NCBI GenBank assembly: GCA_022824865.1
Contig: JAJDZD010000022.1
Coordinates: 36,115 to 100,114 of the forward strand
Length of the DNA: 64,000 nucleotides
Origin: Chloroflexota bacterium
GTDB lineage: Bacteria; Chloroflexota; UBA11872
Reading direction: 5' to 3'
Part shown: piece by piece, positions 1 through 64,000 of the stretch
Layout: each line of letters begins with the position of its first letter
How positions within the stretch are numbered: position 1 is the stretch's first letter
Notes under the pieces: model-generated
The model's database searches: none
What the model was told of the DNA's origin: nothing
Seen by the model: only the letters and a program-made list of their open reading frames with translations
Program-made: the position numbers and the translations under genes

Positions 1-494
1 AACTCAGGAATGACGTTCATCTCTCCGAAGAGACCGTCGTACCCGGTGAAGTCGGCGAACATGTGGGCCTCATCCGGAAATTGCCAGCCGCCTTGGTGGA
101 GGGCGGCCTTATTCAGCGAGGCGTAGCAGATAGCGTCAAGGGCTCCCGCCGACGCGAGACCGATCATCTGCTTCAGCGTCTCGCCGCAGACTCGGCCGGA
201 CTCGGGTGAGACTCTGCCTCGCTCGATTTGGTCCGGATCTAGGTTTCCGAGGTCGACTACCGGCACGGTGCGGCGGGGCCAGGTCACTTCCGAGAGCGTC
301 TCGTAGACGTCGTAGGCGAATCTCAGGTTGGCGTCCCGCATGCCCTGCTCGAGGACGCGCACGTCACCGACGATCGCAACGCGAGCACGATCGCCGACGG
401 CCTTGGAGGCCATCGCTTTTACGGCAACCTCGGGCCCGATCCCCGCGCAATCGCCGAGCATAAGCCCGATCAGTGGCGGGTTGTTACCTGTCAC
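1..494 (-). CDS. PdxA-family dehydrogenase (4-hydroxythreonine-4-phosphate / D-threonate-4-phosphate dehydrogenase-like). Partial: the 3' end runs off the window, start is GTG at 494.
   Basis: Own translation of the minus strand from GTG (492-494): VTGNNPPLIGLMLGDCAGIGPEVA...GALDAICYASLNKAALHQGG..., with no stop before the window edge. This matches the conserved PdxA N-terminus (GDPAGIGPE) and the HK/NK region. It is absent from the ORF track because it lacks an ATG and is truncated by the window. Confidence 0.6.
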   Translation of the reverse strand, partial: MTGNNPPLIGLMLGDCAGIGPEVAVKAMASKAVGDRARVAIVGDVRVLEQGMRDANLRFAYDVYETLSEVTWPRRTVPVVDLGNLDPDQIERGRVSPESGRVCGETLKQMIGLASAGALDAICYASLNKAALHQGGWQFPDEAHMFADFTGYDGLFGEMNVIPE

Positions 495-654
495 ACCCGG
501 TCGCCTTTCGGTGCTGGCTCGCGTCTCCGTCGCGAGGGAGACGGGCCGATTCGGACACAGTTCGATAGTCGCTGACCGGACCGGCGCTTACAAATCCTCG
601 CGCGCCCGCTAAGGTGACGCGCGCCTGGAGGCCAGCCCAGCAAAGACGCAGCCC

Positions 655-2304
655 ATGCCACGCCTGGATCCTACGGAACTCGTGATCGGCGACGCGCCGC
701 AGTATTTCTTCGACAACGGCGTGGTCAGCGCCGTCGCCAACATCACCCGCACCGTGCACAGGCCCAGCAAGTCCCCGGCCAACCCCGTGATTCGGGCCGA
801 TCGACCCTGGGAGCACATCACCTACTTCTCGTTCAACGGCTGGCAGACCTGGCACGACGCGGAGACCGGGCGCACTCACTGCATGTACGAGGACTGGTGG
901 CTGGATCGCGACAAGCTAGCCCGCGGCGCAGGCGGCACCATTCACGCCTGGGCCAACGCCCGCATGCGCTACCTATACGCGCATTCCGACGACGGCGAGA
1001 CCTTTACCAAGCCACCCATGGGCGTGTTCAGCCACGACGGTGAAGACACCAACATCGTGATGGGATCGGAAGTCGACGGCTCGCCCCACTCGATGGGCCT
1101 GGTGCGCGACCCCTGGGAAAGCGACGACTCTCGTCGCTTCAAGGCCCTCTACTTTCACGTACCGCCCAGCGAGGAGGAGGTCGGCGGCGGAGTCGTTCGC
1201 CACGGCGTCTCGCCCGACGGCATTCACTGGACGCCGCTGGATGAGCCCCCGGTGGTCGGCGCCGAGCGTGCGCGCCTGGACGACACGGCCATCGTGGCCG
1301 TCAATCCTGAATCCCGCGCCTATCTCGCGATCACCCGCCATCCCTTCATGGTTGGCGCGCCCGATCCGATGCGTCTTCCGCCCCTGGGCCCAACCGGCGG
1401 CACGCCCACCTACGACGTTGCCACCGACCAGCCGGGCGGTCGCAACCGCCGCCGGGTCTTCATGATGGAAAGCGCCGACTTTCACCACTGGACCCGGCCC
1501 CGACTCGTGCTGGCCCCCGACCCCGACATCGACAATCTCGATACGTCGTTCTACGGCATGTCGCTCTACCGCGTCGGCGCCCAGTGGCTCGGCTTCATGG
1601 GCGTGTTCAACATGGTCAGCAACACCATGCACGTGGAGCTGACCCACAGCCGGGACGGGCGCAGCTGGCGGCGCGTGTGGCCGGGTCGCCCGTGGCTGGA
1701 ACCCGGACCGCCCGGCGCCTGGGATCAGTTCATGGTCAACGTCTCAAGCGCACCCATAACCGCAGACAACGGTGAACTCCGTGTCTACTACGGCGGTTCC
1801 CGCAATCATCACGACTGGTGGTTCGCCGGGCCGCCCGAGCAGTATGCCGGATCCAAGGCATGGGACCACCTGCCCGAGGTCAATGACATGAGCAAGGTCG
1901 GCTACGCCCTGGGCCTGGCCCGCATGCGGCGCGACGGCTTCGTGTCGTTGGACGCGGGACGCGAACGCGAAGGCCTCATCGTCACCGAGCCCATGGTCGC
2001 CCCCGGCGACCGCCTGCGCATCAACGCTTGCTGCCGCCCGGGCGGCTATCTGCGCGTTGAAGTCACCGACGCGCAGGACCGACCACTCACCGGCGCAGCC
2101 GAAGCCGACTGCGACGTGTTCGCCGGCGACGCCCTGGACCACATCGTCACCTGGAACGGCAGCCCAAACGTCCCCCACGCCAATCCCGGCGACCTGGATC
2201 CCCGCCGCCCCGGCGCTCCCTACCGCCGCCTCCGCTTCACCCTGCGGAACGCCGAACTCTACTCTTTCCAGTTCACCGCAGAGGACGCCGACTCGACCGG
2301 CTGA
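655..2304 (+). CDS. hypothetical protein, possibly a glycoside-hydrolase-like beta-propeller protein
   Basis: 549-aa ORF with protein-like composition (not Arg-rich). Motifs include VRDPWESDD and DRPWEH, and it is rich in W and D. I cannot assign a family confidently. Confidence 0.5.
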   Translation: MPRLDPTELVIGDAPQYFFDNGVVSAVANITRTVHRPSKSPANPVIRADRPWEHITYFSFNGWQTWHDAETGRTHCMYEDWWLDRDKLARGAGGTIHAWANARMRYLYAHSDDGETFTKPPMGVFSHDGEDTNIVMGSEVDGSPHSMGLVRDPWESDDSRRFKALYFHVPPSEEEVGGGVVRHGVSPDGIHWTPLDEPPVVGAERARLDDTAIVAVNPESRAYLAITRHPFMVGAPDPMRLPPLGPTGGTPTYDVATDQPGGRNRRRVFMMESADFHHWTRPRLVLAPDPDIDNLDTSFYGMSLYRVGAQWLGFMGVFNMVSNTMHVELTHSRDGRSWRRVWPGRPWLEPGPPGAWDQFMVNVSSAPITADNGELRVYYGGSRNHHDWWFAGPPEQYAGSKAWDHLPEVNDMSKVGYALGLARMRRDGFVSLDAGREREGLIVTEPMVAPGDRLRINACCRPGGYLRVEVTDAQDRPLTGAAEADCDVFAGDALDHIVTWNGSPNVPHANPGDLDPRRPGAPYRRLRFTLRNAELYSFQFTAEDADSTG

Positions 2305-2446
2305 TCCTACGGTCGCCTCCAGGCCCTCGGATCGCTCTTCGGTCTTGGTAAGCCAACAAAACTCGGCTAATTCAAAATCAGACTTTGAATCAGCCGACAC
2401 GCTGCCTTAGCAATCGCGTTGTTGCCCAGGCCGAGAATCGCTGCGG

Positions 2447-3181
2447 CTAGAGAGCTGACGCAGCGAGCAGCCGTCCTCGCTCAGGCCTGCTCATTCCGAC
2501 TCCCGCGAGTTGACTCACGTGCCACAACGTCGCCTGATTCGCCGTAATTACCGGCTTGCCCAGCGAGGCTTCCATGTCGCCGATGACCTCCGCCGTCCGC
2601 ATTCCCGTGCAGCTGATAAAGATAGCGTCCGCGTCGAGCCTGTTCACCCGTGACTCCACGATCTCCCGCGTCTCCGCCGGATCCACGGCTTCGATATCGC
2701 AACTGAGGTTCAGTCCAACCATGGCGGCCACCCGGAATCCAGAGGCTTCCAGGTAGGCGCGTAGCCGTTCGTTCAGGGCGTCGATATGCGGCGAAAGCAC
2801 AGCAACCGACTCTGCTCCAAGCGTTTGCAGGGCCTGCACGACGGCGGATGACGTCGTCGTCGCAGGCACGCCCGATGCAGTCGCCATCTGGTCAGTGATG
2901 GCCGCGTCGCCGCTGGGACCCAGCACGTAGCTGCCCGACGTGCATCCGTATGCCACGGCCCGTGCCCCGCGTTCAGCCAGACGCCGCGCCGCGCGCCCGT
3001 TCTCGGGATCCCGCGCCAGCCCCTCCACCAGCGCCAGTGTGATGTTCTGTTCCGGTTCCGGGTCCCTGCGGACGGATTCAATGTCCAATCGGACTCTTTG
3101 CGCGACAAACGCCTGGAGTTCCGCCCGGTGCCCATCCTGCACCGGCTCCGGCCAGACGATTCCGATTTGGCAACTATCCAT
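2447..3181 (-). CDS. Asp/Glu/hydantoin racemase superfamily protein (maleate isomerase / arylmalonate decarboxylase-like)
   Basis: The C-terminal 243 aa of ORF 2447..3727 (MDSCQIGIVWPEP...) are protein-like. The upstream 183 aa are Arg-rich junk. ATG 3181 lies 3 nt after the TAG of the upstream peptidase gene. The fold is a two-domain racemase-like fold (CTSGSY...ISCTG). Confidence 0.6.
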   Translation of the reverse strand: MDSCQIGIVWPEPVQDGHRAELQAFVAQRVRLDIESVRRDPEPEQNITLALVEGLARDPENGRAARRLAERGARAVAYGCTSGSYVLGPSGDAAITDQMATASGVPATTTSSAVVQALQTLGAESVAVLSPHIDALNERLRAYLEASGFRVAAMVGLNLSCDIEAVDPAETREIVESRVNRLDADAIFISCTGMRTAEVIGDMEASLGKPVITANQATLWHVSQLAGVGMSRPERGRLLAASAL

Positions 3182-3186
3182 GGCAG

Positions 3187-4392
3187 CTACCGCTCGATCA
3201 GCTCGCGCGGCCCGTGCGTCAGCACCTCGCAGCCGTCCTCGGTAATCACGCTCGTCTCGCTGAACGCCACCCCAAACTCCCCCAGCCGCCGCACGGCGAC
3301 CGGGTGGTGAAACACGACTCCTGGCTCCAGCACGCTGTCCGCGTCGCTTCGAATGAAGCCGGAACCGTCGGCCCAGTTCGGCGGGAATCCCGCCCCGATG
3401 CCGTAGCCGAACGTCCCGTGAAACACCAGGTCTTCGCCCGCGGCCTTCAGCTCGCGCCAGCCCGCGTCCGCCGCGTCGCTGGCGGCCACGCCCGGCCCCA
3501 TGGCCTCCAGGACAGCGTTGAGGGCGGCAAGGCACGCGTCGGCGGCCCCGCGAACCTCTGCCGAAGGCGGGCCGATGGTCAGCGTGCGCATCTGCGGCGC
3601 GGTGTAGCGCTGCACGCAGCCGCCGACTTCCAGCAGCACGTTGTCGCCCGACTGGATCGTGTGGCGCTTGTGCGTTGTGTGGAGCATCCCCGAGCGTCGG
3701 CCGCTGGTGACGATGGGCGAGAGGCACGGGTACTCGCTGCCGGCCCGTGCCATGGCTGCGAACGCAGCTCCCGCGACCTCGCCGTCAGATACGCCGGCCG
3801 CCGCGGTGGAGTTCGCGGCTGCCACCGCCGTCTGGGTAGCCACCGCCGCGCTGCGGATGTGCGCGATCTCGGCCGACGACTTGCGCCGCTTCAGCTCGAT
3901 CAGCAGGTCGGTCGCGTCGATGAGTTCCGCCAGCGGCAACGTGTGTGCCAACTCGGCGTAGAACGCTGTCGTCGCACCCCAGACGGCGCCGTCAAGTCCA
4001 ATGCGACCGCGTGTCAAACCGCGCTCGGCCAGGATTTGCGCCGCGTACGCCGGTCGCTCGATCTCCGGCGGGTACCCGTGCAGGTCGTCGAACCAAACGC
4101 CCAGCAGTGCCCCGCCGAACTCCGGCGGATCCATAGCGAGGGCCGGCTCGCCTTCCAGCGGCACCACCAGACACGCGCCGCCATCCACCGCGAATGTCTG
4201 ATATCCGGAGAGATAGAAGACGCTCGCCGGGTTCATTACCACCAGCGCGTCCAGCCCCTGCCCGTCCAGCGCATGTTGCGCCCGCGCCAGCCGTTCCCTG
4301 TACTCGGCCTTAGTGAACGCCGGCTCCGGCTCCAGGCCCGTCAGGCTCGTTTTGGGAAACGGTCCACCGCTCAGGCTGGCATGCACCCGCAT
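3187..4392 (-). CDS. M24-family metallopeptidase (Xaa-Pro aminopeptidase / creatinase-like)
   Basis: It has the creatinase/prolidase N-domain plus the pita-bread catalytic domain (HGTFGYGIGAGFPPNW, LEPGVVF). The likely start is the internal Met (MRVHASL...) at 4392. Confidence 0.7.
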   Translation of the reverse strand: MRVHASLSGGPFPKTSLTGLEPEPAFTKAEYRERLARAQHALDGQGLDALVVMNPASVFYLSGYQTFAVDGGACLVVPLEGEPALAMDPPEFGGALLGVWFDDLHGYPPEIERPAYAAQILAERGLTRGRIGLDGAVWGATTAFYAELAHTLPLAELIDATDLLIELKRRKSSAEIAHIRSAAVATQTAVAAANSTAAAGVSDGEVAGAAFAAMARAGSEYPCLSPIVTSGRRSGMLHTTHKRHTIQSGDNVLLEVGGCVQRYTAPQMRTLTIGPPSAEVRGAADACLAALNAVLEAMGPGVAASDAADAGWRELKAAGEDLVFHGTFGYGIGAGFPPNWADGSGFIRSDADSVLEPGVVFHHPVAVRRLGEFGVAFSETSVITEDGCEVLTHGPRELIER

Positions 4393-4411
4393 CGCTACGT
4401 CCTTCCGTGGG

Positions 4412-5419
4412 CTACCGATACTTGCGCGGTCCCCATTGGGCCTCGTAATAGGGCGCAATCATGCCTCCGGGCGGCGCGACAACGTCTAGCCGCTTGCGGT
4501 CGGCGTCGGTAACCGAAACTTCGAGGGCACCCAGGTTGCCCTTCCAATGCTCCAGGGTCCGCGGTCCAACGATCGGTGCGGTGATTCCGGGCTGCCCCAG
4601 GTTCCAGGCCAAAGCCACCTGACCGGGACTGCATCCCTTCTCGCTGGCGATGGCCGCGACCTCATCTAGCACCGCAAACGCCGCTTCGCTGTGCAGGTTT
4701 CGCTGCTCTTGCGTCTCCGGGTTCTTCTCGAACCGCGTGCCTGGCGGTGCGGCCTTGTCGCGCTGGTAGATTCCGGTCAGAAACCCGCTGGCCAGCGGGG
4801 CCCACGGGATGATGCCGATTCCGTATGTCTGCGCCATCGGTACCAACTCGCGCTCGATCCGCCGATCCAGCAGGTGATACGGCGGCTGCTCGCAGATCGG
4901 CCGGTTGAGACTCAGTTTCTCGGCCACCCACAGCGACTCGACCACCTGCCAGGCCGGCCACGTGCTTGTGCCGATGTAGCGCACCTTCCCGCTCTGCACC
5001 AGGTCATCCAGCGCCCGCAGTGTCTCGTCGGGCGGCACGTCAGGCGACGGACGGTGAATCTGGTACAGGTCGATGTAGTCCGTCTGCAGCCGTCGCAGCG
5101 ACGCCTCGCACTGCTCCAGGATGTGGCGGCGGCTGTTGCCCTGCGCGTTCGGGTCTTCGTCGTCCATCGCGAAGTGGACCTTCGTTGCCAGCACCGCCCG
5201 CCCACGCCGGCTCGGCTCCCGCAGCGCCTCCCCCACTATCGTCTCGCTCGTCCCGCGACCGTACATATTGGCCGTGTCGATAAAGTTGACCCCGGCGTCC
5301 AACGCGTGATCGATGATCGCCAGCGAGTCCTCGCGGCTCGTCGCGTTCCCGAAGTTCCAGCAACCGAGGCACAGGGGACTGACTTTGACGCCAGTGCGAC
5401 CGAGATTTCGGTAGTCCAC
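4412..5419 (-). CDS. aldo/keto reductase
   Basis: Carries LGCWNFG, IDTANMYG and IGTSTW motifs. The GTG start is preceded by AAGGAGG. Confidence 0.85.
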   Translation of the reverse strand: MDYRNLGRTGVKVSPLCLGCWNFGNATSREDSLAIIDHALDAGVNFIDTANMYGRGTSETIVGEALREPSRRGRAVLATKVHFAMDDEDPNAQGNSRRHILEQCEASLRRLQTDYIDLYQIHRPSPDVPPDETLRALDDLVQSGKVRYIGTSTWPAWQVVESLWVAEKLSLNRPICEQPPYHLLDRRIERELVPMAQTYGIGIIPWAPLASGFLTGIYQRDKAAPPGTRFEKNPETQEQRNLHSEAAFAVLDEVAAIASEKGCSPGQVALAWNLGQPGITAPIVGPRTLEHWKGNLGALEVSVTDADRKRLDVVAPPGGMIAPYYEAQWGPRKYR

Positions 5420-5626
5420 CGTGACCTCCTTGCGTCGGTGACGTCTGCCGCAGCCGACGTGAGTGTGTCACGTTGACCGCGGAAACGCAGCTTTCTCGGT
5501 TTGACGCGGCGCCGGGCGCAGTGCGTCCGCGGCCCGGCGCCGTGCAGCGCGTATCCGCCCATCGAAATAGGCGGCCACATCGGCTTCGCTAGACTCCGTT
5601 GGCTTTCCCTCAAGTGGAGGACGCGC

Positions 5627-7027
5627 ATGGCCAGTCGCCCGAACATCCTGTGGATCGTCATGGACTCGCAGCGGCCCCACAACATCGGAGCCTACGGCGA
5701 TCCGAGAGGGGTCACCCCGGTCCTGGACCAGCTGGCGGCTGAGGGCGCTGTCTTCGAGCGCAACATCACCTCCGCGCCGTGGTGCCTACCCTCCCACGCC
5801 TCGATGATGACCGGCCACTACGCCAGCACTCACGGCGCCGACGGCCGGCACGAACGGCTGAGCGAGGAATACCCAACGATCGGCGAGGAGCTGACCGAAC
5901 TCGGCTACGCAACCGTGGGAATCTCCAACAACGCCTACATGAGCGCGTCGTCGGCGTTGCATCGCGGCTTCATGGACTGGAGCTACGTACTGCCGCCGCT
6001 GGGCGCGGCCGACCAGGACAAGGGCGGCGCCCAGGTGGTGCGGCAGATGCTGGACTGGCTGCGGGGGCACGAGGAGGACGAGCGCCCGTTCTTCATGTTC
6101 GTGAACATCAACGACACGCACACGGCGTACATCGCGCCGGAACCCTGGCACTCGCGCTGGGCGCCGGACGTCAGTCGCGAGGAGGCCCGCGAACTCAACC
6201 GGTCGCAAGGCGGTTTCGCCGATCCTTCGCGGATGGACGGGATGCCGGATGACGTGCGGGACAAGCTGTATGCGCTGATGGACGGCGAAGCGGCTTATGT
6301 GGACGACCTGATTGGCCGGGTGGTCAGCTACCTGCGGGATGCCGGGACGCTGGACGACACGATGGTGGTGGTGACGTCGGATCACGGCGACGTGATCGAG
6401 GAGCACCCGCCGTACTGGAACCACCAGTTGACGGTGTTCGAGGCCGTGGCGCACGTGCCGCTGATCGTGCGCTATCCGGCGGCGTTCGAGGCGGAGACCC
6501 GGATCTCGGCGCTTACGCAGACTCATGACGTGGTCGCCACAATTTACGACCTGATCGGGGCCGAGCGGCAGCTCGAGTGGCTGGGCGAGAGCAGCCACAG
6601 CCTGCTGCGCGCCCGCGACGGCGACGCTCGCAGCTATGCGCTGTGCGAGTTCGCGTTTCCCGTGAACATGCTGGAGCGCGTCACGCGCCAGGGCCGGGCC
6701 TTTGAGCTACGCCGCTTCTTCCGGGCGCAGCGGGCCTACTACCGCGACGAGTGGAAATACATCTGGACCAGCGACGGCCGCGACATGCTGTACAACCTGG
6801 CGGATGACCCGACCGAACAGGTAAACCTGTTTGAGAGCGAGAACGACCGGGCTCGGAAGTACTACCTGGAGCTGGAAGCCGTGCTGGGTCGCATCCCGGT
6901 GAACGATTACGGCGACTGGATGGTGACCGAGTACATGAAGGGCACGCCGAAGGAGAGCTGGGAGAAGATCCGGCGCTGGGGCTACCTACGACCGGGTCAG
7001 GCCGACAAGCCGGCGTTCCGCAACTAG
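5627..7027 (+). CDS. sulfatase-like hydrolase (alkaline phosphatase superfamily) with a divergent active-site motif
   Basis: NILWIVMDSQRP...APWCLPSHASMMTGHY...DTHTAY. GGAGGA lies 5 nt upstream of ATG 5627. The upstream in-frame part of the ORF (5501-5626) is Arg-rich. Confidence 0.8.
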   Translation: MASRPNILWIVMDSQRPHNIGAYGDPRGVTPVLDQLAAEGAVFERNITSAPWCLPSHASMMTGHYASTHGADGRHERLSEEYPTIGEELTELGYATVGISNNAYMSASSALHRGFMDWSYVLPPLGAADQDKGGAQVVRQMLDWLRGHEEDERPFFMFVNINDTHTAYIAPEPWHSRWAPDVSREEARELNRSQGGFADPSRMDGMPDDVRDKLYALMDGEAAYVDDLIGRVVSYLRDAGTLDDTMVVVTSDHGDVIEEHPPYWNHQLTVFEAVAHVPLIVRYPAAFEAETRISALTQTHDVVATIYDLIGAERQLEWLGESSHSLLRARDGDARSYALCEFAFPVNMLERVTRQGRAFELRRFFRAQRAYYRDEWKYIWTSDGRDMLYNLADDPTEQVNLFESENDRARKYYLELEAVLGRIPVNDYGDWMVTEYMKGTPKESWEKIRRWGYLRPGQADKPAFRN

Positions 7028-7050
7028 GTCAACCGTCGGCGGCTCGTCGG

Positions 7051-7950
7051 TCAGGGCGCCCGGGCCTCCATGATCCAGGCGTGGCGGATGTCGAGAGGCA
7101 TCCGCAGACCGTCGTGGACGGCGTGGCGGCGAAGGAGACGTTCGCGGTCGTAGTCGAAGCGTTCGATCCTGGGCTGGAGCCGGCCGTTCGCTTCGGTGAT
7201 CGTGAGGAACGAGGGACGGTTGTCGTTGACTGAGAGATCCGGGTCGTCCACGCGCCGGTCGATCTCCCGTCCGCTCGGGTCTCGGTAGCGGAACAGCGGC
7301 GCCGCGACCGTACCCGGGTTGGCCAGCGCCCCGTCGGCGCCCTGGCTGATGAAGGGATAGTGGGTGTGCCCGATCACGGTCAGATCCACGGCGGGATCGG
7401 CAAAGATCTCCGACAGCTCGGCGGGCCGAAGCCGCCAGTTGGTGGTCTCCGGCGTACGCAGATTGAAGTGGCCATGCATGAGGCGCAGGGAGTGGCCCCG
7501 CCAGCGCACATCCAGGATGTCGGGCAGGCACTTCACGAACTCCAGCTGGTCGGGCGTCATCTCACGGTAAGCCCCGAGTTCGGTGTCGTCGGGCGCGCCT
7601 TCGCCTGAAGGCGGCTCGGCCTTGAGGTACTCGAAGATTGCGCTGTCGTGGTTGCCGCGGGTCGTGCGCCCGGCAGCGCGGCGCATCGTCCATTCGAGCG
7701 TGAAGCAGCCGTCGATCCCGCCTTCGAATATGTCGCCGTTGACAAAGACGAGATAGGGCTCGGCCAGCTGGTCGAGCCAGCGGTCCAGGGCGTCCAGCGG
7801 CTCCTTGTAGCCATGCAGGTCGCTCACGATCACCAGGCGCTGGATTGAAGGATTGACTTCGACCTGGGCGGTCAATCTGCCAGCGGTAGGCGCGGACGCG
7901 CCCACGTCCGGGGCGCTGGCGTTGGTGCATCTAGAGAGCATCTGGGTCAT
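7051..7950 (-). CDS. metallophosphoesterase (calcineurin-like phosphoesterase)
   Basis: Carries VSDLHG, GDIFEGG, GNHD and GHTHYP motifs. Confidence 0.75.
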   Translation of the reverse strand: MTQMLSRCTNASAPDVGASAPTAGRLTAQVEVNPSIQRLVIVSDLHGYKEPLDALDRWLDQLAEPYLVFVNGDIFEGGIDGCFTLEWTMRRAAGRTTRGNHDSAIFEYLKAEPPSGEGAPDDTELGAYREMTPDQLEFVKCLPDILDVRWRGHSLRLMHGHFNLRTPETTNWRLRPAELSEIFADPAVDLTVIGHTHYPFISQGADGALANPGTVAAPLFRYRDPSGREIDRRVDDPDLSVNDNRPSFLTITEANGRLQPRIERFDYDRERLLRRHAVHDGLRMPLDIRHAWIMEARAP

Positions 7951-8131
7951 TCACTTGCGATGACACGGACAGGCTACGTCGCCGGTGTGCGTTGTGGCAC
8001 CGGACTGCACCTCCCGCACCATGAGGTCCCAAGTGTCGATCCGCGCTGGCCAAGAGCATCTGAATGTGCCTATCCAGTAGGCTAAACGTTCGAGAACGTC
8101 CGACGCCCTCACGTTTCCAGGAGCCGCCGCC

Positions 8132-9487
8132 ATGACCATGACAATGAGCGCCCCACCGACGGCCGCCGAAATTGCCGAACTCAACCGGGAATACACGTTC
8201 TTCGACTGGGCGGCGCAGGGAGCGGTGAATCCGGTGGCGGTGGAGCGCGCCGAGGGGTCGTACCTGTATGACCACGACGGGCGACGGTTCCTGGATCTGA
8301 ACGCCCAGTTGATGAATGTCAACATCGGGCACCAGCACCCGGCGGTGGTGGCGGCCATCAAGGCGCAGGCCGACAAACTGTGCTACGTGAATCCGCGCTT
8401 CGCTTCGCAGCCGCGCGGCGAATTGGGCCGCGAGTTGGCCGAGATCACGCCGGGATCGCTGTGCAAGAGCTTCTTCACGCTGGGCGGCGCGGAGGCGACG
8501 GACCATGCGGTGAAGATCGCGCGTCTGGCGACGGGGCGGCAGAAGATCATTGCGCGACGCCGCTCGTACCACGGGTCCACCTATGGGGCACTCACGCTGA
8601 CGGGCGAGGCGCGGCGCTGGGCCACCGAGCCGGGCATTCCCGGCATTGTGCGGGCCGCCGACCCCTACCAGTACCGCTGCCGGTTTTGTTCGGGGCAAGC
8701 GCAGTGCGACCTGCGTTGCGCCGACGACATCGACGAGGTGCTTCGGGTAGAAGGACCGGACAATGTGGCGGCTGTGATCGTGGAACCGATCGCCGGGGCC
8801 AATGGCGTGGTGGTTCCGCCGGACGGGTATCTGCCGCGCGTGCGCGAAATCTGCGACGAGTACGGTGTGCTGCTGATCGCCGACGAAGTGATGACCGGCT
8901 TCGGGCGCACCGGCCGCTGGTTCGCCGTGGAGCACTGGGGCGTGGAGCCCGACATCATGACCATTTCGAAGGGTCTGACGTCGGGAACGGTCCCCCTGGG
9001 CGCGGTGGTTGTCACGGACGAAATCGCTCATCACTTTGAGGACAACCCCTTGTGGGCCGGGCTGACCTACGGCGCGCACACGCTGGCGTGCGCGGCGGCG
9101 CTGGCCACGATTCAGGCCTACCGCGACGAGGGAATCCCGGAACGCGTGGTCGAAATGGGCGAGCTGCTCAAGGACGAATATGCGGACATGTCGGCTCGCC
9201 ACCCGAGCATTGGCGAGGCGCGCAGCCTGGGCCTGTTCTCGGCGCTGGAACTGGTGCGCAACCGGGAAACCCGCGAGCCGCTGGTGCCGCAGATCGATCC
9301 GGCGTTCGAGAACTACGGCGTCATGAAGGAGATGTTCGCCTACATGCTGCAGCGGGGCGTGGTGACGATGACGCGCTGGAACTGGCTGATGGTGAACCCG
9401 CCGCTCACCATCACGGCGGAGGAACTGCGCGAAGGCTTGGCCGTTGTGGACGAGGCGCTGGACCTGGCCGACCAGGCCATGGTCTGA
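8132..9487 (+). CDS. class III (omega) aminotransferase, PLP-dependent
   Basis: Carries SYHGSTYG and IADEVMTGFGRTGRWFA with the downstream Lys, and is about 450 aa long. Confidence 0.85.
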   Translation: MTMTMSAPPTAAEIAELNREYTFFDWAAQGAVNPVAVERAEGSYLYDHDGRRFLDLNAQLMNVNIGHQHPAVVAAIKAQADKLCYVNPRFASQPRGELGRELAEITPGSLCKSFFTLGGAEATDHAVKIARLATGRQKIIARRRSYHGSTYGALTLTGEARRWATEPGIPGIVRAADPYQYRCRFCSGQAQCDLRCADDIDEVLRVEGPDNVAAVIVEPIAGANGVVVPPDGYLPRVREICDEYGVLLIADEVMTGFGRTGRWFAVEHWGVEPDIMTISKGLTSGTVPLGAVVVTDEIAHHFEDNPLWAGLTYGAHTLACAAALATIQAYRDEGIPERVVEMGELLKDEYADMSARHPSIGEARSLGLFSALELVRNRETREPLVPQIDPAFENYGVMKEMFAYMLQRGVVTMTRWNWLMVNPPLTITAEELREGLAVVDEALDLADQAMV

Positions 9488-9540
9488 GGGGCTGCGGAAC
9501 GGGCGTCGAATCGCGGCGAAAACGGCGCTCTCGCGCGAAT

Positions 9541-9568
9541 AAGAGTTTTTTCCAAACGCGATTATCCC
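9541..9568. repeat. left terminal inverted repeat of the IS1595-like element
   Basis: Reverse-complement match to 11818-11845 (2 mismatches in 28). A weaker match continues about 16 bp inward. Confidence 0.55.
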
Positions 9569-9627
9569 TTCTTGACAAGTACGGCCGAAAGCCTTAAAAT
9601 GGTGGCATCAATCGAGAGGAACCGCCG

Positions 9628-10494
9628 ATGCCGCAGACGTACACCTTGCTCGACTTTATGCGCGACTATCCAGACGACGAAACCTGCCTCGACAAGATTC
9701 TTGAACTGCGCTACGGCACTGACCCGGTTTGCGAATCCTGCGAACGCGAGACGACCTATCACCGCATCAAGAAACGGCGCGGCTATGCCTGCCAATGGTG
9801 CGGGTCACACGTCTTTCCCTGCGCAGGGACACCGTTTGCGAAGTCACGAACACCGCTGACGAAGTGGTTCTATGCGATGTATCTCTTTACGACAACCCGG
9901 CATGGCGTACCTGCAAAGGAACTTGAACGGCAGCTAGGCGTGACCTACAAGACGGCTTGGCGCATGGGTCACATCATTCGAGACCTTATGTCGAATATCG
10001 ATATCGGGATGCTGGTTGGCGAAGTCGAAGTTGATGAATCCTACGTCGGCGGTCACCGCCCCGGCACAACCGGACGCGGCGCACAAGGCAAGACCATCGT
10101 GCTCGGTATGAAGCAACGCGGCGGGAACATGCGCGCGATGGTGATACCTGACGTAAAAGGCGCGACGATTGAACCGCTGATTCAACAACACGTCGCACGC
10201 GGTACAACCGTGCATACCGACGAATGGTGGGCATATCGGTACTTACACTGGCTCGGCTACGATCATCGCACGGTTCGGCACGGCAGAGGGCAGTACGTCA
10301 AAGACGGCAGTCACACGAATAGCATTGAAAACTTCTGGGCACGGCTGAAGCTATCGATTCGTGGGACGCACATTCATGTTTCCCGACAATACCTGCCGAA
10401 GTATCTGACCGAGTTTAGTTTTCGTTACAACTATCGGAACATGCCTGATCGGATGTTCGCGGTTTTGATGGCAACCTTGGCACAGCCTGTTTAA
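9628..10494 (+). CDS. IS1595-family (ISXO2-like) DDE transposase
   Basis: The N-terminal zinc ribbon (CESCERETTYHRI...CQWCG) plus an ISXO2-like DDE domain (VHTDEWWAYRY...) are typical of IS1595 transposases. Confidence 0.85.
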   Translation: MPQTYTLLDFMRDYPDDETCLDKILELRYGTDPVCESCERETTYHRIKKRRGYACQWCGSHVFPCAGTPFAKSRTPLTKWFYAMYLFTTTRHGVPAKELERQLGVTYKTAWRMGHIIRDLMSNIDIGMLVGEVEVDESYVGGHRPGTTGRGAQGKTIVLGMKQRGGNMRAMVIPDVKGATIEPLIQQHVARGTTVHTDEWWAYRYLHWLGYDHRTVRHGRGQYVKDGSHTNSIENFWARLKLSIRGTHIHVSRQYLPKYLTEFSFRYNYRNMPDRMFAVLMATLAQPV

Positions 10495-10684
10495 GCAAGG
10501 CGTCGAACAATGCTTTGTTACCGGGTTGCTTCGGTTTGGGTTTCGACTTTCTGCCTTCAGTTTTCTTCTTATTCATAAGACACCCCTATTTCTTGTGCAT
10601 AAAGCGAGTAGCCCAATTTGCACTTACATTCCGTTGCAGCATAATGCTATAATTAATCATATCATATCAATGGGAAGCTATAGC

Positions 10685-10807
10685 ATGAAAAACAATTCTC
10701 GCAAAACAGTAGAACCTCTCGACACTCAGTCATTTATGCTAATGATGGGCACATCTTTATTCGCAGTTACCTTTATGACTATTCTCGTTCTTTTTGCGGC
10801 AGGCTAA
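10685..10807 (+). CDS. small hydrophobic peptide (40 aa) in the AT-rich cargo, hypothetical
   Basis: MKNNSRKTVEPLDTQSFMLMMGTSLFAVTFMTILVLFAAG has a single TM. A sigma70-like TTGCAC-16-CATAAT sits about 50 nt upstream. GC content is about 40%. Confidence 0.2.
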   Translation: MKNNSRKTVEPLDTQSFMLMMGTSLFAVTFMTILVLFAAG

Positions 10808-10821
10808 GCAATTTACTTAAC

Positions 10822-11181
10822 TCACTTAGCCGTGTCTATGACAGACTTTACAACTGTCGATAGTATTCCTGTCAGCGCTGTAATCAGGGAAAGCATCGGC
10901 GCAACGATAAGAGCTATTAGTCCAAGTGCCTCTTGTCCGCGAGTCTTCGCAATCAGATAGCCGGTTACTACAGCACTAAATGCCGCGAAGAATAGCACCC
11001 AAACAAGAAAGGTAAATAGGACGAAAGCTTGGTTAAGATTCAATTTGCTTATTTCTGGGCCGATCATACTTCCCAGGGTAAGTGCGACAGTTACAGCTAC
11101 AAGTATCGCAATCCCAGTTGCGACAATTTTCCAAGGGATTTCTGGTAGTGGTTTAGGGTCGTCTTGAGTCTGATCGGCCAA
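10822..11181 (-). CDS. hypothetical integral membrane protein (~4 TM) in the AT-rich cargo
   Basis: 119 aa with hydrophobic helices separated by charged loops. AT-rich codon usage differs from the host. Confidence 0.4.
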   Translation of the reverse strand: MADQTQDDPKPLPEIPWKIVATGIAILVAVTVALTLGSMIGPEISKLNLNQAFVLFTFLVWVLFFAAFSAVVTGYLIAKTRGQEALGLIALIVAPMLSLITALTGILSTVVKSVIDTAK

Positions 11182-11432
11182 TTCGCAGCCTCCGTCGCTG
11201 TTTGTGCTTATACCGTACAGAATCCTAACACAACCGTTCTGGACACGGTACCGCCCGGCCAGCTAGGGTCACTGCGACTCGCCACAGTCACCCTACGCGC
11301 TAGCGCAATCGCGCGGTTTGGCGTCTGCGCTCCCCCGCGTATCGTCTAGCGCGTATTGACTTGTGGCGAGTCTGACACCTAGCCGCGCGACGGGGGAGCA
11401 CCTGTATCGCGCTTGCGATTCGGAGCGCCACT

Positions 11433-11750
11433 ATGAATCGCCGGACTGTTGCCGCTGCGGTCACCGCCCTGGCCCTTGCTGCCTGCGTCAAGGTCAGCGA
11501 CACGTCAACCGGGATCGAACACCTGCCGCCGGAGTTCAGCGTCGAAACCACGATCTATACGCAGGGCAGCGCGCGGTTGCCGCTGCCGTGCTTCGCGTCC
11601 CTGACGATTGACGCGGCAGGCGGGGAGACCATCATCAACTACGTCGAAATCACTGAACCTGCGTCCTACACGGTTCCGATCAGTGTGGACGGTCAGCTAG
11701 TCACCGAGTTCAATACGCAAGGGTGTCAGCCATGGACACTTGAACCGTAG
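11433..11750 (+). CDS. putative lipoprotein
   Basis: MNRRTVAAAVTALALAACVK is a signal peptide with a lipobox (LAAC). The protein is 105 aa. Confidence 0.45.
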   Translation: MNRRTVAAAVTALALAACVKVSDTSTGIEHLPPEFSVETTIYTQGSARLPLPCFASLTIDAAGGETIINYVEITEPASYTVPISVDGQLVTEFNTQGCQPWTLEP

Positions 11751-11817
11751 CGGTTCGGGCGGGATTGACGGCTGCGCAGGCGGCAAGATCAGCGGATTCT
11801 ATCGTACTTGTCGTCAG

Positions 11818-11845
11818 GGGATAATCGCGTTTCCAAAAAACTCTT
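11818..11845. repeat. right terminal inverted repeat of the IS1595-like element
   Basis: Reverse-complement match to 9541-9568. Confidence 0.55.
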
Positions 11846-12196
11846 GAGGCGCGGCGGGGTGCATTTTGGCGGGTCCGAGGCGCGCCGAGGATTGCGGCTG
11901 AAGACGACGAAACGGCGGGGCCACCGTGGAACGGCGCGTCCTGGCGAGGGGACGGAGGCGCGGTTCAGCGGGCGCGGCAGCGGACATTCGAGAACTCGGT
12001 TACGAAGACATCAGGCAGATTGTACACTGATGGCACACGACAGGCAAGCACCGCTCGTTTCGTGAACCGGCGAGGGATCACGAGAGCGCGGCGGGGGCTG
12101 GCCCGCACCGACACGCACATGCTCGGGTCGCCGTCCCGCTGTGAGGCGGGCAGACGATGAGCCGGGCTATTTCACCTGTTAGGGAGTGCCGCGCCT

Positions 12197-13066
12197 CTAG
12201 CCGACGAGGGCTTTCTCCTTCTCGATCTGCTCGTGTTCCTCGAGCCAGACCTTGAGGGGCACGTCGGCGTCGGAGGGTGAGGAGCGTCCGAATTCGTTGG
12301 TAGAGTGGCCCATCATCTGCTTGAGGATGGGGTGCGACTCGTCGTACCACTCCTGCGGGTATTCCATGTCGTCGCGGGTGCGAATCCAGCGATAGCCGTA
12401 GCCGTAGAACAGCACCCGGCGAGTCACGTCGGAGAAGTTTGGCGTGGCGGCGTGCCAGATGCGGCGGTCGAAGATGACGGCCGTGCCGGCCTTGACCTTG
12501 ACGGGGATGGCACCTTCGGGCTGGACGTCGCCTTCGCCGGGCTCGGGGAGGGTGTTGGAGAGCTGACTGCCCGGGACGACCCAGAAGTTGCCCATGCCTT
12601 CGTTGCTGACGTCGGTGAGGAAGTAGCCGACCTTGAGTGAAATGCGCGGGCGCGGGCTGGTTTCCATGTCCCGGTTCATCTGGCCGGAGTCCTGGTGCCA
12701 GCCCCAGGCGCGCTCGGACGGATCGTAGGTTCCTGGTTCCCTGCCAGTGACGGCCAGATGGGTGTGGTAGAGGTAGACGTTCCAGCCGAGGATGCCCCAG
12801 ACCTTGGGCAGCAGGCGCTCGTAGGCGACCATGTCGAAGAACGAGCGGTCAAGATGCACGAAGCCCAGCTTGTTGATGCGCTGGGTGATGGTCTTGTCGG
12901 TGCGCCCGCCTTCCAGGACGCCACTTTCGTAAAGGTCGTCGATGGTCTCAATCAGGGACTCGCGCAGGTCCTCGGGAACAGCGTCTTCGACGACCAGGAA
13001 GCCGTCGCGCTCGAACGATTCGCGCTCGTCGTCGGTCAGGGCGTATTGGAGACAACTGGGATCCAT
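12197..13066 (-). CDS. phytanoyl-CoA dioxygenase (PhyH) family Fe(II)/2-oxoglutarate oxygenase
   Basis: Carries the WHQDSG (HxD) ... IWHAATPN (His) facial triad. GAGGA lies 6 nt upstream of ATG 13066. The longer ORF to 13129 has a poor N-terminus. Confidence 0.8.
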   Translation of the reverse strand: MDPSCLQYALTDDERESFERDGFLVVEDAVPEDLRESLIETIDDLYESGVLEGGRTDKTITQRINKLGFVHLDRSFFDMVAYERLLPKVWGILGWNVYLYHTHLAVTGREPGTYDPSERAWGWHQDSGQMNRDMETSPRPRISLKVGYFLTDVSNEGMGNFWVVPGSQLSNTLPEPGEGDVQPEGAIPVKVKAGTAVIFDRRIWHAATPNFSDVTRRVLFYGYGYRWIRTRDDMEYPQEWYDESHPILKQMMGHSTNEFGRSSPSDADVPLKVWLEEHEQIEKEKALVG

Positions 13067-13150
13067 GTCCGTCCTCGATCCGTCCGGGTGCGGCGCTTCA
13101 GTATAGAAATAGCGGGGGCGGGCGGTCACCTGGCAGGGTTGCCGCCGCCC

Positions 13151-13635
13151 CTAGCCCGCGCCGCCCGCGTCGCCCGGCTGGGCGATGGTGACGACCCACT
13201 CGCCCTCGGCGCGTTCGACGTTCACTGCGAACCTGCCAGCCCTGGTTACCTGGGCGGAGGCCCCGCCCTCGCGACTGAGCGGCGGGATGATGCTGACCGG
13301 CGCGATGGGTTCGGCGTTGGGATCGTCCAGGGATTTAAGGGATGCGCTGAAGGGTTCGACGGTCCCGTCGTAGACGGCCTGCACGATGACGAGGCCTTCA
13401 CGCAGGCCGAAGGCTTCGGTTTGACCCTGGCGCAGGCCGTCGAACGAGATAGGGCGGTCAATGGCGGTGACGGTTGGCGCGGGGGGCGATGGGGGCGTCG
13501 TGGATTCGTCGGCGAGCAGCGCACCGAGGACGGACGACCGTTCCGCCGGAATCACGCCCACCACCGTGAGCGCCACAACGACGGCCAGCGCCAGCAGAAC
13601 AAGCCCGAGCAAATAGGAGTGCATTCGCAGCATGG
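13151..13635 (-). CDS. hypothetical membrane-anchored protein
   Basis: The internal start MLRMHSYLLGLVLLALAVVVALTVV (a signal anchor) is followed by a soluble domain. The upstream part of ORF 13151..13993 is S/T/R/P-rich junk. Confidence 0.4.
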
Positions 13636-13739
13636 TTCGAGCGTGCGACGCCGAAGAGATGTCCGTCAACGGCTGGACGGACCGCACGGGGCCGTCCGCC
13701 GCAGCATGAAGATCGGGCGGCGGGCCGGGATTCGTCAGT

Positions 13740-15566
13740 GTGCGCCCGGCGCTGCCACAATCGGATGACACTCGCAGCGGGAGGGACGCGGTGCGGTACA
13801 TAGCCGTCCTGGCCCGTCGCGAGGTCCTTTTTGGGGCGTTGGCCGGGTTGCTGGCGGGGGTCGTGTTCGCGCTGGCGATGCAGGCCGAGCAGATGCGCGT
13901 GGAGGTGACCGGGCTAGCCGGGGTGTCGACCTCCGGCGCCGGGCTGGTTGTGCACCTGGTGCTTGCAACGCTGATTGGCGCTGTTGTTGGCATGCAGTAC
14001 CGGCACGAACCGGGGAGCTATGCGGCGCAGATCACGCTGGGCGTCACGTTCGGGCTGTTGGGCTGGATCCTGGGGCCGCTGACGATTCGTCCGCTGGCGG
14101 AAGGACAGATTCCCGACTGGTCCATCGCGGTGGCGTCGGCCGGGTTTCCCAGCCTGATGGGGCACATGCTGTACGGGGCGCTGACCATCGGCGGCCTGTA
14201 CTGGGCCGTGGACCGCTGGGGAGGCGGCGCCGTGCTGGCACGCCCGAGCGAACGCGCGGCGGATCGCGTGCAGCGGATCGTGGTGCTGGGCGGCGGGTTC
14301 GGCGGGATGAGCGCAGCGCAGACGCTGGAGCGGATGACGCGAAAGCGGCGTGACCTGGACGTGACGCTGGTGAGCCAGAGCAACTTCCTGCTGTTCACGC
14401 CGATGCTGGCCGAGGTGGCTTCGGGCGCGCTGGAAGCGCAGCACATTGCGGCGCCGATTCGCGCGGCCTGCCCGTTCACCAACTTCATTCACGGCGACGT
14501 AGAGCGAATCGACAGCGAGCAGCGGCAGGTGCTAGTGCATGGGCGGCGCTCGGCGGAGCCGCAGGCGGTGCCCTACGACCACCTGGTGCTGGCGATGGGG
14601 TCGGTGCCGAACTTCTACGGCCTGCCGGGCCTGGCCGAGCACGCGATCACGCTGAAGACGCTGGAAGACGCGGTGGGCCTGCGGCACCGGGTGCTGTCGC
14701 AGTTGGAGCGCGCCGACCATGAGACGGACGCGGAGGTTCGACAGCGGCTGCTGACGTTTGTGGTGGCGGGCGGCGGGTTTGCCGGCGCGGAGACGATTGC
14801 CGAACTGTTCGACCTGGTGTCGAGCGTTCGCCGCTACTACCAGCATCTGCGACCGGGGGACGCGCGATTCGTGCTGGTGCATTCGCGCGACCGCATCCTG
14901 CCGGAACTTAGCGCGGAACTGGGCGAGTACGCGCTGGAGAAGCTAAGCGCGCGGGGGATCGAGTTTCGACTGGGGCGCCGGGTAGCGGCAGCGGCCGAGG
15001 GGTCGGTGACGCTGGACGACGATACGGTGATCGCCTGCGGGACGTTCGTCTGGACGGCTGGGAACCAGCCGAACCCGTTGCTGGGAACCATGGACTGTGA
15101 GACGAACCGGTCGGGCCAGATCGTGGTGGACGCCACGCTGGGGGTGCAGGACAGGCCGGGGCTGTGGGCCGTGGGCGACGGCGCGCAGATTCCGGATCTC
15201 ACCAACGAGGGTCGGCCCTGTCCGCCGACAGCCCAGCACGCGCTGCGCCAGGGTAAGCGGGTGGCCCTGAACATCCTGGCGATGATCGATGGCCGGGCGT
15301 TGAAGCCATTCCGATACCGGGCGACCGGATCACTGGTGGGGCTCGGGCACCGGACGGCGGCCGCGGAAATCTGGGGTCGCAAGTTCTCCGGGCTGCTGGC
15401 CTGGTTCATGTGGCGGACGATCTATCTGAGCAAGCTGCCGGGCCTGGAACGCAAGTCGCGCGTGGCGCTGGACTGGGCGCTGGACCTGGTGTTTCCGCGA
15501 GACATCGTGCTGACGACGGCGACCGACGGCCGATTCGGATCCGACCACCCGGAGCGCGAGTCATGA
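13740..15566 (+). CDS. type II NADH dehydrogenase (NDH-2) with a fused N-terminal ~180-aa 4-TM domain
   Basis: The C-terminal ~430 aa are NDH-2 (VVLGGGFGGM...VVAGGGFAGAE...AVGDGA). The N-terminal region has a GLLGWILGPLTIRPL...DWS...FPSLMGHMLYG domain homologous to the repeats in the downstream gene. The exact start is uncertain. Confidence 0.8.
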   Translation: MRPALPQSDDTRSGRDAVRYIAVLARREVLFGALAGLLAGVVFALAMQAEQMRVEVTGLAGVSTSGAGLVVHLVLATLIGAVVGMQYRHEPGSYAAQITLGVTFGLLGWILGPLTIRPLAEGQIPDWSIAVASAGFPSLMGHMLYGALTIGGLYWAVDRWGGGAVLARPSERAADRVQRIVVLGGGFGGMSAAQTLERMTRKRRDLDVTLVSQSNFLLFTPMLAEVASGALEAQHIAAPIRAACPFTNFIHGDVERIDSEQRQVLVHGRRSAEPQAVPYDHLVLAMGSVPNFYGLPGLAEHAITLKTLEDAVGLRHRVLSQLERADHETDAEVRQRLLTFVVAGGGFAGAETIAELFDLVSSVRRYYQHLRPGDARFVLVHSRDRILPELSAELGEYALEKLSARGIEFRLGRRVAAAAEGSVTLDDDTVIACGTFVWTAGNQPNPLLGTMDCETNRSGQIVVDATLGVQDRPGLWAVGDGAQIPDLTNEGRPCPPTAQHALRQGKRVALNILAMIDGRALKPFRYRATGSLVGLGHRTAAAEIWGRKFSGLLAWFMWRTIYLSKLPGLERKSRVALDWALDLVFPRDIVLTTATDGRFGSDHPERES

Positions 15567-17107
15567 CGCGGCGCAACGACCTGATTGCGTGGCTGCTGGC
15601 CGGCGCGGTGGCCGGGCAGGTTGGCGGGGTGGTCTACGGCCTGGTGATGCGGCACCTGGGCGTCATTGAGTCCATTGCCGCGCTGGTCCGGCTGCCTCCG
15701 TCGGCGGTGGGCGGGTGGGTCGTGCACATGATCGTGGCGGGCGTCATCGGCGCGGGGTTTGCGGCGTTGATCCGCCGACAGGAGCACAGCGCGGGCGACC
15801 TGCTGTTCTGGGGTCTGATCTACGGGGCGGTGTGGTGGATCATCGGACCGCTGACGCTGGCGCCATTGCTGATTCGCCGCGAGGCGCTGGCGTGGGATCT
15901 GACCTCGGCACAGGAGACCTTTCCGATGCTGCTGGGTCACCTGCAGTACGGCGTGACGACCAGCCTGGCCCTGCTGGTGTGGCGGCGGTCAGCCTTCGAG
16001 CGGCCAACGGTTGGATGCGCGGTGCGAGGCGTCCTGGCGGGGGTGGTCGCCGCCGGGCTGACCGGGAAGGCGCTGGTTGACCAGGGGTTGCTTGGCCACT
16101 TTGTCGGAATCGGCGATCACGCCCCCTCTGCCTCGCTGTGGTTAGGAGTACTTGCGACCGGTGCGGTGAGCGGATTGGCGTTCGCGGCGGTGGTGCCCAC
16201 GGTGCGCGATAGCGCGGGCGCAGCGCTGGTGCGGGGGGTGGTGTTTGGCTTCCTGGCCTGGATCCTGGTGCCGATGACGATCGTCGGGCTGGCCACCAGG
16301 GGCATGCTGCCGTGGGGGATGGGTTTCGCGCACGACGCCTTTCCCGGACTTCTGGCCTACCTGCTCTACGGCGGAATCCTGGGCCTGGCGTACCAGTGGC
16401 TGAGCGTGGCGTGGCGAGTGCTGTTCGCCGAGACGACGACGGACGAGGATGAGGGTTACGGCACGGAGGGGCTGCGGGCGCTCGGCCGCGGATCTGCGGC
16501 GGGAATCGCGGGTGGTCTGCTGTACACCGTGATGCTGGCGCGGCTCGGCTCGTTCGAGGGCATCGCCCAGCTGATGCGGGCCGACAACGCAGCCGTCGGA
16601 GTGCTGGTGCACGCCCTTGTCTCCGTGATCTGGGGCGCGGTTTATGGCCTGCTGTTTCGGCGGCAGACGTACGGGATCGGGTCGGCGGTGGGCTGGGGCG
16701 TCGCGTTCGGGTTCTTTATCTGGGTGGTTGGACCGAACACCCTATTCGCCGTGCTGACGGGGCAGACGCCGGACTGGTCGGCGGACAGCACGGCGCCGCG
16801 GACGGCTTCGCTGGTTGGCCACCTGGTGTACGGGGCGGTCCTGGGGGTGGGATTCCACTACTTCGAGTCGCGTCACAACCCCTGGTGGCAGCCGCGCCGC
16901 GAGCGGCTGGAAGCTCGCGCGGATCAACGCCGGCGGCAGTTGCAAACGTCCGCGCCGGCGATCTGGGCGCTGGTGATGCTGGTTGCGCTCACGCTGCCGA
17001 TTATCTTCGGCGGGTCCGACGAGATGGGACGCAACGCCATGAGGGCGGAGTCCACCTCGAGCGAGGAACGCGGGCCGCCGATGGATGACATGCAGCCGAT
17101 GCGGTGA
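15563..17107 (+). CDS. integral membrane protein made of three tandem ~130-150-aa repeats of an uncharacterised 4-TM domain
   Basis: The ATG overlaps the NDH-2 TGA (ATGA). Each repeat carries G..YGLVM...W..GP.T..PL....DW......FP.LLGHL.YG. The same domain forms the N-terminus of NDH-2. Confidence 0.65.
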   Translation: MTRRNDLIAWLLAGAVAGQVGGVVYGLVMRHLGVIESIAALVRLPPSAVGGWVVHMIVAGVIGAGFAALIRRQEHSAGDLLFWGLIYGAVWWIIGPLTLAPLLIRREALAWDLTSAQETFPMLLGHLQYGVTTSLALLVWRRSAFERPTVGCAVRGVLAGVVAAGLTGKALVDQGLLGHFVGIGDHAPSASLWLGVLATGAVSGLAFAAVVPTVRDSAGAALVRGVVFGFLAWILVPMTIVGLATRGMLPWGMGFAHDAFPGLLAYLLYGGILGLAYQWLSVAWRVLFAETTTDEDEGYGTEGLRALGRGSAAGIAGGLLYTVMLARLGSFEGIAQLMRADNAAVGVLVHALVSVIWGAVYGLLFRRQTYGIGSAVGWGVAFGFFIWVVGPNTLFAVLTGQTPDWSADSTAPRTASLVGHLVYGAVLGVGFHYFESRHNPWWQPRRERLEARADQRRRQLQTSAPAIWALVMLVALTLPIIFGGSDEMGRNAMRAESTSSEERGPPMDDMQPMR

Positions 17108-17174
17108 TTCGTGTGATCGCTGACCTGCGAGCGCGCCAACACACGCGTTGACGCCGCCAGCGTCGATAGTCCGC

Positions 17175-17792
17175 CTACGGTCGTCCGGCGCGTGTGTAGT
17201 CCGTCGGGTCGCTCACCGCTTTGTAGTCGTCGAGGTCCAGCCAGTGGCACCAGATTCGCCGAGGAGCTTCCACATGAATCCGGCGATTGCTGGTTGGGCT
17301 TTTCCAGGCCGCCAACTCAACGCGAGGGCCGGGACTGGTCCGCAAGGCGACCCATTCGAGAGCCGGACGAAGATCGGTATCGGTGGAAACGACAATCGCA
17401 ATGTCGAAATACCGACTGACCGCGTGCGTCACCAGATCAACCGCCAACTGAACATCAATGCCCTTTTCCTGCGGTTTGGAGGCTGGAAAGTCGGGGGGAT
17501 ATCGCAAAGGCCGCCACGCGACGTGGACTCCCGCCGACTCCCACGCGGCGCACTGACTCATGTGCGCTCTGTAGTTCTTCGGATGCTTCCGCGCGTCGGG
17601 CCTGCCCAAGTACATGCGCACCTGCATGAGTTCGCGATCAAAGCCGCCGGGTGCCCGTTGGACCAGAAGATCGCCAATCGCTAGCGGGTCGAACTGGCCG
17701 TCGGTGAAGTGCGTGCCATCAGGGAAGAATGCGTTTCTTGCGCCCATCCGCGTGTTCTCGGCGTCGACATACACGACGACGCGATCAGGCAC
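17175..17792 (-). CDS. NYN-domain (LabA-like, PIN-like) ribonuclease family protein
   Basis: VVVYVDAEN...IAIVVSTDTDL motifs are characteristic of NYN/DUF88. Confidence 0.7.
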   Translation of the reverse strand: MPDRVVVYVDAENTRMGARNAFFPDGTHFTDGQFDPLAIGDLLVQRAPGGFDRELMQVRMYLGRPDARKHPKNYRAHMSQCAAWESAGVHVAWRPLRYPPDFPASKPQEKGIDVQLAVDLVTHAVSRYFDIAIVVSTDTDLRPALEWVALRTSPGPRVELAAWKSPTSNRRIHVEAPRRIWCHWLDLDDYKAVSDPTDYTRAGRP

Positions 17793-18041
17793 AGAGTCCT
17801 GCCAAAAAATAACCCCGCCAATTCACTGCCTCAAGGCAGCGAAGGGCGGGGAACATTGAGGAAAGTATCAGTCAGGCGCTCCCGCCTGTCAATGGCATTG
17901 CAACTCGTCCGCCAGTCGTCTCGGCGACGCACGAACCGGGCAGCGCGCATTCAAAATGGGGCACCGCAGGGGCTCCAGCCCCCGCGGCACCCCAATTTCA
18001 CTCCATCTGCGGGTCGAGCAATCCCTAAGCGGAGGCTCGCC

Positions 18042-18815
18042 TTACTCGGGGTAGCCGACGGTGTTGCTCAGGGTGCCGTTGCCTTCCAGCTCGACTTCGG
18101 TTACGTCGCCGCTCTTCATGGGCTCGGTGCTGCCGGAAGTGCCGGTGAAGATGGCGTCGCCAGCCTCGAGCGTCATGTAGGTCGAGACGAAGCTGACGAT
18201 CTGCTCAACGTTGAAGATCAGCTCGCTGGTATTGGTGTGCTGAACCACTTCGCCGTTGACGCGGGTGGTCATCTCCAGGTTGCCGTAGTCCAGGCCGGTG
18301 GTGACCCAGGGACCGAACGGCGAATATGTGTCGGCGCCCTTGCCGCGCCACCACTGGCTGTCCGGCTCGCCGTTGGTCTCACCGTTCTGCCAGATGCGCT
18401 CGCTGATGTCGTTAGCGGCGCAGACGCCCAGGACGTAGTCCTTGACTTCGTCCTCGCTGACCCGCGAACAGCGCTTACCGATGATGACGGCCATTTCGCC
18501 TTCGTAGTCGAGTCTCTCGCAGCCCTTCAGCCAAGCGATGGTTCCGCCGGGTTCGAGGACGGACGACGGCGGCGCCAGGAACGGCTGAGGTCGCGAGAAA
18601 GGCGGCGAGTCGCCCATGTGGCTGAGGTAGTTGCCCGCCAGGTTGACGATCTTGGTGGGCGAGGTGGGCGTGAGCAACTGCACGTCGGCCAGGGCCACCG
18701 TGTTGCCGGTGCGCTCCAGGTCGCCGAAGAGGTCGCCCGAGATTTCGGCGATGGTGTCGCCTTCAACGATTCCGTGGTGGACTTCGCCGTCCACGCTGTA
18801 ACGCGCAAGGTGCAT
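18042..18815 (-). CDS. fumarylacetoacetate hydrolase (FAH) family protein (2-keto-4-pentenoate hydratase / HpaG-like)
   Basis: Carries KIVNLAGNY, DYEGEMAVIIG and TGTSGS motifs. GGAGG lies 6 nt upstream of ATG 18815. The remainder of ORF 18042..19022 is Arg-rich. Confidence 0.8.
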   Translation of the reverse strand: MHLARYSVDGEVHHGIVEGDTIAEISGDLFGDLERTGNTVALADVQLLTPTSPTKIVNLAGNYLSHMGDSPPFSRPQPFLAPPSSVLEPGGTIAWLKGCERLDYEGEMAVIIGKRCSRVSEDEVKDYVLGVCAANDISERIWQNGETNGEPDSQWWRGKGADTYSPFGPWVTTGLDYGNLEMTTRVNGEVVQHTNTSELIFNVEQIVSFVSTYMTLEAGDAIFTGTSGSTEPMKSGDVTEVELEGNGTLSNTVGYPE

Positions 18816-18930
18816 GCTCTGCCTCCGAGTGCCATATCCGACAGTGACGGCGAAAGGATACCGCGCAATCCTCGGACGCTCTGTGCCGAGTGGCCAAAGC
18901 CCCTGCGAAAGCGGCGCTAGAGGCTCCTGA

Positions 18931-19950
18931 TCAGACCGGCCAGGCGCCGATCTTGCGCAGCGTGGCGTAGATCTCCAGCTGCTGGCGTTCCAGCGTTTCC
19001 CACTGCGCGGCGAAATCCACATCCGACCAGTCGAAGAAGCCGCGGCCGGTTTTCAGCCCGAAATGCCCTTCCTCGACCAAGCGGCGAAGGACGGAGTGCC
19101 CGCTGTCGGCGTTGCACAGGTCGGGCCAGACGCTCTCGGTGCCGTTGAGGGCGATTTCCAGGCCCGCAAGATCGCGATCCTTGATCACACCCATGAGCGG
19201 CATGCGCGGCGAGAACGAGAACGCTGTGAGTTCGTCGATGTCCTCAGCGGAAATGACGCCCCGGTCCACCAGGTCCAGCGCTTCGCGAAACAGGGCCTGG
19301 CGCAGCCGGTTGGCCACCTGGCCGGGCAGGTCCACGTTGATTCGCACGGGTCGCAGGCCAGCGCCGCGCAGCAGGGCCAGCACGGCTTCCACGGTGGCCT
19401 CGCTGGTCAGCTCGCCCTTCGTCACCTCAACCATTGGGCACAGATAAGCCGGTCGAAAGAAGTGGGTGGTGGTGAAGCGATCGGGGCGGCTGGTGGCGTC
19501 GGCCATGAGATGGATCGGAATGCTGGACGTGTTGGAGGCCAGCAACGTCTCCGGGGACAGATGAGAAGCAAGGTCGGCGTAGACGGCGCGCTTGACGTCT
19601 ACCGATTCGGTGACCGCCTCGATGATGAGCGCGGACTGGCCGACGGCGGCCAGGTCGGACGTGAAGTGAAGGCGAGTTGGAACCGCTTCGGCCTGCCCGG
19701 ACGTGACCAGGCCGTACTCGATCATCAGTTCGAGGTTGCGGGCGACCTTGCCGCGGGCGGCGTCGAAGGCGGCGGGGTCGGCGTCGAGAACCGTGACCTG
19801 GTGCCCGGCCAGGGCGAACACCTGGGCGATGCCGTGGCCCATGAGGCCGGCGCCGAGTACCCCTATGGGGGCGCGTGAATCGGAGATGGGCAAACCCTCA
19901 GGCAGCGACCGTGTGGCGGTCATGCTAGTCGCGAAGCCAGCCGCCGACAA
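18931..19950 (-). CDS. 3-hydroxyacyl-CoA / 3-hydroxybutyryl-CoA dehydrogenase
   Basis: IGVLGAGLMGHGIA Rossmann motif plus the HFF.P C-terminal dimerisation domain. The true start may be the internal Met at 19923. Confidence 0.8.
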   Translation of the reverse strand: MSAAGFATSMTATRSLPEGLPISDSRAPIGVLGAGLMGHGIAQVFALAGHQVTVLDADPAAFDAARGKVARNLELMIEYGLVTSGQAEAVPTRLHFTSDLAAVGQSALIIEAVTESVDVKRAVYADLASHLSPETLLASNTSSIPIHLMADATSRPDRFTTTHFFRPAYLCPMVEVTKGELTSEATVEAVLALLRGAGLRPVRINVDLPGQVANRLRQALFREALDLVDRGVISAEDIDELTAFSFSPRMPLMGVIKDRDLAGLEIALNGTESVWPDLCNADSGHSVLRRLVEEGHFGLKTGRGFFDWSDVDFAAQWETLERQQLEIYATLRKIGAWPV

Positions 19951-20065
19951 TCCCCGCGGGGCCGTCCGTGAGCTGCCAGGGTTGACACCGGGGGGCGGTC
20001 AGTTCGGGCGCCCGCGGCCGCGACGGGTAGCCGATAATCCGGCGGCAGGCGCCGGAAGCACCACC

Positions 20066-20440
20066 ATGTCGCTCGAAGCCATCGCGACGAAGCTCGATCA
20101 GGGAATCGCGGAGTTGCGCGCCGGAACGTTGCAGGAGTCCACGCTCGCGGCCATTCGGGAGGAACTGAGGTCCGCGCGCAACGCGCGACAGGATCTGCTG
20201 TACGTGCAAGCGGCCGGTACGGCGCTGGACACCCAGGTGATTGGCATGCGCATGGTCACCGACGGTGAACTCTCGGACGGCGCGGACGATCCCGACGACT
20301 GGCCGTACCAGACGGTCCTGGATGCGATCCGCGACGGCTGGCGCATCATCGAGTTTCCCAATCTCGCCCTGCTGCTCGACGAGTCCCGAACCTACGCCTA
20401 CGGTGCCGAGTTCGTACTCGAGAAGATTCGGAGCGCCTGA
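20066..20440 (+). CDS. small conserved hypothetical protein, partner of PhyH (paralog of 40456-40740)
   Basis: 124 aa. The stop overlaps the PhyH start (TGATG). It shares DG.L...PY..VLDA.RDGWR....EF.LE with the ORF at 40456. The upstream part of the six-frame ORF is antisense to the dehydrogenase gene and was trimmed. Confidence 0.5.
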   Translation: MSLEAIATKLDQGIAELRAGTLQESTLAAIREELRSARNARQDLLYVQAAGTALDTQVIGMRMVTDGELSDGADDPDDWPYQTVLDAIRDGWRIIEFPNLALLLDESRTYAYGAEFVLEKIRSA

Positions 20441-21276
20441 TGGACGCCTCGCACATCGCGCCCACGCTGAGGGACACCCAGGTCCTCGACTTCTGCAAGC
20501 GCGGCTACCTCCTGCTCGACGGCGTCGTGCCCGAGGAGATCAACCGCAAGACGGTCGACTTCGTCGACAACAACCCCTCCCTCGAGCCGACCGACATCCT
20601 GGCCGAGGACTGGTTTGTCGAGAACGTCATCCTCAATCCCGCGGCCGCCGGCGCCATACGCTCGCTGCTGGGTGCGGGGTTCGAGACCCCGGTGCTGATG
20701 AGCAACCACCGCGTGCACATGCCGGCGCCGGCGCAAGGCTGGCATCGTGACGGCGGGTCGCGCTATGGGCCTACGCTGCACTACTTGCAGGTCTTCTATT
20801 ACCCCGAGGCCTGCACGGCTGACATGGGGCCCACCGAGGTGCTCCCGGGCTCGCACTTCCTGTTTCAGCACTCCAGCATGATGGGGCACTACGGAAACCT
20901 GCGGCACGGTGTCAAAACCGTCGCATCCGCCGGCTCGATATTCCTGACCGTCTACTCCATCTGGCACCGTCGTTCCGTGTCGACGGCGCGGGGGACTCGC
21001 AACCTCCTGAAGTACAACTACTGGCGCACGGCGCCGCCGACCCGCGACTGGGTGATTGAGCCGGACTTCGACTTTGCCCTGGCCGACTACACGTTCACGC
21101 GGCGAGGGATGCGGCAGCAGTTCCGGGACACCGTGGATGCGGCCGAGATGTTCTACTGGCTGTGCGGCAAGGCCGGCGAGTACCGAACGATGGGCGGTCA
21201 GGGCTGGCCCATGCCGGGTCACCGCAACGCATCGCCCAGGGGCTTTCCCGGGGAGCCAACTTCAGCCACCTATTGA
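20440..21276 (+). CDS. phytanoyl-CoA dioxygenase (PhyH) family oxygenase
   Basis: WHRDGG (HxD) ... IWHRRS (His). Confidence 0.8.
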   Translation: MDASHIAPTLRDTQVLDFCKRGYLLLDGVVPEEINRKTVDFVDNNPSLEPTDILAEDWFVENVILNPAAAGAIRSLLGAGFETPVLMSNHRVHMPAPAQGWHRDGGSRYGPTLHYLQVFYYPEACTADMGPTEVLPGSHFLFQHSSMMGHYGNLRHGVKTVASAGSIFLTVYSIWHRRSVSTARGTRNLLKYNYWRTAPPTRDWVIEPDFDFALADYTFTRRGMRQQFRDTVDAAEMFYWLCGKAGEYRTMGGQGWPMPGHRNASPRGFPGEPTSATY

Positions 21277-21324
21277 GATGCGCTGGTCGCCGCGGAAACT
21301 CCAGTGAGGCGCGAGCTTACGGCC

Positions 21325-22158
21325 TTACGTGGACGCGGCCGGGAGATACTCGCGGAGATAGCGGACCCCGAGGGGGATTACCTCGATGGGATCGTCGCGG
21401 CCTTCGTAGACCAGGCTGATCCAGCCGTTGTAACGAACCCCGCGGATGGTCTGGAAGATGGTGTCGTAGTCCAGCGACTCTTCCCGGCCCGTGGCGATGC
21501 GGTAGAGCTTGGCGCGGACGGCGGTGGCCAGCGGCGCCGTGAGGGCAATGCTGTTCAGGTAGTCGTGGCGCTCACGCTGCTCGTCGGCGGCGAAGCCCGA
21601 GGCGCCGGGGGACCCGGCGTACTGGCCGGTGTCGAGCACGTGGCCCAGGTTGGGATGGTCGACCTGGCGGATCAGGCGCAGCACGTCTTCGCCGTCGGGG
21701 GCAATCTGCTTGTGATTGTGGTTCTGCAGGGAAACCACGACGCCTACCTCGGCGCCAAACTCGGCACATTCGCGCAGCGCGTCGGCGCAGCGGTCCCAGG
21801 AGGCGGCGCGGTCTTCTTCAGTGGCAGGGCTACCGCTGAACACGCGAACCTGCGGCGCGCCGAACAGAGCCGCACGTTCGATCCAGGTCTTGGTGCGCTG
21901 GACGTCGGCGGCCAGGTCGTCAGCGGGGCGGGCGAAGTTGTTGGAAATGGCGATGCAGGGGATATCCAGACCGCGGTCCAGACACTCGCGCTTGACGGCG
22001 AGCAGTGAGGTCCGGTCCACCGCCGGAAACGCGGAGTCGTGCAGGTCTACGCCCTCCACGCTCAGTTCGCGACAGGTGTCCAGGAAGCTCATCAGGTCCA
22101 TCCGGCCATCGTCGAAGGCCTGACGGTAAGACAGGGTGAGGATGCTGAGCCTCAGCAT
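21325..22158 (-). CDS. sugar phosphate isomerase/epimerase (xylose-isomerase-like TIM barrel)
   Basis: VSLQNHNH, HVLDTGQ and WISLVYEG motifs are typical of the AP-endonuclease-2 / xylose-isomerase-like family. Confidence 0.75.
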   Translation of the reverse strand: MLRLSILTLSYRQAFDDGRMDLMSFLDTCRELSVEGVDLHDSAFPAVDRTSLLAVKRECLDRGLDIPCIAISNNFARPADDLAADVQRTKTWIERAALFGAPQVRVFSGSPATEEDRAASWDRCADALRECAEFGAEVGVVVSLQNHNHKQIAPDGEDVLRLIRQVDHPNLGHVLDTGQYAGSPGASGFAADEQRERHDYLNSIALTAPLATAVRAKLYRIATGREESLDYDTIFQTIRGVRYNGWISLVYEGRDDPIEVIPLGVRYLREYLPAAST

Positions 22159-22323
22159 GGGTGCGCCTCGCCGTTGGGACGGTAGGGCTTAGCGTAAGGC
22201 GGCGGGGCGAGTGGGTCGAACGGCGGACTCATGAGGTGGGAGGCTGGCTGTGCGTGATGTCGTGATCGTCGAGAATCGGAACATTGATTACGGGCTCCAA
22301 GCGCTGGTTTATCCGCCCGCGAA

Positions 22324-22584
22324 TCATTCAGAACGAGCCAGAATCCCGCCCTGTAAGTTGTATGCCGCCGGAAAGCCAACACGCTCCGCCCAGGTGATGG
22401 CATCCGGTCGCCGCTCCATCAGCCGCATCGTTGCCGTCACGTCGTCGGAATCGACCTCAAAGTCCCCGCTGCGTATGTCGATCACGACGAAGTCGCCCTT
22501 CGCCGTCCCGCGGGTCAGGTCGCGGATTTTCGTCAGATACAACTCCTTGCCCCGCGACGCCACGCTCTCCTCACCGATAGGCAT
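22324..22584 (-). CDS. small hypothetical protein (~87 aa)
   Basis: The internal Met start MPIGEESVASRGKELYLTKIRDL...GDFVVIDIRSGDFEVDSDD has protein-like composition. No family assigned. Confidence 0.35.
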   Translation of the reverse strand: MPIGEESVASRGKELYLTKIRDLTRGTAKGDFVVIDIRSGDFEVDSDDVTATMRLMERRPDAITWAERVGFPAAYNLQGGILARSE

Positions 22585-22738
22585 CAGGGGCTCTCCTTTG
22601 GCCGAGTGCCAACACGAACCCGGCACAGCGGCTCGATCGCATTCAGGCCGGAAGTCTCCAGAACTCTAGCAATGCACCGCTTCATGTGGCCTCGCAGCCA
22701 CACCGCTGCCTATTGGAGCCGGGCAGGACTTGCCTCGG

Positions 22739-23754
22739 TCAGCTGTTGCCAGACGTGAGGCTGAGCACGCGTCGAATCTGCGCGCCCAGGCCGTCGGCCA
22801 TCGCGGCAAAGCCGGCGTCGTTGGGGTGGACGTGGTCGGCCAGCAGGTCGCCCTGGCCGGGGCCGATGAGACCGTGGCCTTCCAGCAGGATGAGGTTGGC
22901 GTCGCCGAAGCTCTGGCGACGGTAGACGACTTCGCGGATGACGCGGCGATACTCCTCGAGCTTGGCGCCGCCGCGGGTGGTCTGCTCGAATTCACAGGTG
23001 TGGAAGAGGGGGGTGACCATGAGGATGGGAACCTCGGGCTGGTGCCAGCGGAGGATCGCCAGAAACGTGTCGTAGGTGCGTTCGAAGGCGCGCGGCTCTT
23101 CGTAGCTGGAGCCGAAGGTGTTGACGCCGTAGGCCAGCACGACGACGTCGGCGCGCAGCGAGGCGGCGATTTCGGCCATGGCCGGTTCGCCGCGGGCCGA
23201 GCCGCCGACACCGAGGTTGACAAAGTCCACTCCAAGGGTACGAGCGATGCGCGCCGGATAGGTCGTGCCCGGCCGCACGGTGGTGCTGCCGTGGGTGATG
23301 GAATCGCCGTAGAACAGCAGCCGCGGACCGTCCAGCGGCGGAGGCGTCTGAACGCAGGCGTCTTCGGCCACGCCGACGCCGGCAAACCTGACTTCGCCGT
23401 AGGGGGGCATATAGAGTTCGACGCAACGGTCGCGGGCCGGCCCGTCGTAGATCACGCCCTCAGCGGCGCCCAGATCCTGGCAGCGAAGTTGACCGTAGAA
23501 CTCACCGTTCTGGTAGAGGTCGATTTCGGCGTTGGCCCGGTTGGTCTGTTGGGACAACCATTCCGCGCGAACGGCGATGGTGGGACTGTCGGTGCGGAAG
23601 GCGACGCGCACGCCGGAAGCGGCGCAGAGACGCATCCAGGTGTCCGCCGGCAGGCGTTCGCGCCAACTGACGGGCACACGATGGAGCAAGGCGCGGCGTT
23701 CGCCGACCAGGCCGCGGTATTCGAGCTCGGGGGCGAGCGCGTCCAGCCACTTCA
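22739..23754 (-). CDS. SGNH/GDSL-family hydrolase
   Basis: LLFYGDSITHG block I, GVNTFG, and DHVHPND block V. The real start is MKWLDAL. The upstream 291 codons of the ORF are junk. The frame count versus the ORF track is off by 1 nt; coordinates are approximate to within ±1. Confidence 0.7.
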
Positions 23755-23839
23755 TAGAGCGAATGCTACGCCGCCTGCGCGCTGCGCGGGCAATCGGTGA
23801 CAATGCGATGAGCCCGTACCAGCCGGAAAGCCCCGCAGG

Positions 23840-25585
23840 ATGCTGAACAAGGCGGCCGCCGAATTGCTGGAGGGCTTTGCCGACGCGCTGGAGATTCGGG
23901 GGGCCAATACGTTTCGGGTGCGGGCGTTTCGGAACGCGGCGCGGCGGGTGGACTCGCTGACCACGGACGTGGCGGAACTGGTCGAGAGCGGTGAGATCTC
24001 CAAGGTGCGCGGGATTGGCAAGGGCATCGCGGGGGTGCTGGGCGAGTTCGTAGAAAAGGGCCGCGTGGACGAGTACGAGGAGATGCGGGCGGAGATTCCC
24101 GACAGCGTCTTCGAGATGCTGCTGATTCCGGGGCTGGGTCCCAAGACGGCCGCGACGCTGTACAACAAGCACGGGATCGACAGCGTGGACGCGCTGGAGG
24201 AAGCGGCCCGCGAAGGGCGGCTGGCGGGTATCCGCACGATTGGCGCCAAGCGCCAAGCGCGGCTGTTGCGGGAACTGGGCCGGTTTCGAGAGCGGATTGC
24301 GCGGCGGCGGCTGGGCGACGTGCTGCCGATCGCGGAGCGGCTGATCGCGCACGTGGAGGCGGCGCCGGGGGTTCAGACCGTGCAGTACGCGGGCAGCCTG
24401 CGACGGGGTCGGGAGACGATCGGCGACCTGGACATCCTGGCGGCCGCCGACGAACCCGGACCGGTGATGGAGCACTTTGTGGCCGCCGACGATGTGGAAG
24501 AGGTCGTGGGTACCGGCGGGACCAAGACGGCAGTCCTGGTGGGCGGCGGGTTCCAGGTGGACTTGCTGGTGGTGGCGCCGGACGAGTTTGGGGCAGCGCT
24601 GGCGTATTTCACGGGATCGAAGGAACACAACATCGAGATCCGGGCGCGGGCGCTACAACGGGGGTTGTCGCTGAACGAGCGGGGGTTCCTGGACTCGGAA
24701 AGCGGGCAGCGACGTCCGGCGGCGACCGAGCAGGATGTCTATGCGGCGGTTGGACTGCCCTGGATTGACCCGGCGCTGCGCGAGAACCGGGGCGAGATCG
24801 AGGCGGCCGAGGCGGGGGCGCTGCCGGACCTGATCGAGCTTGGCGACATCAAGGGCGAGTTGCACGGGCACTCGCTGTGGAGCGACGGAGCGGGGTCAAT
24901 CGCCCAGATGGTCGATGCCGCCAGGCGGCGCGGATTGGCCTACTTTGCGGTGACCGACCACTCGGGCAGTCTGCCGGTGGCCAACGGCCTGAGTCAGGAG
25001 CGGCTGGCGGAGCAGGCTGAGGAGGTCGCGCGGGAGCGGGGAGCGTCGCAGGACGTACGCGTGCTGCACGGCAGCGAAGTGGAAATCCTGGCCGACGGCA
25101 GCCTGGACTTCAGCGACCAGATCCTGGCCGCGCTGGACGTGGTGGTGGCCTCGATTCACAGCAATTTCAACCAGCCGCCGGAGCAGATGACGGAACGGCT
25201 GATCGCGGCGATCGAGAACCCGCACGTGGACATCATCGGGCACCCAACCGGACGCATGTTGGGGCTGCGGGACGGCTATACGTTTGACGTGGAAGCGGTG
25301 CTGAAGGCTGCGGCCGCCACCGGCACCGCGCTGGAGATTAACGCGGCGCCGGAACGCCTGGATCTTGATGACACGACCGCCCGCCGGGCTGCTGAACTGG
25401 GCGTCCCAATCTCGATCAACAGCGACGCCCATCACCCCGCTAGCCTGGCCTATATGCGCTATGGGGTGCTGACGGCGCGTCGGGCCTGGCTGCGGGCCGA
25501 AGATGTGATCAACGCGCTGTTGCTGGACGACCTGCTGGCCTGGCTGGCGCAGCCAAAGCCGCGGCGTTGGAAGGCTGGGGCGTAG
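23840..25585 (+). CDS. polX: family X DNA polymerase (PolX) with a C-terminal PHP phosphoesterase domain
   Basis: N-terminal HhH (GIGKGIAG), a pol-beta-like nucleotidyltransferase core (GSLRRGRETIGDLDIL), and a PHP domain (HGHSLWSDG...VTDH...HPTGR). Confidence 0.85.
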   Translation: MLNKAAAELLEGFADALEIRGANTFRVRAFRNAARRVDSLTTDVAELVESGEISKVRGIGKGIAGVLGEFVEKGRVDEYEEMRAEIPDSVFEMLLIPGLGPKTAATLYNKHGIDSVDALEEAAREGRLAGIRTIGAKRQARLLRELGRFRERIARRRLGDVLPIAERLIAHVEAAPGVQTVQYAGSLRRGRETIGDLDILAAADEPGPVMEHFVAADDVEEVVGTGGTKTAVLVGGGFQVDLLVVAPDEFGAALAYFTGSKEHNIEIRARALQRGLSLNERGFLDSESGQRRPAATEQDVYAAVGLPWIDPALRENRGEIEAAEAGALPDLIELGDIKGELHGHSLWSDGAGSIAQMVDAARRRGLAYFAVTDHSGSLPVANGLSQERLAEQAEEVARERGASQDVRVLHGSEVEILADGSLDFSDQILAALDVVVASIHSNFNQPPEQMTERLIAAIENPHVDIIGHPTGRMLGLRDGYTFDVEAVLKAAAATGTALEINAAPERLDLDDTTARRAAELGVPISINSDAHHPASLAYMRYGVLTARRAWLRAEDVINALLLDDLLAWLAQPKPRRWKAGA

Positions 25586-25591
25586 CTTGCG

Positions 25592-26923
25592 ATGACTGCG
25601 ACAGTCGGGACGCCCACCACAGCTGCCGGCGGAATCGCCCAGAACCGAGTTAGGCATGAAGACCGGGCGGTGCATGACTGGTACCGGTTCGTCCTGTCAT
25701 TCCCGCCACACCTGGTCCAGACATACGTCGAGCGCTTTGGCCTGAATTCATCCAGCACGGTGCTCGATCCGTTCTGCGGAACCGGAACAACCCTGGTGGA
25801 GTGCAAGAAACTCGGCATCCCGAGCGTGGGACTCGAGCCGAACCCTATGGCGCATTTCGCGAGTGCGGTGAAGGTCAACTGGAATGTTGAACCCGCGGAA
25901 CTTGAGGCGTACGCGCGAGCAGTGGCCGGGATAGCCCGGAAAACCATCGAGGACGGGAGCGTCGATCAATGGGCGGGGCTACCGCTCCTGGCCGGAAACG
26001 GGGATTCACAGGTTCTGTTGCGAGCGCTCTCTCCTGAACAGACGCGGCTGTTGCTGAAAGACTCGATAAGTCCGTTGCCGCTGCACAAGACGCTGGTGCT
26101 GCTGGAGGCCATCGAGAGCCACGGCAACCGACATTTGCAGCGGTCTGGGCGGCTGGCGCTTGCCAACGCGCTGGTACGGCGCATCGGCAACTTGAAGTTC
26201 GGTCCCGAAGTCGGGGTCGGCCAGATCAAGGACGACGCTCCCGCGATCGAGTCCTGGACTGAGGGCATGCGGGCAATGGCCGATGACATACGTTCCGTTC
26301 AAGGACAGACCAGCGTTCCGGCCAGAGCACTCAAGGGGGACGCTCGGCAGGCCGATGAGGTCTTGGAGCCCCAGTCGATCGACGCCGTCATTACGTCGCC
26401 GCCATATCCCAACGAGAAGGACTACACGCGAACGACGCGACTTGAGTCCGTGATTCTCGGGCTGATCCGTGATCGCCCTGAACTGCGCGAACTCAAGCAA
26501 AGCCTGGTTCGGTCAAACACCCGGGGCGTTTACAAGGCCGATACGGACGATCAGGCGGTGGCCGACCACGCGGTGATTCGCAACATTGCCGAGACTATTG
26601 AGCAACGCCGGATCGAGTTGGGCAAGACGTCCGGCTTCGAACGCCTGTATCCGCGAGTCACGCAACTCTACTTTGGCGGCATGGCGCGGCACTTAGCCAG
26701 CCTGCGGTCGGTACTTCGGCCGGGCGCCAGGCTGGCGTATGTGGTCGGTGATCAGGCGTCGTACCTGCGAGTCATGATCCGCACGGGACAAATCCTTGCG
26801 GATCTGGCCCAATCGCTGGGCTATCGGGTTTCCGGCATCGACCTCTTCCGAACAAGGCCTTCGACCGTTACGGGCGATCAGCTTCGGGAGGAAGTCGTGT
26901 TGCTGGAATGGCCAGACAACTGA
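25592..26923 (+). CDS. DNA methyltransferase (N6-adenine / N4-cytosine type, motif I before motif IV)
   Basis: DPFCGTGTT (AdoMet motif I) near residue 60 and SPPY (motif IV) near residue 262. GC content is somewhat lower than in the neighbouring genes. Confidence 0.85.
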   Translation: MTATVGTPTTAAGGIAQNRVRHEDRAVHDWYRFVLSFPPHLVQTYVERFGLNSSSTVLDPFCGTGTTLVECKKLGIPSVGLEPNPMAHFASAVKVNWNVEPAELEAYARAVAGIARKTIEDGSVDQWAGLPLLAGNGDSQVLLRALSPEQTRLLLKDSISPLPLHKTLVLLEAIESHGNRHLQRSGRLALANALVRRIGNLKFGPEVGVGQIKDDAPAIESWTEGMRAMADDIRSVQGQTSVPARALKGDARQADEVLEPQSIDAVITSPPYPNEKDYTRTTRLESVILGLIRDRPELRELKQSLVRSNTRGVYKADTDDQAVADHAVIRNIAETIEQRRIELGKTSGFERLYPRVTQLYFGGMARHLASLRSVLRPGARLAYVVGDQASYLRVMIRTGQILADLAQSLGYRVSGIDLFRTRPSTVTGDQLREEVVLLEWPDN

Positions 26924-27091
26924 ACCCGAGAGGATCTGGAGATCCCTTCTAGCAATCGCTACGTCGCCATCATTGAGGCGATCTTCGGCTCCAAGCACGT
27001 TGCCGGTGATCGCGCGGTTAACTTCGAGCGTGAGGACATCATCGATGTCGCGGCAAGGCTTGGCATCGATCTGCCTAGAAATCTAGGCGAC

Positions 27092-27739
27092 TTGATCTAC
27101 AGCTTCCGCTACAGGATGAATCTTCCGCGCAGCATTCTGGATGCCGCGCCGAGCGGGGAAACCTGGATCATCAGACCCGCAGGACGGGGAAAGTATCGTT
27201 TCGTTCTGGTAAGCGACATTCCGCTGACGCCGAATCCAAACCTTGCCGTCACCAAGATTCCCGACTCCACGCCAGGGATCATTGCCAAGTACGCGTTCAG
27301 TGATGAACAGGCTTTGCTGGCCCGCGTTCGCTATAACAGGTTGGTCGACGTGTTTCTCGGCGTTGCCTGCTATTCGCTTCAGAATCACTTACGCACGACC
27401 GCGCCTGAGATGGGACAGGTCGAAACTGACGAGATCTACATCGGGGTGGACAAGCGGGGCGCTCACTATGCGGTTCCCGTCCAGGCCAAAGGCGGATCGG
27501 ACAGACTCAGCAGAGTCCAGATTGAGCAGGACTTCGCTGTATGTGAATCCAAGCTTCCTTCGCTGATCTGTCGGCCAGTTGGTGCGCAGTTCCTGGTGGA
27601 CGATGTGATTGCGCTCTTCGAACTCGAGCAGGTCGGCGACGACATTCGCATCGCCGCCGAGAAGCACTATCGACTGGTACCGCCGGATGCGGTGACCGAT
27701 GAGGATTTGGGCAGGTATCGACAGCGGCTCGCGGAATAA
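27092..27739 (+). CDS. putative type II restriction endonuclease (PD-(D/E)XK-like), possibly longer at the N-terminus
   Basis: TDEIYIGVD...VPVQAKGG resembles a PD...(D/E)xK core. The annotated start is TTG at 27092. The reading frame is open back to the MTase TGA (26921-26923) with protein-like sequence. Confidence 0.45.
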   Translation: MIYSFRYRMNLPRSILDAAPSGETWIIRPAGRGKYRFVLVSDIPLTPNPNLAVTKIPDSTPGIIAKYAFSDEQALLARVRYNRLVDVFLGVACYSLQNHLRTTAPEMGQVETDEIYIGVDKRGAHYAVPVQAKGGSDRLSRVQIEQDFAVCESKLPSLICRPVGAQFLVDDVIALFELEQVGDDIRIAAEKHYRLVPPDAVTDEDLGRYRQRLAE

Positions 27740-27790
27740 GACCGGACCGGCAGGCCGACACGGACTGCCCGTCATAGGAGGAGTGAACGT

Positions 27791-28564
27791 ATGGACCTGG
27801 GACTGAGCGGGAAGGTTGCGTTGGTGACTGGGGGGAGCCGGGGGATTGGGCGGTCGATTGGGCTGGCGTTGGCGGCTGAGGGCTGCAATGTGGCGATTAC
27901 GGCGCGGGGGCGAGAACGGCTGGAGCAGACGGTGGGAGAGATCGAGGCGGCGGGCGTGAGGGCGGCCGGGTTTCAGCTGGACATGGCCCACGAATCGGCG
28001 TCCGCGCAGGCGGTCGAGCAGACCGCTGAAGCCTTTGGGCGGCTGGACGTGCTGGTGAACAACGTCGGCGGCTCGACCGGCGGCGGGACGTTTCAGGCGG
28101 CCACGGACGACGATTGGGCGGCGACGCTGGACGTGAACCTGTGGCCGGCCATCCGGGCGAGCCGCGCGGCCCTGCCGCACATGCGGGCGCAGGGGGCGGG
28201 GCGGATTATTCACATCACGTCCATCTACGGGCGCGAGCAAGGCGGTCCGCCGACGTACAACGCGGCCAAGTCGGCCATGAACAGCCTGTCCAAGACCATG
28301 GCGCGCGAGCTGGCGCCGGAGGGCATCACGGTGAACGCGGTGGCGCCCGGGTCGATCATCTTTCCGGGCGGCGGCTGGGAACAGCGGATGCAGGCGGATC
28401 CGGAGGGAATGGCGGAGTTCCTGCGGCAGGACTTTCCGATGGGGCGCTTCGGGCACCCCGAGGAAGTGGCGGCCGTGGTGGCGTTCCTGGCGTCGGACCA
28501 GGCCAGCCTGGTCACGGGGGCCTGCCTGAACGTGGACGGCGGGCAGACGCGCGCGAACGTCTGA
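27791..28564 (+). CDS. SDR-family oxidoreductase
   Basis: TGGSRGIG, NNVG and YNAAK (YxxxK) motifs. Confidence 0.85.
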   Translation: MDLGLSGKVALVTGGSRGIGRSIGLALAAEGCNVAITARGRERLEQTVGEIEAAGVRAAGFQLDMAHESASAQAVEQTAEAFGRLDVLVNNVGGSTGGGTFQAATDDDWAATLDVNLWPAIRASRAALPHMRAQGAGRIIHITSIYGREQGGPPTYNAAKSAMNSLSKTMARELAPEGITVNAVAPGSIIFPGGGWEQRMQADPEGMAEFLRQDFPMGRFGHPEEVAAVVAFLASDQASLVTGACLNVDGGQTRANV

Positions 28565-28615
28565 GGCAGCGACCCCTATACTTCGAGTCGCCGACCTGAC
28601 TGGGGCGCCCAGACC

Positions 28616-29539
28616 ATGACTCGATTCCAGGAACGCCTGCACGGCGTGATTCCAGCTTTGCTCACGCCGTTGAACGCGGACCTGGCGGTAGACGGCCCCG
28701 CCATGCGTCGGCTGGCGCGACGGGTTCTGGACGCGGGCTGTCACGGCTACGTGATCCTGGGCACGACGGGCGAGTTCGCGGCCATCGACGACGATCAGCG
28801 TGCGGTGGCGATCAGCGCAGGGGTGGAGGAAGCCGACGGCGAGGTGCCCGTGATCGTGGCTTGCGGTCAGCCGTGTGTTGAACGCACGCACCGCCAGGCG
28901 GTCCAGGCCGGCGACCTGGGGGCCGACGGCCTGCTGGTCAATCCGCCGTTCTACTTTCCGATGAGCGACGACGAGGTCGTTCGCTACTTCGAGGACCTCG
29001 TGGCGGCATCGCCGGTGCCGGTGCTGCTGTACAACATTCCCGGCATGACCAAGGTGTCGGTGACCGCGGCCACGCTGCTGCGTCTGCGGGACGTTGGTGT
29101 GCAGGGCACCAAGGACAGTTCGGGCAGCCCGCAGAACCTGCTGGACTACCTGGACGCGATGCGCGGGGACGACTTCCGAGTGATCGTGGGCGGCGACGCG
29201 ACGCTGCTGCACGCGCTGAACTCCGGGGCCGCCGGCACCACCGGTCCCGCGCCGAACGTGGCGCCGCAGCTGGTAACGGCTATCTACAACGCCTGGTGCG
29301 ATGGCGATCTGGGCGCCGCGGCAATGGCCCAAAACCGGCAGCATGCATTCCTACGCGCGCTGAGCGGGGCCTCGCCGTTCCTGCAGGCCACCGCCAAGGG
29401 CGTGCTGAGCCGGCTGGGGATCATGGAGCCCTGGGTGGCGGCGCCGAAGACTTCGCTGGATGACGCGGCCATTGACGCTGCGTTTGAGGCCGTGAAGGAA
29501 TACCTGCCCGAGTACGAGCCGGCGGCGGTTGGCGTCTGA
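28616..29539 (+). CDS. dihydrodipicolinate synthase / N-acetylneuraminate lyase (DapA) family class I aldolase
   Basis: GTTGEF, LLYNIP and GTKDSSG (Schiff-base Lys). Confidence 0.8.
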   Translation: MTRFQERLHGVIPALLTPLNADLAVDGPAMRRLARRVLDAGCHGYVILGTTGEFAAIDDDQRAVAISAGVEEADGEVPVIVACGQPCVERTHRQAVQAGDLGADGLLVNPPFYFPMSDDEVVRYFEDLVAASPVPVLLYNIPGMTKVSVTAATLLRLRDVGVQGTKDSSGSPQNLLDYLDAMRGDDFRVIVGGDATLLHALNSGAAGTTGPAPNVAPQLVTAIYNAWCDGDLGAAAMAQNRQHAFLRALSGASPFLQATAKGVLSRLGIMEPWVAAPKTSLDDAAIDAAFEAVKEYLPEYEPAAVGV

Positions 29540-29633
29540 ACGCCGGCGCCAACGGATTTGTTCGACACGCCCAGCGGGCTCGCGTCACCATAGGGTTGCC
29601 GTGCGTCCGCCCGCCTGAGGGAGCTTTGCCGCC

Positions 29634-30560
29634 GTGAATCGACCGCCCGAGGCCTACATGCACATCGGGATCGTGCAGTTCATGCTGCACCCCGAACTCC
29701 AGAGCGGCGACGGACCCGCCGTGGAAGCCGCCGAGGCGTTGGCGGCGGACGGGTTCTTTCATGCGCTGGAGATCGCACACATCAATGACCCCGCTGAGCG
29801 CGCCGCCATGCGCCGGCTGGCCGAGTCCGCGCACCTGACGCTGGGCTACGGGGCGCATCCGCTGATCCTGAGCGGCGGGCTGAACCTGGCCTCGACCGAC
29901 GCGGCTGCCCGTGGCGACGCGGTGACCCAGGTCAAGGGCGCCATCGACCAGGCGGCCGAACTGGGCATCACGATGGTGACGCTGCTGGACGGGCCAAACT
30001 CGGCGCCGGCGCCAGGCGGCGAGGAAGCCGCCGTGGCGAGCGTTGTGGAGTCGCTGACGGAACTGTGCGACTACGCGGGCCGGCAAAACATCTGGATCGC
30101 GCTGGAGCAGTTCGATCGGGCCATCGAGAAGAACTCGTTGCTGGGACCGATCGACCTGTGCGTGCGGGTCAGCGAGATGGTGCGCGCCTCGACCCCGAAC
30201 TTCGGGCTATGCCTGGACCTGAGCCATCTGCCGTTGCTGGACGAAGATCCGCCGACCTCGCTACGGGAGGCCGGCGAGCACCTGATCCAGGCGCACATCG
30301 GCAACTGCGTCATGCGCGACCGCAACCACCCGCAGTACGGCGACCAGCACCCCGTGTTTGGAGACCCGGCGGGCGAGAACGACGTGCCGGAGCTGGCCGC
30401 GTACCTGAAGACGCTGCTGGAGATTGGGTACTTTGAACGCGACTTGCCGACGCCGATGCCGCTCGTCTCGTTCGAGATGAAGCCGGCCCCGGACCAGTCG
30501 GCAGCGGCGATAATCGGCAACTGCAAGCGCACGTTCCAACTCGCCTGGGCGCAGGTCTAG
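29634..30560 (+). CDS. sugar phosphate isomerase/epimerase (TIM-barrel) family protein
   Basis: IALEQF, LCLDLSHL and HIGNC motifs. The start may be the Met at 29658. Confidence 0.6.
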   Translation: MNRPPEAYMHIGIVQFMLHPELQSGDGPAVEAAEALAADGFFHALEIAHINDPAERAAMRRLAESAHLTLGYGAHPLILSGGLNLASTDAAARGDAVTQVKGAIDQAAELGITMVTLLDGPNSAPAPGGEEAAVASVVESLTELCDYAGRQNIWIALEQFDRAIEKNSLLGPIDLCVRVSEMVRASTPNFGLCLDLSHLPLLDEDPPTSLREAGEHLIQAHIGNCVMRDRNHPQYGDQHPVFGDPAGENDVPELAAYLKTLLEIGYFERDLPTPMPLVSFEMKPAPDQSAAAIIGNCKRTFQLAWAQV

Positions 30561-30592
30561 CGCCGGGCAGGGCAGCGAGGGAGCACTCCGAC

Positions 30593-31492
30593 ATGCAAAT
30601 CGGCTACATCGGTCTCGGAAAGATGGGCATGCCCATGGCGGTCAACCTGCGCGCGGCGGGGCACGACCTGATCGTGCACAACCGCAGCCGCGGCAAGGTT
30701 GACGACTTCGTGGCCGACGGCGGCGTGGCCGCCAGTTCGGCGGCCGACGTGGCGGCGCAGTCGGACGTGGTGTGCGTGAACGTACCGACGCCTGAGATTT
30801 CGCTGGAACTCCTGCTTGGCGCGGATGGCGCGATTGAGAGCGCCCGCGAGGGGCAGTTGTGGATCGACTTCGGTACCAACGGCCCGGACACGGCCCGGAC
30901 CTGCGCGGAGGCTGCCGCCGCCAAGGGCGTGAACTACCTGGACGCACCGGTTAGCGGCGGACCGGGCGGCGCCCAAGCCGGGACGCTCGCAGTGTTCGTT
31001 GGTGGCACCGAAGAGTCGTTCGCGCAGGGCAGCGAAGTCCTGGACATCATCGGCGGCAAGATCGAGCACTTCGGTCCCGCGGGCACCGGCTGCATCGCCA
31101 AGCTGACCAACCAGATGATCATCGCCAGCGTCCGCCAGGCCAACGCCGAGGCCTTTGTGCTGGCCGTCAAGAACGGCCTGAATCCGCGGCAGCTCTACGA
31201 GACGCTGATGGGCGCGTTTGCCGCCAGCCGCTGCATGGAAGTGGACATCCCGAACCTGGTTCTTCCGCAGGACTACAGCGCCAACTTTGCCGTGGACCTG
31301 CTGCTGAAAGACCTGGGCCTGGCGCTGGACGTGGGTCGCCAGAGCGGCGTGCCGCTGGTGGCCACGGCCCAGGCGGACGCGATCTACCAGGAGATTCGGT
31401 CAATGGGCTGGGGCGACCTGGACGCGGCCGCCACGTTCAAGCGCCTGGAGACAATCGTCGGCGTGGAGGTGACGGAACCGGACGCGGGTTAG
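30593..31492 (+). CDS. NAD(P)-dependent 3-hydroxyisobutyrate dehydrogenase / 2-hydroxy-3-oxopropionate reductase family
   Basis: IGYIGLGKMGMPMA Rossmann motif plus KL.NQ catalytic-Lys region. Paralog of 56116-57009. Confidence 0.85.
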   Translation: MQIGYIGLGKMGMPMAVNLRAAGHDLIVHNRSRGKVDDFVADGGVAASSAADVAAQSDVVCVNVPTPEISLELLLGADGAIESAREGQLWIDFGTNGPDTARTCAEAAAAKGVNYLDAPVSGGPGGAQAGTLAVFVGGTEESFAQGSEVLDIIGGKIEHFGPAGTGCIAKLTNQMIIASVRQANAEAFVLAVKNGLNPRQLYETLMGAFAASRCMEVDIPNLVLPQDYSANFAVDLLLKDLGLALDVGRQSGVPLVATAQADAIYQEIRSMGWGDLDAAATFKRLETIVGVEVTEPDAG

Positions 31493-31629
31493 CCTCAACT
31501 GTCGCGGGCCCGGTTAGTCGAGGGAGGTTGTGGGTGAAGAGCCTCGCCCTGCCACCTCTCACCCGCACACTGAACAACCCGTTTCCGAGCAGGGCGCCTA
31601 AACTCATCGACGGCCTCGGCGTATAGGAC

Positions 31630-32040
31630 ATGGGCTGGCTTAGTCGCGAAATCAGCTTCCTGCTGGCCCGGCTCGTCACGAATTTCTTCGCGGTCCTGGC
31701 GGTGACGCAGCTGCTGGAAGACGGCATCGTGCTGCCTGAGCGCGGCAGCGACCGGTTCTGGCTGTCGATATTTGCCCTGGCGGTGGCGCTGGCCATTCTG
31801 AATTCCTATGTGCGCCCGGCGTTGGAGCTGGTTCTCAAACCGATCAGCTGTCTGTTGAAGTTGCTGACATTTGGGCTGTCGCACTTCGTGATCAGCGCGC
31901 TGGTGTTTTGGGGCGCGACGATGTTGGTTGACGACTTCACCATCGTGGACCTCGGTACCGCCCTGCTTGGGACCGTGATCGTGGCGGCGGTCGGCGCCTT
32001 CGGGTCGCTGGTGTTCGGCGGCCGCTCCACCGACGAGTGA
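31630..32040 (+). CDS. small 4-TM membrane protein (DUF360 / phage-holin-family-4-like)
   Basis: 136 aa with four hydrophobic helices. The stop overlaps the GTG of the downstream nuclease gene (GTGA). Confidence 0.5.
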   Translation: MGWLSREISFLLARLVTNFFAVLAVTQLLEDGIVLPERGSDRFWLSIFALAVALAILNSYVRPALELVLKPISCLLKLLTFGLSHFVISALVFWGATMLVDDFTIVDLGTALLGTVIVAAVGAFGSLVFGGRSTDE

Positions 32041-33836
32041 GCGAGGCCAGGGCCGCCGACGAAGCCGCGCCGGGCCGGCGCAGCGTGCTGGTCGAGGCGG
32101 CGGTAGCGACGCTGGAAGACGCGGGGCGTCCCATGACCCTGCAGCAACTGGCGCGCGCCGTGCTGCACGTGGAGGCCGGCGGCGCCCACATTGGCGCTCG
32201 GATTCTGGCGCCACTGCTGGAAGCCGACGATCGATTAGCAACGGTGGCCGCGGGACACTGGGGACTGGTGGCCTGGTCGCAGCGCTCCGATGCCATCGAT
32301 GACACCGAGTTCGTGGTATTCGATATCGAAACCAACGGCGGGCGCGGCGGGCGGCACCGGATCCTTGAAGTCGGAGCGTTGCGTCTGCGGGCGGGCCAAG
32401 AGATTTCACGCTACGCCTCGCTGGTACACGTGCCCGGACGGGTCTCGAAGTTCGTGACGCGCTACACGGGCATCACGGACGAGATGCTGACCGACGCGCC
32501 GCCCATCGAGACGGTGCTGGACGAATTCCGGGAATTTCAGACCGGCGGAGTGCTGGTGGCGCACAACCTACCCACGGACCTTGGCTATCTGAACCGCGAG
32601 GCCGTGTGGTCGCGACGCGCGCTCTTTCCCGGCGACGGCCTGGACACCATGGAGTTGAGCGCGGCGTTGATGCCCAATCTGCCGGGCACAGGGCTTGCCA
32701 CGGTGCTGGAGTCGGCCGAGTTAGCCGACACGCCCACGCACCGTGCGCTCGACGACGCTGGGGTCACCGCGAAGTTGCTCGAGTACCTGCTGGACCGCGC
32801 GGCTCAACGAGACGTCAGCACCCTCGGCGACCTTCGGCAACTCGCGGCGAGAGCCGGGCCCGAAGGCCGCCACCCGCGACGGGCTCGTCAACTGGCTCGC
32901 TGGGCCTCGCGCAATCTTCCGCCGTCGCCCGGCGTGTACATCTTTCGCGACTCGGCAAACCGGCCACTTTATATCGGCAAGTCCACGTCCTTGCAACGGC
33001 GCGTGCGCAGTCACTTCACGGACTCAGCGGGGTTCGTTCGGCGGCGTGACGGGATGCTGGAGCAGATCGACGCCATCGAGTGGGAGCCCACCGGCTCGGA
33101 ACTGCGCGCTCTGGTGCGCGAAGCCGAGCTGATCACCACGCTATCCCCGACGTATAACCGGAATCGGCGCTGGCGAATTGGCCGGCGGTTCGTTCGGGTC
33201 GGACCCGCCGAGTCCGCGGTGACGCATGCGGCCGCCGCGCCACGGGATGACGGAGCCGACTACCTGGGACCGTTTCCGACATCGCGGGACGCGAGGCTGG
33301 CAAGCGACGCGGCCCGGCGGATCTTCGAACTGCCCTCGCGGCGCAGCGTCGACAAGCAAGTTCCCGCGTGGCAGCGCGACGCGGCCGTTGCTTTCCTGGG
33401 CGTGGGCCGCGAGGCAGCTTTGCGAATCGTGGATGCCGCCGAGGCCGCGGAGGGCGGAGCGTTTGCCCGCCGCATTCGGCGCGCGCGCGTCCTGCGGCAC
33501 CCGCTGCGCGGTGGCCTCGGTGCCGCGCCCGTGCTGGCGATTTCACCGGGCGCCACGCCGGGAGATGCAGAGCTGGTTCGAATCGAGAACGGCGCTATTG
33601 CCGCCATCGAGTCTGTCGCCCGTCCGCGCCGGCCTGCGCTGCGCGCCGCCCTGCAACGCCTTGGGCGTGCGGACGCGCCGGGCGCCGACACGAGCGACCA
33701 CGAACGGCACATCGTGACCGCGTGGCTACATACGCATGCCGATGATCCGGACGCGATTGCGTGGGATCCCGACCTGTCGCGCGCATTCGTGGACCGCGTG
33801 TGGCGGCGCGTGCGTCAGGCAGCCAGCGCCGGCTGA
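32037..33836 (+). CDS. DnaQ-like DEDDh 3'-5' exonuclease fused to a GIY-YIG nuclease domain (Cho / Rv2191-like)
   Basis: FVVFDIETNG (Exo I) and HRALDDA (Exo III), then GVYIFRDSANRPLYIGKSTSLQRRVRSHF (GIY-YIG), followed by a long Arg/Ala-rich tail. Confidence 0.7.
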   Translation: MSEARAADEAAPGRRSVLVEAAVATLEDAGRPMTLQQLARAVLHVEAGGAHIGARILAPLLEADDRLATVAAGHWGLVAWSQRSDAIDDTEFVVFDIETNGGRGGRHRILEVGALRLRAGQEISRYASLVHVPGRVSKFVTRYTGITDEMLTDAPPIETVLDEFREFQTGGVLVAHNLPTDLGYLNREAVWSRRALFPGDGLDTMELSAALMPNLPGTGLATVLESAELADTPTHRALDDAGVTAKLLEYLLDRAAQRDVSTLGDLRQLAARAGPEGRHPRRARQLARWASRNLPPSPGVYIFRDSANRPLYIGKSTSLQRRVRSHFTDSAGFVRRRDGMLEQIDAIEWEPTGSELRALVREAELITTLSPTYNRNRRWRIGRRFVRVGPAESAVTHAAAAPRDDGADYLGPFPTSRDARLASDAARRIFELPSRRSVDKQVPAWQRDAAVAFLGVGREAALRIVDAAEAAEGGAFARRIRRARVLRHPLRGGLGAAPVLAISPGATPGDAELVRIENGAIAAIESVARPRRPALRAALQRLGRADAPGADTSDHERHIVTAWLHTHADDPDAIAWDPDLSRAFVDRVWRRVRQAASAG

Positions 33837-33901
33837 GGCGTTACAACTCTCCGCAGGAACCTGCCGACCGACGCCGCGTGCTCGCCTGGCGTGTGGATAT
33901 T

Positions 33902-33920
33902 GGAGGCGACGCTGGGAGTC
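33902..33920. repeat. direct repeat (19 nt, 1 mismatch) of the tRNA-Cys 3' end; att-like boundary of a ~2-kb islet
   Basis: ggaggcgacgctgggagtc at 33902-33920 versus ggaggcgacgctgggaatc at 35918-35936 (tRNA-Cys 3' end plus 3 flanking nt). Confidence 0.5.
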
Positions 33921-34344
33921 AGGCCGGGGGTGTGTCGAGGCAGATGCCGTACGCCGGTTCGCTTCGAGTGGACGCGACCTTGCCGGCCTGCACGTTCGAC
34001 TCGATCTGTGCCGATCCGCGTCAAAGTCTGTACAGCGAACTGCACGGGCGTGGCACCAAGGCAGGGGTGCTGAGCCGCCAAATCGCCGGGCGCGCGGCGT
34101 GAGTTGGCCACACCGAGCGCTCCGGCGGCGTGGGCCGGCCGTCCGGATGGCCAGGGCGTCGGTCTGCCGCCGGAGCCGCTGCCCCTGGTCACGTAGCATG
34201 CCCGCCTGCAAGCCCGGCAACTCGCGCCGGGGAATCCAGCTGAGCGGCCCGGGCGAGCCGATCGCCATCTGGGTTGGGTCCTAAACCGCGTCTGCCCGAT
34301 GGCCGCCTCCGTAGGCAGGCGGTTCTGGAGGCCTTGGAACAGGG

Positions 34345-34390
34345 CGCTGGGGTCTGTGGGCGTGGCGGAATGTGGGGCCCGAGCGGGGCT
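34345..34390. repeat. G-rich ~44-bp direct repeat, copy A
   Basis: gcgctggggtctgtgggcgtggcggaatgtggggcccgagcggggc. About 90% identical to copy B at 35177-35220. Confidence 0.6.
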
Positions 34391-34651
34391 GACAACTCGA
34401 CTGTGACGCCAGACGTGCTGCTGCGGCTGCTTCGTGAGCGTCAGGGAATCCAGTACCAGCGATGCAAGGTCGAGGCTCAGCGACGCGAAGCTCAACGCGC
34501 GTGGCGTGACACCCAGCGCCAGCGGCAAGCCATCGAGCGCCAGCGACGGCCGGATCTCTGCGCAGGCCGGCTGCAAGGTCCCAACGTTGCTGGCGCTTTA
34601 ATCACCGCAGACTCCATGGCGGTGTCGTAGACGACCGTAGAGCAGACGGCG

Positions 34652-35017
34652 TCAGCCGTCGACGTGCTGGCGAAGTTCGAAGCCGTTTCCCTCGGTGTCC
34701 CGCACGAGTGCCAGCCGGACGGGTATGCCGGGGCGAGCCTCCCGCACGCCAAGTATCTCTCCCCCGCCCGCCTCGACCTCTTGGATAGCGGCATCCAGAT
34801 CGTCGACGCGAAGGTTCAGTCCTGCGTGGGGCATCATGCTCTCGTCCATGCCCTGACTCCAGCTGTGGAGCGCCAACGTCAGACCCTCGCAACTCAGAGT
34901 GCTCCAGTGGGGCGACTCTTGCTCCACCCTCAGACCGATGACGTCGCGGTAGAAGCCCAGAGCCCGGTCCATCTCCTTTATGTAGAGAATGACCATCGGA
35001 TCGGTGGCGTTCACCAC
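34652..35017 (-). CDS. VOC-family protein (glyoxalase / bleomycin-resistance fold)
   Basis: 121 aa, carrying HW...L...W......H.GL....DDLD...E.GG.I. Confidence 0.7.
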   Translation of the reverse strand: MVNATDPMVILYIKEMDRALGFYRDVIGLRVEQESPHWSTLSCEGLTLALHSWSQGMDESMMPHAGLNLRVDDLDAAIQEVEAGGGEILGVREARPGIPVRLALVRDTEGNGFELRQHVDG

Positions 35018-35176
35018 TCCCTCCCTGCAGCGTGCAGGCTCAGACGTTGAAGCCTGAACTTCCCATACTGTGAGCCTACAGGCTCACCGAGCAGCCCGAA
35101 CGAGAACGTGGTTGCACTCTCCCTCAGCTTGGCGCCGTGAAACTCCAACCGTACACGGCGGTCAAAACGGAGCGTG

Positions 35177-35220
35177 GCGCGGGTCTGTGGGCGTGGCGGA
35201 ACGTGGGGGCGGAGCGGGGC
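35177..35220. repeat. G-rich ~44-bp direct repeat, copy B
   Basis: gcgcgggtctgtgggcgtggcggaacgtgggggcggagcggggc. Confidence 0.6.
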
Positions 35221-35919
35221 GGCTAGCCGCCGCTTCTCTTCCGCCGCCCCTACACCGACCGCCCCTTCCAGCGCACCTGGCCGATGGTCTTGTCGGTTCA
35301 CGTCCAGAGCACCGGCGGCCTGATGCGGCGTCAGGCCGCTCTTGCGGCAGCAAGCTCAGCGTCTGCTTCGCCAATCAATCTGAAGTACGCCGTAAAGGCT
35401 CCTCGTGCAGCGTCGAACAGCCCGGCGTCACCAGACTTCAAGGCGGATGCAATGGAGAGTTTCGCGCCCAGCGCGGCTTCAATTGCCTCGGAATAGAGTT
35501 GGTGAATTCGTAGCGACGGCGGTCCGCGAGAACCTCGCAGCCGTAGGACAACCTGGTCTCCATTGACTTCTGGCTGGGGCGGATGAGTCTTCGCAGACGC
35601 GGTCAATCCCGTGGTGGCGAATCAGCTGGCCTGGAAGGACAAACGGAAGGCGGTCACCTCGCCCACCATCTCGCCGCAGTTGCCAGCGACGGCGGCGATT
35701 TCCACGACCGGGAAGTCGCAGGTCCTGCAGGCGTACGGGAGCTGTCGGTCGGGGAGGAATTGGCGGTGCCATTCAGCGGCGTTCGGACTACTTCGAATGC
35801 TGACGTCGGGTCGTCCCCGGCACCAGTTGGTCGCCGCATTGGCGGGCAGGGCGGAAAAAGCACCGGCACGGCAAGGCAAAACCGGCTTTTGGCTACCAGG
35901 ACTGACCCATGTCCTCGGG

Positions 35920-35990
35920 AGGCGACGCTGGGAATCGAACCCAGGATAGGGGTTTTGCAGACCCCCGCCTTACCACTTGGCTACGTCGCC
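35920..35990 (-). tRNA. tRNA-Cys (GCA)
   Basis: The minus-strand sequence GGCGACGTAGCCAAGTGGTAAGGCGGGGGTCTGCAAAACCCCTATCCTGGGTTCGATTCCCAGCGTCGCC folds as a cloverleaf with a 7-bp acceptor stem. The anticodon loop is CUGCAAA, giving GCA. CCA is not encoded. Confidence 0.85.
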
Positions 35991-36073
35991 GAGAAGCGTT
36001 CGGCGCTTGTCAAAGGATATCCAGAGCACCGCGCCGCGGCCAACACACGGCGGCCGGGATCCGAAAGAGCCCG

Positions 36074-37300
36074 CTAGCCGACCGCGGCGCGCTGCACCAC
36101 GCGCCATCTTTGATCGGCGGTACGCGCGAGGAAAAAGCCGACATCCTGGCTCAGAGGTCCGCGCTGAATAGTCTCACCGTCCGCCCTGCGTCGAGTTGCC
36201 AGGTTTCCGGACTCGCGAACCAGAACCGCGGCATTCTCGCCATCAATCCTGGCGTCAATAGCCTGAATCGAAACATCGCTTTCCAGGTACACCCCGCTGG
36301 CGCGTAGTTGCTGGACCCGTGCTTCGATCTCCTGTGCCACGGCTTCGTCGTACACCGAACGCAGCGCACTTGAGTCGAGCGACTGATAGGCCTCGAACTC
36401 AAGCCGCGCGGCTCGCACGGCCGTGTCGGTCGCCCGGTCCAGGCTGGCCGCCTCGGCATCCTGCCGTCCGCGCACCACGAAGACCGCGATCAGCACGGCA
36501 AATAGCGCCGCCAACATGAAGCCTGTCCGAATCAGACGCAGGCGCCTCGCCTCGGCCTGCTCAAAGGCCTCCGTTTCAGCGAACGACTGCTCGTGGGACT
36601 CGATGTTTGAGCGAATCGTCGTAGGGATCGGTTCGGGGTCACGCCGCCGCCCGGAACTCACATCCCATATGTCGGGATTGTCGACCCGCCCGGCGTCGCC
36701 TTCGTCGTGCGGTGAGGGCATGTCATCGACGTTTGAGCGCAGGACCTCACCGTCCTCCGGACGAAACTCGGACTCGGCCTCGTCCGGCAAGTCGGCCGGG
36801 GGCGCCACACGCAGAGATATGAAGCGTCCGTGCGCGGCCTGTTCGCTGTGCTTGAACCGCACGGCCTGCCCGAGCGTCCAACGGCCTTCCAGCAGGAGCG
36901 TCAGGTCGCGGCCGTCCAGCAGCGCCAGCTCTCTGGCCCACTCGGCGTCCACGGCCATCTGCAGCGGGAAGCCCTGGACGACGATCAGGATGTCGACCTG
37001 GCGCTCAAGCGCCGCCTCGGCCAGCGCCGCGTGATCGTCGCAATCAAACCACAGCGCGATTCGACGCCGCACACGTTCCAGGCGCACTGCGCCTTCTATG
37101 TGGTCACCCATCTGAGCAAGCGGCCCGAGCGGTTCGGCATCGGACGCCATGGCCAGCGCTTCGACCACGTTGGCCAGCTTGGCCAGGCGGTCGGCCTCGT
37201 CGGTCAGCGCTTCGTTGAAGAGCTCGGCATGCGCGGCCAGAACCCGACGCCGACGCGCGCCGGCGTCGCCGCCCGCTGTCGAGTCATTCGTGGGTGACAT
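36074..37300 (-). CDS. hypothetical protein with a central acidic region and one TM helix
   Basis: 408 aa with protein-like composition and the TM segment LIRTGFMLAALFAVLIAVFVV. No confident family. Confidence 0.5.
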   Translation of the reverse strand: MSPTNDSTAGGDAGARRRRVLAAHAELFNEALTDEADRLAKLANVVEALAMASDAEPLGPLAQMGDHIEGAVRLERVRRRIALWFDCDDHAALAEAALERQVDILIVVQGFPLQMAVDAEWARELALLDGRDLTLLLEGRWTLGQAVRFKHSEQAAHGRFISLRVAPPADLPDEAESEFRPEDGEVLRSNVDDMPSPHDEGDAGRVDNPDIWDVSSGRRRDPEPIPTTIRSNIESHEQSFAETEAFEQAEARRLRLIRTGFMLAALFAVLIAVFVVRGRQDAEAASLDRATDTAVRAARLEFEAYQSLDSSALRSVYDEAVAQEIEARVQQLRASGVYLESDVSIQAIDARIDGENAAVLVRESGNLATRRRADGETIQRGPLSQDVGFFLARTADQRWRVVQRAAVG

Positions 37301-37407
37301 AGACGTTAGGTGAGACCGCGACGCACCGCCCTCGCACGGTGCTTCCTAGTTTCATCGTACGACAAGCGGCCGCTCAACTCATCGGGGCCTTTGCTTTTTC
37401 GCTGCAT

Positions 37408-38136
37408 CTAGCTGATCGGAGGAACGCCCATGGGCACGGCCGAGGCGATAACCGGCATGAGGTTTGTGAACACAATCACGCCCAGCGCGATTAGCAACAC
37501 GCCGCCACCGGCGCCGGCAACCTGAAGCGCGCGGCCGTAGCGCCGCAGCAATACACGAGTCCAGCCGGAGAACACGCCCGCCAGCACGAACGGCAGCATG
37601 ATTCCCAGGGAGTACGAGGTCAGGAGAATGGCGCCTGACGCGGCGGATGCCGTAGTTGCCGCCAGCACCAGGATCGCGCCCAGGATCGGACCCACGCAGG
37701 GAATCCAACCCACCGCAAACGTGCCGCCCACGATGAGCGAACCCGCGTAGCGCAGACGCCGGGCGAAACCGTCGTCAACGGTGAAGCCGCGCTCGAGGAT
37801 CGGTACGCGGAGAAGCCCCAGTGTCATCAGACCGAATCCGATGATCAGAAGGCCTCCGATACGGTTGAGCCAAACGGCCTGGTCTCCGGCAAAGCTGGAA
37901 AGCGCCCCGAGCGATGACCCGAGTACGACGAAGACGGCCGTGAACCCCACAGCAAACAGGGCAACGTTCAGCACAGTGGCGGCCTGCAATCGCCGCGGGC
38001 TGGCGGCGCGCGGATCGGTCAGCGTGAATCCGGCCAGGTAGGCGAGATAGGCCGGTACCAGCGCCAACGTGCAGGGTGCAATGAACGAGGCGATCCCCGC
38101 GACGAACGCAAGGCCGACGTTGAGGGGCTGTTCCAC
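37408..38136 (-). CDS. ccdA: cytochrome c-type biogenesis protein CcdA (DsbD-family transmembrane thiol-disulfide transporter)
   Basis: IAPCTLALVP and WIPCVGPILG paired-Cys motifs in a 6-TM protein. Confidence 0.85.
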   Translation of the reverse strand: MEQPLNVGLAFVAGIASFIAPCTLALVPAYLAYLAGFTLTDPRAASPRRLQAATVLNVALFAVGFTAVFVVLGSSLGALSSFAGDQAVWLNRIGGLLIIGFGLMTLGLLRVPILERGFTVDDGFARRLRYAGSLIVGGTFAVGWIPCVGPILGAILVLAATTASAASGAILLTSYSLGIMLPFVLAGVFSGWTRVLLRRYGRALQVAGAGGGVLLIALGVIVFTNLMPVIASAVPMGVPPIS

Positions 38137-38166
38137 GCTACGCGCCCAGCACCTGCGTGCCGAATC

Positions 38167-39522
38167 TTAGGTCAGCGAGACGGCGTATAGCGCCAGCCCG
38201 GGCGCACCAACGCTGAACTGCAATTCGCCAACGCTCTCCGAACCGTTCCGCAGAATGTCGTACAGGCGAAACTGGTCCACGAAAAAGTGCGTCTCGCCGC
38301 CAGGCCCGACCATGACATCGCCGCCCCTGCGGTCCGCTGGAATGGGCTCGCCGTCGACGGTGACTTGCACGCGAACCGGTTCTTCGCCCGCCGCCCTAAA
38401 ACTCACCGAGACGTTCTGGGCGTGGAATGGAACGCTGACCCGCGCCGTCTCATCGGCCTGGGGCTGCGCCAGCGCGGCGTTCGGCACCCAGTCCCAGCGA
38501 CCGTGCAGGTAGAGGCGCTCGGCATCGTGTTCGACGTTGTCAGTGAACACGCGCGCTCCATCCTCGGGCGTCCCAATCGGATTGCCCAGGTAGGAACCGA
38601 ACGCGAACCCGCTGCCCGCGAAGAGCGACCGAGGCCCGGTGGACGGCGAAGGCGTCGTCTTGCGCGGGATGGACGCGCTGGAGAGCGGAATGTGCGAAAG
38701 GTCCGTTCCGTCTTCGGCCAGCAGCGCGCGGATAGCCTTCTCGGTCTCCTGGTAGGCGCCCTCGCCGATGTGGTGAAAGCGGATCTGGCCTTCCTGGTCG
38801 ATCAGGAACTTGTGCGGCCAGAAGCGGTTGTTGTAGGCGCGCCACGTCTTGTAGCCGTTATCCATGGCGACCGGCCAGATGACGCCGCGCGAGGGAAGCG
38901 ACTCGCGCACGTTCTCTTCCTCGTACTCGTGCCTGAACTCCGGCGTGTGCACCCCAACGATCACCAGCCCGTGCGGCGCGTAGGCGTCGTGCCAGGCGCG
39001 GACGTGGGGCAGCGTGCGGATGCAGTTGATGCAGCCGAAGGTCCAGAAGTCGATCAGGACAGGACGCCCGCGCAATTCGTCCATCGTCAGCACCTCGCTG
39101 TTCAGCCAGGCGGTTATTCCGGCGAATTCCGGCGCGGTGCCTATGACCGGCAAGTCGGGCAGTTGGCCCACGACGACCTGCGGCGTGGGGGCTGGCGTGG
39201 GCGCGCTGGTGACAGGAGCCGGGACGCTTGTCGGCGCGATGGGCGCACTGGTCGCCGCTGCAGGCGCGCCGGTTGCCAATGGCGGCGCGGTCTGTGCCGC
39301 CGTGGGAGCACTGGCAGCAACTGCAGTGGTACCGGCGGCAGCAGCGGGTGGACTCGCCACGACGGCCTGGGTTGGAGCAGCTGTCTGAGCCTCGTCCGCG
39401 CCGGGGAGTCCGACGCCAACCGTCGGATCAGGCGGCGATACCACGATCTCGATCAACGCAATGGCGCCGATCACCGCAACAACCACAAGAGCCAGCGCCG
39501 CATAACGCTGCCGGCCGGTCAT
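38167..39522 (-). CDS. TlpA/ResA-like thioredoxin-family thiol-disulfide oxidoreductase with a C-terminal extension
   Basis: N-terminal TM anchor, an Ala/Pro/Thr-rich linker, FWTFGCINCIRT (CxxC), and a C-terminal ~200-aa domain. The start is taken at the internal Met (MTGRQRY). Confidence 0.75.
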   Translation of the reverse strand: MTGRQRYAALALVVVAVIGAIALIEIVVSPPDPTVGVGLPGADEAQTAAPTQAVVASPPAAAAGTTAVAASAPTAAQTAPPLATGAPAAATSAPIAPTSVPAPVTSAPTPAPTPQVVVGQLPDLPVIGTAPEFAGITAWLNSEVLTMDELRGRPVLIDFWTFGCINCIRTLPHVRAWHDAYAPHGLVIVGVHTPEFRHEYEEENVRESLPSRGVIWPVAMDNGYKTWRAYNNRFWPHKFLIDQEGQIRFHHIGEGAYQETEKAIRALLAEDGTDLSHIPLSSASIPRKTTPSPSTGPRSLFAGSGFAFGSYLGNPIGTPEDGARVFTDNVEHDAERLYLHGRWDWVPNAALAQPQADETARVSVPFHAQNVSVSFRAAGEEPVRVQVTVDGEPIPADRRGGDVMVGPGGETHFFVDQFRLYDILRNGSESVGELQFSVGAPGLALYAVSLT

Positions 39523-39586
39523 CGGGTCACTCCCGCGAAGCCGATCGGTGTCGGCACGCGCGATCGGCACAAAGACATCTCATGGA

Positions 39587-40351
39587 CTAGGCCGCCCGGT
39601 TCCTTTTCTGGCCGCGCACCATCAGCCCGTCTCGCCCCAGTCCCTGGCCCGACGACTGAACGTTGTCCGGGTCGCGGTAGCCGAACCTGACGAGGCGCCG
39701 CCATTGGTCCGTGCGGTTGGGCGCCGAACCATGGATGGTGTAGTAGCTGAAGAACACCACGTCGCCGGCGTCGGCCGGAACCGACACGGCGTCCTCCAGG
39801 CGGTACTGGTCCGTGGGCAAGTGCGGGCTCGATTCGGGGCCGCGTATGTGCTGGAGCGGCCCCAACTTGTGGCTGCCTTCAAGAAATTGTAGGCAGCCGT
39901 TTTCTTCGCTTGCCGTATCGATATGCACAATCGCGTCCACGTAGGCGGGACCCTCGTGCGCGTAGAACGGATGGTCCTGGTGCATGGGAAACGGCGTCCC
40001 CATGTCCGGGGCCTTGGCGTGCAGCGTGGTGTGGTGCAGCTCGACGTCCGGCCCGATCAAATCGGCCACGGCGCCGGTGAGCCGGTCGTTAACGACCGCC
40101 CGCGCGAAGGCCTCGGAGTAGTTCTGCAGCTCGTGCATGGCCGTCAGGCGGGCGCGCTCGTCCTCTTCGGCGGTCATGTACGCCTTGCGCCAGGGGCCGC
40201 GCCAGCCCGGGGTCTGCTGCGCCCATTCCAGCATCAGCCGCTCGAGTTCGACGGACTGAAACTCGACCTCGTCGGGCGAGAAGACGTTCTCCAGTCGCAG
40301 GTAGCCGCGCTCGTTGTAGAACGTGACCTGCTCTTCGGTCAGGGTGAACAT
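39587..40351 (-). CDS. phytanoyl-CoA dioxygenase (PhyH) family oxygenase
   Basis: MHQDHPFY (HxD) ... YTIHGSAPN. Confidence 0.8.
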   Translation of the reverse strand: MFTLTEEQVTFYNERGYLRLENVFSPDEVEFQSVELERLMLEWAQQTPGWRGPWRKAYMTAEEDERARLTAMHELQNYSEAFARAVVNDRLTGAVADLIGPDVELHHTTLHAKAPDMGTPFPMHQDHPFYAHEGPAYVDAIVHIDTASEENGCLQFLEGSHKLGPLQHIRGPESSPHLPTDQYRLEDAVSVPADAGDVVFFSYYTIHGSAPNRTDQWRRLVRFGYRDPDNVQSSGQGLGRDGLMVRGQKRNRAA

Positions 40352-40455
40352 GGCCGCACTGCCTCCCCCACTCGCTCCACTTCTCGATTATAAGGAGGCG
40401 GCGTCAGCGACAGCCTCGGTACCATAAGCCGCGCGCTTCGCCGCAAGGGGACGGA

Positions 40456-40740
40456 ATGTCGCCAGTTCGGCAGCAGATTCTGATTCTGCATCTCCAGTCG
40501 GGCGACCTGGGGTCGCCGACCGTGGCCTGGGCGCTCTACGACGGCGCGCTGCCGGCGGATGCCGTGCAGATGCAGACGGGCAGCGAGTACCAGGCGCCGT
40601 ACGAGTCCGTGCTGGACGCCATGCGCGATGGCTGGCGCGTGTTCCAGGCCAGCCCGCAGCCCGAGCGCAGCGCGGCCACGGGTACCGGCCAGTTGGCGAA
40701 CGAGTTCTGGCTGGAGCGCAACGTCGAAGTCGAGGGGTAA
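40456..40740 (+). CDS. small conserved hypothetical protein, partner of PhyH (paralog of 20066-20440)
   Basis: 94 aa. GGGGA lies 6 nt upstream. It ends with PYESVLDAMRDGWRVFQ...NEFWLER, the same motif as ORF 20066. Confidence 0.5.
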   Translation: MSPVRQQILILHLQSGDLGSPTVAWALYDGALPADAVQMQTGSEYQAPYESVLDAMRDGWRVFQASPQPERSAATGTGQLANEFWLERNVEVEG

Positions 40741-40784
40741 ACGTCACCGGCGCCGCCCGGGCGCCGAAACGGAAGGGGCGAACG

Positions 40785-41654
40785 ATGGCGATCGCAGAAA
40801 CCGAGGTCGTGGCGCAGAGCGAACTCCTGGACGTGCACCAGATGGCGCGGTTCGTCATCGATGGCTTCATTGAGTTCGACGACTTGATCCCCGACGAATT
40901 GAGCGAGGCCGTCCACGCCGACGAACTGGCATCGGTTAACGACGAGGGCCCCATTCCCGAGGTGCGCTGGCACATCACGGACAACCCGCACGGGTTCTAC
41001 GAACGCTCCGCCGCCGTGCGCGCCGTGCACAACCTGCCGCGCGTGAAGGCCGTGCTGCAGAGCCTGCTCGGCCCCGGGCATGTCGCCAGCCACTCGGCGC
41101 TGCACTGCACCGGGCCGCGCCAGGAGACGGCGCAGCAGTGGCACGTGGACGCCGGCGGTCGGCGCCAGGTGCGGTTGCCGGGCGTGCACCCCTGGTCGTT
41201 CGACATCCTCACGGCCTACTTCGCCCACGACACCCCGCACGAGATGGGTCCCACGCTGGTGCTGCCCGGCTCGCACATGCGCTCGGTGCTCGGTCCCGAC
41301 GTGGCCCGCTACAAGAACATCGCCGGCCAGAAGCGCCTTTCAGGCAAGGCCGGACGCATTGTCTTCATGCACGAGGCGCTGTGGCACTGCGCCCAGACCA
41401 ACGAGATCGACCAGTGGCGGTTCATGTTCAAGATTCGCTACAACCCTCGGGTCCCCCAGCGCGGCATCTTCAACGCCGACGGCTGGGACAGCGAGGAGAT
41501 CCGGCGCTACTTCCGCATGAACAAGAACGCCCACAACCTCACCGGCGAATCCTCGGCCGTCGCCCAGGAACGCGCCGACTGGTGGCGCTACCTCTGCGGC
41601 GCGGACGAACTGGCCGACCCGAGTGGGACCGGGGCGCACGGGGACTACGCCTAG
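40785..41654 (+). CDS. phytanoyl-CoA dioxygenase (PhyH)-like oxygenase
   Basis: WHVDAGG (HxD) ... LWHCAQTN. Confidence 0.7.
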   Translation: MAIAETEVVAQSELLDVHQMARFVIDGFIEFDDLIPDELSEAVHADELASVNDEGPIPEVRWHITDNPHGFYERSAAVRAVHNLPRVKAVLQSLLGPGHVASHSALHCTGPRQETAQQWHVDAGGRRQVRLPGVHPWSFDILTAYFAHDTPHEMGPTLVLPGSHMRSVLGPDVARYKNIAGQKRLSGKAGRIVFMHEALWHCAQTNEIDQWRFMFKIRYNPRVPQRGIFNADGWDSEEIRRYFRMNKNAHNLTGESSAVAQERADWWRYLCGADELADPSGTGAHGDYA

Positions 41655-41665
41655 ACCGCTAGTCC

Positions 41666-43240
41666 TTACCCGCTGACGTCCACCACGATGGTGTGGTGAC
41701 CCGTCGCGCCGTCGGGGTCGGAGCGCTGGACGACCGCGGTCTGCGGTTCGCCGGTGGTGTCGGTCGCGCGCACTGAGATCACGTGGCTGCCCGGGGTGGC
41801 GTCCCAGGGCAAGACCCACTGGCGCCAGGTGTCCTTGGAGATCGCCTCGCCCAGCTGGGCTTCCTGCCAGTCGGTGTCGCCCACCTTGACTTCGACCTTG
41901 GTGATGCCGCGATCCTGCGCCCAGGCCACGCCGGCAATAGGCTGCAGGCCGGGGTTCAGGGTCTGACCGCGACGCGGGACGTCAATTCGCGACTGCGTCT
42001 TGATCGGTCCTTCCTTGGACCAGCCGCGCGGAATCCAGTAGCCGTCGAATTCCTCCCACCGGTTCACCACGATCGCGTCCAGCCATTTCGTGGCCGAGAC
42101 GTAGCCGTAGAGACCCGCGACGACCAGCCGGGCCGGGAAGCCATGCTTCGGCGGCAGCGGCTCGTCGTTCATGCCCACGGCCACCAGCGCCTGGCGCCCG
42201 TCGTAGACGGTGTCCACCGGGAACCCTGCGGTAAAGCCGTCCACCGACATGCCGACGATCTGGCTGGCCTCCGCTTGCAAGCCGGCTCGGTCCAGCAACT
42301 CCGTCAGCGGCACGCCCAGCCACTTGGCGTTGTCCACCAGGTCGCCGCCGACTTCGTTGGAGACGCAGCAGAGGGTGACATGGCGCTCGACCCGCGAGAG
42401 GTCCAGCAATTCGTCGTAGGTCAGCTGGTAGGGCCGGTCCACCAGGCCCTCGATCTTGAGCGTCCAGGTCGACAGGTCGACCTGGGGAATGCTCAGAGCC
42501 GTGTCGATCCGGTAGAAGTCCTCGTTGGGCGTGACGATGGGGCCGATGCCCGCGGCGTCGACCATGGCGCCCTCCGGCACCGGCCTCGCGGCGTCGCGCG
42601 GCTTGGGCAAGATCACGTCAAGCCGGCTTGAGGCGATCGTTCGCGCCCGTTCCAGCATGACTCGTCCGCCGGCGGCGGTTCCGACCGCCAGAACCGTGAA
42701 CGCCCCGGCCATCCGCATGAATGAGCGGCGGCCGAGTCCCATCAGCCGCGGGTCGCGAACGGGCTGGGGCATTGCTTGCGCTTCGAGGAGCTTCAGCAGC
42801 ATCGCCAGCGTCCACATGCCGGCCGAGGCCGCCAACAGGGCGCCGATCAGCGCCAGCACGGGCGACAGCTGCGGCTCGGCGATTCCGGCGATGGCCGCCA
42901 ATATCCCGAACGCCACGAAGCCAAGCTGGGCAATCCAGAACTTGCGCGTACCGGCCACGCCGACAACCGCGCCAACGCCTAGACCGATCACGACGATGGA
43001 AATCAGCAGCGCCAGCTTGTCGTTGGTGCCGAACACGGCGATCGCGAAGTCCTTGGCGAACTTCGGCGACAGGTCGATGACCCCGGAGCCCACCGCGATG
43101 ATGAGCGATGGACCGCCGGAAATGAGTCCGGCGAAGATTTCGGTGATTCCAAACGACACGCCGGCGGCAATCAGGCCGGCCAGCGCCGGTCGCGCCTCGC
43201 GCCTGAGCACGGGGCCTAGACCCTTACGAGCGTCGTACAT
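41666..43240 (-). CDS. sulfite-oxidase-family molybdopterin oxidoreductase with an N-terminal multi-TM domain
   Basis: Moco-binding domain (HVTLCCVSNEVGG) with a C-terminal Ig-like dimerisation domain. The N-terminal ~200 aa are hydrophobic. The start is taken at MYDARKG (43240). Confidence 0.75.
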   Translation of the reverse strand: MYDARKGLGPVLRREARPALAGLIAAGVSFGITEIFAGLISGGPSLIIAVGSGVIDLSPKFAKDFAIAVFGTNDKLALLISIVVIGLGVGAVVGVAGTRKFWIAQLGFVAFGILAAIAGIAEPQLSPVLALIGALLAASAGMWTLAMLLKLLEAQAMPQPVRDPRLMGLGRRSFMRMAGAFTVLAVGTAAGGRVMLERARTIASSRLDVILPKPRDAARPVPEGAMVDAAGIGPIVTPNEDFYRIDTALSIPQVDLSTWTLKIEGLVDRPYQLTYDELLDLSRVERHVTLCCVSNEVGGDLVDNAKWLGVPLTELLDRAGLQAEASQIVGMSVDGFTAGFPVDTVYDGRQALVAVGMNDEPLPPKHGFPARLVVAGLYGYVSATKWLDAIVVNRWEEFDGYWIPRGWSKEGPIKTQSRIDVPRRGQTLNPGLQPIAGVAWAQDRGITKVEVKVGDTDWQEAQLGEAISKDTWRQWVLPWDATPGSHVISVRATDTTGEPQTAVVQRSDPDGATGHHTIVVDVSG

Positions 43241-43325
43241 GCTTGCGCTCCCCCTTGAGCCCTCGGTCTCAGGATACGCGCCCTGAGCCTCGCGAGTTAG
43301 TGTGTTTTCTTGCTTCGAGCGGTCT

Positions 43326-44312
43326 TCAGCCTCGAAGCAGGCGCGCCAACGGCCCAGCCGTGCGGTAGGCGCGTGACGCGGCATCCAGTTCGCGCAGTGC
43401 TTCTTCATCCAACTCGATCAGCGCGGCATCCGCATTGGCCTCCGCCTGACCGGCCGTGCGCGCGCCCACGATGGGCAGCAGGGCCGAATCGCGCAGGGTC
43501 CAGGCCACGGCGACCTGGCCCGCCGTGGCTCCCACGGAATCGCCGATTCGCCGCAGGGTGTCGAGCAGCGGCATCACGGTTTCCGGTGTCTTGGCCCTGA
43601 GCACTCGCCGCAGAGGCCGCGACCGCGGCTGGCGGCCGCCGGGTCCGTACTTGCCGCTGAGCAGACCCTGGGCCAGCGGGCTGTAGGCGATCAGCGTGAT
43701 GTCCAGTTCGTGACAGGCGTCCAGCACGCCGTTCACCTCGGGCGCCCGGCGCAGCAGGCTGTACGACACCTGGTTTGAGACCAGCGGCACGCCGGCATCG
43801 GCAAACACCGCGTGGGCGCGGCGCATCTGCGGTTCGGTGAAGTTGCTGACGCCGACATAGGCAACCCGTCCGTCGTGAACAGCCCGCGCCAGCCGCCCGA
43901 GCAGGCGCCGGTGCGGAATTACGCTGTACGGCCAATGCACCTGGTAGTGATCGATCCGGTCCACGCCCAGGCGCTTGAGACTGCCGTCGATAGCCGCGTC
44001 CACCGAACGCACGCGCCAGCGCGTGGGCGCGGGCATGTACTTGGTGGCCACCACGGCCGACCGCGTGTCGCCCGCGCGCAGCTTGCCGATTACCCGTTCC
44101 GATTCGCCGAAGCCGTAGAGCTCCGCCGTGTCCAGGAAGTCGGCGCCGCGCTCCATGGTCGCGTGATAGGTCGCAGGGATGTCGGTGGGTTCGCGGCCGT
44201 CGTGGTCGTCCCAATAGCGCCGGTCGCCCCACTGCCAGGTGCCGACGCCGACGGCGCCGGCCTCAAGATCTGAAGCCCCAATGCGACGACGCGGGACCCG
44301 GTCGTCAGTCAT
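43326..44312 (-). CDS. aldo/keto reductase
   Basis: GVGTWQWGD, LDTAELYG and GVSNF motifs. Confidence 0.85.
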   Translation of the reverse strand: MTDDRVPRRRIGASDLEAGAVGVGTWQWGDRRYWDDHDGREPTDIPATYHATMERGADFLDTAELYGFGESERVIGKLRAGDTRSAVVATKYMPAPTRWRVRSVDAAIDGSLKRLGVDRIDHYQVHWPYSVIPHRRLLGRLARAVHDGRVAYVGVSNFTEPQMRRAHAVFADAGVPLVSNQVSYSLLRRAPEVNGVLDACHELDITLIAYSPLAQGLLSGKYGPGGRQPRSRPLRRVLRAKTPETVMPLLDTLRRIGDSVGATAGQVAVAWTLRDSALLPIVGARTAGQAEANADAALIELDEEALRELDAASRAYRTAGPLARLLRG

Positions 44313-44350
44313 GCGAGTCAGGCGACGCCTTCAAGCTGAAGATTGTTGGG

Positions 44351-44424
44351 CGACCCCGAGAGGACTCGAACCTCCGGCCTTGTGGTCCGCAACCACACGC
44401 TCTGTCCAACTGAGCTACGGGGTC
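44351..44424 (-). tRNA. tRNA-Arg (anticodon reads GCG)
   Basis: The minus-strand sequence GACCCCGTAGCTCAGTTGGACAGAGCGTGTGGTTGCGGACCACAAGGCCGGAGGTTCGAGTCCTCTCGGGGTCG folds as a cloverleaf with anticodon loop UUGCGGA. It resembles tRNA-Arg(ACG) apart from position 34. Confidence 0.8.
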
Positions 44425-44462
44425 AGGAAAAATCAGTCTAGCAATGGGTTGCCGCTGCGGGA

Positions 44463-45056
44463 TTACGACGGCTGCCCGATGGAGGCGGGCGACGGCGGCT
44501 GGGGAAGCCGCAAACCCACACCCAGGCGTTCAAGGATCGGCGCGGCGGCAACGAAGATCACGGCGTCGGCGGCGATGTGCAGCACGATGGCCGGGGCCAC
44601 GGATTCGAAGTGCGCCGCCGCGATGCCGAACAGCAGCCCGCCCAGCGTGCCCAACACCAGGAACGAGCGCGGGAACTGCCGGTCCAGCCCGTGGTGCAGG
44701 CCGAATACCAGTGACGTCACGACGATCGACCACGGCATCCCGATCAGGTTGGCCAGGCCGAACATGGCAGCGCCCCGGAAGAACAGTTCTTCGGCGACCG
44801 GATTGAGCACCAGGAAAAACGGCAGGTTCAGCAGCAGGGCCGAGCGGTCCCCGGCGGCCCGTACCGGCCAGAGCCAGCGGCGGTAGCTGAGCGTCACCAG
44901 CATCACGCCAATCGACCACAGGCCTATCAGAATCCAGTCCAGCAGCCCCAGCCCCAGTTGCAGTCCAATGGCCGACGGGTCGATTCCGGCTACCGCAATC
45001 CATATCAGCGGCGCGCCGATAAGGAATGCAACGCGGGTCGGCACGTCCCAGCGCAT
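44463..45056 (-). CDS. CPBP-family intramembrane metalloprotease (CAAX protease-like)
   Basis: EELFFRG, FGLHH and HIAAD motifs. The start is taken at the internal Met. The longer ORF to 45206 would overlap rmlB. Confidence 0.7.
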   Translation of the reverse strand: MRWDVPTRVAFLIGAPLIWIAVAGIDPSAIGLQLGLGLLDWILIGLWSIGVMLVTLSYRRWLWPVRAAGDRSALLLNLPFFLVLNPVAEELFFRGAAMFGLANLIGMPWSIVVTSLVFGLHHGLDRQFPRSFLVLGTLGGLLFGIAAAHFESVAPAIVLHIAADAVIFVAAAPILERLGVGLRLPQPPSPASIGQPS

Positions 45057-45126
45057 CCAGCGCCAGGCCTCCCGCCAGGTGTAGCGGGGGAGCCGCGCCT
45101 GTCCGGGGGAGGCCGGTTCGGCCCCG

Positions 45127-46152
45127 CTAGCCGCGAAAGGCCTCCGCACCGGCCAGCCGTTCGCCGTATTGGCGCTCGTAGTAGTCCTGGAAGTCGCCGT
45201 CCACAATCGGCCCCCACCAGTCCTGGAACTCCAGGTACCAGTCCACGGTGGCGTCCATGGCCGACTCGAAGTCGTAGCGAGGAGACCAGCCCAGCGACCG
45301 GAGCTTTCGGTTGTCCAGCGCGTAGTTCCAGTCGTGCCCGGTCCGGTCCTCCACGAAGTGGATCAGGTCCTGCGGCGCCCCGACGCGTTCGCAGATGCGC
45401 CGCGCCACGCTCAGGTTGTCTTTGTTGTTGTCGGCGGCGACGTTGTAGACCTCGCCGGGCTCGCCGCGCTCCAGCACCGCCAGGATGGCGCTGGCGTGGT
45501 CCTCCACGTACAGCCGGTCCCGCTGCTGTTCGCCGCGCCCGTACAAGGGCAGCGGCTGGCCGCGCATGGCGTTGATGGTGAACAGCGGCACGGCTTTCTC
45601 CGGGTGCTGCCAGGGACCGATGGTGTTGACGCCGCGGGTGATGCACACGGGGAACTGGTGGGTCTGCCAGGCCGCCAGGACCATCAGATCGCCGGCCGCC
45701 TTGGAAGCCGAGTAGGGGTTGCGGGGCGCCGGCGGGTCGGTCTCCACGAAGGCCGCGCCGCGGGTCTCGCCGTAGACCTCGTCCGTGCTTACGTGCACGG
45801 CCTTGGCCACGCCGGCCTGCCGCGCCGCCTCGAACAGCCGGTAGGTGCCGGTGACGTTCGTTCGTAGGAACGGCTCGGCGTCCAGCAGCGAGCGGTCCAC
45901 GTGGGTCTCGGCCGCGAAGTTCACCAGCCAGGTCGCCCCGGCCAGCGCGGACTGCGCGGTTTCGGTATCCGCGATGTCCCCAACGATCAGGTCGCAGCCG
46001 GCGCCCGCCAGCCGTCGACGGTCGCCCGCATAGGTCAGCGCATCCAGCACGCGCACGTCCCACTCGGGACGCATGGCGCGCACGTGATGCACGAAATTGG
46101 CGCCGATAAACCCGGCGCCGCCGGTGACCAACAGGATGGGACGCGCGGACAT
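45127..46152 (-). CDS. rmlB: dTDP-glucose 4,6-dehydratase
   Basis: LVTGGAGFIG, YSASKAA (YxxxK), and a C-terminal region typical of RmlB. Confidence 0.85.
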   Translation of the reverse strand: MSARPILLVTGGAGFIGANFVHHVRAMRPEWDVRVLDALTYAGDRRRLAGAGCDLIVGDIADTETAQSALAGATWLVNFAAETHVDRSLLDAEPFLRTNVTGTYRLFEAARQAGVAKAVHVSTDEVYGETRGAAFVETDPPAPRNPYSASKAAGDLMVLAAWQTHQFPVCITRGVNTIGPWQHPEKAVPLFTINAMRGQPLPLYGRGEQQRDRLYVEDHASAILAVLERGEPGEVYNVAADNNKDNLSVARRICERVGAPQDLIHFVEDRTGHDWNYALDNRKLRSLGWSPRYDFESAMDATVDWYLEFQDWWGPIVDGDFQDYYERQYGERLAGAEAFRG

Positions 46153-46263
46153 CGGGCACCTCGGGGGGCTGGAATTTCAGTCTAGCAACGGGCCCATTCA
46201 CGTCGGTGTGACGACGGCTGCCTAGACTGGATCGTCGGGCACAGAACCGAGCCGGGAAAACGC

Positions 46264-47292
46264 ATGCACGTCGCGCTGGTTATGGAGGCCGACGAACAGG
46301 GCCACAGGGCCTTCTTTCTGCAGGCGCTGCGCGACCTATCTCTGGTGGACTCGGTCACGGTCGTCGACGAATCCGGCGGCACCTTCGCCGAGGCGCGAGA
46401 GACGCTGGGACCCAAGCTGCGCGGAACGCACCACGAATTAGCGGACGGGCTGGCGAGCGCCGCGCCCGACCTGGCCATCGTCTCGCTAATCGCCGCGAAA
46501 GCGCCGCCAGCGGTTCGTCAATGTCTCGAAGCCGGCTGCCACGTCATGGTGGAGAAACCGGCCTGCACGCATCCCGACCAGTTCGCGGAACTGGTCGAAC
46601 TTGCCGAGCAGCGCGACCGCCACCTGATCGTTCCCCTGGCCCGGCGCCTCTGTCCCTGGGTCCAGGACGCCCGCCGCATCTTCGCGAGCGGCGCGCTGGG
46701 CCGGGCCTATGCGCTGCGGGGCGCGGTGATCGCCGACCAGGCGCGCATCTGGCCCGCGAACGGGGTGCGCGACTGGACCTTCAAGCGCTCGCTGGCGGGC
46801 GGCGGGCACCTGGTCTGGCTGGGGATTCACTGGATCGACATGATGACCTACATCACCGAGTCGCCGGTGGTGGAAGTCCAGGCCATGACCGATGTCGTGG
46901 GCGGCGCGCCCATCGACGTGGAGGACCTGGCGCTGGTCAACCTGCGCTTTGCCAACGGCGCCTACGGCTCGCTGGTCTCGGGCTATCTGCTGGACAAGCC
47001 CTACCAGCTGGACCTGAGTCTCTGGGGCTCCGATGGCTGGCTTCGCTTCGGAGCCTCCGACCGGCACCTGCTGGAGTGGCACTCCGCTTCGCCGGATCCG
47101 GGCGGCGTGCCGGACCGCCGCATCGCCTACAGTGGCCCTGACTTCGCCAACTACACCCCGTGGATCGACCGCACACTTCGAGCCTGCCTGGGCGAGCCGG
47201 CGCCAATCACCGGCGCCGAAGCCCTTGCCGCGTTACGGGTCGTTCACGCCGCCTATGAGTCGGCTGACGGCGGGCGGGCGGTTCGTCTCTAG
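46264..47292 (+). CDS. Gfo/Idh/MocA-family oxidoreductase
   Basis: N-terminal Rossmann region plus EKP motif (VMVEKP). Confidence 0.8.
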   Translation: MHVALVMEADEQGHRAFFLQALRDLSLVDSVTVVDESGGTFAEARETLGPKLRGTHHELADGLASAAPDLAIVSLIAAKAPPAVRQCLEAGCHVMVEKPACTHPDQFAELVELAEQRDRHLIVPLARRLCPWVQDARRIFASGALGRAYALRGAVIADQARIWPANGVRDWTFKRSLAGGGHLVWLGIHWIDMMTYITESPVVEVQAMTDVVGGAPIDVEDLALVNLRFANGAYGSLVSGYLLDKPYQLDLSLWGSDGWLRFGASDRHLLEWHSASPDPGGVPDRRIAYSGPDFANYTPWIDRTLRACLGEPAPITGAEALAALRVVHAAYESADGGRAVRL

Positions 47293-48092
47293 GCGCTGTC
47301 CCAGCGTCGCGGGCTGATGCCCGGGGCGCTGGTTCGCGGATCGATAGGCGGCATGCCCGGCTCGGCGTGCGTGGCCCGCTGGTTGCGGTCGCCGCACAGC
47401 TCGAGGACAGCGGGCGGGAGACTCGCCAGGACTTCGTCCGGCCACGGTTCCAGGTCCTGAACGGTCGGTCCGCACCAGGCCGGGCGGTACGACAGCGCGA
47501 TCATTTCGCGCGCCCGGCTGCCCGTGTTCGGCCCGTTGGCGTGGAACAACGCCAGGTTGATCACCACGGCCGTGCCCGCCGGCGCGGTGATGACAACCTC
47601 GTCGGGATGCGAGGGGTAGCGCTTGTAGGGGTTGGCGTCCGGGTGCATGGACAGGTGCGACCGTGGAATCACCCGCAACGGCGCAACCTCCGTCGTCAGG
47701 TCATCCAGGTAGTACAGCACCCGCACCTGCCGCGGCGCGCTGAAGGCGTAGCCCCAGTCGCTGGTCCCGTAGGGGTGGGAGTCGGTGTGCAGGTTCATGC
47801 CCGGATGCCCCGGCGCCGAGATGGCGTAGTGCGCATGCATGAACACCAGGTCAGGCCCCAGCGCCGCCCGCAGAAAACCGATCACCGGCGGGTGCGCGAT
47901 CAGATCCGTCACCGCCCCGCCAGCAAACTGCACGTCCGACTGCGTGCGCTGATGCTGGCTGTAGTGCACGGGCGTCGGATCCCAGGCCGCCGCCTGCGCC
48001 TTGAGTTGTGCCACGGTTTCAGCATCGAGCGTGGCGGGCAGCACGACGTAGCCCTCGACCTCCAGGCTGCGGATGCGCTGGCCGGTACTCAA
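47289..48092 (-). CDS. phytanoyl-CoA dioxygenase (PhyH) family oxygenase
   Basis: LHTDSHP (HxD) ... LFHANGPN. Confidence 0.75.
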   Translation of the reverse strand: MSTGQRIRSLEVEGYVVLPATLDAETVAQLKAQAAAWDPTPVHYSQHQRTQSDVQFAGGAVTDLIAHPPVIGFLRAALGPDLVFMHAHYAISAPGHPGMNLHTDSHPYGTSDWGYAFSAPRQVRVLYYLDDLTTEVAPLRVIPRSHLSMHPDANPYKRYPSHPDEVVITAPAGTAVVINLALFHANGPNTGSRAREMIALSYRPAWCGPTVQDLEPWPDEVLASLPPAVLELCGDRNQRATHAEPGMPPIDPRTSAPGISPRRWDSA

Positions 48093-48190
48093 TTCGGCCT
48101 AGGCCTGTTGATCTGCCAGCGGTTTGGCGCTCACTGCACGTCCTTGCTACGGGCGGGCAAGTAGGACCAGGGTAGGTATTCCAAGGGTCC

Positions 48191-48214
48191 CAGGCTACGC
48201 ACAGCCTGGGCCAC
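48191..48214. repeat. 24-nt conserved hairpin repeat, copy 1 (caggctacgcacagcctgggccac)
   Basis: Stem caggct/agcctg. Matches 50779-50802 at 22/24, and the 2 mismatches are in the loop. Confidence 0.55.
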
Positions 48215-48340
48215 CTGCCTGCCTGGCGAACCCCCATGGTCTGTCCCGTCCCTCGAATCTATACAAAGGTCTCCGAAGGCGGGAATCTTGCGGCCGGTGA
48301 ACCTGTGAGCCCGCGAGCGGGGGCGGTTCGCGAACCGCCC

Positions 48341-48706
48341 CTACATCGGGATGTTCTTCACCAGGCCGATCACCTGGCCCTCGGGGTCGGCGAAGATCCC
48401 GATGACCACCTCCTCCATCACTTCCATCTCCGGCATGATCACGCTGCCGCCCATGCTCGCGGCCTTCTCCAGGTACTCGGTCACGTCGTCCACGCCCACG
48501 TAGAACGTGACCCTGGTCGGTGGCTCGACATCCCCCATGCCCATGATGCCGCCACCGATGCCCGGACCCTCGCTGGGCGCGCTGACCACCCCGTAGCCCA
48601 TGGGATTGGCGACGTTGATCTCCCAATCGAAGAGATCGCCGTAGAACTTCTGCATCGCCGGCCCGTCCTTGGCGTTGATTTCCCAATGCACCACGCTATT
48701 CGCCAT
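48341..48706 (-). CDS. VOC-family protein (glyoxalase-like)
   Basis: The internal start MANSVVHWEINAKD is preceded by AGGAG. The protein is 121 aa. The upstream part of the ORF is poor. Confidence 0.7.
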   Translation of the reverse strand: MANSVVHWEINAKDGPAMQKFYGDLFDWEINVANPMGYGVVSAPSEGPGIGGGIMGMGDVEPPTRVTFYVGVDDVTEYLEKAASMGGSVIMPEMEVMEEVVIGIFADPEGQVIGLVKNIPM

Positions 48707-49128
48707 TTGAATGCTCCTATTCCGCGAGCTCACGGTCCGGTCCGATGCGGCCCGTGTGGCCGGCTTGCGCATGTGCGCCGTTCCGCGCGGAAACGCCCAT
48801 CCTATAGGGCCAACGCGCGTCAAGTGGTCGACACGGCAGGCACGATGCAGACCCTAAATCAGTTGGCTGACCCGTTCAGTAGGTAAACCCACGGAGTCGG
48901 TATGAGACGACCTTTGTGTCGTCGTTCATCGTGCCTGCTCCGTTGGTCGTTACGGCGTCCCTGGAGCGGCCCGGCTTCCCTCTCCTGTGGAAGAGGCCTT
49001 TGCGTAACCCAAGCTTGGTTGCCCGGAAGACCCCTCACCCCAACCCTCTCCCCCAGGAGAGGGATTAAGAGCGGACGCGCTTTCGAGATCGAGAGGCGCT
49101 TTGCAAAGGTCTCGTGGAAGGGATACGG

Positions 49129-49383
49129 CTAGGGTCTGCCCCGGACTCGATCCGGGGGGTGAGGGCAGTCGTGCATGGCCCGGTACACGTCTTCGCCGGT
49201 GATGGGCTCGGCATCGGGCGGCACGGCGAACATGCTGCCGTCTCCGCCGTCAGCGGCGGCCGCCGCGTTTCTGAACCCGCGCCGCGCCAACTCCGACAAG
49301 GCGCTGCCCAGGCTGATGCCACTCCGCTCAGCCAGCGCCCGCGCCACCGCCAAGACGTCGTCGATGGTTACTGTCGTTCGCAT
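49129..49383 (-). CDS. ribbon-helix-helix VapB-like antitoxin family protein
   Basis: MRTTVTIDDVLAVARALAERSGISLGSALSELARRG resembles the Rv0626-type VapB N-terminus. No PIN-domain partner lies downstream. Confidence 0.5.
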   Translation of the reverse strand: MRTTVTIDDVLAVARALAERSGISLGSALSELARRGFRNAAAAADGGDGSMFAVPPDAEPITGEDVYRAMHDCPHPPDRVRGRP

Positions 49384-49476
49384 ATCAACACCATTGCACC
49401 GCAGCATGGATTGTCCCTCCCGTCGGCGGGAGATAGATGCCGTGGACGCGGCGGCTCTCCGGTAGTTGAGTCACGT

Positions 49477-49923
49477 TTAGTTTCGGGGTGCTGATGGCCT
49501 TGGCCCACGCGATGGCAGATTGCGTGCTCCCTTGCTGAGATTGCAGCGGTCATGCGTCAGTTGCAGGTTGGAGACACGATCTGATCCGCCGTGGCTCCAC
49601 GGCTTGATGTGATCGATGTGGACGCCACGCGGATGCAACGGCAAGGGGCGGCCACATATCCCGCAGCGCCCACCATCTCGCCTGAGAAGCGTCAGGATAT
49701 GCCGGCGAATGAACCGGTCACGTCGCCGTGGTTTGGTAAGGATCCGACGATCCGGCGCAATTTGGGAAGGCTTCGGCTGTTCTGGCGCTCTCGGCCTGGA
49801 GGTTTTCTTCGGGGCGACTGTTTTCAAAGCCATCCAGAGAAACGCCCACAGTCCGGCAGAGGCCGCTCCCGCCTCGAAGCCTTCAGCCGCTGTTCCAGAC
49901 TGCGTCATGACCACGTATGTCAC
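49477..49923 (-). CDS. HNH endonuclease
   Basis: CGICGRPL...HIDHIKPWSHGGSDRVSNLQLTHDRCNLSKG is a complete HNH motif. The exact start is uncertain. Confidence 0.6.
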   Translation of the reverse strand: MTYVVMTQSGTAAEGFEAGAASAGLWAFLWMALKTVAPKKTSRPRAPEQPKPSQIAPDRRILTKPRRRDRFIRRHILTLLRRDGGRCGICGRPLPLHPRGVHIDHIKPWSHGGSDRVSNLQLTHDRCNLSKGARNLPSRGPRPSAPRN

Positions 49924-50316
49924 GTACGCAGCAGCGACAGCGACAATGGAGCACGGACACGCCTCGACCAGAGAGCAGGTCCGAATCCTGGGTCACCGAG
50001 TGATCAGATCCGTCCCACTTCGACTTCAAGGTTGCCGTTGACACGCCGAAGGCCGGTTCGCCATAGTTCGGGCACCGTGGGCGGCGGACACGCCGTTCGA
50101 GGCCTATCCTGGAAAGGACGGACCTTTCTGCACGGAGGATCGAGCATGGCCAGGGAAAGGGATACTGGTCAGAAGGACTTCAGCCATCTCGCACGGTCGC
50201 TGGTCGGCCATATGACGGACGACGAAGGCGCGGTGACCAAGGCGCTAACGGCTGCCGACCGAGCCGCCATCGCCCGTCGGGGCGAGCAGGCTCGGTGGGC
50301 CTAGCCGCCGGCATAC

Positions 50317-50505
50317 GTGCCAGTTCGAGTCCGTGAGGCGATTCGTCGCGTGGAACGCAAGGGTTGGAAGCACGACCGGACGAACGGAAGTCACCGGCAA
50401 TTCGTGCACCCCGTGCAACCTGGCACCGTGACGATTTCCGGAAAACTGTCTGACGAACTCCATCCGAAGACATGGGCCAGCATCAAGCGTCAGGCTGGCC
50501 TCTAA
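50317..50505 (+). CDS. hicA: HicA-family toxin (mRNA interferase)
   Basis: 62 aa, with GWKHDRTNGSHRQFVHP...GTVTI typical of the HicA/YcfA fold. Confidence 0.8.
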   Translation: MPVRVREAIRRVERKGWKHDRTNGSHRQFVHPVQPGTVTISGKLSDELHPKTWASIKRQAGL

Positions 50506-50515
50506 GGGAACCGAC

Positions 50516-50767
50516 ATGCGCTACCGAATTGAAATTGAACGGGGGTCGCGGAATTTTTCGGCGTACTCCCCTGACGTCGATGGCTGCGTTGCCACCGGGG
50601 CGTCGGAGGATGAGTGCCGTCTCAACATGGCCGAAGCCCTGGCATTCCACTTCGACGGGATGCTGCGACAGGGTCTTCCGCTTCCGCAGCCGCGCCCTTC
50701 GACCGATGTGGCTGGTGATTTGGTTGAAGTCTCATTGCACGCGGTCCCGGTGCCAATCACGGCGTAA
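50516..50767 (+). CDS. hicB: HicB-family antitoxin
   Basis: RYRIEIER...NFSAYSPDVDGCVATGASEDECRLNMAEALAFHFD is typical of HicB (UPF0150). It lies 10 nt after hicA. Confidence 0.8.
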   Translation: MRYRIEIERGSRNFSAYSPDVDGCVATGASEDECRLNMAEALAFHFDGMLRQGLPLPQPRPSTDVAGDLVEVSLHAVPVPITA

Positions 50768-50778
50768 GTGAATCAGGT

Positions 50779-50802
50779 CAGGCTGCGCGCAGCCTGGGCC
50801 AC
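50779..50802. repeat. 24-nt conserved hairpin repeat, copy 2 (caggctgcgcgcagcctgggccac)
   Basis: Direct repeat of 48191-48214. It begins 12 nt after the hicB stop. Confidence 0.55.
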
Positions 50803-51237
50803 ATGGCGCTTGCTAGTTGTCGCGACGCCCAGACGCAAACTGGCTCAACGCTGACCTACCATTCACTCGAGTCATGTCTGCTAGCAAGCCATACGCCTCG
50901 ACTGACGGACTTGCCAGCTCTGAGGGAGCTGACTGACATGCGTCCAGACTCCGATTCGAGGGCGATGCTGACAGCGTGGCGGCGAGAGAACCGCAAGGCG
51001 TGCCTCACCATCTTGGCTCTAGCGGCTGCGCTTCCGGTCTTCGCCTTCATCATCTTCGTCGTCGGCGCAATCGTCAGTGCCTGCGGAGCATGAGGCCAAA
51101 AGGTGTCCGTGGTTGATCGTTCTAGCGCCACCACGAGACGCTTCAGTTAGCGTCTATCAGACTCTCTCGCCCGCCTGTGTCCGCTCGTGGAGTCTCGATA
51201 GCCTCGCCGCGATTAGAATGCTGCGGAAATACCTTGA

Positions 51238-53406
<2,169 letters not shown>

Positions 53407-53467
53407 TCGCCAGGTAGACGCTTTCTGGGGGTCTGGCCTCGCCAGACCCCCGGCGCGCCACACTCCC

Positions 53468-54334
53468 ATGCCCTCGTTACCACCCGACTGGCTCAACGCG
53501 CACGGCGACGCCACGCCGGTCATCGACCCTGAATCGCACGTCCGCGAGTACGCCGAGCGCCGCGGCCGCGATCCCAACGAAAACTGCCCGCCGCTCGTCA
53601 TCGGCGGGTTCATCAACCTCATGGTCGATCCCCTGGCCAAGGCCGTGGGCGCCACCGAGTCCGACGTGCGTCTTGGCCTGCAAGGCCCCAAGACCATCGA
53701 TCGTTCGCAAGGCGCCGCCGCGGAAGCCGATTCCCTGCGCCCCGGCTTGCGCATCGGGGAACTGGACGGCCATCCGATCGGCGTCGCTCGCATTCCCGTC
53801 GGCGGCGCGCGTTCCGTCATGACCCTGGAAGAGCTGATGGCGCTCGGAGCCCGCACCTTCCTGATCGCCGGCGCCACCGGCGCCCTGAAGCCGGGGATCG
53901 GCGTGGGCGACTACGTCATCGCTACAAGCGGCCTGCGCGAAGAAGGCGCCTCCTATCACTACCAGCCGCCGGACCACCCGGCCCGCGCCGACGGGCCAGC
54001 TGCTCGCGCTCTAGTCGACGCAGCCGGGTCCAGTGAGCATGGGTCCCACGCCGGCCGCGTCTGGAGCACCGACGCCCCCTACCGCGAGTTCACCGGCAAG
54101 GTCCAGCGCTACGCCCGGGACGGCGTCCTCAGCGTCGACATGGAAGCCTCCGCGCTGATGATCGTCACCGAGTTTCGCGGCGCCGACCTGGGCCTGATCC
54201 TCACCGTCAGCGACCTCGTCTACCGCCGCGACTGGCCCAACATCTTCGGCACCGACGAATACCGGGCTAACTGCGCCGACATGGCCAACGTCATCGTTCG
54301 CGCCGCCCGCGCCCTGCTTGCCGGGACCGGCTAA
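53468..54334 (+). CDS. nucleoside phosphorylase family (PNP_UDP_1-like) protein, tandem copy 1
   Basis: LIAGATGAL...GDYVIATSGLREEG...VDMEASAL resembles the MTA/SAH-nucleosidase / PNP fold. Confidence 0.55.
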   Translation: MPSLPPDWLNAHGDATPVIDPESHVREYAERRGRDPNENCPPLVIGGFINLMVDPLAKAVGATESDVRLGLQGPKTIDRSQGAAAEADSLRPGLRIGELDGHPIGVARIPVGGARSVMTLEELMALGARTFLIAGATGALKPGIGVGDYVIATSGLREEGASYHYQPPDHPARADGPAARALVDAAGSSEHGSHAGRVWSTDAPYREFTGKVQRYARDGVLSVDMEASALMIVTEFRGADLGLILTVSDLVYRRDWPNIFGTDEYRANCADMANVIVRAARALLAGTG

Positions 54335-55157
54335 CCCGGGTCACCTGATGACTGGGCCATCATCGGACTGGCTGCACCACTACGGCGACGCGACGCCGGT
54401 AATCGACCCGGAGTCGCACATGCGCGAACTCGCCGGTCGCGGCGGAGGCGACGCCCAGGCCCAATGCCCCGCGCTGGTGATGGCCGGCTTCATTGATCCG
54501 ATGGTCGCCCCGATTGCGGATGCCACCGGGGCCGTCGAATCCGACCTGAAACCGAACCTGCGCGTCGGCAACCTGGACGGTCACCGGGTTGGCGTGGCGG
54601 ACGTACCCGTCGGCGCCGCCCACGCCACGACGCTGTTGGAAGAGCTAATCGGCCTCGGCGCCCGAACCTTCCTGATCGCCGGCGCCACCGGTGCTTTGCG
54701 GCCGGGAATAGAGGTCGGTGACTACGTCATCGCCACCAGCGGCCTGCGCGAAGAGGGCACGTCGTATCACTACCAACCGCCGGACCACCCGGCCCGCGCC
54801 AACGGCCCGGCTTCACGCGCGCTGATCGAAGCCGCCAGGAACAGCGACCACGCCTCCCACCCCGGCCGCGTCTGGAGCACCGACGCCCCCTATCGCGAGT
54901 CCGCCGGCAAAGTCCGCCACTACGGCGAACGAGGCGTCCTCAGCGTCGACATGGAGGCCTCCGCCCTGATGATCGTCACCGAGTTCCGCGGCGCCGACCT
55001 GGGCCTGATTCTCAGCGTCAGCGACCTCGTCTACCGCCGCGACTGGCCCAACATCTTCGGGACCGACGAATACCGGGCAAACTGTGCGGACATGGCGGGC
55101 ATCGTGCTACGCGCCGCTCGCGCGCTGCTTGCCGGGAAGGACATGACCGATGGCTGA
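54318..55157 (+). CDS. nucleoside phosphorylase family (PNP_UDP_1-like) protein, tandem copy 2
   Basis: About 75% identical to the upstream copy over about 270 aa. The start may be at 54348. Confidence 0.55.
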   Translation: MPGPANPGHLMTGPSSDWLHHYGDATPVIDPESHMRELAGRGGGDAQAQCPALVMAGFIDPMVAPIADATGAVESDLKPNLRVGNLDGHRVGVADVPVGAAHATTLLEELIGLGARTFLIAGATGALRPGIEVGDYVIATSGLREEGTSYHYQPPDHPARANGPASRALIEAARNSDHASHPGRVWSTDAPYRESAGKVRHYGERGVLSVDMEASALMIVTEFRGADLGLILSVSDLVYRRDWPNIFGTDEYRANCADMAGIVLRAARALLAGKDMTDG

Positions 55158-56049
55158 CGCGCCCCGCATCAACCGCTGCATCGAGCTCTACGAGTCCGGC
55201 GAGCCGCTCTACTACACCGGCATGTCGGAGCGCCTGACCTACGAGAGCGGCCGTGAGATGGTCGGAACGTTTGCCGACTTCATCCTCGTCGAGTTCGAGC
55301 ACCACGGCCTGGACACCCGCGGTCTTGTTGACTTCATGCGCGGCCTGCGCGACGCCGGTCCGACTCCCACCGGACACCTCACGCCCACCGTCCTCTGCAC
55401 GCTGCCCGTCAACGGCCTCTCCGAAGACGTCGTGCGAGCCAACGACTGGCAGATTCGCCACATCCTGGCGGCCGGCGTGCATGGCCTGGTGCTTTGCCAC
55501 GCTCGAACGCCGGAAGCGGTGCGGGCCTTTGTGGAAGCCGTGCGGTATCCACACGCCCGGCTCGGCGTCGGCGAGGGCCTGGGCGAAGGCACCCGCGGCA
55601 TGGGCGGCCAGGGCATCGCCGCCGAAATCTGGGGCCTGGATTCCATGGACTACATCCGCAGGGCCGACCCCTGGCCGCTCAACCCGGAAGGCGAGTTGAT
55701 CCTCGGCCTCAAGATCGAAGACCGCCACGGCATGAACCGCGCCTTCGAGATCGCCGCCGTTCCCGGTCTCTTCTTCAGCGAGTGGGGCCCCGGCGACATG
55801 GGCGTCTCCCACGGCAACCCCGACTGGCACGACCCGCCCTACGGGCCAGAGATGGATCACGCCCGCAACACCATCCAGGCCGCCTGCGAAGCCGAGGGGC
55901 TGGCCTTCCTCTGCAGCTGGGCCGACCCGAACATGGACGACGACGCGCGAATCCGTCACCTGTTGCACAACGTTGGCGCGCGCATCGTCAGCGGCGGCGA
56001 GGAAATGGCCCGCATCGGCCGGCAAGTCACCGGCCGGCCCACGCCCTGA
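55150..56049 (+). CDS. HpcH/HpaI-family class II aldolase
   Basis: The ATG overlaps the upstream stop (ATGA). FILVEFEHHG...LGLKIED is typical of HpcH/HpaI 2-keto-3-deoxy-acid aldolases. Confidence 0.7.
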   Translation: MADAPRINRCIELYESGEPLYYTGMSERLTYESGREMVGTFADFILVEFEHHGLDTRGLVDFMRGLRDAGPTPTGHLTPTVLCTLPVNGLSEDVVRANDWQIRHILAAGVHGLVLCHARTPEAVRAFVEAVRYPHARLGVGEGLGEGTRGMGGQGIAAEIWGLDSMDYIRRADPWPLNPEGELILGLKIEDRHGMNRAFEIAAVPGLFFSEWGPGDMGVSHGNPDWHDPPYGPEMDHARNTIQAACEAEGLAFLCSWADPNMDDDARIRHLLHNVGARIVSGGEEMARIGRQVTGRPTP

Positions 56050-56115
56050 CCTTCGCGCGGCTTCCTGCCGAGAGTGGCAAGCTGGCGCCCTGACCACCAC
56101 AACGAGGCACACGCC

Positions 56116-57009
56116 ATGAAAGTCGGATTCATTGGGCTGGGGGCCATGGGCCTGCCGATGGCCCGCAACCTGCGGTCGGCCGGATTTGACGTCGTCGTTC
56201 ACAACCGCAGCCGCGGCAAGGTCGACGACTTTGTGGCCGCCGGCGGCGAGGCCGCCAGCACCCCGGCCGACCTGGCCAGCCGCGTGGACGTGGTCTGCGC
56301 CTGCCTGCCCATCCCGCCCGTCTGCGACGAGGTCTTCCTCGGCGACGACGGCGTCATCGAAGGCGCCAGCGAAGGCCAGCTCTGGATCGACTTCAGCACC
56401 AACGGCCCCGACACCTCCCAGCGCATCAGCGACGCCGCGGCATCGAAAGGCTGCGGCTACCTGGACGCCCCCATCAGCGGCGGCGTCTGGGGCGCGGAGG
56501 CCGGCACGCTGGCCATCATGGTGGGCGGCGAGGCGGCCGACTTCGAGCGGGGCGGACCCGTGTTCGACGCCGTGGGCGAGAACATTCGCCACTTTGGCGC
56601 GTCAGGCAGCGGCAGCGTGGTGAAGCTCTGCAACAACCTGATCGGCGCCGCCACCAACGCCGTGATCTCCGAGGCCTACGTGGCCGCCGTCAAGTACGGC
56701 ATTGACCCTGCCGCCATGTACGAGACGCTGCAAAGCGCCACCGCCGCCAGCCCCGGGCATGAGCGCATGGTCAAGGACAGCGTGCTGGCGCGGGACTTCG
56801 ACGCCAAGTTCGCGCTGGACCTGCACGCCAAGGACCAGCAACTCGCCGCCGACCTTGGCAAGCTGACAGGGGTGCGCCTGGCGGTCACCAGCACCGTCAA
56901 CGAGCTCTACAAGGAAGCCCAGGCCCGCGGCTACGGCGGGCAAAACACCTCCGCCATCATCCGACCGCTGGAAGACCTGCACGGCGTTACGGTGGAGCCG
57001 GCGTCGTAG
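56116..57009 (+). CDS. NAD(P)-dependent 3-hydroxyisobutyrate dehydrogenase / tartronate semialdehyde reductase family (paralog of 30593-31492)
   Basis: VGFIGLGAMGLPMA. Shares the blocks HNRSRGKVDDFVA.GG and GQLWIDF.TNGPDT with the first copy. Confidence 0.85.
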   Translation: MKVGFIGLGAMGLPMARNLRSAGFDVVVHNRSRGKVDDFVAAGGEAASTPADLASRVDVVCACLPIPPVCDEVFLGDDGVIEGASEGQLWIDFSTNGPDTSQRISDAAASKGCGYLDAPISGGVWGAEAGTLAIMVGGEAADFERGGPVFDAVGENIRHFGASGSGSVVKLCNNLIGAATNAVISEAYVAAVKYGIDPAAMYETLQSATAASPGHERMVKDSVLARDFDAKFALDLHAKDQQLAADLGKLTGVRLAVTSTVNELYKEAQARGYGGQNTSAIIRPLEDLHGVTVEPAS

Positions 57010-57089
57010 CTAGCTAGCCGTTTCCCACATCGCGCCCAGGCCCCAGAGCCTCGGGGCGCCCACGCTTCATGCCCTAAGGAGACCCGCCG

Positions 57090-57665
57090 GTGGCCGACGC
57101 GATCAACGTTCTCGGAATCTCAGGCAGCCTGCGCGCAGGCTCGTTCAACAGCGGGCTGCTGCGCGCCGCCGCCTCGGTGCTTCCGCCGAACATGGAGATG
57201 ACGACCATTCCCCTGCACCATATCCCGCTCTTCAACGCGGATGTCGAAGCCCAGGGCAACCCTGAGCCGGTCACTGCCCTGCAACAGGCCATCGGGGAAG
57301 CCGACGGCTTGCTGTTCGCCGTGCCCGAGTACAACTACTCCATCACCGGCGTGCTCAAGAACGCGTTCGACTGGGCCTCCCGCGGCCGGCCCTCAACCCT
57401 GGACGGCAAGCCGGCCGCCGTCATGGGCGTCGGCGGACGTTCCGGCACCGTGCGCGCCCAGATGCACATGCGCCAGATCGCCCTGCACAACAGCATGCGC
57501 GTGATGATCGACCCCGAACTGCTCCTGGTCCGGTCGCGCCGGCGACAAGACCCCGACGGCAACGTCATTGACGATGACTTGCTGGAACGCCTGCGCGAGT
57601 TCATGGCGGCCTTTGACGAATGGATCCGCCACTGCCGCGTGGATCCGACGCTCCGCTACGCCTGA
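57090..57665 (+). CDS. NAD(P)H-dependent FMN reductase
   Basis: ISGSLRAGSFN...AVPEYNYSITGVLKNAFDW is typical of the SsuE / ArsH / ChrR-like flavin reductase family. Confidence 0.8.
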   Translation: MADAINVLGISGSLRAGSFNSGLLRAAASVLPPNMEMTTIPLHHIPLFNADVEAQGNPEPVTALQQAIGEADGLLFAVPEYNYSITGVLKNAFDWASRGRPSTLDGKPAAVMGVGGRSGTVRAQMHMRQIALHNSMRVMIDPELLLVRSRRRQDPDGNVIDDDLLERLREFMAAFDEWIRHCRVDPTLRYA

Positions 57666-58234
57666 GCGTGAGCGCCTTGGGTTCCAAGAAGTCGGATGAC
57701 GCGTCGAAGCGCCACGACCCGCCAGAGCCGCCCCCATTCCGGTTAGTGACGGTGCGCGGCGTTCGACCGCGTCCCGGCGTCGATCTCGACCGGCCGCGGG
57801 AGCTCGATGTCCAGGACGACGAGGCGCAGTTCAGCCGCTTTCCTGGCCTCCGCTGGCAGCATCCACTCGGCCCGGACGAGGTCTAACGCCAATCCGAAGT
57901 CGGAAATGACCGAGCCAAGTTTGGGAACGTTGCCGTCCGCATGCCCTCGCGGCCCCGCCAGCGGCGCCCGCACATCGACCGGGTTGCGTATCCTTGCCGA
58001 CGGAACGCGTTCCGGAGTTTCTGCGCATCCTGCCCACCGGCCCATCTACCCATACGCTTCCAGGGTCCGGGCTCACGCGCCGCTCACCGTCCCACGGCAT
58101 CGGCCGACGGCTCGCGCCTCTGACGACCGCCGGTTTCATCTCGCCGCGAACGCCGTCGTAGCCACTGACATGTCCGCCGCATCGTTCGATTCAACGCTGA
58201 CGCGCCGAGTCAGCGCTCAGCCTGGAGTTAACGG

Positions 58235-59677
58235 ATGAATCAAGCAACCCCCATCACCGTCGCCCACGGCGACGGGATCGGCCCCGAGATCATGCCCATC
58301 GTCCTGGAGATCCTGGACAAGGCGGGCGCGCAGCTTGACATCGAGACCATCGACATCGGTGAGCAGGTCTACCTGCGCGGCAACCCGGCCGGCATCGACG
58401 ACGCGGCCTGGGAATCGATCTATCGCACCCGTGTATTCCTGAAAGCCCCCATCACCACCCCACAGGGCCGCGGCTACCAGAGCCTCAACGTCGCCACCCG
58501 CATCGCGCTGGGGCTTTACGCCAACGTGCGGCCCGCCGCCACGTTCCATCCCTACGTTGAGACCAAGCACCATCCGGACATGGACGTGGTGTTGGTTCGC
58601 GAGAACGAGGAAGACCTTTACGCCGGCATCGAACACCGGCAGACGGCCGACGTCATGCAGTCGCTCAAGCTGATTACCCGTCCGGGCTGCGAGCGCGTCA
58701 TTCGTTTCGCCTTCGAATACGCCCGGCACCACGACCGGCACAAGGTCACCGCCTTCGCCAAGGACAACATCATGAAGCTGTCGGACGGCCTCTTTCACGA
58801 GGTCTTCGACGAAGTGGCGGCGGACTATCCCGATCTGGAAAACGAGTACTGGATCGTCGACATCGGCGCCGCCAAGCTGGCCGACACGCCGGAGATGTTC
58901 GACGTGGTGGTGCTTCCCAACCTCTACGGCGACATCCTGTCCGACGTGGCCGCGCAGATCGCCGGGTCCGTGGGCCTGGGCGGCGCCGCCAATATCGGCG
59001 ACAGCGCCGCCATGTTCGAGGCCGTGCACGGCTCCGCCCCGCGCCGCGCCGGCCAGAACCTGGCCAATCCGTCCGGCGTGCTCACTGCCGCCGTCCTCAT
59101 GCTGGATCACATCGGCCAGCCCGAGGTGGCCGCGCTCGTTCACAACGCCTGGTTACGGACCCTGGAAGACGGGGTCCACACCTACGACATCCACAGCGAG
59201 GCCCACAGCACGGCCAAGGTCGGCACCCGCGAGTTCGGCCAGGCCGTGGCCGACCGCCTGGGCGAAATGCCCAGAACCCTGCGTCCGGCTTCCTTTGGCG
59301 TGGGTGGCCCCATGCCGGTTATCGAAGCAAGCGCGCGCGAGAGCGTCCCCGCCAAGCAGACCGTTGGCGTGGATGTGTTCTTGGACTGGAACCAGGGCAC
59401 GGCAGCCGAATTGGCAACGCGTTTGCAGGCAACCGCAGGCAATGGCCTGACGCTGAAGATGATCAGCAACCGCGGCGCGATCGTCTGGCCGCAAACCATG
59501 GCGGGCGGCCTGCTGGTGGACCACTGGCGCGCCCGCTTCGTGGCCGACAACGGCGCGGCTGTTGACCACGCCGAGATCGTCGCCCTGCTCGGTCGCATCG
59601 GCGACGCCGGCCTCGACTTCATCAAGACCGAAAACCTCTGCACGTTTGACGGCAGGCCCGCCTACTCGCAGGCCTAG
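58235..59677 (+). CDS. isocitrate/isopropylmalate dehydrogenase family protein (probable isocitrate dehydrogenase) with a C-terminal extension
   Basis: NLYGDILSD and GSAPRRAGQN..ANP motifs. The C-terminal ~120 aa form an extra domain. Confidence 0.75.
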   Translation: MNQATPITVAHGDGIGPEIMPIVLEILDKAGAQLDIETIDIGEQVYLRGNPAGIDDAAWESIYRTRVFLKAPITTPQGRGYQSLNVATRIALGLYANVRPAATFHPYVETKHHPDMDVVLVRENEEDLYAGIEHRQTADVMQSLKLITRPGCERVIRFAFEYARHHDRHKVTAFAKDNIMKLSDGLFHEVFDEVAADYPDLENEYWIVDIGAAKLADTPEMFDVVVLPNLYGDILSDVAAQIAGSVGLGGAANIGDSAAMFEAVHGSAPRRAGQNLANPSGVLTAAVLMLDHIGQPEVAALVHNAWLRTLEDGVHTYDIHSEAHSTAKVGTREFGQAVADRLGEMPRTLRPASFGVGGPMPVIEASARESVPAKQTVGVDVFLDWNQGTAAELATRLQATAGNGLTLKMISNRGAIVWPQTMAGGLLVDHWRARFVADNGAAVDHAEIVALLGRIGDAGLDFIKTENLCTFDGRPAYSQA

Positions 59678-59692
59678 AGGAGTAAGACGGCC

Positions 59693-60190
59693 ATGACGGA
59701 TTCCAACGACACCCCGCGCGTCGGCATTGTGATGGGCAGCACGACCGACTGGGACGTGATGCAGCGCACCACGGCCACCCTGCGCGACTTCGGCGTGCCC
59801 TACGAGGTTCGCGTGCTTTCAGCGCACCGCACCCCCGACGAGACCGCCGAGTGGGCCCGCACCGCCGAGGAACGCGGGATGCGCGTCCTCATCGCCGCCG
59901 CGGGCGGCGCGGCGCACCTGGCCGGGGTGGTGGCCGCGCACACGGTTCTGCCGGTGCTTGGCGTCCCCATGCAGGCCTGGTCGCTGGACGGCCTGGACTC
60001 GCTGCTGGCCATGGCCCAGATGCCCCGCGGCATCCCGGTCGCCACCCTCGCCATCGGCAGCGCCGGCGCTGTCAACGCCGCCCTGCTGGCCGTCGAAATC
60101 CTGGCTCTGGGCGACGCCGACCTCCGCCAGAAGCTGCTCGACTTCCGCGCCCAACAGGCCGAAGAGATCCTGGGGTCTTCGCTGGAGTAA
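59693..60190 (+). CDS. purE: N5-carboxyaminoimidazole ribonucleotide mutase
   Basis: [14 protein letters not shown]...SAHRTP...AAGGAAHL is the classic PurE sequence. Confidence 0.9.
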
Positions 60191-60275
60191 TTCGGGCGTT
60201 CGCGCTGCCCGCCAATTCGACACCGCGGCGGCCGCTCAACATACTCAAGCGCCCGGCCGCCCTCGGCAGTTCACT

Positions 60276-61556
60276 ATGGACCGGCAGCTCGCCATCGAAG
60301 GCGGCCCACCCGCCGTAACCGCGCCCATCGACGACCGCTGGGAGGCAGTCACCGAGCGCGAACGCACGCTCGTCAACGGCGCCCTCGAAGCCGGCTCCGC
60401 GGTCTACGACGAAATCGAGAAGTTCGAGGCCGAGTTCCGCGCGTTCGCTGGTACCCGCTACGCGCTGGCCGTCTGCAACGGCACCGCCGCCCTGCACTCC
60501 GCCATGTTCGCCGCCGGCGCGTCGCTCGGACGCGAGGTCATCGTGCCTTCCGTCACCTGGCACGCCTCCATCTCGCCTGCCCTGCACTGCGGCGCCTCGC
60601 CCGTATTTGCCGACGCCGATCCCGAGACCTTCTGCATCGACCCGGCCGACGTGCGCCGCAAGCTGACCGACCGCACCTGCGCCATCGTCGCTACCCACGT
60701 CTACGGCAATCCCGCCGACCTGGATGCGCTGCTCGACATCGTGGACGGCACCGATATCACGCTGATTGAGGACGCCTCCCACGCCCACGGCGCCACCTGG
60801 CGCAGCCGGCAGGTCGGATCCGTCGGCCACATCGGCTGCTTCAGCATGCAGGCCAGCAAACCCATCAGTGGGGTCGAAGCCGGAGTTGCGACGACGAACG
60901 ATCCAAACCTCTACGACCGCATGGCGGCACTCGGCCATTACGGTCGCGTCAACCAGCTTCTGCAGACCGACGCCCTGCGCGACCTCGGCCGCATCGGCCT
61001 GGGCGTCAAGTACCGTGCCAACCCGCTCGGCATCGCCCTGGCCCGCGCCGGCCTCGAACGGCTGCCGAACCTGAACGAGCGCCGGGCCCGCTGGTTCGCC
61101 CGCCTCGACGCCCTGCTGGACGACGTCCCCGGCATCTATCCGCAGCGCCCCTATGCCGAGGCCGAACGCGGCGGCCTCCTGCTCTACACCGCTCGCATCG
61201 ACCCGGACGAAATCGGCGCGCCCATCCAGGCCATCCTTGACGCCCTGGCCGCCGAGGGCGTTGGTATCCACCCGGACCAGCCCTCGGCGCTCTACGGCGC
61301 CATGCACCTCCAGCCGCTGTTTGGCGACTTCCCGTTCGAAGGTCTCGGCGGCCCCTGGGGCGACCTGCCCGAGGACGTGCGCCCGCCCTTCGGCCCGGGC
61401 TCCCTTCCGATCAGCGAACTCCTCAACGCCACCTGCGTCTGGCTTCCAACCCCCGTCGATCCCTCGGACGACTGGGTTGAGCAAGTGGCCGCCGCATTCG
61501 AGAAGGTGGCCTCGCAGGGCGAGCGCCTTCGAAGCTTGGCCCGCGAAGGCTCGTGA
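60276..61556 (+). CDS. DegT/DnrJ/EryC1/StrS-family PLP-dependent aminotransferase
   Basis: The real start MDRQLAIEGG is ATG at 60276. The PLP Lys lies in SMQASKP. The upstream 106 codons of ORF 59958..61556 overlap purE and were trimmed. Confidence 0.75.
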   Translation: MDRQLAIEGGPPAVTAPIDDRWEAVTERERTLVNGALEAGSAVYDEIEKFEAEFRAFAGTRYALAVCNGTAALHSAMFAAGASLGREVIVPSVTWHASISPALHCGASPVFADADPETFCIDPADVRRKLTDRTCAIVATHVYGNPADLDALLDIVDGTDITLIEDASHAHGATWRSRQVGSVGHIGCFSMQASKPISGVEAGVATTNDPNLYDRMAALGHYGRVNQLLQTDALRDLGRIGLGVKYRANPLGIALARAGLERLPNLNERRARWFARLDALLDDVPGIYPQRPYAEAERGGLLLYTARIDPDEIGAPIQAILDALAAEGVGIHPDQPSALYGAMHLQPLFGDFPFEGLGGPWGDLPEDVRPPFGPGSLPISELLNATCVWLPTPVDPSDDWVEQVAAAFEKVASQGERLRSLAREGS

Positions 61557-63748
61557 CAACGGGCACACCCACCACGCTTCCGTATCGGGTACGCGGCGGC
61601 AACGAGCCGGGCAGCTTCGCAGTCACCTTTCACCCGGCCGACGGACCGAGCGTCAGTGGTCCCGACTTGCTCCTCACCGCCGGCGCTGTTGGCACCTGGG
61701 AGTTGCGATTAACGGTTGAGGCGCCGGTGGCCGCGGGCGGCGGCTTCTTCTTCGAGCGCTATGGGTTCCTGCTGTCGCACAGCATCCAGGACACCCGTCC
61801 GCGCGGCCGCGACTTCGTCACCCTGCGGGCCAGGACGGATGCCCGCGTACGCCTGGAACTCAACGAGCTCAATCAGGCCAACTCGCCGCCAATCGCTCGC
61901 ATCGTCGTCGAACACGGAACCCTGGTCCCAGGCGACCAGCTATGCCTGGTGGTCGGCGACACCAGCCGCGGCGGTCCCGGCAGCGAGGTCTACGACGTCG
62001 CCTGCCAGGGCCGCATCGTCCTCTCGGTTGACCGCAGCGGCAGCCTCGCCTATCGCCAACTAAGAGACGGCGAGATTCGCATTCACGTTCAGTCGGACCC
62101 CCAACCAACGCTCCTGCGCCTGCTGGGACCCTCCATCGCCCAACCCGGCGAACCGTTCGCCCTGCACCTCACCGCCTACGACCGCAACCACAACGTCTGC
62201 ACGCAGTACGCCGGAGCGGTGGCGCTGCGCGACGAGACGGCGTTGCTAACCGGCCTCCCCAGCCACATCCAATTCGGACCTGAGAACGCGGGACTCGCCA
62301 TCATCGAGGGCGTCAACGCCCAGGCGCCCGGCCTGATCCGCGTCAAAGCACACGACCGCGAGCACGGGCTCTCCACGCTCAGCAACCCGATCCTCGTCCA
62401 GTCCAATCCCGAGTCGCTCCTGCTCTGGGGCGACCTGCACTCCCACAGCTGGGGCGACGTCAGCATGGGCCTGATGGACGATCCCACGCCGATCCTGCAT
62501 CCCTCGGGTCGCCACGCCCAGGCCCGCGGTCAGGCCCGTCTCGACTTCGCCGCCCCCGGCCCCATGGCGCCACCCGACCAAACGCACCGACCCGCCGTCT
62601 GGGAAGCCCATCAGGCCGCCTACCGCGCCAACGACGAGCCGGGAACTTACGTCCCGTACCTGGCCGCGGAAGCCCACCCCGGCGTCGGCGGCGATCGCAA
62701 CGTCATCTTTCGCGACTGGGAGGAGCGACACGCGCCAGCCTGGGCCGACATGGACGACCTACTTGAGACTTACGGCGACCGCCAGGATGTCCTCCTGGAA
62801 GCCCACGTCGGCGGCGGCCCGGCCGACTGGGAGGCCTATCCGACCACGCACGAGCCTGTGGTCGAAGTCGCCAGCGGCCACGGATCCGCCGAGTGGCTGT
62901 TGCAACGCGCGCTCCATCACGGCCACCGCCCCGCGGTCATCGCCTCCGGCGACACCCACCTGCCCCTGCTCGCCGCGCCCATGGCCGCCCACCTCTTTCG
63001 CGGACGCTTCGGCAGCCACTTGAACATCCGCGACTGCGCCATCGGCTGCGGCCCCGTGGCCGCCGTCCGCGCCCCCCGCTGCGAGCGCCACGCCATCTGG
63101 GACGCGGTGATGAGCCGCCGCACCTACGCCACAACCGGCGCTCGCATCATCCTGGACGTGCAGGCCAACGGCCGCCCGGCCGGCAGCGAGATTGAGACTG
63201 AAGACAAGCCCCGCCTGACCATCACCGCGCACGCCTGCGGACCAATCGAGCGGATCGACCTGATCCGCGATGACCGCACCCTGGCGGCCTGGCGCCCGAA
63301 AGCCCTGGACGCGACGCTCGACTTTGAAGATTCGTCCCCGCTTCCAGAGGCCGCCTACTACGTCCGCGTGCGCCAGTTCGATGGCGAGTACGCCTGGAGC
63401 ACTCCCATTTGGATTTCCTGCAGCGTCGGCGGCTCCGGTGCCGACGCCGACCTGCCCGCCTGGAACCAGCACGATCCCGTCGACCTGGCCGCCATCCGTC
63501 CCAACGACGCCGAGCCCTATGAGGACCATCTGCTCGATTACCTGGCTGCCAACGAGAATCTGGACCTCTTCCACGACCTCACGCCTATCCACATCGTCAA
63601 CGAGGTCCCCGGACGCGCCGCCCTCTTCTACGCCTTCCTGGGCAAATCGCGGGAGCCCATCTCGATTCGCTGGTACTTCGACTTCCCCATGCCCCGTTTG
63701 CGCCTTGACTGGGGGTGGCGCGACTTCGGAACCAGGGACGGCGGCTGA
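61553..63748 (+). CDS. DUF3604-like hypothetical protein (GDLHSHS metal-binding motif)
   Basis: 731 aa. The GTG start overlaps the upstream stop (GTGA). LLLWGDLHSHSWGD suggests a PHP/amidohydrolase-like metal site. Confidence 0.55.
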   Translation: MTTGTPTTLPYRVRGGNEPGSFAVTFHPADGPSVSGPDLLLTAGAVGTWELRLTVEAPVAAGGGFFFERYGFLLSHSIQDTRPRGRDFVTLRARTDARVRLELNELNQANSPPIARIVVEHGTLVPGDQLCLVVGDTSRGGPGSEVYDVACQGRIVLSVDRSGSLAYRQLRDGEIRIHVQSDPQPTLLRLLGPSIAQPGEPFALHLTAYDRNHNVCTQYAGAVALRDETALLTGLPSHIQFGPENAGLAIIEGVNAQAPGLIRVKAHDREHGLSTLSNPILVQSNPESLLLWGDLHSHSWGDVSMGLMDDPTPILHPSGRHAQARGQARLDFAAPGPMAPPDQTHRPAVWEAHQAAYRANDEPGTYVPYLAAEAHPGVGGDRNVIFRDWEERHAPAWADMDDLLETYGDRQDVLLEAHVGGGPADWEAYPTTHEPVVEVASGHGSAEWLLQRALHHGHRPAVIASGDTHLPLLAAPMAAHLFRGRFGSHLNIRDCAIGCGPVAAVRAPRCERHAIWDAVMSRRTYATTGARIILDVQANGRPAGSEIETEDKPRLTITAHACGPIERIDLIRDDRTLAAWRPKALDATLDFEDSSPLPEAAYYVRVRQFDGEYAWSTPIWISCSVGGSGADADLPAWNQHDPVDLAAIRPNDAEPYEDHLLDYLAANENLDLFHDLTPIHIVNEVPGRAALFYAFLGKSREPISIRWYFDFPMPRLRLDWGWRDFGTRDGG

Positions 63749-63855
63749 ATCACGAAATCGATCAACCAAGTGAACCTTCGGCGGCTGTTCAAGCTGCCCA
63801 ACAGCGGTCCCGGTGGCCTATATTCACTCAGGATTCTCGGGCGGAAAGGTAAAGC

Positions 63856-64000
63856 ATGAAACGTCTGGTTCTAGCGATCGTTGGTGTCGTCTCACTCCTT
63901 GGAATCACCGCCGCGGCGGCGTTGGCTGATTGGCCGACCACCTGCGTTGAACTCAACGACCTCATTGAAGCCGGACGCGGCAACGATCAAAACGTTGGTA
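63856..64000 (+). CDS. secreted hypothetical protein (5' partial, runs off the window)
   Basis: MKRLVLAIVGVVSLLGITAAAALA is a signal peptide. GGAAAGG lies upstream. Confidence 0.4.
   Translation, partial: MKRLVLAIVGVVSLLGITAAAALADWPTTCVELNDLIEAGRGNDQNVG

What the first reader, a model, noticed from the sequence alone, without database searches (positions are those of the whole stretch)
9541..11845. IS1595-family element with 44-bp inverted repeats enclosing 1.3 kb of passenger DNA
Near-perfect inverted repeats (26/28, extendable to about 37/44) lie at 9541 and 11845. They bracket 2.3 kb: the ISXO2-like transposase, then a ~40% GC segment (10500-11200) in a ~68% GC genome, then a GC-rich lipoprotein gene. 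No inverted repeat follows the transposase stop, so the cargo appears to lie inside the element. IS1595 elements are usually about 1 kb, so this looks like a passenger-carrying derivative. The compositional heterogeneity of the cargo suggests sequential acquisition. No target-site duplication was found.
Basis: seen in the sequence. Interest (0 to 1): 0.6.

Follow-up and report, generated by a model that had tools for sequence, protein, structure and literature searches.

The report
Cargo-carrying IS1595 insertion sequence, site-specific
This is a 2.3-kb mobile element of the known "transporter IS" type: an IS1595-family transposase gene with passenger genes inside its ends.

Summary
It is composite, though. 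The IS proper runs 9557-11829 (2273 bp) and has 27-bp inverted repeats (23/27) that begin CGCGATTATCCC. TTTCCAAA at 9549-9556 and 11830-11837 is a perfect 8-bp target-site duplication. AAGAGTTT and AAACTCTT outside it are the arms of a 24-bp palindromic target, AAGAGTTTTTTNNAAAAAACTCTT.

Three lines of evidence support this.
- Eight further related insertions in Chloroflexota-like contigs show the same layout with 8/8 duplications, and the IS lies in either orientation relative to asymmetric flanks.
- Nineteen empty copies of the target exist. Four are orthologous to occupied sites.
- Two relatives sit in non-palindromic targets with clean 8-bp duplications.

The cargo lies inside the element. 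There is no third IS end, and all 13 bounded relatives with at least 63% transposase identity (about a dozen independent insertions) carry 1-3 kb of variable cargo. That cargo is often a methyltransferase-HNH fusion.

The window's cargo comprises:
- an orphan low-GC segment with a 3-TM ORF;
- a conserved hairpin-forming 235-bp block;
- a small Ig-like lipoprotein.

Passenger-carrying IS1595 elements ("tIS") have been described since 2009, so this is a new member of a known kind. The strong site specificity is a modest novelty.

The parts
9517..9540 (.). Flank 'B' of the pre-existing target repeat (...ctctcgcgcgaat)
   Evidence: An nhmmer profile built from 22 copies of the target repeat matches window 9556-9517 at profile positions 41-80. 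The same flank type is seen at empty sites.
9541..9548 (.). Outer left arm, AAGAGTTT, of the 24-bp palindromic target. It is not part of the IS.
   Evidence: Empty sites read AAGAGTTT+TTTNNAAA+AAACTCTT. Relatives L062 and L005 lack this sequence yet have the same IS ends.
9549..9556 (.). Left copy of the 8-bp target-site duplication, TTTCCAAA
   Evidence: It is identical to 11830-11837 as a direct repeat. The corresponding 8 bp is single-copy in orthologous empty sites of relatives.
9557..9583 (+). Left terminal inverted repeat of the IS proper, CGCGATTATCCCTTCTTGACAAGTACG
   Evidence: It matches the right end 23/27. The terminal CGCGATTATCCCC is conserved in all relatives, with single substitutions in a few ends.
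9572..9600 (+). Sigma-70-like promoter, TTGACA-17-TAAAAT (11/12). The -35 box lies inside the left repeat, and this is the presumed transposase promoter.
   Evidence: Consensus scan. Assigning it to the transposase gene is inference.
9628..10494 (+). Transposase gene, 288 aa, with an N-terminal zinc ribbon and a DDE_Tnp_IS1595 domain
   Evidence: Pfam PF12762 at 7.4e-46 covering profile 1-153/153, and PF12760. NCBIfam NF033547 at 217 bits against a cutoff of 75. More than 6,000 homologues.
10415..10576 (-). Small conserved ORF convergent with the transposase gene and overlapping its 3' end. It is 53 aa, with a Lys-rich N-terminus and a GD[RK]ALF[DEQ]ALL[KT]QA motif.
   Evidence: It is present in win, L001, L003, L013, L058, L059, L061, L063 and L005, with a variant in L004. 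Synonymous changes occur in the part that lies outside the transposase gene. No Pfam hit.
10514..11205 (.). Window-specific low-GC (0.43) cargo segment. It holds a 40-aa ORF at 10685-10807 (+) and a 119-aa ORF at 10822-11181 (-) with three hydrophobic stretches.
   Evidence: It shows no DNA similarity to any related element. The 119-aa ORF has no homologue among 5.8 billion proteins and no Pfam, PADLOC or NCBIfam family above threshold.
11206..11441 (+). Conserved non-coding block with a long imperfect hairpin (about 11262-11383). It lies immediately upstream of the last cargo gene.
   Evidence: It is shared by 8 distinct elements. It has an invariant 12-bp stem, GACTCGCCACAAG/CTTGTGGCGAGTC. 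RNAalifold predicts 50 pairs, 7 with compensatory changes. The MFE z-score is -5.6 on the + strand and -5.8 on the - strand. No Rfam match.
11433..11750 (+). Cargo gene for a 105-aa lipoprotein that is all-beta and weakly Ig-like
   Evidence: It has a lipobox (LAAC) and two conserved Cys. Only two close homologues exist, and the one whose locus was read, L100, is also next to an IS end. A profile search finds the domain in Big_9/He_PIG-repeat proteins. The AF2 model is all-beta but low confidence, pLDDT 57.
11803..11829 (-). Right terminal inverted repeat of the IS proper. Its reverse complement reads CGCGATTATCCCCTGACGACAAGTACG.
11830..11837 (.). Right copy of the 8-bp target-site duplication, TTTCCAAA
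11838..11845 (.). Outer right arm, AAACTCTT, of the palindromic target
11846..11874 (.). Flank 'A' of the target repeat (gaggcgcggcggggtgcattttggcggg)
   Evidence: nhmmer matches window 11874-11830 at profile positions 4-48. This overlaps the other half-match by exactly the 8 duplicated positions.

Best explanation
Window 9557-11829 is a 2273-bp transporter IS (tIS) of the IS1595 family. It is one mobile unit made of:
- a 27-bp left inverted repeat;
- a zinc-ribbon/DDE transposase gene;
- a small conserved antisense ORF;
- about 1.3 kb of passenger DNA;
- a 27-bp right inverted repeat.

It inserted by the family's usual 8-bp staggered target cleavage and duplicated TTTCCAAA.

The target was the dyad centre of a 24-bp AT-rich palindrome, AAGAGTTT-TTTCCAAA-AAACTCTT. 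That palindrome lies inside a conserved, asymmetric, roughly 80-bp intergenic repeat found in these high-GC genomes, which are probably Chloroflexota. This clade of elements uses the site with strong but not absolute preference, and in either orientation. That is why the target's palindromic arms look like an extension of the IS's own inverted repeats.

The cargo is modular. A variable low-GC set of minus-strand genes lies next to the transposase gene. In many members, a conserved hairpin-forming control region and a small secreted or membrane protein gene lie next to the right end.

What is shown: the element boundaries, the duplication, target use, cargo inside the element, and cargo variability.

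What is inferred: the transposition chemistry (from family membership), symmetric recognition of the palindrome by a transposase multimer, the promoter in the left repeat, and cargo exchange by recombination between copies. Whether the window copy is still active is unknown.
For: - **Family.** Pfam and NCBIfam hits are far above their cutoffs.
- **Ends and duplication in the window.** TTTCCAAA occurs on both sides of CGCGATTATCCC...GGGGATAATCGCG.
- **The central dinucleotide behaves as a direct repeat, not an inverted one.** Nine palindrome-site insertions have 8/8 duplications (win, L001, L003, L004, L059, L061, L063, L067, L098). L002 has 7/8. The centres are CC, AG or GG, which would all be mismatches under the inverted-repeat reading.
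- **Relatives in other targets.** L062 (TSD AAGCCTGA, inside a kinase gene) and L005 (TSD ATATATTA) have the same termini and no AAGAGTTT arms.
- **Empty targets exist.** Nineteen sites in high-GC metagenome contigs carry the intact palindrome with the same asymmetric flanks. Another copy lies in L062.
- **Orthologous empty/occupied pairs.** L061/L073 matches on both flanks (90.5% over 1500 bp on one side). L059/L079 matches 97.3% over 867 bp. L004/L089 matches 89.5% over 1309 bp. L063/L085 matches 86% over 1494 bp, although its centre differs by one base. In the first three pairs the 8 bp is single-copy when empty and duplicated when occupied.
- **Both orientations.** The IS sits 5:5 in the two orientations relative to flanks A and B.
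- **Profile evidence.** Each occupied site splits the target profile into positions 3-48 and 41-82, an 8-position overlap.
- **Cargo is inside.** There is no third end. Related elements measure 1.9-4.0 kb, and none with at least 63% transposase identity lacks cargo.
- **Category is established.** tIS are described for the IS1595 family, which typically has an 8-bp TSD and a zinc finger.
Against: - No orthologous empty site was recovered for the window's own locus. Its boundaries therefore rest on the duplication and on comparison with relatives.
- Only one copy is present in the 64-kb window, and its inverted repeats differ at 4 of 27 positions, so it may no longer be mobile.
- L058 (6/8, with 175-bp inverted flanks) and L095 (hybrid flanks) do not fit the simple pattern. 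They need rearrangement or assembly error to explain them.
- L002 has one mismatch in its duplication.
- Target recognition by the transposase itself has not been tested.
- The window's cargo ORFs, apart from the lipoprotein, have no homologues, so their reality as genes is unproven.
Confidence: 0.9

Rival explanations
1. A canonical 1-kb IS1595 element ends just after the transposase gene. The sequence at 11803-11845 is a solo inverted-repeat remnant of a separate insertion, so the 1.3 kb between them is ordinary host DNA.
For: Many IS1595-family members are about 1 kb. A distant relative, L008 (54% transposase identity), has inverted repeats only about 1.13 kb apart.
Against: - No IS-end-like sequence lies between 10494 and 11800, even allowing 2 of 13 or 8 of 25 mismatches.
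- The identical 8-bp duplication flanks the whole 2273-bp unit.
- Orthologous empty sites of relatives show that the whole cargo-bearing unit is what inserted.
- Parts of the 'host DNA' (the small antisense ORF and the 235-bp block) recur inside related elements at unrelated loci.
- The lipoprotein homologue whose locus was read (L100) also lies next to an IS end.
Confidence: 0.02
2. The full 43-44-bp repeat is the element's terminal inverted repeat, and the element makes no target duplication.
For: The repeat is continuous, and AAGAGTTTTTT is found in the window and in the close loci only next to IS ends.
Against: - The outer 24 bp exists on its own, without any IS, at 19 or more sites. Four of these are orthologous to occupied sites.
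- The central NN is consistent with a direct repeat and inconsistent with an inverted repeat in 9 of 10 insertions.
- The flanks beyond the palindrome are asymmetric, and the IS lies in both orientations relative to them.
- L062 and L005 have the inner ends only, with clean 8-bp duplications.
Confidence: 0.02
3. The structure is as in the best explanation, but the window copy is an immobile relic rather than an active element.
For: - There is a single copy in 64 kb.
- Its transposase protein cluster was recorded on a single contig in the protein search, and the contig look-up read two contigs carrying it.
- Its inverted repeats match 23/27, against 26/27 in the multi-copy L001/L002 elements.
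Against: - The 288-aa ORF is intact with full-length domain coverage.
- The duplication is perfect.
- A strong promoter-like site lies in the left repeat.
Confidence: 0.3

Closest known systems
Transporter IS (tIS) of the IS1595 family (Siguier, Gagnevin & Chandler 2009; ISfinder subgroups with passenger genes, such as ISNha5 and the passenger-carrying ISNwi1/ISPna2 derivatives)
   Same: - A single DDE_Tnp_IS1595 transposase with an N-terminal zinc ribbon.
- Short terminal inverted repeats and an 8-bp target duplication.
- Passenger genes between the transposase gene and the right end.
- Size of 2-4 kb.
- The termini CGCGATTAT resemble the ISNwi1-group end consensus (ggnnatTAT). That consensus is recalled from memory and could not be checked here.
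   Different: - The hosts are uncultured, Chloroflexota-like organisms.
- The cargo consists of orphan small membrane or secreted proteins and, in relatives, methyltransferase-HNH fusions.
- A small antisense ORF is conserved across the clade.
- There is a strong preference for one palindromic target. I found no such report for this family in the two IS1595 sources read here or in the 2006 REP-targeting survey. ISfinder itself could not be consulted.
IS elements that target repetitive extragenic palindromes: IS1397 and ISKpn1 (IS3 family), IS621, ISPpu9, ISPpu10 and ISPa11 (IS110 family), ISRm22 (IS4 family)
   Same: - Repeated independent insertion at one fixed position of a palindromic intergenic repeat.
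- Empty and occupied copies coexist (PMC1525189).
   Different: - The transposase family is different. The 2006 survey lists IS3, IS110, IS4, IS256 and IS5 as REP-targeting families, and not IS1595.
- The target here is an AT-rich 24-bp palindrome with GC-rich asymmetric flanks.
- The target is sparse: one copy in the 64-kb window.
- The insertion is symmetric about the dyad, with an 8-bp duplication, and occurs in both orientations.
- The preference is not absolute (L062).
Canonical IS1595-family insertion sequences (about 0.7-1.2 kb)
   Same: The transposase domains, inverted repeats and 8-bp duplication.
   Different: They carry no passenger DNA. Here the transposase gene occupies only 38% of the element.

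Membership tests
IS1595 family | Transposase with a DDE_Tnp_IS1595 (ISXO2-like) catalytic domain | tested here: met
   PF12762 at 156.4 bits (cutoff 27), covering profile 1-153/153. NF033547 at 217.4 bits (cutoff 75).
IS1595 family | N-terminal zinc-ribbon/zinc-finger domain (present in all groups except IS1016) | tested here: met
   PF12760 at 29.7 bits (cutoff 25.4), residues 15-60. The family feature is described in PMC8101967.
IS1595 family | 8-bp target-site duplication | tested here: met
   TTTCCAAA at 9549-9556 and 11830-11837. 8/8 duplications in 10 further related insertions. Orthologous empty sites confirm this.
IS1595 family | Terminal inverted repeats that bound the element | tested here: met
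   27-bp repeats matching 23/27 in the window. The termini are conserved across relatives.
ISNwi1 subgroup of IS1595 | End consensus ggnnatTAT and transposase clustering with ISNwi1 in ISfinder | not testable with these tools
   The ends CGCGATTAT fit the consensus as I recall it, but ISfinder is not available. The reviews that hold the table are not in the library.
Transporter IS (tIS) | Genes unrelated to transposition lie between the transposase gene and an IS end, inside the inverted repeats and the target duplication | tested here: met
   About 1.3 kb after the transposase stop lies within the duplication-flanked unit, and there is no internal end. Whole cargo-bearing units are absent from orthologous empty sites.
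REP-targeting insertion sequences (functional class) | Several independent insertions at the same position of a repeated palindromic intergenic sequence that also exists unoccupied | tested here: met
   At least 10 insertions lie at the dyad of AAGAGTTTTTTNNAAAAAACTCTT. There are 20 empty copies, and the IS occurs in both orientations. It is not shown that the repeat is a classical high-copy REP. Only one copy occurs in the 64-kb window.

The most novel reading that the evidence does not exclude
This Chloroflexota-associated clade may be a distinct tIS sub-type that works as a site-specific cargo shuttle. Its transposase would recognise a 24-bp palindrome in a conserved intergenic repeat. Its conserved extras would control transposition or mediate cassette-like swapping of the variable cargo. 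Those extras are the Lys-rich antisense micro-protein and the 190-235-nt hairpin-forming block, which may be a structured RNA with no Rfam family. The variable cargo comprises methyltransferase-HNH fusions and small membrane or zinc-ribbon proteins that may be defence or addiction modules.
Probability: 0.15. Interest if true: 0.55.

Novelty: new member of a known kind. Interest (0 to 1): 0.3.

Why it matters
Mainly, this corrects the annotation. The element is an ordinary passenger-carrying IS1595 derivative, and its true boundaries and target duplication had been masked by a palindromic target.

Beyond that, it gives a clean natural example of strong target-site selection by an IS1595-family transposase, complete with empty and occupied orthologous sites. 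I did not find this reported for the family in the sources I could read. A defined 24-bp target could be useful for studying how DDE transposases with zinc-ribbon N-termini choose targets.

The variable cargo also shows how small IS-like elements move orphan genes and methyltransferase-nuclease fusions among uncultured Chloroflexota. None of this overturns current understanding.

Tried and rejected
- **Viral contig scans.** The empty palindrome gave 0 hits. The IS terminus gave 38 single hits, all chance matches without the extended end.
- **Plasmid collection, blastn.** One weak hit, to an IS1595 transposase gene. It was uninformative.
- **Rfam.** No match on the element or on tandem target repeats.
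- **Family searches on window cargo ORFs.** PADLOC found nothing. Pfam and NCBIfam found only sub-threshold hits for the 119-aa ORF.
- **Homologue search for the 119-aa membrane ORF.** None found.
- **AlphaFold model of the lipoprotein.** pLDDT was 57, too low to justify a fold search, so none was run.
- **ISfinder subgroup end consensus.** I could not verify it. The FEMS review is not held under the DOI or the PMC id I tried, and 'ISNwi1' appears only in two unrelated genome papers.
- **Orthologous empty site for the window's own locus.** None was found among the fetched loci.
- **The conserved flanks as part of a longer element.** I rejected this because the IS lies in both orientations relative to them, and they occur without the IS.
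- **The target repeat as an intrinsic terminator.** Only the 24-bp palindrome pairs, and there is no consistent T-tract, so this was not pursued.
Full report
**1. Checking the observation**

The arms are 9541-9583 and 11803-11845: 43 nt, 86% complementary. The first 28 nt match 26/28, and 100 shuffles of the window gave no such match.

Between the arms lie three things.
- A 288-aa ORF (9628-10494, +) has a full-length DDE_Tnp_IS1595 domain and an IS1595 zinc ribbon.
- A stretch at roughly 10500-11200 drops to 37-47% GC, against 66-68% in the flanks.
- A 105-aa ORF (11433-11750, +) starts with a lipoprotein signal.

No third IS end lies inside.

**2. Where the element really ends**

Transposase relatives at 63-78% identity were fetched from a genome collection and from assemblies. 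Most come from Chloroflexota MAGs.

They carry almost the same terminal sequence, AAGAGTTTTTTNNAAACGCGATTATCCCC. It brackets units of 1.9-4.0 kb.

The two variable bases NN are informative. In the window they read CC at both ends on the same strand. In L001 and L004 they read AG/AG. In L003, L063, L067 and L098 they read CC/CC. In L059 and L061 they read GG/GG. They therefore match as a direct repeat and mismatch as an inverted repeat.

The layout is:

AAGAGTTT | TTTNNAAA | CGCGATTATCCCC ... GGGGATAATCGCG | TTTNNAAA | AAACTCTT

This is an IS with 27-bp ends, flanked by an 8-bp duplication, sitting in the middle of a 24-bp palindrome. Nine insertions have 8/8 duplications, and L002 has 7/8.

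Two relatives inserted elsewhere show the same termini without the AAGAGTTT arms.
- L062 sits inside a protein-kinase gene with duplication AAGCCTGA.
- L005 has duplication ATATATTA.

In the window the IS proper is 9557-11829 (2273 bp). Its inverted repeats match 23/27, and the duplication TTTCCAAA lies at 9549-9556 and 11830-11837.

**3. The target exists on its own**

One scan of metagenome contigs for AAGAGTTTYTTNNAARAAACTCTT returned 26 loci. Nineteen sites are in high-GC contigs. All of them carry the same asymmetric flanks as the occupied sites: '...gcgccccgccgcacctc' on one side and 'acgcgcgcgaaggcgcccc...' on the other.

Four are orthologous to occupied sites:

| Occupied | Empty | Flank match |
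|---|---|---|
| L061 | L073 | Both flanks; 90.5% over 1500 bp on one side |
| L059 | L079 | 97.3% over 867 bp |
| L004 | L089 | 89.5% over 1309 bp |
| L063 | L085 | 86% over 1494 bp; centre differs by one base |

In the first three pairs the empty allele has one copy of the same central 8 bp and the occupied allele has two, one on each side of the IS.

A profile of the roughly 84-bp repeat matches every occupied site as two halves (positions 3-48 and 41-82). The 8-position overlap is the duplication. The same profile finds a further intact copy in L062.

The IS lies in both orientations relative to the asymmetric flanks, five each way. This rules out the flanks being part of the element.

The transposases of L062 (other target) and L067 (palindrome) are 85% identical, so the preference is strong but not absolute.

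The window holds no other copy of the repeat. I found no Rfam family for it, and only the 24-bp palindrome itself folds. What the repeat does for the host is unknown.

**4. The cargo is inside, and it is modular**

All 13 bounded elements with at least 63% transposase identity carry 1-3 kb after the transposase gene. Only a distant relative, L008 (54% identity), has inverted repeats about 1.1 kb apart.

Pairwise comparison shows three parts.
- **A conserved left module.** This is the left end, the transposase gene and about 20-80 nt beyond.
- **A variable central segment.** It is low in GC and mostly coded on the minus strand.
- **A conserved right-hand block.** In 8 distinct elements a 190-235-bp non-coding block is followed by a small plus-strand gene and the right end.

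L001 and L003 come from the same genome. They share a 95%-identical backbone but differ in the central segment. L001 has a methyltransferase-HNH fusion plus a 3-TM protein. L003 has two small zinc-ribbon proteins.

N6/N4-methyltransferase-HNH fusions recur in L001, L002, L004, L061 and L067.

It is more precisely exchange of a central cassette between conserved backbone segments. Recombination between copies is my inference.

**5. The window's own cargo**

*Low-GC segment.* Segment 10514-11205 (GC 0.43) has no DNA similarity to any other element. Its 119-aa ORF (10822-11181, -) has three hydrophobic stretches. It has no homologue among 5.8 billion proteins and no family hit above threshold. 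L001 has an unrelated 117-aa ORF that also has three hydrophobic stretches at the equivalent position.

*Conserved block.* Block 11206-11441 contains an invariant 12-bp stem, GACTCGCCACAAG/CTTGTGGCGAGTC, within a long imperfect hairpin.
- RNAalifold predicts 50 pairs, 7 of them with compensatory changes, but most of those changes come from one clade.
- The window copy folds far better than shuffles on either strand, with z-scores of -5.6 and -5.8.
- There is no Rfam match.

I read it as the control region or structured leader of the last cargo gene, possibly also holding the promoter of the minus-strand cargo. This has not been demonstrated.

*Lipoprotein.* It has only two close homologues. 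The one whose locus was read, L100, sits next to a block fragment and a solo right IS end. A profile search finds the roughly 85-aa domain alone in small proteins. It also finds the domain among the repeats of giant Big_9/He_PIG/cadherin-like proteins. This agrees with an all-beta but low-confidence model. It is therefore a small Ig-like surface lipoprotein of unknown role.

**6. Other conserved features of the backbone**

A 53-aa ORF on the minus strand (10415-10576) converges on the transposase gene and overlaps its 3' end. It is conserved in at least nine elements. It has a Lys-rich N-terminus and a GD[RK]ALF[DEQ]ALL[KT]QA motif, and synonymous differences occur in the non-overlapping part. 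It has no Pfam family.

A strong sigma-70-like promoter, TTGACA-17-TAAAAT, lies at 9572-9600 with its -35 box inside the left repeat. This arrangement is common in IS elements, which I state from general knowledge. A terminator-like hairpin follows the transposase stop at 10520-10535.

**7. Mechanism**

*Shown:* one unit bounded by 27-bp inverted repeats inserted with an 8-bp duplication at the dyad of a palindromic target, with the cargo inside.

*Inferred from family knowledge:* a DDE transposase with an N-terminal zinc ribbon binds the ends and makes 8-bp staggered cuts in the target. The symmetric half-sites AAGAGTTT on either side of the staggered cut suggest recognition by a symmetric transposase complex. 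An easily deformed AT-rich centre in a GC-rich genome would also fit.

*Unknown:* whether transposition is cut-and-paste or replicative, and whether the window copy is still active.

**8. Comparison with what is known, and verdict**

Passenger-carrying IS1595 elements were described in 2009 and are called transporter IS. [quoted passage not shown] The family's 8-bp duplication and zinc finger are standard.

Insertion into palindromic intergenic repeats is well known for the IS3, IS110, IS4, IS256 and IS5 families. The 2006 survey I read does not list it for IS1595.

The finding is therefore a new member of a known kind, with corrected boundaries and a newly found duplication. Its mildly novel aspects are the strong target preference, the conserved antisense micro-ORF and the hairpin block. 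Interest is 0.3.

Noticed in passing
window 9517-9556 plus 11830-11874 (split by the IS); intact copies at e.g. L073 9207-9230, L079 1588-1611, L090 3429-3452 and 3603-3626, L087 5-28 and 224-247, L062 2979-3052, L013 5862-5885: A conserved, asymmetric, roughly 84-bp intergenic repeat with a 24-bp AT-rich palindrome (AAGAGTTTTTTNNAAAAAACTCTT) occurs in high-GC, Chloroflexota-like genomes. Sometimes two copies lie 174-219 bp apart. It has no Rfam match, and its function for the host is unknown.
   Followed up: partly
window 11206-11441; also L001 8676-8909, L003 7811-7995, L059 1626-1802, L095 1527-1729, L098 2305-2491, L058 8251-8460, L013 7674-7867: A conserved non-coding block forms a long hairpin with an invariant 12-bp stem and some compensatory changes. 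It lies upstream of different terminal cargo genes. It could be a structured leader or small RNA, or a DNA-level site. It matches no Rfam family.
   Followed up: partly
window 10415-10576 (-): A 53-aa Lys-rich ORF is antisense to the 3' end of the transposase gene. It is conserved across the clade (motif GDxALFxALLKQA) and shows synonymous substitutions. It may be an accessory or regulatory protein, and it has no known family.
   Followed up: partly
L001 6936-8288 (-), L004 6927-8162 (-), L061 7948-9323 (-), L067 7858-9288 (+): N6/N4 DNA methyltransferase fused to an HNH nuclease is the most frequent cargo of the related elements. In L061 it is split into two ORFs. It could be a single-chain restriction-modification or addiction module carried by the IS.
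   Followed up: no
L058 5777-5951 and 8794-8968: The flanks of this IS copy are 175-bp inverted repeats of each other (93%). MutS_V-domain genes lie in opposite orientation on both sides, and the 8 bp next to the ends match as an inverted repeat rather than a direct one. The contig has 4x coverage, so this may be a foldback assembly artefact or a real palindromic duplication around the IS.
   Followed up: no
L095 101 and 2355; L100 4823-5407; L013 6001-8246: Rearranged or decayed copies were seen. L095 has one end in the palindrome and the other in unrelated DNA. L100 keeps only the block fragment, the lipoprotein gene and the right end. L013 has a 5'-truncated transposase gene, with an empty-looking target 120 bp upstream.
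   Followed up: partly
L001 about 7279-7332 and 9988-10045; L092 726-778; L093 13432-13477; L087 101-155; L063 11653-11669 and 12433-12449: A second short repeat of about 50 bp is shared at 89-96% between flanks of different IS copies and unrelated metagenome contigs. It translates as ...GEGWGEGL... in spurious ORFs. These genomes seem rich in small interspersed repeats.
   Followed up: no
L003 6945-7328 (-) and L013 6585-7043 (-): Homologous small cargo proteins carry a zinc-ribbon motif (C-x-D-C-G-F) and a C-terminal transmembrane helix. They have no Pfam or PADLOC family.
   Followed up: no

Follow-up and report, generated by a model that had tools for sequence, protein, structure and literature searches.

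An AT-rich passenger segment in an IS1595-family transporter insertion sequence of a GC-rich Chloroflexota genome

What might explain some 700 nucleotides of AT-rich DNA, with reading frames for small membrane proteins, in the GC-rich genome of a Chloroflexota bacterium? In the window (the whole stretch of 64,000 nucleotides that was analysed), positions 10495–11200 have a GC content of 43.8%, compared with 66.3% for the window itself. Stretches of 706 nt outside the insertion sequence described below have a mean GC content of 66.9% (SD 2.6, minimum 56.4), which places the segment at z = −8.8; it also contains the 500-nt bin with the lowest value in the 64 kb (42.6% GC), and the 100-nt minima of 35–36% fall at 10601–10750. 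An earlier note on this DNA, made from the letters and their open reading frames, had put the segment at about 40% GC in a context of about 68%; the deep dip is real, although the figures are nearer 44% and 66–67%. The note also took the segment to be foreign, which agrees with a third-position GC of 0.40 in its 119-aa gene against 0.86 in the neighbouring host genes, and compared its small hydrophobic peptide and convergent partner with toxin/holin-like or type I toxin–antitoxin (TA)-like arrangements. Absent from that description was the surrounding context: a transposase gene ends at 10494, one base ahead of the segment. The AT-rich segment is the passenger region inside an IS1595-family transposon, and not a free-standing island.

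Ends, transposase and target of the insertion sequence

An IS1595-family transporter insertion sequence (IS) spans positions 9557–11829 (2,273 bp) and encloses the AT-rich segment. Its ends, its transposase gene and the repeat into which it is inserted are as follows.

9488–9548: left half of the target repeat, a GC-rich 'B' flank plus AAGAGTTT
9549–9556: left copy of the target-site duplication, TTTCCAAA, identical to 11830–11837
9557–9583, plus strand: left terminal inverted repeat, CGCGATTATCCCTTCTTGACAAGTACG
9572–9600, plus strand: candidate transposase promoter TTGACA-17-TAAAAT, matching 11 of 12 consensus positions, with the −35 element within the left repeat
9628–10494, plus strand: IS1595-family DDE transposase of 288 aa, assigned with Pfam and NCBIfam
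11803–11829, minus strand: right terminal inverted repeat, from the inverted-end comparison
11830–11837: right copy of the target-site duplication, TTTCCAAA
11838–11900: right half of the target repeat, AAACTCTT plus the GC-rich 'A' flank GAGGCGCGGCGGGGTGCATTTTGGC

The transposase matches the Pfam profile DDE_Tnp_IS1595 (PF12762) at 7.4e-46 with full profile coverage (1–153 of 153) and the NCBIfam model transpos_IS1595 (NF033547) at 2e-64, possesses an N-terminal zinc ribbon (Zn_ribbon_IS1595, PF12760, 6e-7), and has 6,491 homologues at E ≤ 1e-60. The two 27-nt ends of the IS pair at 23 of 27 positions. More distant relatives terminate in CGCGATTATCCC, GGCAATTATCCC or CGCATGTATCCC, and a perfect 8-bp duplication accompanies each of these at targets that are unrelated. 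The window element shares the terminus CGCGATTATCCC with the distant relatives L044, L006, L023 and L027, the last two with transposase identities of 41–48%. Perfect 8-bp duplications were found around the relatives L002, L004, L005, L033, L036, L040, L044, L023 and L006, and A/T-rich duplications of this length are typical of the IS1595 family (PMC12561309). An alternative model, in which the IS would end at AAGAG (9541/11845) with no duplication and with two types of flank that apparently flip relative to the transposase, was rejected. The CC/GG repeat "mismatch" of that model is an 8-bp direct repeat in every relative, and the termini of the distant elements and the empty site in L044 place the true ends at CGCGATTATCCC. 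When the flanking target palindrome is included, the inverted repeats reach approximately 9541–9583 and 11803–11845, and the flanks appear to flip because the target, being palindromic, can receive the IS in either orientation.

The target repeat in the window is intergenic and lies between convergent host genes for an aminotransferase and a PhyH dioxygenase. Its left flank motif is found beside every close relative, and its right flank matches that of L005, from another genome, at 23 of 25 nt. All of the close relatives are inserted in the sequence AAGAGTTT–TTTNNAAA–AAACTCTT, with recurring GC-rich flanks and in both orientations. An uninterrupted target palindrome with the same flanks and one copy of the 8-mer is present in L044 (approximately 985–1052), between convergent genes; the palindrome has no copy in the viral contigs. 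The reconstructed empty site of the window is predicted to form a long hairpin (−60.6 kcal/mol) with the AT-rich 8-mer at its tip. Judged from these insertion sites, members of the subclade home to the tip of a palindromic repeat that is conserved and lies between genes. There is one copy of the IS in the 64-kb window, and related ISs occupy three separate loci in a single genome (L002, L003 and L004) and different loci in other genomes. No empty allele of the window locus was recovered, a search via the neighbouring aminotransferase having returned the same strain only. With a single copy in the window and no empty-site strain found, the mobility of this particular copy is something that we infer.

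A conserved backbone around an exchangeable slot

What does the element carry, and is its cargo shared by its relatives? Passenger genes lie between the inverted repeats at 10577–11750: the 119-aa gene, a 105-aa lipoprotein ORF and possibly a 40-aa ORF. About ten related elements, from Chloroflexota MAGs and metagenome assemblies and with transposase identities of 74% to over 90%, were compared (L002–L005, L014 and L031–L037); the closest are in Chloroflexota MAGs. The parts of the window element that enter this comparison, apart from those already listed, are the following.

10415–10576, minus strand: conserved small ORF of 53 aa with a basic N-terminus, the motif ALFDALLKQA and an AGGGG ribosome-binding site 6 nt upstream
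10577–11205: AT-rich exchangeable cargo slot, 629 nt, 43.4% GC
11264–11424, plus strand: GC-rich structured block with a long hairpin (GACTCGCCACA / TGTGGCGAGTC), whose inner stem varies, plus a second one
11433–11750, plus strand: predicted lipoprotein of 105 aa with a signal peptide ending in LAAC, the second variable passenger ORF

The relatives share with the window element its ends, both left and right, the transposase region as far as 10513, the small ORF on the minus strand and a block at approximately 11206–11441. The stretch from about 10513 to 11206 is the sole part of the element without DNA similarity to the relatives. At this position the genes of the relatives are unrelated and lie almost without exception on the minus strand; they encode N6/N4 methyltransferase–HNH fusions, zinc-ribbon-like proteins, small membrane proteins and orphans. 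L003 and L004, which are located in the same genome, have unrelated slots within backbones that are 95% identical on the left and 90% on the right. The GC content of the slot is 42–51% in all eight members measured, compared with 55–57% for the transposase, 60–70% for the block and 63–71% for the hosts. Because the backbone is conserved while the slot holds unrelated and always AT-rich genes, the slot can be regarded as an exchangeable cargo position, and the AT-rich segment is very likely cargo of the IS. The fuller explanation, that it is an exchangeable passenger cassette of an intact IS1595-family transporter IS inserted at the tip of a palindrome, we hold with good confidence.

The 53-aa ORF of the backbone converges on the transposase gene and overlaps its 3′ end. 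It is kept in all close relatives, the distant ones retain the motif F..L(L/V)..A, and it has no match to a Pfam family. In the window no cargo gene abuts this small ORF upstream, unlike in the relatives. The structured block comprises roughly 160 nt directly upstream of the 105-aa ORF and is found by nhmmer in the close subclade only (E values of 1e-43 to 1e-55). Its minimum free energy has z-scores of −4.7 to −7 in six of seven members, with the plus strand more stable in all seven; the block was also analysed by alifold, and a search of Rfam over 9300–12300 gave no match at E ≤ 1. RNA-guided targeting, in which the block would pair with the target in the manner of a bridge RNA, was considered and rejected, as the block is GC-rich and, on informal comparison, contains no complement of the AT-rich target. 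The 105-aa ORF is itself GC-rich. Its start, ATGAATCGC, is common to L003 and L004, other relatives have an unrelated ORF of 86–109 aa at its position, and its product is not on record by exact look-up.

Genes of the window cassette and their possible roles

Within the slot of the window, four features need to be considered.

10640–10664: AT-rich near-palindrome containing CATAAT, the extended −10 element TGCTATAAT on the plus strand and a weaker extended −10, TGATATGAT, on the minus strand
10685–10807, plus strand: 40-aa ORF with a polar N-terminus and a predicted C-terminal transmembrane (TM) segment (residues 16–40)
10802–10831: inverted repeat GGCTAAG...CTTAGCC, 7 bp with a 16-nt loop, spanning both stop codons
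10822–11181, minus strand: cargo gene for a 119-aa three-helix membrane protein, starting at TTG, with GGAGG at 11189–11193 as its ribosome-binding site

The 119-aa ORF is very likely a real gene. The GGAGG site is 7 nt upstream of the TTG start, the length of the ORF is beyond chance (P = 0.004, dinucleotide shuffles), and its GC content at the three codon positions (0.57/0.41/0.40) is coding-like, with the first position above the second and third. It is, as had been noted before, a membrane-protein ORF convergent with the 40-aa ORF; in place of the four TM helices then proposed, there are three hydrophobic segments or helices (residues 17–46, 49–81 and 85–118), and the AF2 model has three long helices with modest confidence (pLDDT 67.5). 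Two relatives, P0135 (1.6e-7) and P0136 (1.6e-5), emerged when 1.84 billion representatives were searched exhaustively with phmmer. A third is present in L031, in the same slot and orientation and with the same junction motif of a related IS, and is 51% identical over 55 aa; it contains one in-frame stop, in a 4× long-read contig. The family has the motif GY..A...LG(L/M)IAL(V/I)(V/I)AP, and its protein identity of 33–51% over 55–97 aa exceeds the similarity of the DNA, which is limited to a single 46-nt match. P0135 and P0136 start with lipoprotein-type signal peptides and are encoded outside ISs (loci L038 and L039); with two of the three relatives not in an IS, the family is not IS-specific. 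The 119-aa product is absent from the records as a called gene by exact look-up and has no match in a word-indexed homology search. Searches of the window cargo ORFs against Pfam, NCBIfam, PADLOC and PHROGs gave sub-threshold noise only, and the PADLOC defence models matched neither the window ORFs nor six of the relatives' cargo ORFs at E ≤ 0.1. The matches that Foldseek gave for the model in the PDB were all generic or designed helical bundles (E > 1), a PDB sequence profile search was empty, and 2.9 million viral contigs yielded no relative. The protein belongs to a very rare, unnamed membrane-protein family, of which four members were found among about 1.8 billion representatives.

The evidence for the 40-aa ORF is of a different kind and begins with the DNA in front of it. 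The promoter-like TTGCAC-16-CATAAT described in the earlier note is present (TTGCAC at 10618–10623 and CATAAT at 10640–10645), and a consensus scan gives the overlapping TTTGCA-17-CATAAT with 9 of 12 matches. A better candidate, which overlaps CATAAT, is the plus-strand extended −10 element TGCTATAAT at 10645–10653. All of these promoters are consensus matches, and matches of this kind are in any event enriched in the AT-rich DNA, at 7 compared with 1.8 ± 1.5 in shuffles. The near-palindrome as a whole may be a bidirectional promoter. Positions 10641–10662 match L031 at 7589–7610 in 20 of 22 nt, amid DNA that is otherwise unalignable, with a score of 32 against a maximum of 29 in 300 shuffles. 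In L031 the same element precedes a 48-aa ORF (7651–7797), called as a gene, that also has a polar N-terminus and a C-terminal TM segment and that converges on the homologue of the 119-aa gene. The two small ORFs have no similarity by BLASTP, no such peptide ORF is found beside the 119-aa homologues in L038 and L039, and neither homology search nor tblastn against all fetched loci produced a homologue of the 40/45-aa ORF. The homology searches proposed in the earlier note were thus productive for the 119-aa protein, with three relatives, and not for the 40-aa peptide; that note had made its reading depend on conservation of one or other ORF in related elements, and it is the 119-aa ORF that is conserved, the 40-aa ORF not being so at the level of sequence. 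When 10577–10830 (254 nt) is shuffled with its dinucleotides preserved, a complete ORF with an ATG start and 40 aa or more appears in 21% of cases, so the length of the 40-aa ORF alone is not beyond chance (P = 0.055 for the longer stop-free run). The GC content of its codon positions is flat, with no coding signature, and hydrophobic ORFs arise readily in T-rich DNA. On balance we lean against its translation. A convergent transcript is likely to start from the TGCTATAAT promoter, as judged from the conserved element, and a peptide product from that transcript is possible. The description of the two ORFs as antisense does not hold for the ORFs, which are convergent and do not overlap; with 14 nt between their stop codons, it would apply at most to the transcripts. 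A terminator scan between the two ORFs reported nothing.

How might the cassette work? The IS would have inserted, with its 8-bp duplication, into the AT-rich tip of the palindromic intergenic repeat, bringing a backbone of inverted ends, transposase, small convergent ORF, structured block of about 160 nt and downstream secreted-protein ORF. The 119-aa gene would be read leftwards from a −10-like TATAAG (11212–11207) at the edge of the conserved block, and its product would insert in the membrane. The rightward TGCTATAAT promoter would produce a short convergent transcript, with or without a 40-aa tail-anchored peptide. As there is no terminator between the ORFs, this transcript would extend, as antisense RNA, over the 3′ end of the mRNA for the 119-aa protein and could thereby modulate that mRNA. 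The leftward face of the AT-rich palindrome may drive the conserved small ORF. The cassette could then be viewed as a self-contained accessory membrane module that travels with the IS, and the mosaic structure of the elements suggests that recombination within the flanking conserved sequence swaps cassettes between copies of the IS.

A more ambitious view would make the subclade a miniature site-specific cassette platform, with AT-rich cassettes from a foreign gene pool passing in and out of a fixed backbone that includes the small antisense ORF and a structured leader RNA, and would make the window cassette, consisting of the 119-aa protein and a convergent peptide or antisense RNA, a toxin–antidote or exclusion device that rewards retention of the IS; we consider this rather unlikely. 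A reading along the lines of the earlier note's type I TA-like idea would make the 40-aa peptide a membrane toxin, with the extended −10 as its promoter, that is restrained by the 119-aa gene, either through antisense overlap or through an immunity protein, and the pair would stabilise the IS. Type I TA loci with convergent, 3′-overlapping transcripts include fst/RNAII, txpA/ratA and bsrG/SR4, and the window cassette resembles such loci in having a small hydrophobic ORF with a candidate promoter, a convergent second unit, a minimal spacer and a mobile element as its location. It is consistent with a toxin and its antidote that in both the window and L031 a small ORF with a C-terminal TM segment has a conserved extended −10 upstream and converges on a gene of the 119-aa family, that no terminator separates the two ORFs across their 14 nt, and that selfish-looking genes (the methyltransferase–HNH fusions) occur in other cassettes of the element family. 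However, the partner in the window encodes a 119-aa protein and not a small RNA, and no such peptide is encoded beside the homologues of this protein in L038 and L039. The 40-aa ORF itself lacks a homologue, is dissimilar to the 48-aa ORF of L031, and has neither a length beyond chance nor a codon-position signal. Its polar N-terminus and C-terminal TM segment are the opposite of the layout of most type I toxins, among them Hok, Fst, TxpA and Ldr, and no TA, holin or defence family was matched in Pfam, NCBIfam, PADLOC or PHROGs. Such a module is decidedly unlikely, and a TA or holin reading of the cassette is weakly supported. As the anomaly of composition is accounted for by transporter-IS cargo, no special toxin story is needed.

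Could the slot instead be decaying filler, with the 119-aa ORF a leftover of an older cassette? In the relatives, cargo genes are packed up to the small conserved ORF, whereas in the window there is a gap of 245 nt (10577–10821) with no minus-strand ORF, which would then be degraded coding sequence. The window slot is also among the shortest of the eight, only that of L033 (559 nt) being shorter, and the in-frame stop in the L031 homologue points in the same direction. But tblastx found no degraded remnant of the relatives' cargo in the gap, and the gap contains the conserved promoter element. Furthermore, nothing interrupts the 119-aa ORF, which has a good ribosome-binding site and a length beyond chance, and its family is conserved as protein above the similarity of the DNA. 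We regard decay as very unlikely. A holin-like lysis or phage-derived module, suggested solely by the resemblance of a small multi-TM protein and an adjacent TM peptide to a holin/antiholin pair, is extremely improbable, given the lack of any PHROG or Pfam holin match, the lack of an endolysin or any other phage gene in the element, the lack of a relative in the viral contigs, and the lipoprotein-type signal peptides on two of the homologues, which are unlike holins.

Comparison with other mobile elements

With its DDE transposase bearing an N-terminal zinc ribbon, short inverted repeats, 8-bp A/T-rich duplication and internal passenger genes, the element has the characteristics of an IS1595 transporter IS. 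Transporter ISs with passenger genes are established for the IS1595 family (Siguier, Gagnevin and Chandler 2009, as cited in PMC3129680, PMC8496243 and a TnCentral preprint), and the window element, a transporter IS with orphan cargo, belongs to a class that has already been described. It differs in its site-specific insertion into one palindromic repeat and in its fixed backbone, with an antisense small ORF and a structured block, around a swapped slot. In a limited literature search, which excluded Siguier et al. 2009, homing, a fixed backbone with a swappable AT-rich slot, the antisense ORF and the structured block were not found described for IS1595. The element family provides an example of very small transposons that transport orphan genes, and exchange them, among GC-rich genomes. 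It has three side features: insertion that homes strictly to a repeat of palindromic form, a conserved small ORF that is antisense to the transposase gene where that gene ends, and a structured block that is RNA-like and has no annotation.

The choice of target is reminiscent of the REP-targeting ISs (ISPpu9, ISPpu10, ISPa11, ISPsy8 and ISRm19/22), which are selective for a repeated extragenic palindrome (Tobes and Pareja 2006, PMC1525189). Like the subclade described here, they insert into a palindrome with high selectivity and in either orientation. The best studied of them, ISPpu9, ISPpu10 and ISPa11, belong to the IS110 family, have a DEDD transposase and make no target duplication. Here, by contrast, the enzyme is a DDE transposase of the IS1595 family, and an ordinary duplication of 8 bp is left where the element inserts, at the AT-rich apex of the palindrome.

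The exchange of cargo brings to mind the integrons, in which a fixed platform likewise exchanges, at one position, unrelated, often orphan and compositionally foreign genes. Integrons depend on the tyrosine recombinase IntI, an attI site and cassettes that end in attC. The window element has no integrase and no readily recognisable attC, and the only recombinase in or beside it is the DDE transposase. Its conserved hairpin block is located in the backbone and not in each cassette. The boundaries of exchange coincide with the conserved backbone, which points to homologous rather than site-specific recombination.

Target palindrome and insertion-site flanks

Where does this subclade of insertion sequences (IS) insert? 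All of the close relatives of the IS1595-family IS in the window occupy a single conserved palindrome, AAGAGTTT-TTTNNAAA-AAACTCTT, whose halves surround the window IS.

9488-9556 and 11830-11900: palindromic target halves around the window IS

The GC-rich flanks of this palindrome recur among the close relatives, with the IS inserted in either orientation, and a copy without interruption lies between convergent genes in L044 (985-1052), a further locus carrying a relative. The use of one palindrome by all close relatives, together with the uninterrupted L044 copy, shows that the IS subclade homes in on the tip of an intergenic hairpin that recurs as a repeat. In the flanks of about 100 nt on each side of the IS in L002-L005, L036, L040 and the window, several independent loci show C-richness on a single strand that extends for >100 nt to either side of the insertion site. 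In the light of this one-strand C-richness, the repeated target may belong to a longer intergenic element with strand asymmetry.

A structured block and a second variable slot

Between the AT-rich cassette and the lipoprotein gene lies a conserved GC-rich block, and comparison of the window IS with its relatives identifies the position 3' of this block as a second variable slot.

11264-11424, plus strand: conserved GC-rich block, predicted to fold into a long hairpin and then a second hairpin
11433-11750, plus strand: 105-aa predicted lipoprotein, the second-slot occupant in the window
L037 1966-2226, L033 1794-2123 and L003 7901-8509: second-slot ORFs of relatives

The outer stem of the long hairpin (GACTCGCCACA/TGTGGCGAGTC, 11-12 bp) is invariant; the inner stem varies in sequence between subgroups with pairing kept. 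The minimum free energy z-score of the block is -4.7 to -7 in six of seven members, the plus strand gives the more stable fold in every member, and there is no Rfam match. The loop contains GCUCCCCCG, which is complementary to CGGGGGAGC downstream, and the two could pair as a pseudoknot. We regard the block as a candidate structured leader RNA.

The second slot of L003 and L004 encodes a 202-aa Pro/Thr-rich secreted protein, which has only its start, ATGAATCGC, in common with the window lipoprotein. In L014, L031, L033 and L037 the slot encodes a conserved protein of 86-109 aa (PVNVCxRVEIHAGW...GYRVVWI...), which has a hydrophobic segment at its C-terminus and matches no Pfam family.

The AT-rich cassette and its boundaries

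A small ORF, convergent with the transposase gene, overlaps its 3' end, and other features belong to the cassette itself or to the cargo of relatives.

10415-10576, minus strand: small ORF at the transposase 3' end
10802-10831: 7-bp inverted repeat GGCTAAG/CTTAGCC, within which each of the two convergent ORFs has its stop codon
L003 5936-7288 and L005 5927-7162, both minus strand: cargo, fused N6/N4 DNA methyltransferase-HNH endonuclease

The small ORF is kept throughout the clade, down to relatives with 50-60% transposase identity, and encodes the motif F..L(L/V)..A preceded by a basic or extended N-terminus. It matches no Pfam family, and its product may be a transposition regulator. In relatives, the stop of the last cargo gene abuts or overlaps the small-ORF start. 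The inverted repeat is ruled out as a canonical terminator because it lacks a T-run.

The 119-aa membrane-protein gene of the cassette is absent from the record as a called gene because the public assembly contig stops at 11175: the short-read Logan SRR16351687 contig (L001/L045) belongs to the same organism, matches window 3628-11175 at 100% identity and ends there, within the cassette. Around the L031 element the inverted repeat reaches 175 nt (5777-5951 and 8794-8968), with MutS-domain genes symmetric on both sides, an arrangement that may be a fold-back artefact of a 4x long-read contig; the L031 ORFs, and with them the in-frame stop of the 119-aa homologue, therefore call for caution.

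A 117-aa membrane ORF precedes the methyltransferase-HNH fusion in L003, and the L038 homologue of the 119-aa protein, which lies outside any IS, adjoins an N6_N4 methyltransferase. Lesser GC dips occur elsewhere in the window, at 27001-27500 (57.4%) and 63501-64000 (59.2%).

Follow-up and report, generated by a model that had tools for sequence, protein, structure and literature searches.

A conserved small protein co-encoded with a subclade of bacterial PhyH-type oxygenases as a candidate second enzyme component

Two of the PhyH-family oxygenase genes in a 64,000-nucleotide stretch of DNA from a Chloroflexota bacterium (here called the window) are each preceded by a gene for a small protein. 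The same arrangement is found in hundreds of bacteria across many phyla and, judged from sequence, suggests that an enzyme class normally regarded as acting alone also has a two-protein form that had not been described. The small genes are real, they are homologous between the two cassettes, and they are co-conserved and have co-diverged with one subclade of the oxygenases, to which they are usually translationally coupled. From this pattern we infer a physical complex of the two proteins, a noncatalytic role for the small one, and a class of substrate. The initial annotation had proposed that the small open reading frames (ORFs) encode a conserved, unrecognized partner of the PhyH class, and this proposal is supported by homologs, by adjacency, by coding status, and by the lack of a name in curated libraries.

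Two cassettes among five PhyH genes

All five of the genes that had been described as PhyH-family Fe(II)/2OG oxygenase genes within about 36 kb match the Pfam family PF05721 (Table 1), the match of oxA being borderline against a gathering score of 22 bits. The small ORFs (124 and 94 amino acids) said to precede the oxygenases at 20440 and 40785 on the same strand are both present, and the TGATG overlap reported for one pair was found at positions 20438 to 20442, where the stop and start codons of cassette A overlap. In cassette B, a 44-nt spacer separates the small gene from oxB and holds its own GGAAGGGG ribosome-binding site. Both cassettes are isolated operons in the window, with flanking genes on the opposite strand, and the canonical PhyH gene divergent from cassette B shares with it a 104-bp intergenic region. 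A search of the six-frame translation of the window with the family HMM found exactly two copies of the small gene, those at 20066 and 40456, and none for the other three PhyH genes.

Table 1. Features of the window discussed in the text
Feature	Positions	Strand	Evidence
Small partner protein A-type, 124 aa	20066-20440	+	ORF, codon-position GC, dN/dS, homologs
Partner oxygenase A-type (oxA), 278 aa, divergent PhyH family	20440-21276	+	PF05721, 22.8 bits
Xylose-isomerase-like TIM-barrel protein (AP_endonuc_2), convergent with cassette A, context only	21325-22158	-	PF01261, 104 bits
Small partner protein B-type, 94 aa	40456-40740	+	ORF, codon-position GC, dN/dS, homologs
Partner oxygenase B-type (oxB), 289 aa, PhyH family	40785-41654	+	PF05721, 34 bits
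Canonical PhyH oxygenase, 254 aa	39587-40351	-	PF05721, 125.5 bits
PhyH paralog without small partner, context only	12197-13150	-	PF05721, 75.7 bits
PhyH paralog without small partner, context only	47289-48098	-	PF05721, 66.3 bits

The small ORFs are protein coding. GC content by codon position is of the coding type in both (0.67/0.44/0.82 in small A and 0.71/0.46/0.89 in small B), and dN/dS values against close orthologs (0.04 to 0.21 for small A and 0.02 to 0.12 for small B) indicate purifying selection. The motif that they were said to share is likewise real and beyond chance: BLASTP aligned the two proteins across the PY..VLDA.RDGWR core (E = 3e-8), and profile-profile comparison with hhalign gave a probability of 98.6% and an E value of 7e-16 over 94 columns. 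The spacing written as "DG.L....PY" is not literal, however, since 10 residues separate the DG.L and PY motifs in A and 15 in B. Small A consists of two N-terminal helices and a beta-rich core with the motifs RQ..L.L, PY..VL.A..DGW, and E..LE, whereas small B is the core domain alone. The description of a duplicated cassette does not hold in the sense of a recent duplication: the oxygenases of the two cassettes are 25% identical, and because the small proteins are homologous yet only 23% identical, A and B are two anciently diverged paralogous cassettes. Each has its own orthologs in other phyla.

Pairing across bacteria

Homologs exist well outside this genome. Word-indexed searches returned 314 for small A, all named "hypothetical," and 194 for small B, including proteins from Paenibacillus and Ktedonobacter. 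Clustering of the family at 50% identity gives 437 clusters, which come from ten or more phyla, and its members keep their length in genomes of 41 to 66% GC. Some database entries have miscalled longer starts (e.g., P0001, at 191 amino acids).

Co-conservation with PhyH genes was also borne out, an oxygenase of the matching subclade adjoining the small gene at nearly all loci. An oxA ortholog is present in 73 of 80 species-level genome loci of the A type, mostly directly downstream of the small gene and in some loci one gene further on, with a canonical PhyH gene inserted between; five of the other seven have a different PhyH gene within two genes. At B-type loci the oxygenase lies directly downstream in all 76 metagenome loci with room. 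The pair is present in the cultured species Paenibacillus humicola and Ktedonobacter robiniae and in L170, a Logan-assembled contig whose small protein is named by NCBI for Paenibacillus sp. P26. Stop and start codons overlap in 92 of 149 pairs (62%), and gaps of 0 to 30 nt occur in a further 31. Gene order is inverted, with a 4-nt overlap, in L084 and on a Streptomyces plasmid, and the two genes are divergent in L065; adjacency thus outlasts both order inversion and gene insertion. When plasmids were searched with oxA or oxB, a single record was found, and the small gene is present on it. There are exceptions to the pairing: in L171 the small gene lies beside an HpcH/HpaI aldolase gene with no PhyH gene within 7 kb, and in L032 and L087 an RraA-like aldolase gene stands between the small gene and a PhyH gene. 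A comparison of rate covariation between the small protein and oxA with that for seven neighbor genes, across 22 Caldilineaceae loci, gave no specific signal (partial r = 0.07).

The partner oxygenases appear from their sequences to have an intact 2-His-1-carboxylate iron site and 2OG-binding arginine. H102, D104, H176, and R187 are invariant in 130 of 130 aligned members of the clade, as is a G.T...PGSH motif, and the 2OG-binding arginine sits 11 residues past the second histidine of the HxD...H triad; the corresponding WHRDG/WHVDAG and WHRR/WHCA motifs are visible in both partner oxygenases of the window. The oxA branch is highly divergent, and most of its members have no precomputed Pfam match (the A-type ortholog in L084 scores 27.6 bits against PF05721). 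The oxA orthologs beside a small gene are 47 to 96% identical to oxA of the window, and oxB is 39 to 43% identical to the Paenibacillus and Ktedonobacter partners. Partner oxygenases of the A and B types are each other's closest relatives, with about 30% identity and E values of 1e-17 to 1e-20, whereas the other PhyH genes of the window match them only at 1e-4 to 1e-11. The same A/B split is seen in the small proteins, which argues that the pair diverged as a unit.

A canonical PhyH protein is a recurrent further member of these loci, being inserted, fused, or upstream. Planctomycetota encode a 353-amino-acid fusion of PhyH and the small domain (75 to 100% identity), found on at least 24 contigs from independent samples and followed by an oxA ortholog. 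The small domain is joined here to the different, canonical PhyH and not to oxA, an arrangement equally compatible with a scaffold or shared partner and with a simple heterodimer. In the AF2 model of one such fusion, P0269 (pLDDT 57 and pTM 0.38 for the whole model), the small domain is the sole confident part (pLDDT 93), and the PhyH part is essentially unfolded because the alignment held only about 5 PhyH rows. The canonical PhyH at 39587-40351 is a possible third component of cassette B.

Neighbors of the pair differ between lineages, with the exception of an AraC-type regulator found next to about 20 pairs of the B type (divergently upstream in L003, L004, and L170 and in 17 metagenome loci). 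Genes for a sugar ABC transporter, an SDR, and GH43 lie near the Paenibacillus pair; IolG-like, IolE-like, iolD, and iolB genes lie near the Streptomyces pair; and BKACE, Zn-ADH, amidohydrolase, and TPP-enzyme genes lie near the Caldilineaceae pairs. AP_endonuc_2 genes are a recurrent neighbor type, being found also in L002, L003, L169, L171, and L172. Other readings of the region were discarded: there was no PADLOC match to suggest a defense system, Rfam gave two tRNAs only and no riboswitch, and consensus scans for promoters and terminators gave nothing above shuffle expectation.

The small protein and its possible roles

The small partner had been described as unrecognized, and no curated library names it: neither small protein of the window has a match in Pfam-A, NCBIfam, or PADLOC, and 58 members of the family have no consistent Pfam family. 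Profile searches of PDB sequences gave no credible match (best E value 0.59 with the A1 profile and none with the A2 profile). AF2 modeled small A (pLDDT 84) as a beta-rich protein of five to six strands and short helices, with a loop of low confidence at residues 101 to 110 (pLDDT 56). No match of this model to solved folds was found, and the predicted fold appears to be new. The family is conserved along its full length to the C terminus (EF.LE[KR]), with no variable core. Its invariant alignment columns are Q, L, A, D, G, W, and L, and R41, Q42, P80, Y81, D90, W92, E115, and E119 (A numbering) are invariant or nearly so; no column is an invariant Ser, Cys, Lys, or His. Model and alignment together show what is probably a folded protein with no sign of a cofactor.

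Several known kinds of small protein were considered and set aside. A covalent substrate carrier, one suggestion of the initial annotation, is disfavored, since no Ser, Cys, or Lys is invariant and the model is rich in beta strands where a carrier would be a helical bundle; an acyl or peptidyl carrier protein in particular would be a four-helix bundle with an invariant Ser, and no PF00550 match was obtained. A RiPP-like modified peptide, another suggestion, fares no better in view of the full-length conservation, the confident fold, and the missing variable core, and no conserved protease or export genes of the kind expected for a precursor of the NHLP/Nif11-leader type lie nearby. There was no PF03621 or structural match to MbtH-like proteins, and neither the winged-helix beta3-alpha3 fold nor the PF05402 match of a RiPP recognition element or PqqD-like partner was found. 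Nor is the protein a split-off piece of PhyH, hhalign giving a probability of at most 1.1% against the oxA/oxB and canonical PhyH alignments.

In our judgment the chances are about even that each cassette is a bicistronic operon for a two-component Fe(II)/2OG oxygenase, composed of a PhyH catalytic subunit and a noncatalytic small partner and serving sugar, cyclitol, or keto-acid catabolism. The catalytic component would be the PhyH-type subunit of the distinct subclade represented by oxA and oxB, and the second component would be a small protein, about 90 to 125 amino acids long, dedicated to that subunit, free of cofactors, and of an undescribed beta-rich fold; translational coupling would supply it in stoichiometric amounts. 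The small protein may bind the oxygenase as a noncatalytic subunit and either stabilize it or complete or gate its substrate site, with R41, Q42, Y81, D90, W92, E115, and E119 (A numbering) as a candidate interface or ligand-contact surface. The oxygenase most likely would hydroxylate or oxidatively dealkylate a small carbohydrate-, cyclitol-, or keto-acid-type nutrient. No literature on a bacterial 2OG-type pinitol demethylase was found, so an O-methyl-cyclitol substrate stays pure speculation.

The best surviving alternative, which we nevertheless consider unlikely, is that the small protein is an independent enzyme or ligand binder of the same pathway (a mutarotase, tautomerase, isomerase, or dehydratase) that is cotranscribed with the oxygenase without being its subunit. 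Sugar operons often include small stand-alone mutarotases and tautomerases, and the residues just listed look like those of a catalytic site or of one that binds a sugar or an acid; moreover, the small gene lies beside an aldolase gene and not directly beside a PhyH gene in L171, L032, and L087, and rate covariation showed no specific coupling to oxA. Such an enzyme would not be expected to keep to one oxygenase subclade while all other neighbors vary, to mirror its A/B split, to have overlapping stop and start codons in 62% of pairs, or to be fused to a PhyH domain in Planctomycetota, and the small protein has no fold or sequence match to a known small enzyme.

A less probable alternative is that the small protein is the substrate of the oxygenase and is hydroxylated, for example, at P80, D90, or W92 or in the flexible loop at residues 98 to 113. 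Protein hydroxylation by 2OG oxygenases, at Pro, Asp, Asn, Lys, and Arg residues, is documented (PMC4543633), and both the near invariance of P80, Y81, D90, and W92 and the low confidence of the 101-110 loop could be read in the same sense. The flexible loop differs between the A and B types, however, and the context is one of catabolism (transporters, dehydrogenases, aldolases, and AraC regulators) rather than of protein modification, with no conserved downstream user of a modified protein. Stoichiometric translational coupling would be wasteful for an enzyme and its substrate, and fusion of the substrate to a different PhyH is hard to rationalize.

Equally improbable is a regulatory role, whether as a posttranslational inhibitor or activator gating the oxygenase or as a co-sensor acting with the AraC-type regulator. 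The position of the AraC gene in many B-type loci would suit a co-sensor, and small cofactor-less effectors of the MmoB type control other oxygenases. On the other hand, the small protein has neither a DNA-binding fold nor that of a known sensor, the AraC gene is missing from A-type loci (cassette A of the window among them), and AraC-type proteins already carry their own ligand-binding cupin domain; the effector version overlaps largely with the two-component oxygenase proposed above. Finally, the idea that the small ORFs are chance ORFs or misannotations with a coincidental motif, to which the many spurious ORFs of GC-rich DNA and miscalled starts such as that of P0001 (191 amino acids) might lend color, is refuted by the coding-type codon-position GC, dN/dS values of 0.02 to 0.21, hundreds of homologs of conserved length in genomes of 41 to 66% GC, the confident AF2 fold, and the profile-profile E value of 7e-16.

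Known systems and significance

To our knowledge, characterized PhyH oxygenases work without a dedicated partner. The partner oxygenases described here resemble single-component members of the family (phytanoyl-CoA hydroxylase, the ectoine hydroxylase EctD, and PHYHD1/FJS) in their PF05721 match, HxD...H triad, and arginine, but differ in that genomes almost always encode a small protein alongside this one subclade, usually with translational coupling. For the role proposed here for that protein, the nearest parallel is found in MbtH-like proteins, which are cofactor-less, co-encoded proteins of about 70 amino acids with invariant Trp and Pro residues that much larger enzymes, those with NRPS adenylation domains, need for solubility or activity; the small protein is unrelated to them in sequence and fold, and the class of the partner enzyme also differs. 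MmoB, DmpM, and TmoD are cofactor-less alpha/beta proteins of 10 to 16 kDa, encoded in the oxygenase operon, that bind the hydroxylase and gate the access of substrate and O2, but they serve diiron enzymes rather than a mononuclear Fe/2OG enzyme, and no sequence or fold match to them was found. Carrier-dependent PhyH-like halogenases and hydroxylases (SyrB2/SyrB1 and CytC3/CytC2) are precedents for a 2OG enzyme whose substrate must be presented by a small protein encoded alongside it. The carriers in question fold as four-helix bundles and have an invariant Ser that is phosphopantetheinylated, whereas in the small family the fold is beta-rich and no Ser is invariant, and genes for adenylation or for a PPTase are absent from its neighborhood. 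In the alpha2beta2 collagen prolyl 4-hydroxylase, the catalytic subunit depends on noncatalytic PDI (beta) for solubility; that system is eukaryotic, and its partner is large, multifunctional, and without homology to the small protein. We found nothing relevant in the literature on a small partner of PhyH enzymes. Action of PhyH enzymes on sugar moieties, including oxidative O-demethylation, is documented, the PHYHD1/FJS enzymes being 2'-O-methyl-nucleoside demethylases, and the word "subunit" is absent from the main text of the FJS paper (PMC12709175).

The usual view of Fe(II)/2OG oxygenases is that one component suffices for activity, and genome annotation, enzyme discovery, and heterologous expression assume as much. 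More broadly, we suggest, tentatively and with somewhat less confidence than for the cassettes of the window, that a distinct bacterial PhyH clade is obligately two-component, its cofactor-less partner of about 90 amino acids, with a fold absent from the PDB, binding the catalytic subunit (and in some lineages also a second, canonical PhyH) and supplying part of the substrate site or gating catalysis; among bacterial 2OG oxygenases, no dedicated effector or specificity subunit would have been described before it. If this is true, oxygenases of the partnered clade may be insoluble or inactive when expressed alone, and a whole unannotated family of 437 clusters would gain a role. PhyH is the most expanded gene family in some sponge symbionts, with functions that are largely unknown (PMC3909097), and the pairing would provide a new protein family and a handle on such opaque PhyH expansions in sponge symbionts and soil bacteria. 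As a two-gene module with cultured representatives in Paenibacillus, Ktedonobacter, and Streptomyces, it opens one branch of the expansion to experiment.

Two small gene-oxygenase cassettes in the window

The initial annotation described five PhyH-family genes, two of them preceded on the same strand by a small ORF, and Pfam searches bore out all five at the positions it assigned, just as both small ORFs were present. The window has a GC content of 66%, and its nearest relatives are Chloroflexota metagenome-assembled genomes, several of them named in the style of sponge metagenomes. Since expanded PhyH families have been documented for sponge symbionts (PMC3909097), five paralogues in 36 kb are not in themselves surprising.

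Features of the window and the fusion gene found in other genomes
Feature	Coordinates	Strand	Basis or remark
PhyH-family gene	12197-13150	-	Pfam
NDH-2-type pyridine-nucleotide oxidoreductase ORF	13710-15566	+	
DUF6789/DUF1440-containing ORF	15257-17107	+	overlaps NDH-2-type ORF by ~310 nt as listed; true start probably further downstream
Small A, 124 aa	20066-20440	+	ORF directly before oxygenase, same strand
PhyH-family gene, cassette A oxygenase (oxA)	20440-21276	+	Pfam
100-aa ORF	22327-22626	-	no Pfam match
PolX-type DNA polymerase with PHP domain	23801-25585	+	
445-aa protein, directly after PolX-type gene	25586-26923	+	only a short stretch matches N6/N4 DNA methylase model, C-terminal part
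tRNA-Cys(GCA)	35918-35990	-	with tRNA-Arg, only Rfam/ARAGORN matches in window
423-aa ORF	36077-37345	-	no Pfam match; passes GC3 coding filter
PhyH-family gene, canonical, back-to-back with cassette B	39587-40351	-	Pfam, 125 bits
Small B, 94 aa	40456-40740	+	ORF before oxygenase, same strand
PhyH-family gene, cassette B oxygenase (oxB)	40785-41654	+	Pfam
tRNA-Arg(GCG)	44347-44425	-	
PhyH-family gene	47289-48098	-	Pfam
Fusion gene P0269	L005-L008 6001-7062		relatives P0438-P0440

In cassette A the stop codon of small A overlaps the oxygenase start, in the TGATG noted at the outset, and in cassette B a 44-nt gap precedes the oxygenase gene, which has a GGAAGGGG ribosome-binding site of its own. 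Because the genes on either side lie on the opposite strand, both cassettes are isolated two-gene units, cassette A lying between genes for a 3-hydroxyacyl-CoA dehydrogenase and an AP_endonuc_2 TIM-barrel protein, and cassette B between a molybdopterin oxidoreductase gene and a canonical PhyH gene. A 104-bp intergenic region separates cassette B from this canonical gene, an arrangement that echoes the second PhyH beside the small gene elsewhere.

The small ORFs are genes rather than non-coding stretches. GC by codon position is coding-like in small A (0.67/0.44/0.82) and small B (0.71/0.46/0.89), with no such periodicity 5' of the proposed small A start; dN/dS is 0.02 to 0.21 against orthologues 77 to 98% identical; and homologue length is constant (about 120 to 125 aa for A-type and 94 to 99 aa for B-type proteins). 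A family HMM run against the six-frame translation found exactly two copies in the window. The oxygenases, judged by their residues, look active: H102, D104, H176, and R187 are invariant in 130/130 aligned oxA/oxB sequences, as are K191 and, within the G.T...PGSH motif, G130, T132, P136, and H139, with G137 and S138 nearly so.

A small-protein family and its oxygenase neighbors

The small partner had not been recognized from sequence, and searches of Pfam, NCBIfam, and PADLOC likewise returned no match; 58 family members share no consistent Pfam family, neither profile found a credible PDB sequence match (best E 0.59 for A1, none for A2), and wherever a source database names a homologue the name is "hypothetical protein". 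The family extends well beyond the source genome. When 1.84 billion representatives were searched exhaustively with the profile, 437 clusters at 50% identity emerged, nearly all of them stand-alone proteins of 80 to 150 aa, and a pattern scan that took one genome for each species gave 391 loci. The A-type is represented in Chloroflexota (including Caldilineaceae and Dehalococcoidia), Latescibacterota, Poribacteria, Gemmatimonadota, Zixibacteria, Verrucomicrobiota, Planctomycetota, and Abditibacteriaceae; the B-type is found in Paenibacillus, Ktedonobacter, Armatimonadota, and numerous soil metagenomes; and one more member lies on a Streptomyces plasmid. Q42, L45, A87, D90, G91, W92, and L118 (A numbering) are invariant in both types, and R41, L47, P80, Y81, V84, L85, E115, and E119 nearly so; the alignment contains no invariant Ser, Cys, Lys, or His.

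The motif reported for both small ORFs reflects homology: the BLASTP alignment is confined to the 17-residue PY..VLDA.RDGWR core (E 3e-8), and the profile-profile alignment spans 94 columns (hhalign 98.6%, E 7e-16). The description of a duplicated cassette therefore holds as to paralogy but not as to recent duplication. The small proteins are 23% and the two window oxygenases 25% identical, and the two helices at the N-terminus of A-type proteins are missing from the B-type, so that these are two anciently diverged paralogous cassettes. The A- and B-type partner oxygenases are each other's nearest relatives (about 30% identity across loci, E 1e-17 to 1e-20), the window's other PhyH genes matching them at only E 1e-4 to 1e-11, and thus the small protein and its oxygenase diverged together. 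Across 22 Caldilineaceae loci the small protein changes at roughly twice the rate of its partner oxygenase (mean p-distance 0.23 versus 0.12), whereas in the clade of the window itself the two rates of divergence are similar.

Small homologues are co-conserved with PhyH genes. An oxA orthologue (47 to 96% identical to that of the window) is found at 73 of 80 A-type loci, immediately 3' of the small gene in about 48, separated from it by a 251-aa canonical PhyH gene (PhyH251) in about 23 Caldilineaceae-type loci, and upstream or divergent in two. The other seven comprise two with small gene and PhyH251, two with small gene, RraA-like aldolase, and PhyH (L032 4986-7439; L087 5464-8063), one with PhyH and then the small gene, one of poor sequence (L080), and one contig that ends too soon. 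The B-type oxygenase lies immediately 3' of the small gene at all 76 loci with room for it. Stop and start codons overlap in 92 of 149 pairs, mostly by -1, -4, or -8, and a further 31 have gaps of 0 to 30 nt. Adjacency survives inversion of gene order: in L084 oxA is followed by its stop, one codon, and the ATG that starts a small protein consisting of the core alone, and on the Streptomyces plasmid PhyH precedes the small gene with a 4-nt overlap. The clear exception is L171 (7001-8244), where the small gene sits beside an HpcH/HpaI aldolase gene with transposase genes around and no PhyH within 7 kb; L032 and L087 also depart from the pairing, in that their RraA-like aldolase gene takes the oxygenase's place after the small gene. 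In the reverse direction, a tblastn search of 72,556 plasmids with oxygenases of the oxB and oxA types retrieved a single record, in which the oxygenase gene is overlapped by a small-family gene (hhalign 99.3%).

Gene fusion and genomic context

The 353-aa protein P0269 joins a canonical PhyH domain (residues 13 to 209) to a small-family core (residues 265 to 352). Four full-length versions, 75 to 100% identical, occur in Planctomycetota, and the fusion gene is present on at least 24 contigs from independent samples. The next gene, which overlaps it at an ATGA, is an oxA orthologue sharing 57% identity with that of the window. The fused PhyH lies outside the oxA/oxB clade and is no orthologue of the inserted PhyH251 of Caldilineaceae, and a second, canonical PhyH has therefore been placed beside the small domain several times independently. 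Given this recurrent second PhyH, the small protein may serve two oxygenases.

A divergent AraC-type regulator gene often precedes B-type pairs, at 17 metagenome loci and in L003, L004, and L170 (a contig with the small protein listed for Paenibacillus sp. P26); in Paenibacillus the pair lies among sugar ABC transporter, SDR, AP_endonuc_2, and GH43 genes. In Caldilineaceae, a conserved cluster of about 10 genes (L002 1-10059 and about 22 loci, e.g., L045, L048, and L049) runs in the order ABC transporter, BKACE, AP_endonuc_2, Zn-ADH, Amidohydro_2, small protein, PhyH251, oxA, acetolactate-synthase/Xsc-like TPP enzyme, and NHL-repeat protein, and looks like an undescribed catabolic pathway. On the Streptomyces sp. 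NBC_00316 plasmid (NZ_CP108024.1, 238928-249689), the one context in which pathway genes have names, the pair lies between an HTH regulator gene and IolG-like/IolE-like genes, with iolD and iolB beyond, which hints at a cyclitol-related substrate. Other loci carry aldolase, enolase-superfamily, and Gfo/Idh/MocA genes. The neighbors point, weakly, to the breakdown of a compound of the carbohydrate, cyclitol, or keto-acid type, and no equivalog-level assignment resulted. PhyH-family enzymes were recently shown to demethylate a sugar hydroxyl oxidatively (PMC12709175), and the oxA/oxB reaction could possibly be analogous.

Role of the small partner

The small gene and the oxygenase gene very probably form one functional unit, a conclusion far more secure than any assignment of the small protein as a subunit. 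On the latter, the best-supported reading, which we put at about even chances, is that the pair is a two-component 2OG oxygenase, in which a dedicated, cofactor-less small subunit would be made stoichiometrically with the catalytic subunit and would bind it. The catalytic subunits are PhyH-family members; the small partner would be closest in function to MbtH-like proteins or diiron monooxygenase effector proteins, while belonging to neither. Neither a model of P0269, in which the PhyH part is poorly modelled, nor a rate-covariation test over the 22 Caldilineaceae loci gave evidence of physical interaction. It is less likely that the small protein acts on its own in the same pathway, as a small enzyme or a binding protein. 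We regard as improbable that this folded protein is itself the substrate of the oxygenase, and give equally little weight to a role as regulator or effector. Of the earlier suggestions, a covalent substrate carrier is not supported by the alignment (no invariant Ser) or the predicted fold, and a modified peptide of the RiPP-precursor type was not supported on test; nor were an RRE-like protein, an MbtH-like protein (Pfam and fold comparison), or a split-off PhyH fragment (hhalign). The novelty lies in the dedicated small partner, whose family carries no annotation, has no fold relatives that could be detected, and is inherited together with a single oxygenase subclade in many phyla.

Follow-up and report, generated by a model that had tools for sequence, protein, structure and literature searches.

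The window, i.e., the whole stretch of 64,000 nucleotides that was analyzed, carries a DnaQ-GIY-YIG gene and a tRNA-Cys gene separated by about 2 kb of DNA, and a second copy of the tRNA 3' end is located at the far side of this interval. The question raised by this locus is how the interval (hereafter the islet) was formed, and by which route it came to reside next to this tRNA gene. The best answer, to which we assign a probability of roughly 0.8, is that a small integrative element once inserted site-specifically into the 3' end of tRNA-Cys(GCA) and has since decayed, leaving the 2,016-bp interval. The features that define its two ends are as follows.

33902-33920, minus strand: distal att copy GGAGGCGACGCTGGGAGTC, the displaced native 3' end of tRNA-Cys
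35861-35899, minus strand: pair of terminator-like hairpins contributed by the islet, lying just downstream (3') of tRNA-Cys
35918-35936: proximal att copy GGAGGCGACGCTGGGAATC, the last 19 nt of tRNA-Cys(GCA)
35918-35990, minus strand: tRNA-Cys(GCA), identified by ARAGORN; the Rfam tRNA model matches over 35920-35990 with 69.5 bits

The distal and proximal 19-mers differ by a single mismatch, as the first-pass annotation had claimed, and the spacing between the two copies, start to start, is 2,016 bp. The DnaQ-GIY-YIG ORF ends at 33836 and the distal att begins 65 nt further, in agreement with the distance of about 65 nt noted earlier. In the tRNA sense, the 19-mer runs from 9 nt of the T arm through the acceptor strand (7 nt) and the discriminator U to the first two C of the CCA position; its description as a repeat of the tRNA end is correct, but the proposed split into 16 nt of tRNA plus 3 flanking nt should read 17 nt of the tRNA body plus 2. 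When up to three mismatches were allowed, two matches to the 19-mer were found in the 64 kb, both being the att copies, while 0.03 was expected from shuffles and no shuffled sequence reached two. Upon exact search of 20 related loci, each gave a single 16-nt core, that of the tRNA (in one occupied locus, L002, the distal copy was missed because of a mismatch inside the core). The 19-mer is, in the 64-kb window and the related loci, not a dispersed repeat.

Comparison with related genomes, suggested earlier as a check, supported site-specific integration into the tRNA gene. In 34 of 37 syntenic Chloroflexota loci, the site is empty and tRNA-Cys is located 27-254 nt after the DnaQ-GIY-YIG gene. 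The alignments of the window to three empty loci (L001, L018 and L003) end at 33920 and restart at 35918, with the 19-mer common to both. The closest relatives are empty at this site, rather than having the same content without the repeat, as the refuting condition named earlier would require. A total of 12 occupied loci were found, including the window, of which the other 11 are from other assemblies and represent 10 distinct sequences (L045 equals L044 over the stretch covered). Complete chromosomes with an occupied site include ERZ21862620 ctg189402l and ERZ25068511 ctg61204. The islet is present at the same site in L002 and L041-L052, as different deletion variants, and ranges from 1,062 to 4,408 bp in the seven copies measured. 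The 3' terminus of tRNA-Cys in the window is CCC, in contrast to CCA at most empty sites: CCA is encoded at 17 empty sites, and CCC followed by GAGGACATGGG is found at every islet that carries the right-hand module M5. Read in the tRNA sense, the distal att of the window continues into the A that completes the native CCA and then into the native spacer, so that CCA and the clade-native spacer are both kept at the distal copy. The distal att is identical at 19 of 19 positions in L041-L045 and L047, and has one further mismatch in L002. The GC content of the islet, 0.658, is not atypical for the window (mean 0.663, sd 0.031), so that base composition gives no sign of a foreign origin, and an inverted repeat joining both islet ends was not found.

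The duplicate of the tRNA end could also have arisen without any site-specific integration, by illegitimate or microhomology-mediated insertion or by tandem duplication followed by divergence. Events not involving att do take place at this locus, as seen in L041 with a second, partial dnaQ 3' end at its right junction, and a recombinase gene was never seen in the islet. Against this origin, which we consider very improbable, stand the exact 16-19-nt duplication of the tRNA 3' end, the reconstitution of the tRNA and the displacement of the native end, all as expected of an integrase product; a duplicated tRNA 3' end with a reconstituted tRNA is the standard outcome of integrase-mediated insertion (PMC2704930), and such duplication is unexpected from end joining. 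In addition, the islet interior has no similarity to neighboring chromosomal DNA.

Under the preferred reading of integration followed by decay, the attP of the element would have included a duplicate of the final 16-19 nt of the tRNA, and recombination of attP with the chromosomal tRNA gene would have been catalyzed by a site-specific recombinase, most likely one of the tyrosine integrase type. The junction at 35918 would then contain the reconstituted tRNA, with its extreme 3' end and the terminator hairpins derived from the element, and the junction at 33902 would retain the original tRNA 3' end, now displaced, with its CCA and the spacer native to the site. Here the type of recombinase is suggested from the anatomy of the junctions alone, and we infer an integrase-bearing parent element. 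The absence of an intact integrase, as noted earlier, was confirmed by six-frame Pfam analysis of 33900-35920, in which the VOC domain alone was matched and neither integrase nor excisionase remnants were detected. In precomputed Pfam assignments, an integrase was absent from the called genes up to 10 kb around each occupied locus, and no islet version with an integrase was found, even the one of 4.4 kb. The extra 1.2 kb of L002 contained no recombinase in a scan covering its AAC(3)-like and DUF5678-like ORFs, and nothing relevant emerged when the islet proteins were scanned with PADLOC and NCBIfam. The predicted attP junction is CATGTCCTCG-GGAGGCGACGCTGGGAGTC-AGGCCGGGGG, and the att motif expected beside any partner tyrosine or serine recombinase is GGAGGCGACGCTGGGA. 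Exact-pattern searches of JGI metagenomes and IMG/VR for both islet ends (left and right), the G-rich repeat described below and the predicted attP gave no match; the predicted attP junction was likewise absent from the fetched loci, and no phage or plasmid record was matched by the islet in blastn.

The internal organization of the window islet, as compared with the other copies, is as follows.

33921-34073: module M1, non-coding left arm, in every fully sampled variant, with 94-97% identity between copies
34074-34582: module M2, non-coding, carrying G-rich repeat 1; missing from L041 and L042
34345-34389, plus strand: G-rich direct repeat, copy 1
34652-35014, minus strand: VOC (glyoxalase/bleomycin-resistance superfamily) gene, 120 aa, the sole intact gene in the window islet
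35177-35231, plus strand: G-rich direct repeat, copy 2; its end is formed by the palindrome GGCGGCTAGCCGCC (35218-35231)
35232-35256, plus strand: remnant of 25 nt from the terminal part of segment X, equal to the X end in L043
35257-35917: module M5, the tRNA-side (right) arm, made up of decayed coding DNA without any intact gene
35331-35511, minus strand: about 60 C-terminal codons left from a 238-aa P0077-like gene (tblastn 66% identity, E 7e-21)
35438-35563, minus strand: 41-codon ORF; approximately 18 codons at its start (35510-35563) derive from the beginning of a Peptidase_S24 catalytic-domain ORF
35501-35511: deletion scar, a single 11-bp repeat GGTGAATTCGT (GGTGAGTTCGT in L043)

The ORF for the VOC protein (34652-35017, minus strand), recognized in the first-pass annotation, was verified by its match to Pfam Glyoxalase (PF00903; E 1.5e-9, 38.7 bits against a cut-off of 20.6), which spans positions 5-121 of the 121-position profile. 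The start was moved, however, to the second GVG codon at 35014, the likely initiation site, and the resulting length of 120 aa is that of all database homologues. The VOC protein could not be assigned to a specific NCBIfam family, with scores of 22.6 for glyoxalase I (cut-off 120) and 16.3 for FosA-type (cut-off 180). Among the copies, the gene contains 13 variable sites in 363 nt, with 6, 4 and 3 substitutions at the three codon positions, a pattern of few substitutions that is by itself no proof of purifying selection; its neighboring modules contain about 10-14 variable sites per 100 nt, the gene being better conserved than its surroundings. Distant homologues (60-64% identity) are located in ordinary, unrelated chromosomal contexts without the G-rich repeat.

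The remainder of the islet had been described as Arg-rich pseudo-ORFs. Codon-position counts over the 12 copies indeed gave no coding signature in M1, M2 and M5, yet fragments of two genes are included. One is the remnant of the P0077-like gene, which is intact in L052 and for which no relatives were found in IMG/VR. The other is the start of an ORF for a Peptidase_S24 catalytic domain (LexA/CI/UmuD-like), which as reconstructed from L052 scores 25.7 bits against a cut-off of 23.3 and contains an in-frame stop. In L043 and L052, two copies of the 11-bp repeat flank a segment of 802 bp, which encoded most of the S24-peptidase pseudogene and most of the 238-aa gene (P0077) and has been lost from the window, removing the rest of the S24 ORF. 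This deletion is common to the window, L002 and L044. The alternative that the 802-bp segment of L043 is an inserted MITE was rejected, the segment being ancestral coding DNA (P0077 and S24) lost by the window. The islet as a whole also differs from IS elements and MITEs in having no terminal inverted repeats, and its 19-nt repeat is the tRNA end and not a generic target-site duplication.

The two G-rich direct repeats of about 44 bp, reported earlier as flanking the VOC gene, were found again: 34350-34389 and 35181-35220 match over 40 nt with 93% identity, extendable to ~47 nt, with a chance expectation of 0.00 matches. Such an arrangement could suggest that the repeats are sites of cassette recombination, attC-like or of a new kind, at which the islet acquired its VOC and AAC(3)-like modules stepwise. 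The repeats bracket the VOC gene, the AAC(3)/DUF5678 module starts directly behind repeat 2, and the variants diverge right behind the repeat 2 palindrome, where three different sequences are found in different genomes. As in integron cassettes and CALIN, small accessory genes that look promoter-less are separated by repeats. The islet differs from these, however, in that its repeats are without attC-type structure, that intI is absent, and that it is bounded by a tRNA-derived repeat. The folding of the repeats on either strand is no better than that of shuffles (z -0.8 to +0.65), and Rfam search over the islet at E<=1 gave the tRNA only, with no match in the repeats. The genes are oppositely oriented: VOC, which has repeat 2 upstream, is read from the minus strand and the AAC(3)-like gene from the plus strand. 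The differences behind repeat 2 are reduced to one deletion plus one rearrangement in L041, and the repeat was not found outside the islet in 52 loci, the window or IMG/VR. Stepwise cassette insertion is given almost no credence on these grounds; the repeats served instead as a substrate for internal deletion, and are not recombination sites of a recognized type.

The deletion behind repeat 2 can be followed by its remnant. The stretch 35232-35256 corresponds to the tail of a terminator hairpin in L043 and L052 (z -4.1 for the L043 hairpin), and marks the deletion from the window of module M4 and segment X, ~1.6 kb in total. The loss comprises the AAC(3)-like acetyltransferase, the DUF5678-like gene and a promoter/terminator segment, and took place by recombination of G-rich repeat 2 with the hairpin resembling it at the X end. 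In L041 and L042, where M2 is absent, the junction is the same, GGTGCTGA/AACGTTGC. The window copy, as judged from these comparisons, is a deletion derivative of a longer islet, which is being worn down by deletions between short internal repeats. The earlier suggestion of a decayed or miniature island is well founded, as longer versions elsewhere show two segments deleted from the window.

The route of spread was examined by comparing the islet with its flanks. Between the window and L042, the islet is 96.5% identical, while the far flanks are 85-87% and the near flanks 75-76% identical; for L052, the corresponding values are 94-96% for the islet and 74-81% for the flank. With the close relative L044, the order is reversed, the flanks being 94-95% identical and M1-M3 of the islet just 91.5%. 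In the trees of both flanks, the occupied window pairs with the empty L018, and the occupied L002 with the empty L004. These alignments and trees show that the history of the islet is decoupled from that of its hosts. Vertical inheritance with repeated precise loss was rejected, since the divergence of islet and flanks is decoupled in both directions. Tracts of donor-type flank adjoin the islet: the last 750 nt of dnaQ in L043 are 94-99% identical to L007 while the rest of L043 is 90-97% identical to L002, and the 70-nt spacer is of the L007 type in the other copies compared (L002 and L041-L044), while that of the window is clade-native. These tracts, together with the 94-97% identity of the islet against 75-87% of the flanks, lead us to infer that the islet passes between related Chloroflexota mainly in homologous-recombination tracts that include the flanks. 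Transfer would thus take place by homologous recombination of flanking DNA and not by excision and integration of the islet itself. The left junction of the window fits poorly with a pure history of homologous recombination, because a crossover would be needed within about 19-30 nt.

This junction bears on an alternative in which the islet is an active non-autonomous element of the CIME type (cis-mobilizable element, defined in ICEberg 2.0; PMC6323972), with its att sites kept and moved in trans or in cis by the integrase of a larger element targeting tRNA-Cys. In the window, both att sites have stayed nearly intact, and six other loci have a distal copy identical at all 19 positions. The window junction is located exactly at att and is followed by the clade-native spacer, while the other compared copies are of the L007 type. 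Since the 802-bp deletion is common to the window, L002 and L044, the window seems to descend from an islet already lacking the integrase, and such descent would point to a second site-specific event after integrase loss. On the other hand, the 11-bp repeat deletion can recur independently, and neither a partner integrase nor an attP junction nor a circular form was found. The distal att is cut by a 10-nt deletion in L046; L048 and L049 are without a recognizable distal att, their alignments to the window begin at the same position, and they probably share the L046-type truncation, which suggests that the att site is not under constraint. The right junction of L041 and L042 is native spacer and not an att junction, and the donor-type flank tracts show transfer by homologous recombination. 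We therefore regard continued activity of this kind as unlikely.

An even bolder version of mobility was also considered, in which the islet, though lacking an integrase, would still move as a hitch-hiker among uncultured, probably sponge-associated Chloroflexota, inserted anew into empty tRNA-Cys sites by an integrase acting in trans, with the G-rich and hairpin repeats serving as hot spots for modular gain and loss of cargo (VOC, AAC(3)-like, DUF5678-like and a secreted protein). The exact att junction of the window with its native spacer gives a hint of re-insertion in trans; the proposal as a whole is speculative and rather improbable.

Returning to the decayed integrative element, the islet belongs to a known kind, a tRNA-borne genomic islet and CIME-like remnant. 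Genomic islets are genomic islands of less than 10 kb at tRNA genes (Hacker & Kaper; reviewed in PMC2704930), and resemble the window islet in patchy presence, a site at the tRNA 3' end, a 16-20-bp tRNA-derived repeat, a size of ~2 kb and accessory cargo, here VOC and, in longer forms, the AAC(3)-like acetyltransferase. Genomic islets typically also have an integrase gene, functional or cryptic, and an atypical composition; here, an integrase was found in none of the 12 copies, and the composition cannot be told from that of the chromosome. In the loss of integration and transfer genes, with both att repeats kept in the window, the islet is similar to a CIME and may possibly be one, but differs in that no cognate ICE or IME and no accretion were seen, that att is degraded in some lineages, and that its documented spread is by flank recombination. 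The longer islets are also similar to prophage or ICE remnants with a LexA/CI-type repressor beside the attachment site, the S24 ORF being located ~350 nt from the tRNA and reading away from it, but the S24 gene is a pseudogene even in the longest variant, with no detectable HTH domain and with only ~18 codons left in the window, and other phage or conjugation genes are absent.

The islet reveals no new mechanism and is an ordinary kind of genomic islet, representing a clear and well-documented case of an integrative element at its end stage, in which the att scars and one useful gene are left after loss of the recombination machinery. The 2 kb of non-coding DNA rich in spurious ORFs is thereby explained for annotators. 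Both VOC and, in the longer variants, the AAC(3)-like gene are accessory and horizontally shared genes, not core genes. The tRNA-Cys gene is marked as an integration hot spot in these uncultured Chloroflexota, and the remnant persists there and still moves between species, probably via homologous recombination.

A search with the DnaQ-GIY-YIG protein, set at one genome per species, identified a total of 37 syntenic loci, all in Chloroflexota MAGs. The empty tRNA-Cys site that the first-pass annotation had proposed to look for was found in 34 of them, with tRNA-Cys following the gene at a distance of 27-254 nt (27-82 nt among the 17 closest loci), while two loci were devoid of tRNA-Cys at the site and a single locus, L002, carried a 3.2-kb insert. 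Upon blastn comparison of the window with the closest empty loci (L001, L018 and L003; 90-94% identical), the alignments broke at 33920 and restarted at 35918, the 19-mer at the islet borders being counted on either side, indicating that the 2,016 bp represent a precise insertion.

Features of the islet and its borders.
End at 33836: DnaQ-like/GIY-YIG ORF (RNase_T + GIY-YIG; NCBIfam 'DEDD exonuclease domain-containing protein')
33902-33920: distal att, second copy of the 19-mer, one mismatch
33921-34073: module M1
34074-34582: module M2, with G-rich repeat 1 (34345-34389)
34583-35231: module M3, with VOC and G-rich repeat 2 (35177-35220; 40 nt at 93% between the repeats)
34652-35017: VOC ORF (likely start 35014)
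35257-35917: module M5
35331-35511, minus strand: remnant (about the last 60 codons) of a P0077-like gene (tblastn 66% identity, E 7e-21)
35510-35563: remnant (about the first 18 codons) of an S24 ORF
35861-35899, minus strand: two terminator-like hairpins in islet DNA just 3' of tRNA-Cys
35918-35990, minus strand: tRNA-Cys(GCA) (ARAGORN; Rfam tRNA model, 69.5 bits)

The 19-mer GGAGGCGACGCTGGGAATC (35918-35936, plus strand) is the reverse complement of the tRNA-Cys 3' end, covering part of the T-arm, the acceptor strand, the discriminator and the first two C of the CCA position, and its second copy lies 65 nt beyond the DnaQ-GIY-YIG stop, as annotated at first pass. With up to three mismatches allowed, just these two matches were detected in 64 kb (0.03 expected). 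A genome-encoded CCA ends tRNA-Cys in most empty sites (17 cases); the tRNA-Cys of the window terminates in CCC followed by GAGGACATGGG, and its CCA and the clade-native spacer remain with the distal copy. This arrangement is that expected if the attP of an element gives the tRNA a new 3' end, and the attP/attB identity would then consist of 16 nt, one mismatch and 2 nt. Loss of the encoded A should be harmless, because the tRNA-Arg of the window is likewise without an encoded CCA. The proposed mechanism of integration at tRNA-Cys is textbook, and the empty sites, the junctions and the longer variants described below altogether support the original reading of a decayed element integrated into a tRNA gene. 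At the syntenic site of L010 (complete chromosome OZ240251.1, around 11830-11840; compare 11866-12130 of L007), tRNA-Cys and about 230 nt downstream are deleted, with the junction inside the att core, between …GATGCTGGAGGC and CCGCGCTGGAGGG… and between two GGAGG copies; in this genome, tRNA-Cys must be encoded at another place.

The VOC protein is one of 19 tightly clustered sequences, whose representative is 97% identical to the window protein; the nearest homologues outside this cluster show 64% identity and are located in unrelated contexts, and no specific VOC subfamily could be assigned to the window VOC. On the contigs of the cluster members, ten further occupied loci were found (among L041-L052), all at the dnaQ/tRNA-Cys site; they represent nine distinct sequences, L045 being a duplicate of L044 in its covered stretch.

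Organization of the islet variants.
L043: M1-M2-M3-M4-X-M5 with an additional 802 bp within M5; 4,408 bp
L052: right-hand part as in L043, left side cut by the contig end; span not measurable
L002, L044: M1-M2-M3-M4-M5; about 3.2 kb
Window: M1-M2-M3-M5; 2,016 bp
L042: M1-M3, M4 stub, 225 nt; 1,125 bp
L041: M1-M3, second partial dnaQ 3' end, native spacer; 1,062 bp
L046, L047, L048: more deletions; no span given
M4 (1.2 kb, missing from the window): AAC(3)-like Antibiotic_NAT gene and DUF5678-like gene
X (397 nt): strong terminator hairpin at its end (z -4.1)

The window islet is a deletion derivative within this family. The 25 nt at 35232-35256 (GCTTCTCTTCCGCCGCCCCTACACC) match the terminal nucleotides of X in L043, and the end of repeat 2 (GAGCGGGGCGGCTAGCCGCC), which immediately precedes them, is similar to the X hairpin (GAAGCGGGGGCCGCCAGCCCCC), indicating that M4 and X were lost by recombination between both G-rich elements. 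The 802 bp inside M5 of L043 and L052 are bordered on both sides by an 11-bp repeat, of which a single copy is left in the window (35501-35511). This segment encodes most of P0077, a 238-aa protein whose gene is intact in L052, as well as the larger part of an 86-codon ORF matching Peptidase_S24 (with its upstream part, 25.7 bits vs the Pfam threshold of 23.3), which contains an in-frame stop; its GKSME...VKRR, read by eye, presumably occupies the usual catalytic Ser and Lys positions. In X of L043 (reverse complement, 11860-12010), the region upstream of the DUF5678-like gene shows a series of short direct repeats resembling iterons (…CTGAGACGATCTGAGACGCACGGAGACGCACGGAGAC… and …AGACAACCGGAAACAGCCTTAGACAGC…), which may be an array of operator or binding sites and is missing from the window.

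The proposed absence of an intact integrase was borne out by a six-frame Pfam scan, which detected no recombinase in the window islet, nor did precomputed Pfam annotation reveal any in the genes up to 10 kb away from the occupied loci. Among 12 copies compared, M1, M2 and M5 contained no frame with a coding substitution pattern. VOC shows 13 variable sites in 363 nt vs about 10-14 per 100 nt around the gene, and looks to be the only islet part maintained.

The VOC ORF and two G-rich repeats are present as first annotated, and the other parts of the original observation were confirmed as well. The repeats folded no better than shuffled sequence on either strand, matched no Rfam family, and were absent outside the islet in the window, in all 52 loci and in IMG/VR; an attC-like or cassette-site function is therefore unsupported. 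Their sole demonstrated role is as substrate for the M4 and X deletion, and they are regarded as remnants of an internal duplication.

In trees of both flanks, the window pairs with the empty L018, and L002 with the empty L004. The window islet is 96.5% identical to that of L042 (far flanks 85-87%, near flanks 75-76%) and 94-96% to that of L052 (81% and 74%), while for the close relative L044, M1-M3 are only 91.5% and M5 98.6% identical (far flanks 94-95%, near flanks 94-97%). The islet history is therefore decoupled from the host history, and a recombination breakpoint must lie within the islet. Of the other occupied loci, those compared (L002 and L041-L044) have a 70-nt spacer ahead of the distal att whose type is native to L007, L013 and L010, where the site is empty or deleted. 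The L007-like tract of L043 continues for some 750 nt inside dnaQ (94-99% identity), the remaining L043 resembling L002. The right junction of L041 carries a duplicated dnaQ end. From these sequence signatures, the islet appears to move with its flanks by homologous, occasionally illegitimate, recombination.

L041 is a 1.9-kb metagenome scaffold with the last 200 nt or so of dnaQ-GIY-YIG twice (126-324 and 1222-1420, locus coordinates; about 93% identical by eye), one copy continuing the full gene and the other being a fragment with islet repeat 2 on one side and the native spacer and tRNA on the other, with a joint of only 6-8 nt microhomology; it is either a real product of illegitimate recombination or an assembly chimera.

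The window is the exception, with its own-clade spacer and with similarity to other islets starting exactly at att, as would result either from a crossover confined to some 19-30 nt or from a second site-specific event with integrase supplied in trans. The distal att is truncated in L046, and probably likewise in L048 and L049, both without a recognisable distal att, which argues against a general constraint on the att site.

Additional features were observed around the islet. A conserved 136-aa 'Phage_holin_4_2' membrane protein gene (31630-32040, plus strand) overlaps the DnaQ-GIY-YIG start by 4 nt, and since it is at the same position in all occupied loci with annotated gene tables reaching there, the gene belongs to the core, although the Pfam name is phage-derived. 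Some 6 kb from the islet, a 2.2-kb segment (25573-27779) missing from L003, L004, L005, L007 and L010 forms a second variable spot; its ORF 25592-26923 (plus strand) has only an N6/N4 DNA-methylase domain fragment, and at a roughly corresponding position L043-L048 have a PolX-like gene beside the neighbouring adh_short gene. An IS1595-family transposase (9628-10494, plus strand; DDE_Tnp_IS1595 E 7e-46, plus zinc ribbon) lies in the one stretch of the window with a strong AT shift (10001-12000; GC 0.49-0.59 vs 0.66), probably a separate recent insertion.

P0077 (L052, 5153-5869) includes a two-cysteine module of about 50 aa, WPTTC[VI][ED]LNDIVExHLGNxxNVGIYQxTFG...ACQNDHRxDVRxVFGWA, without a Pfam family match, that is found, in one or two copies each, in over 230 Chloroflexota proteins (E down to about 1e-50) as a fusion with ankyrin repeats, cytochrome c, RCC1, DUF1524/Excalibur nuclease or PD40/DPPIV propeller domains; a further copy begins at the extreme 3' end of the window (63856-63999, plus strand). 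The module may represent an undescribed extracellular domain of these bacteria, which we take to be probably sponge-associated from isolate names (COS, RHO and SB bins) and abundant ankyrin proteins.

By the criteria for tRNA-borne genomic islets (PMC2704930), the islet agrees in comparative, positional and direct-repeat respects, but differs in integrase and composition. An IS or MITE is ruled out by the absence of terminal inverted repeats, and an integron array is also ruled out. The islet may work like a cis-mobilizable element (CIME), but cannot be classified as such, because att is decaying in some lineages and mobilisation by a cognate element is only putative. Within this uncultured lineage, the islet is a well-documented case of a deletion series and of sharing between species driven by recombination.
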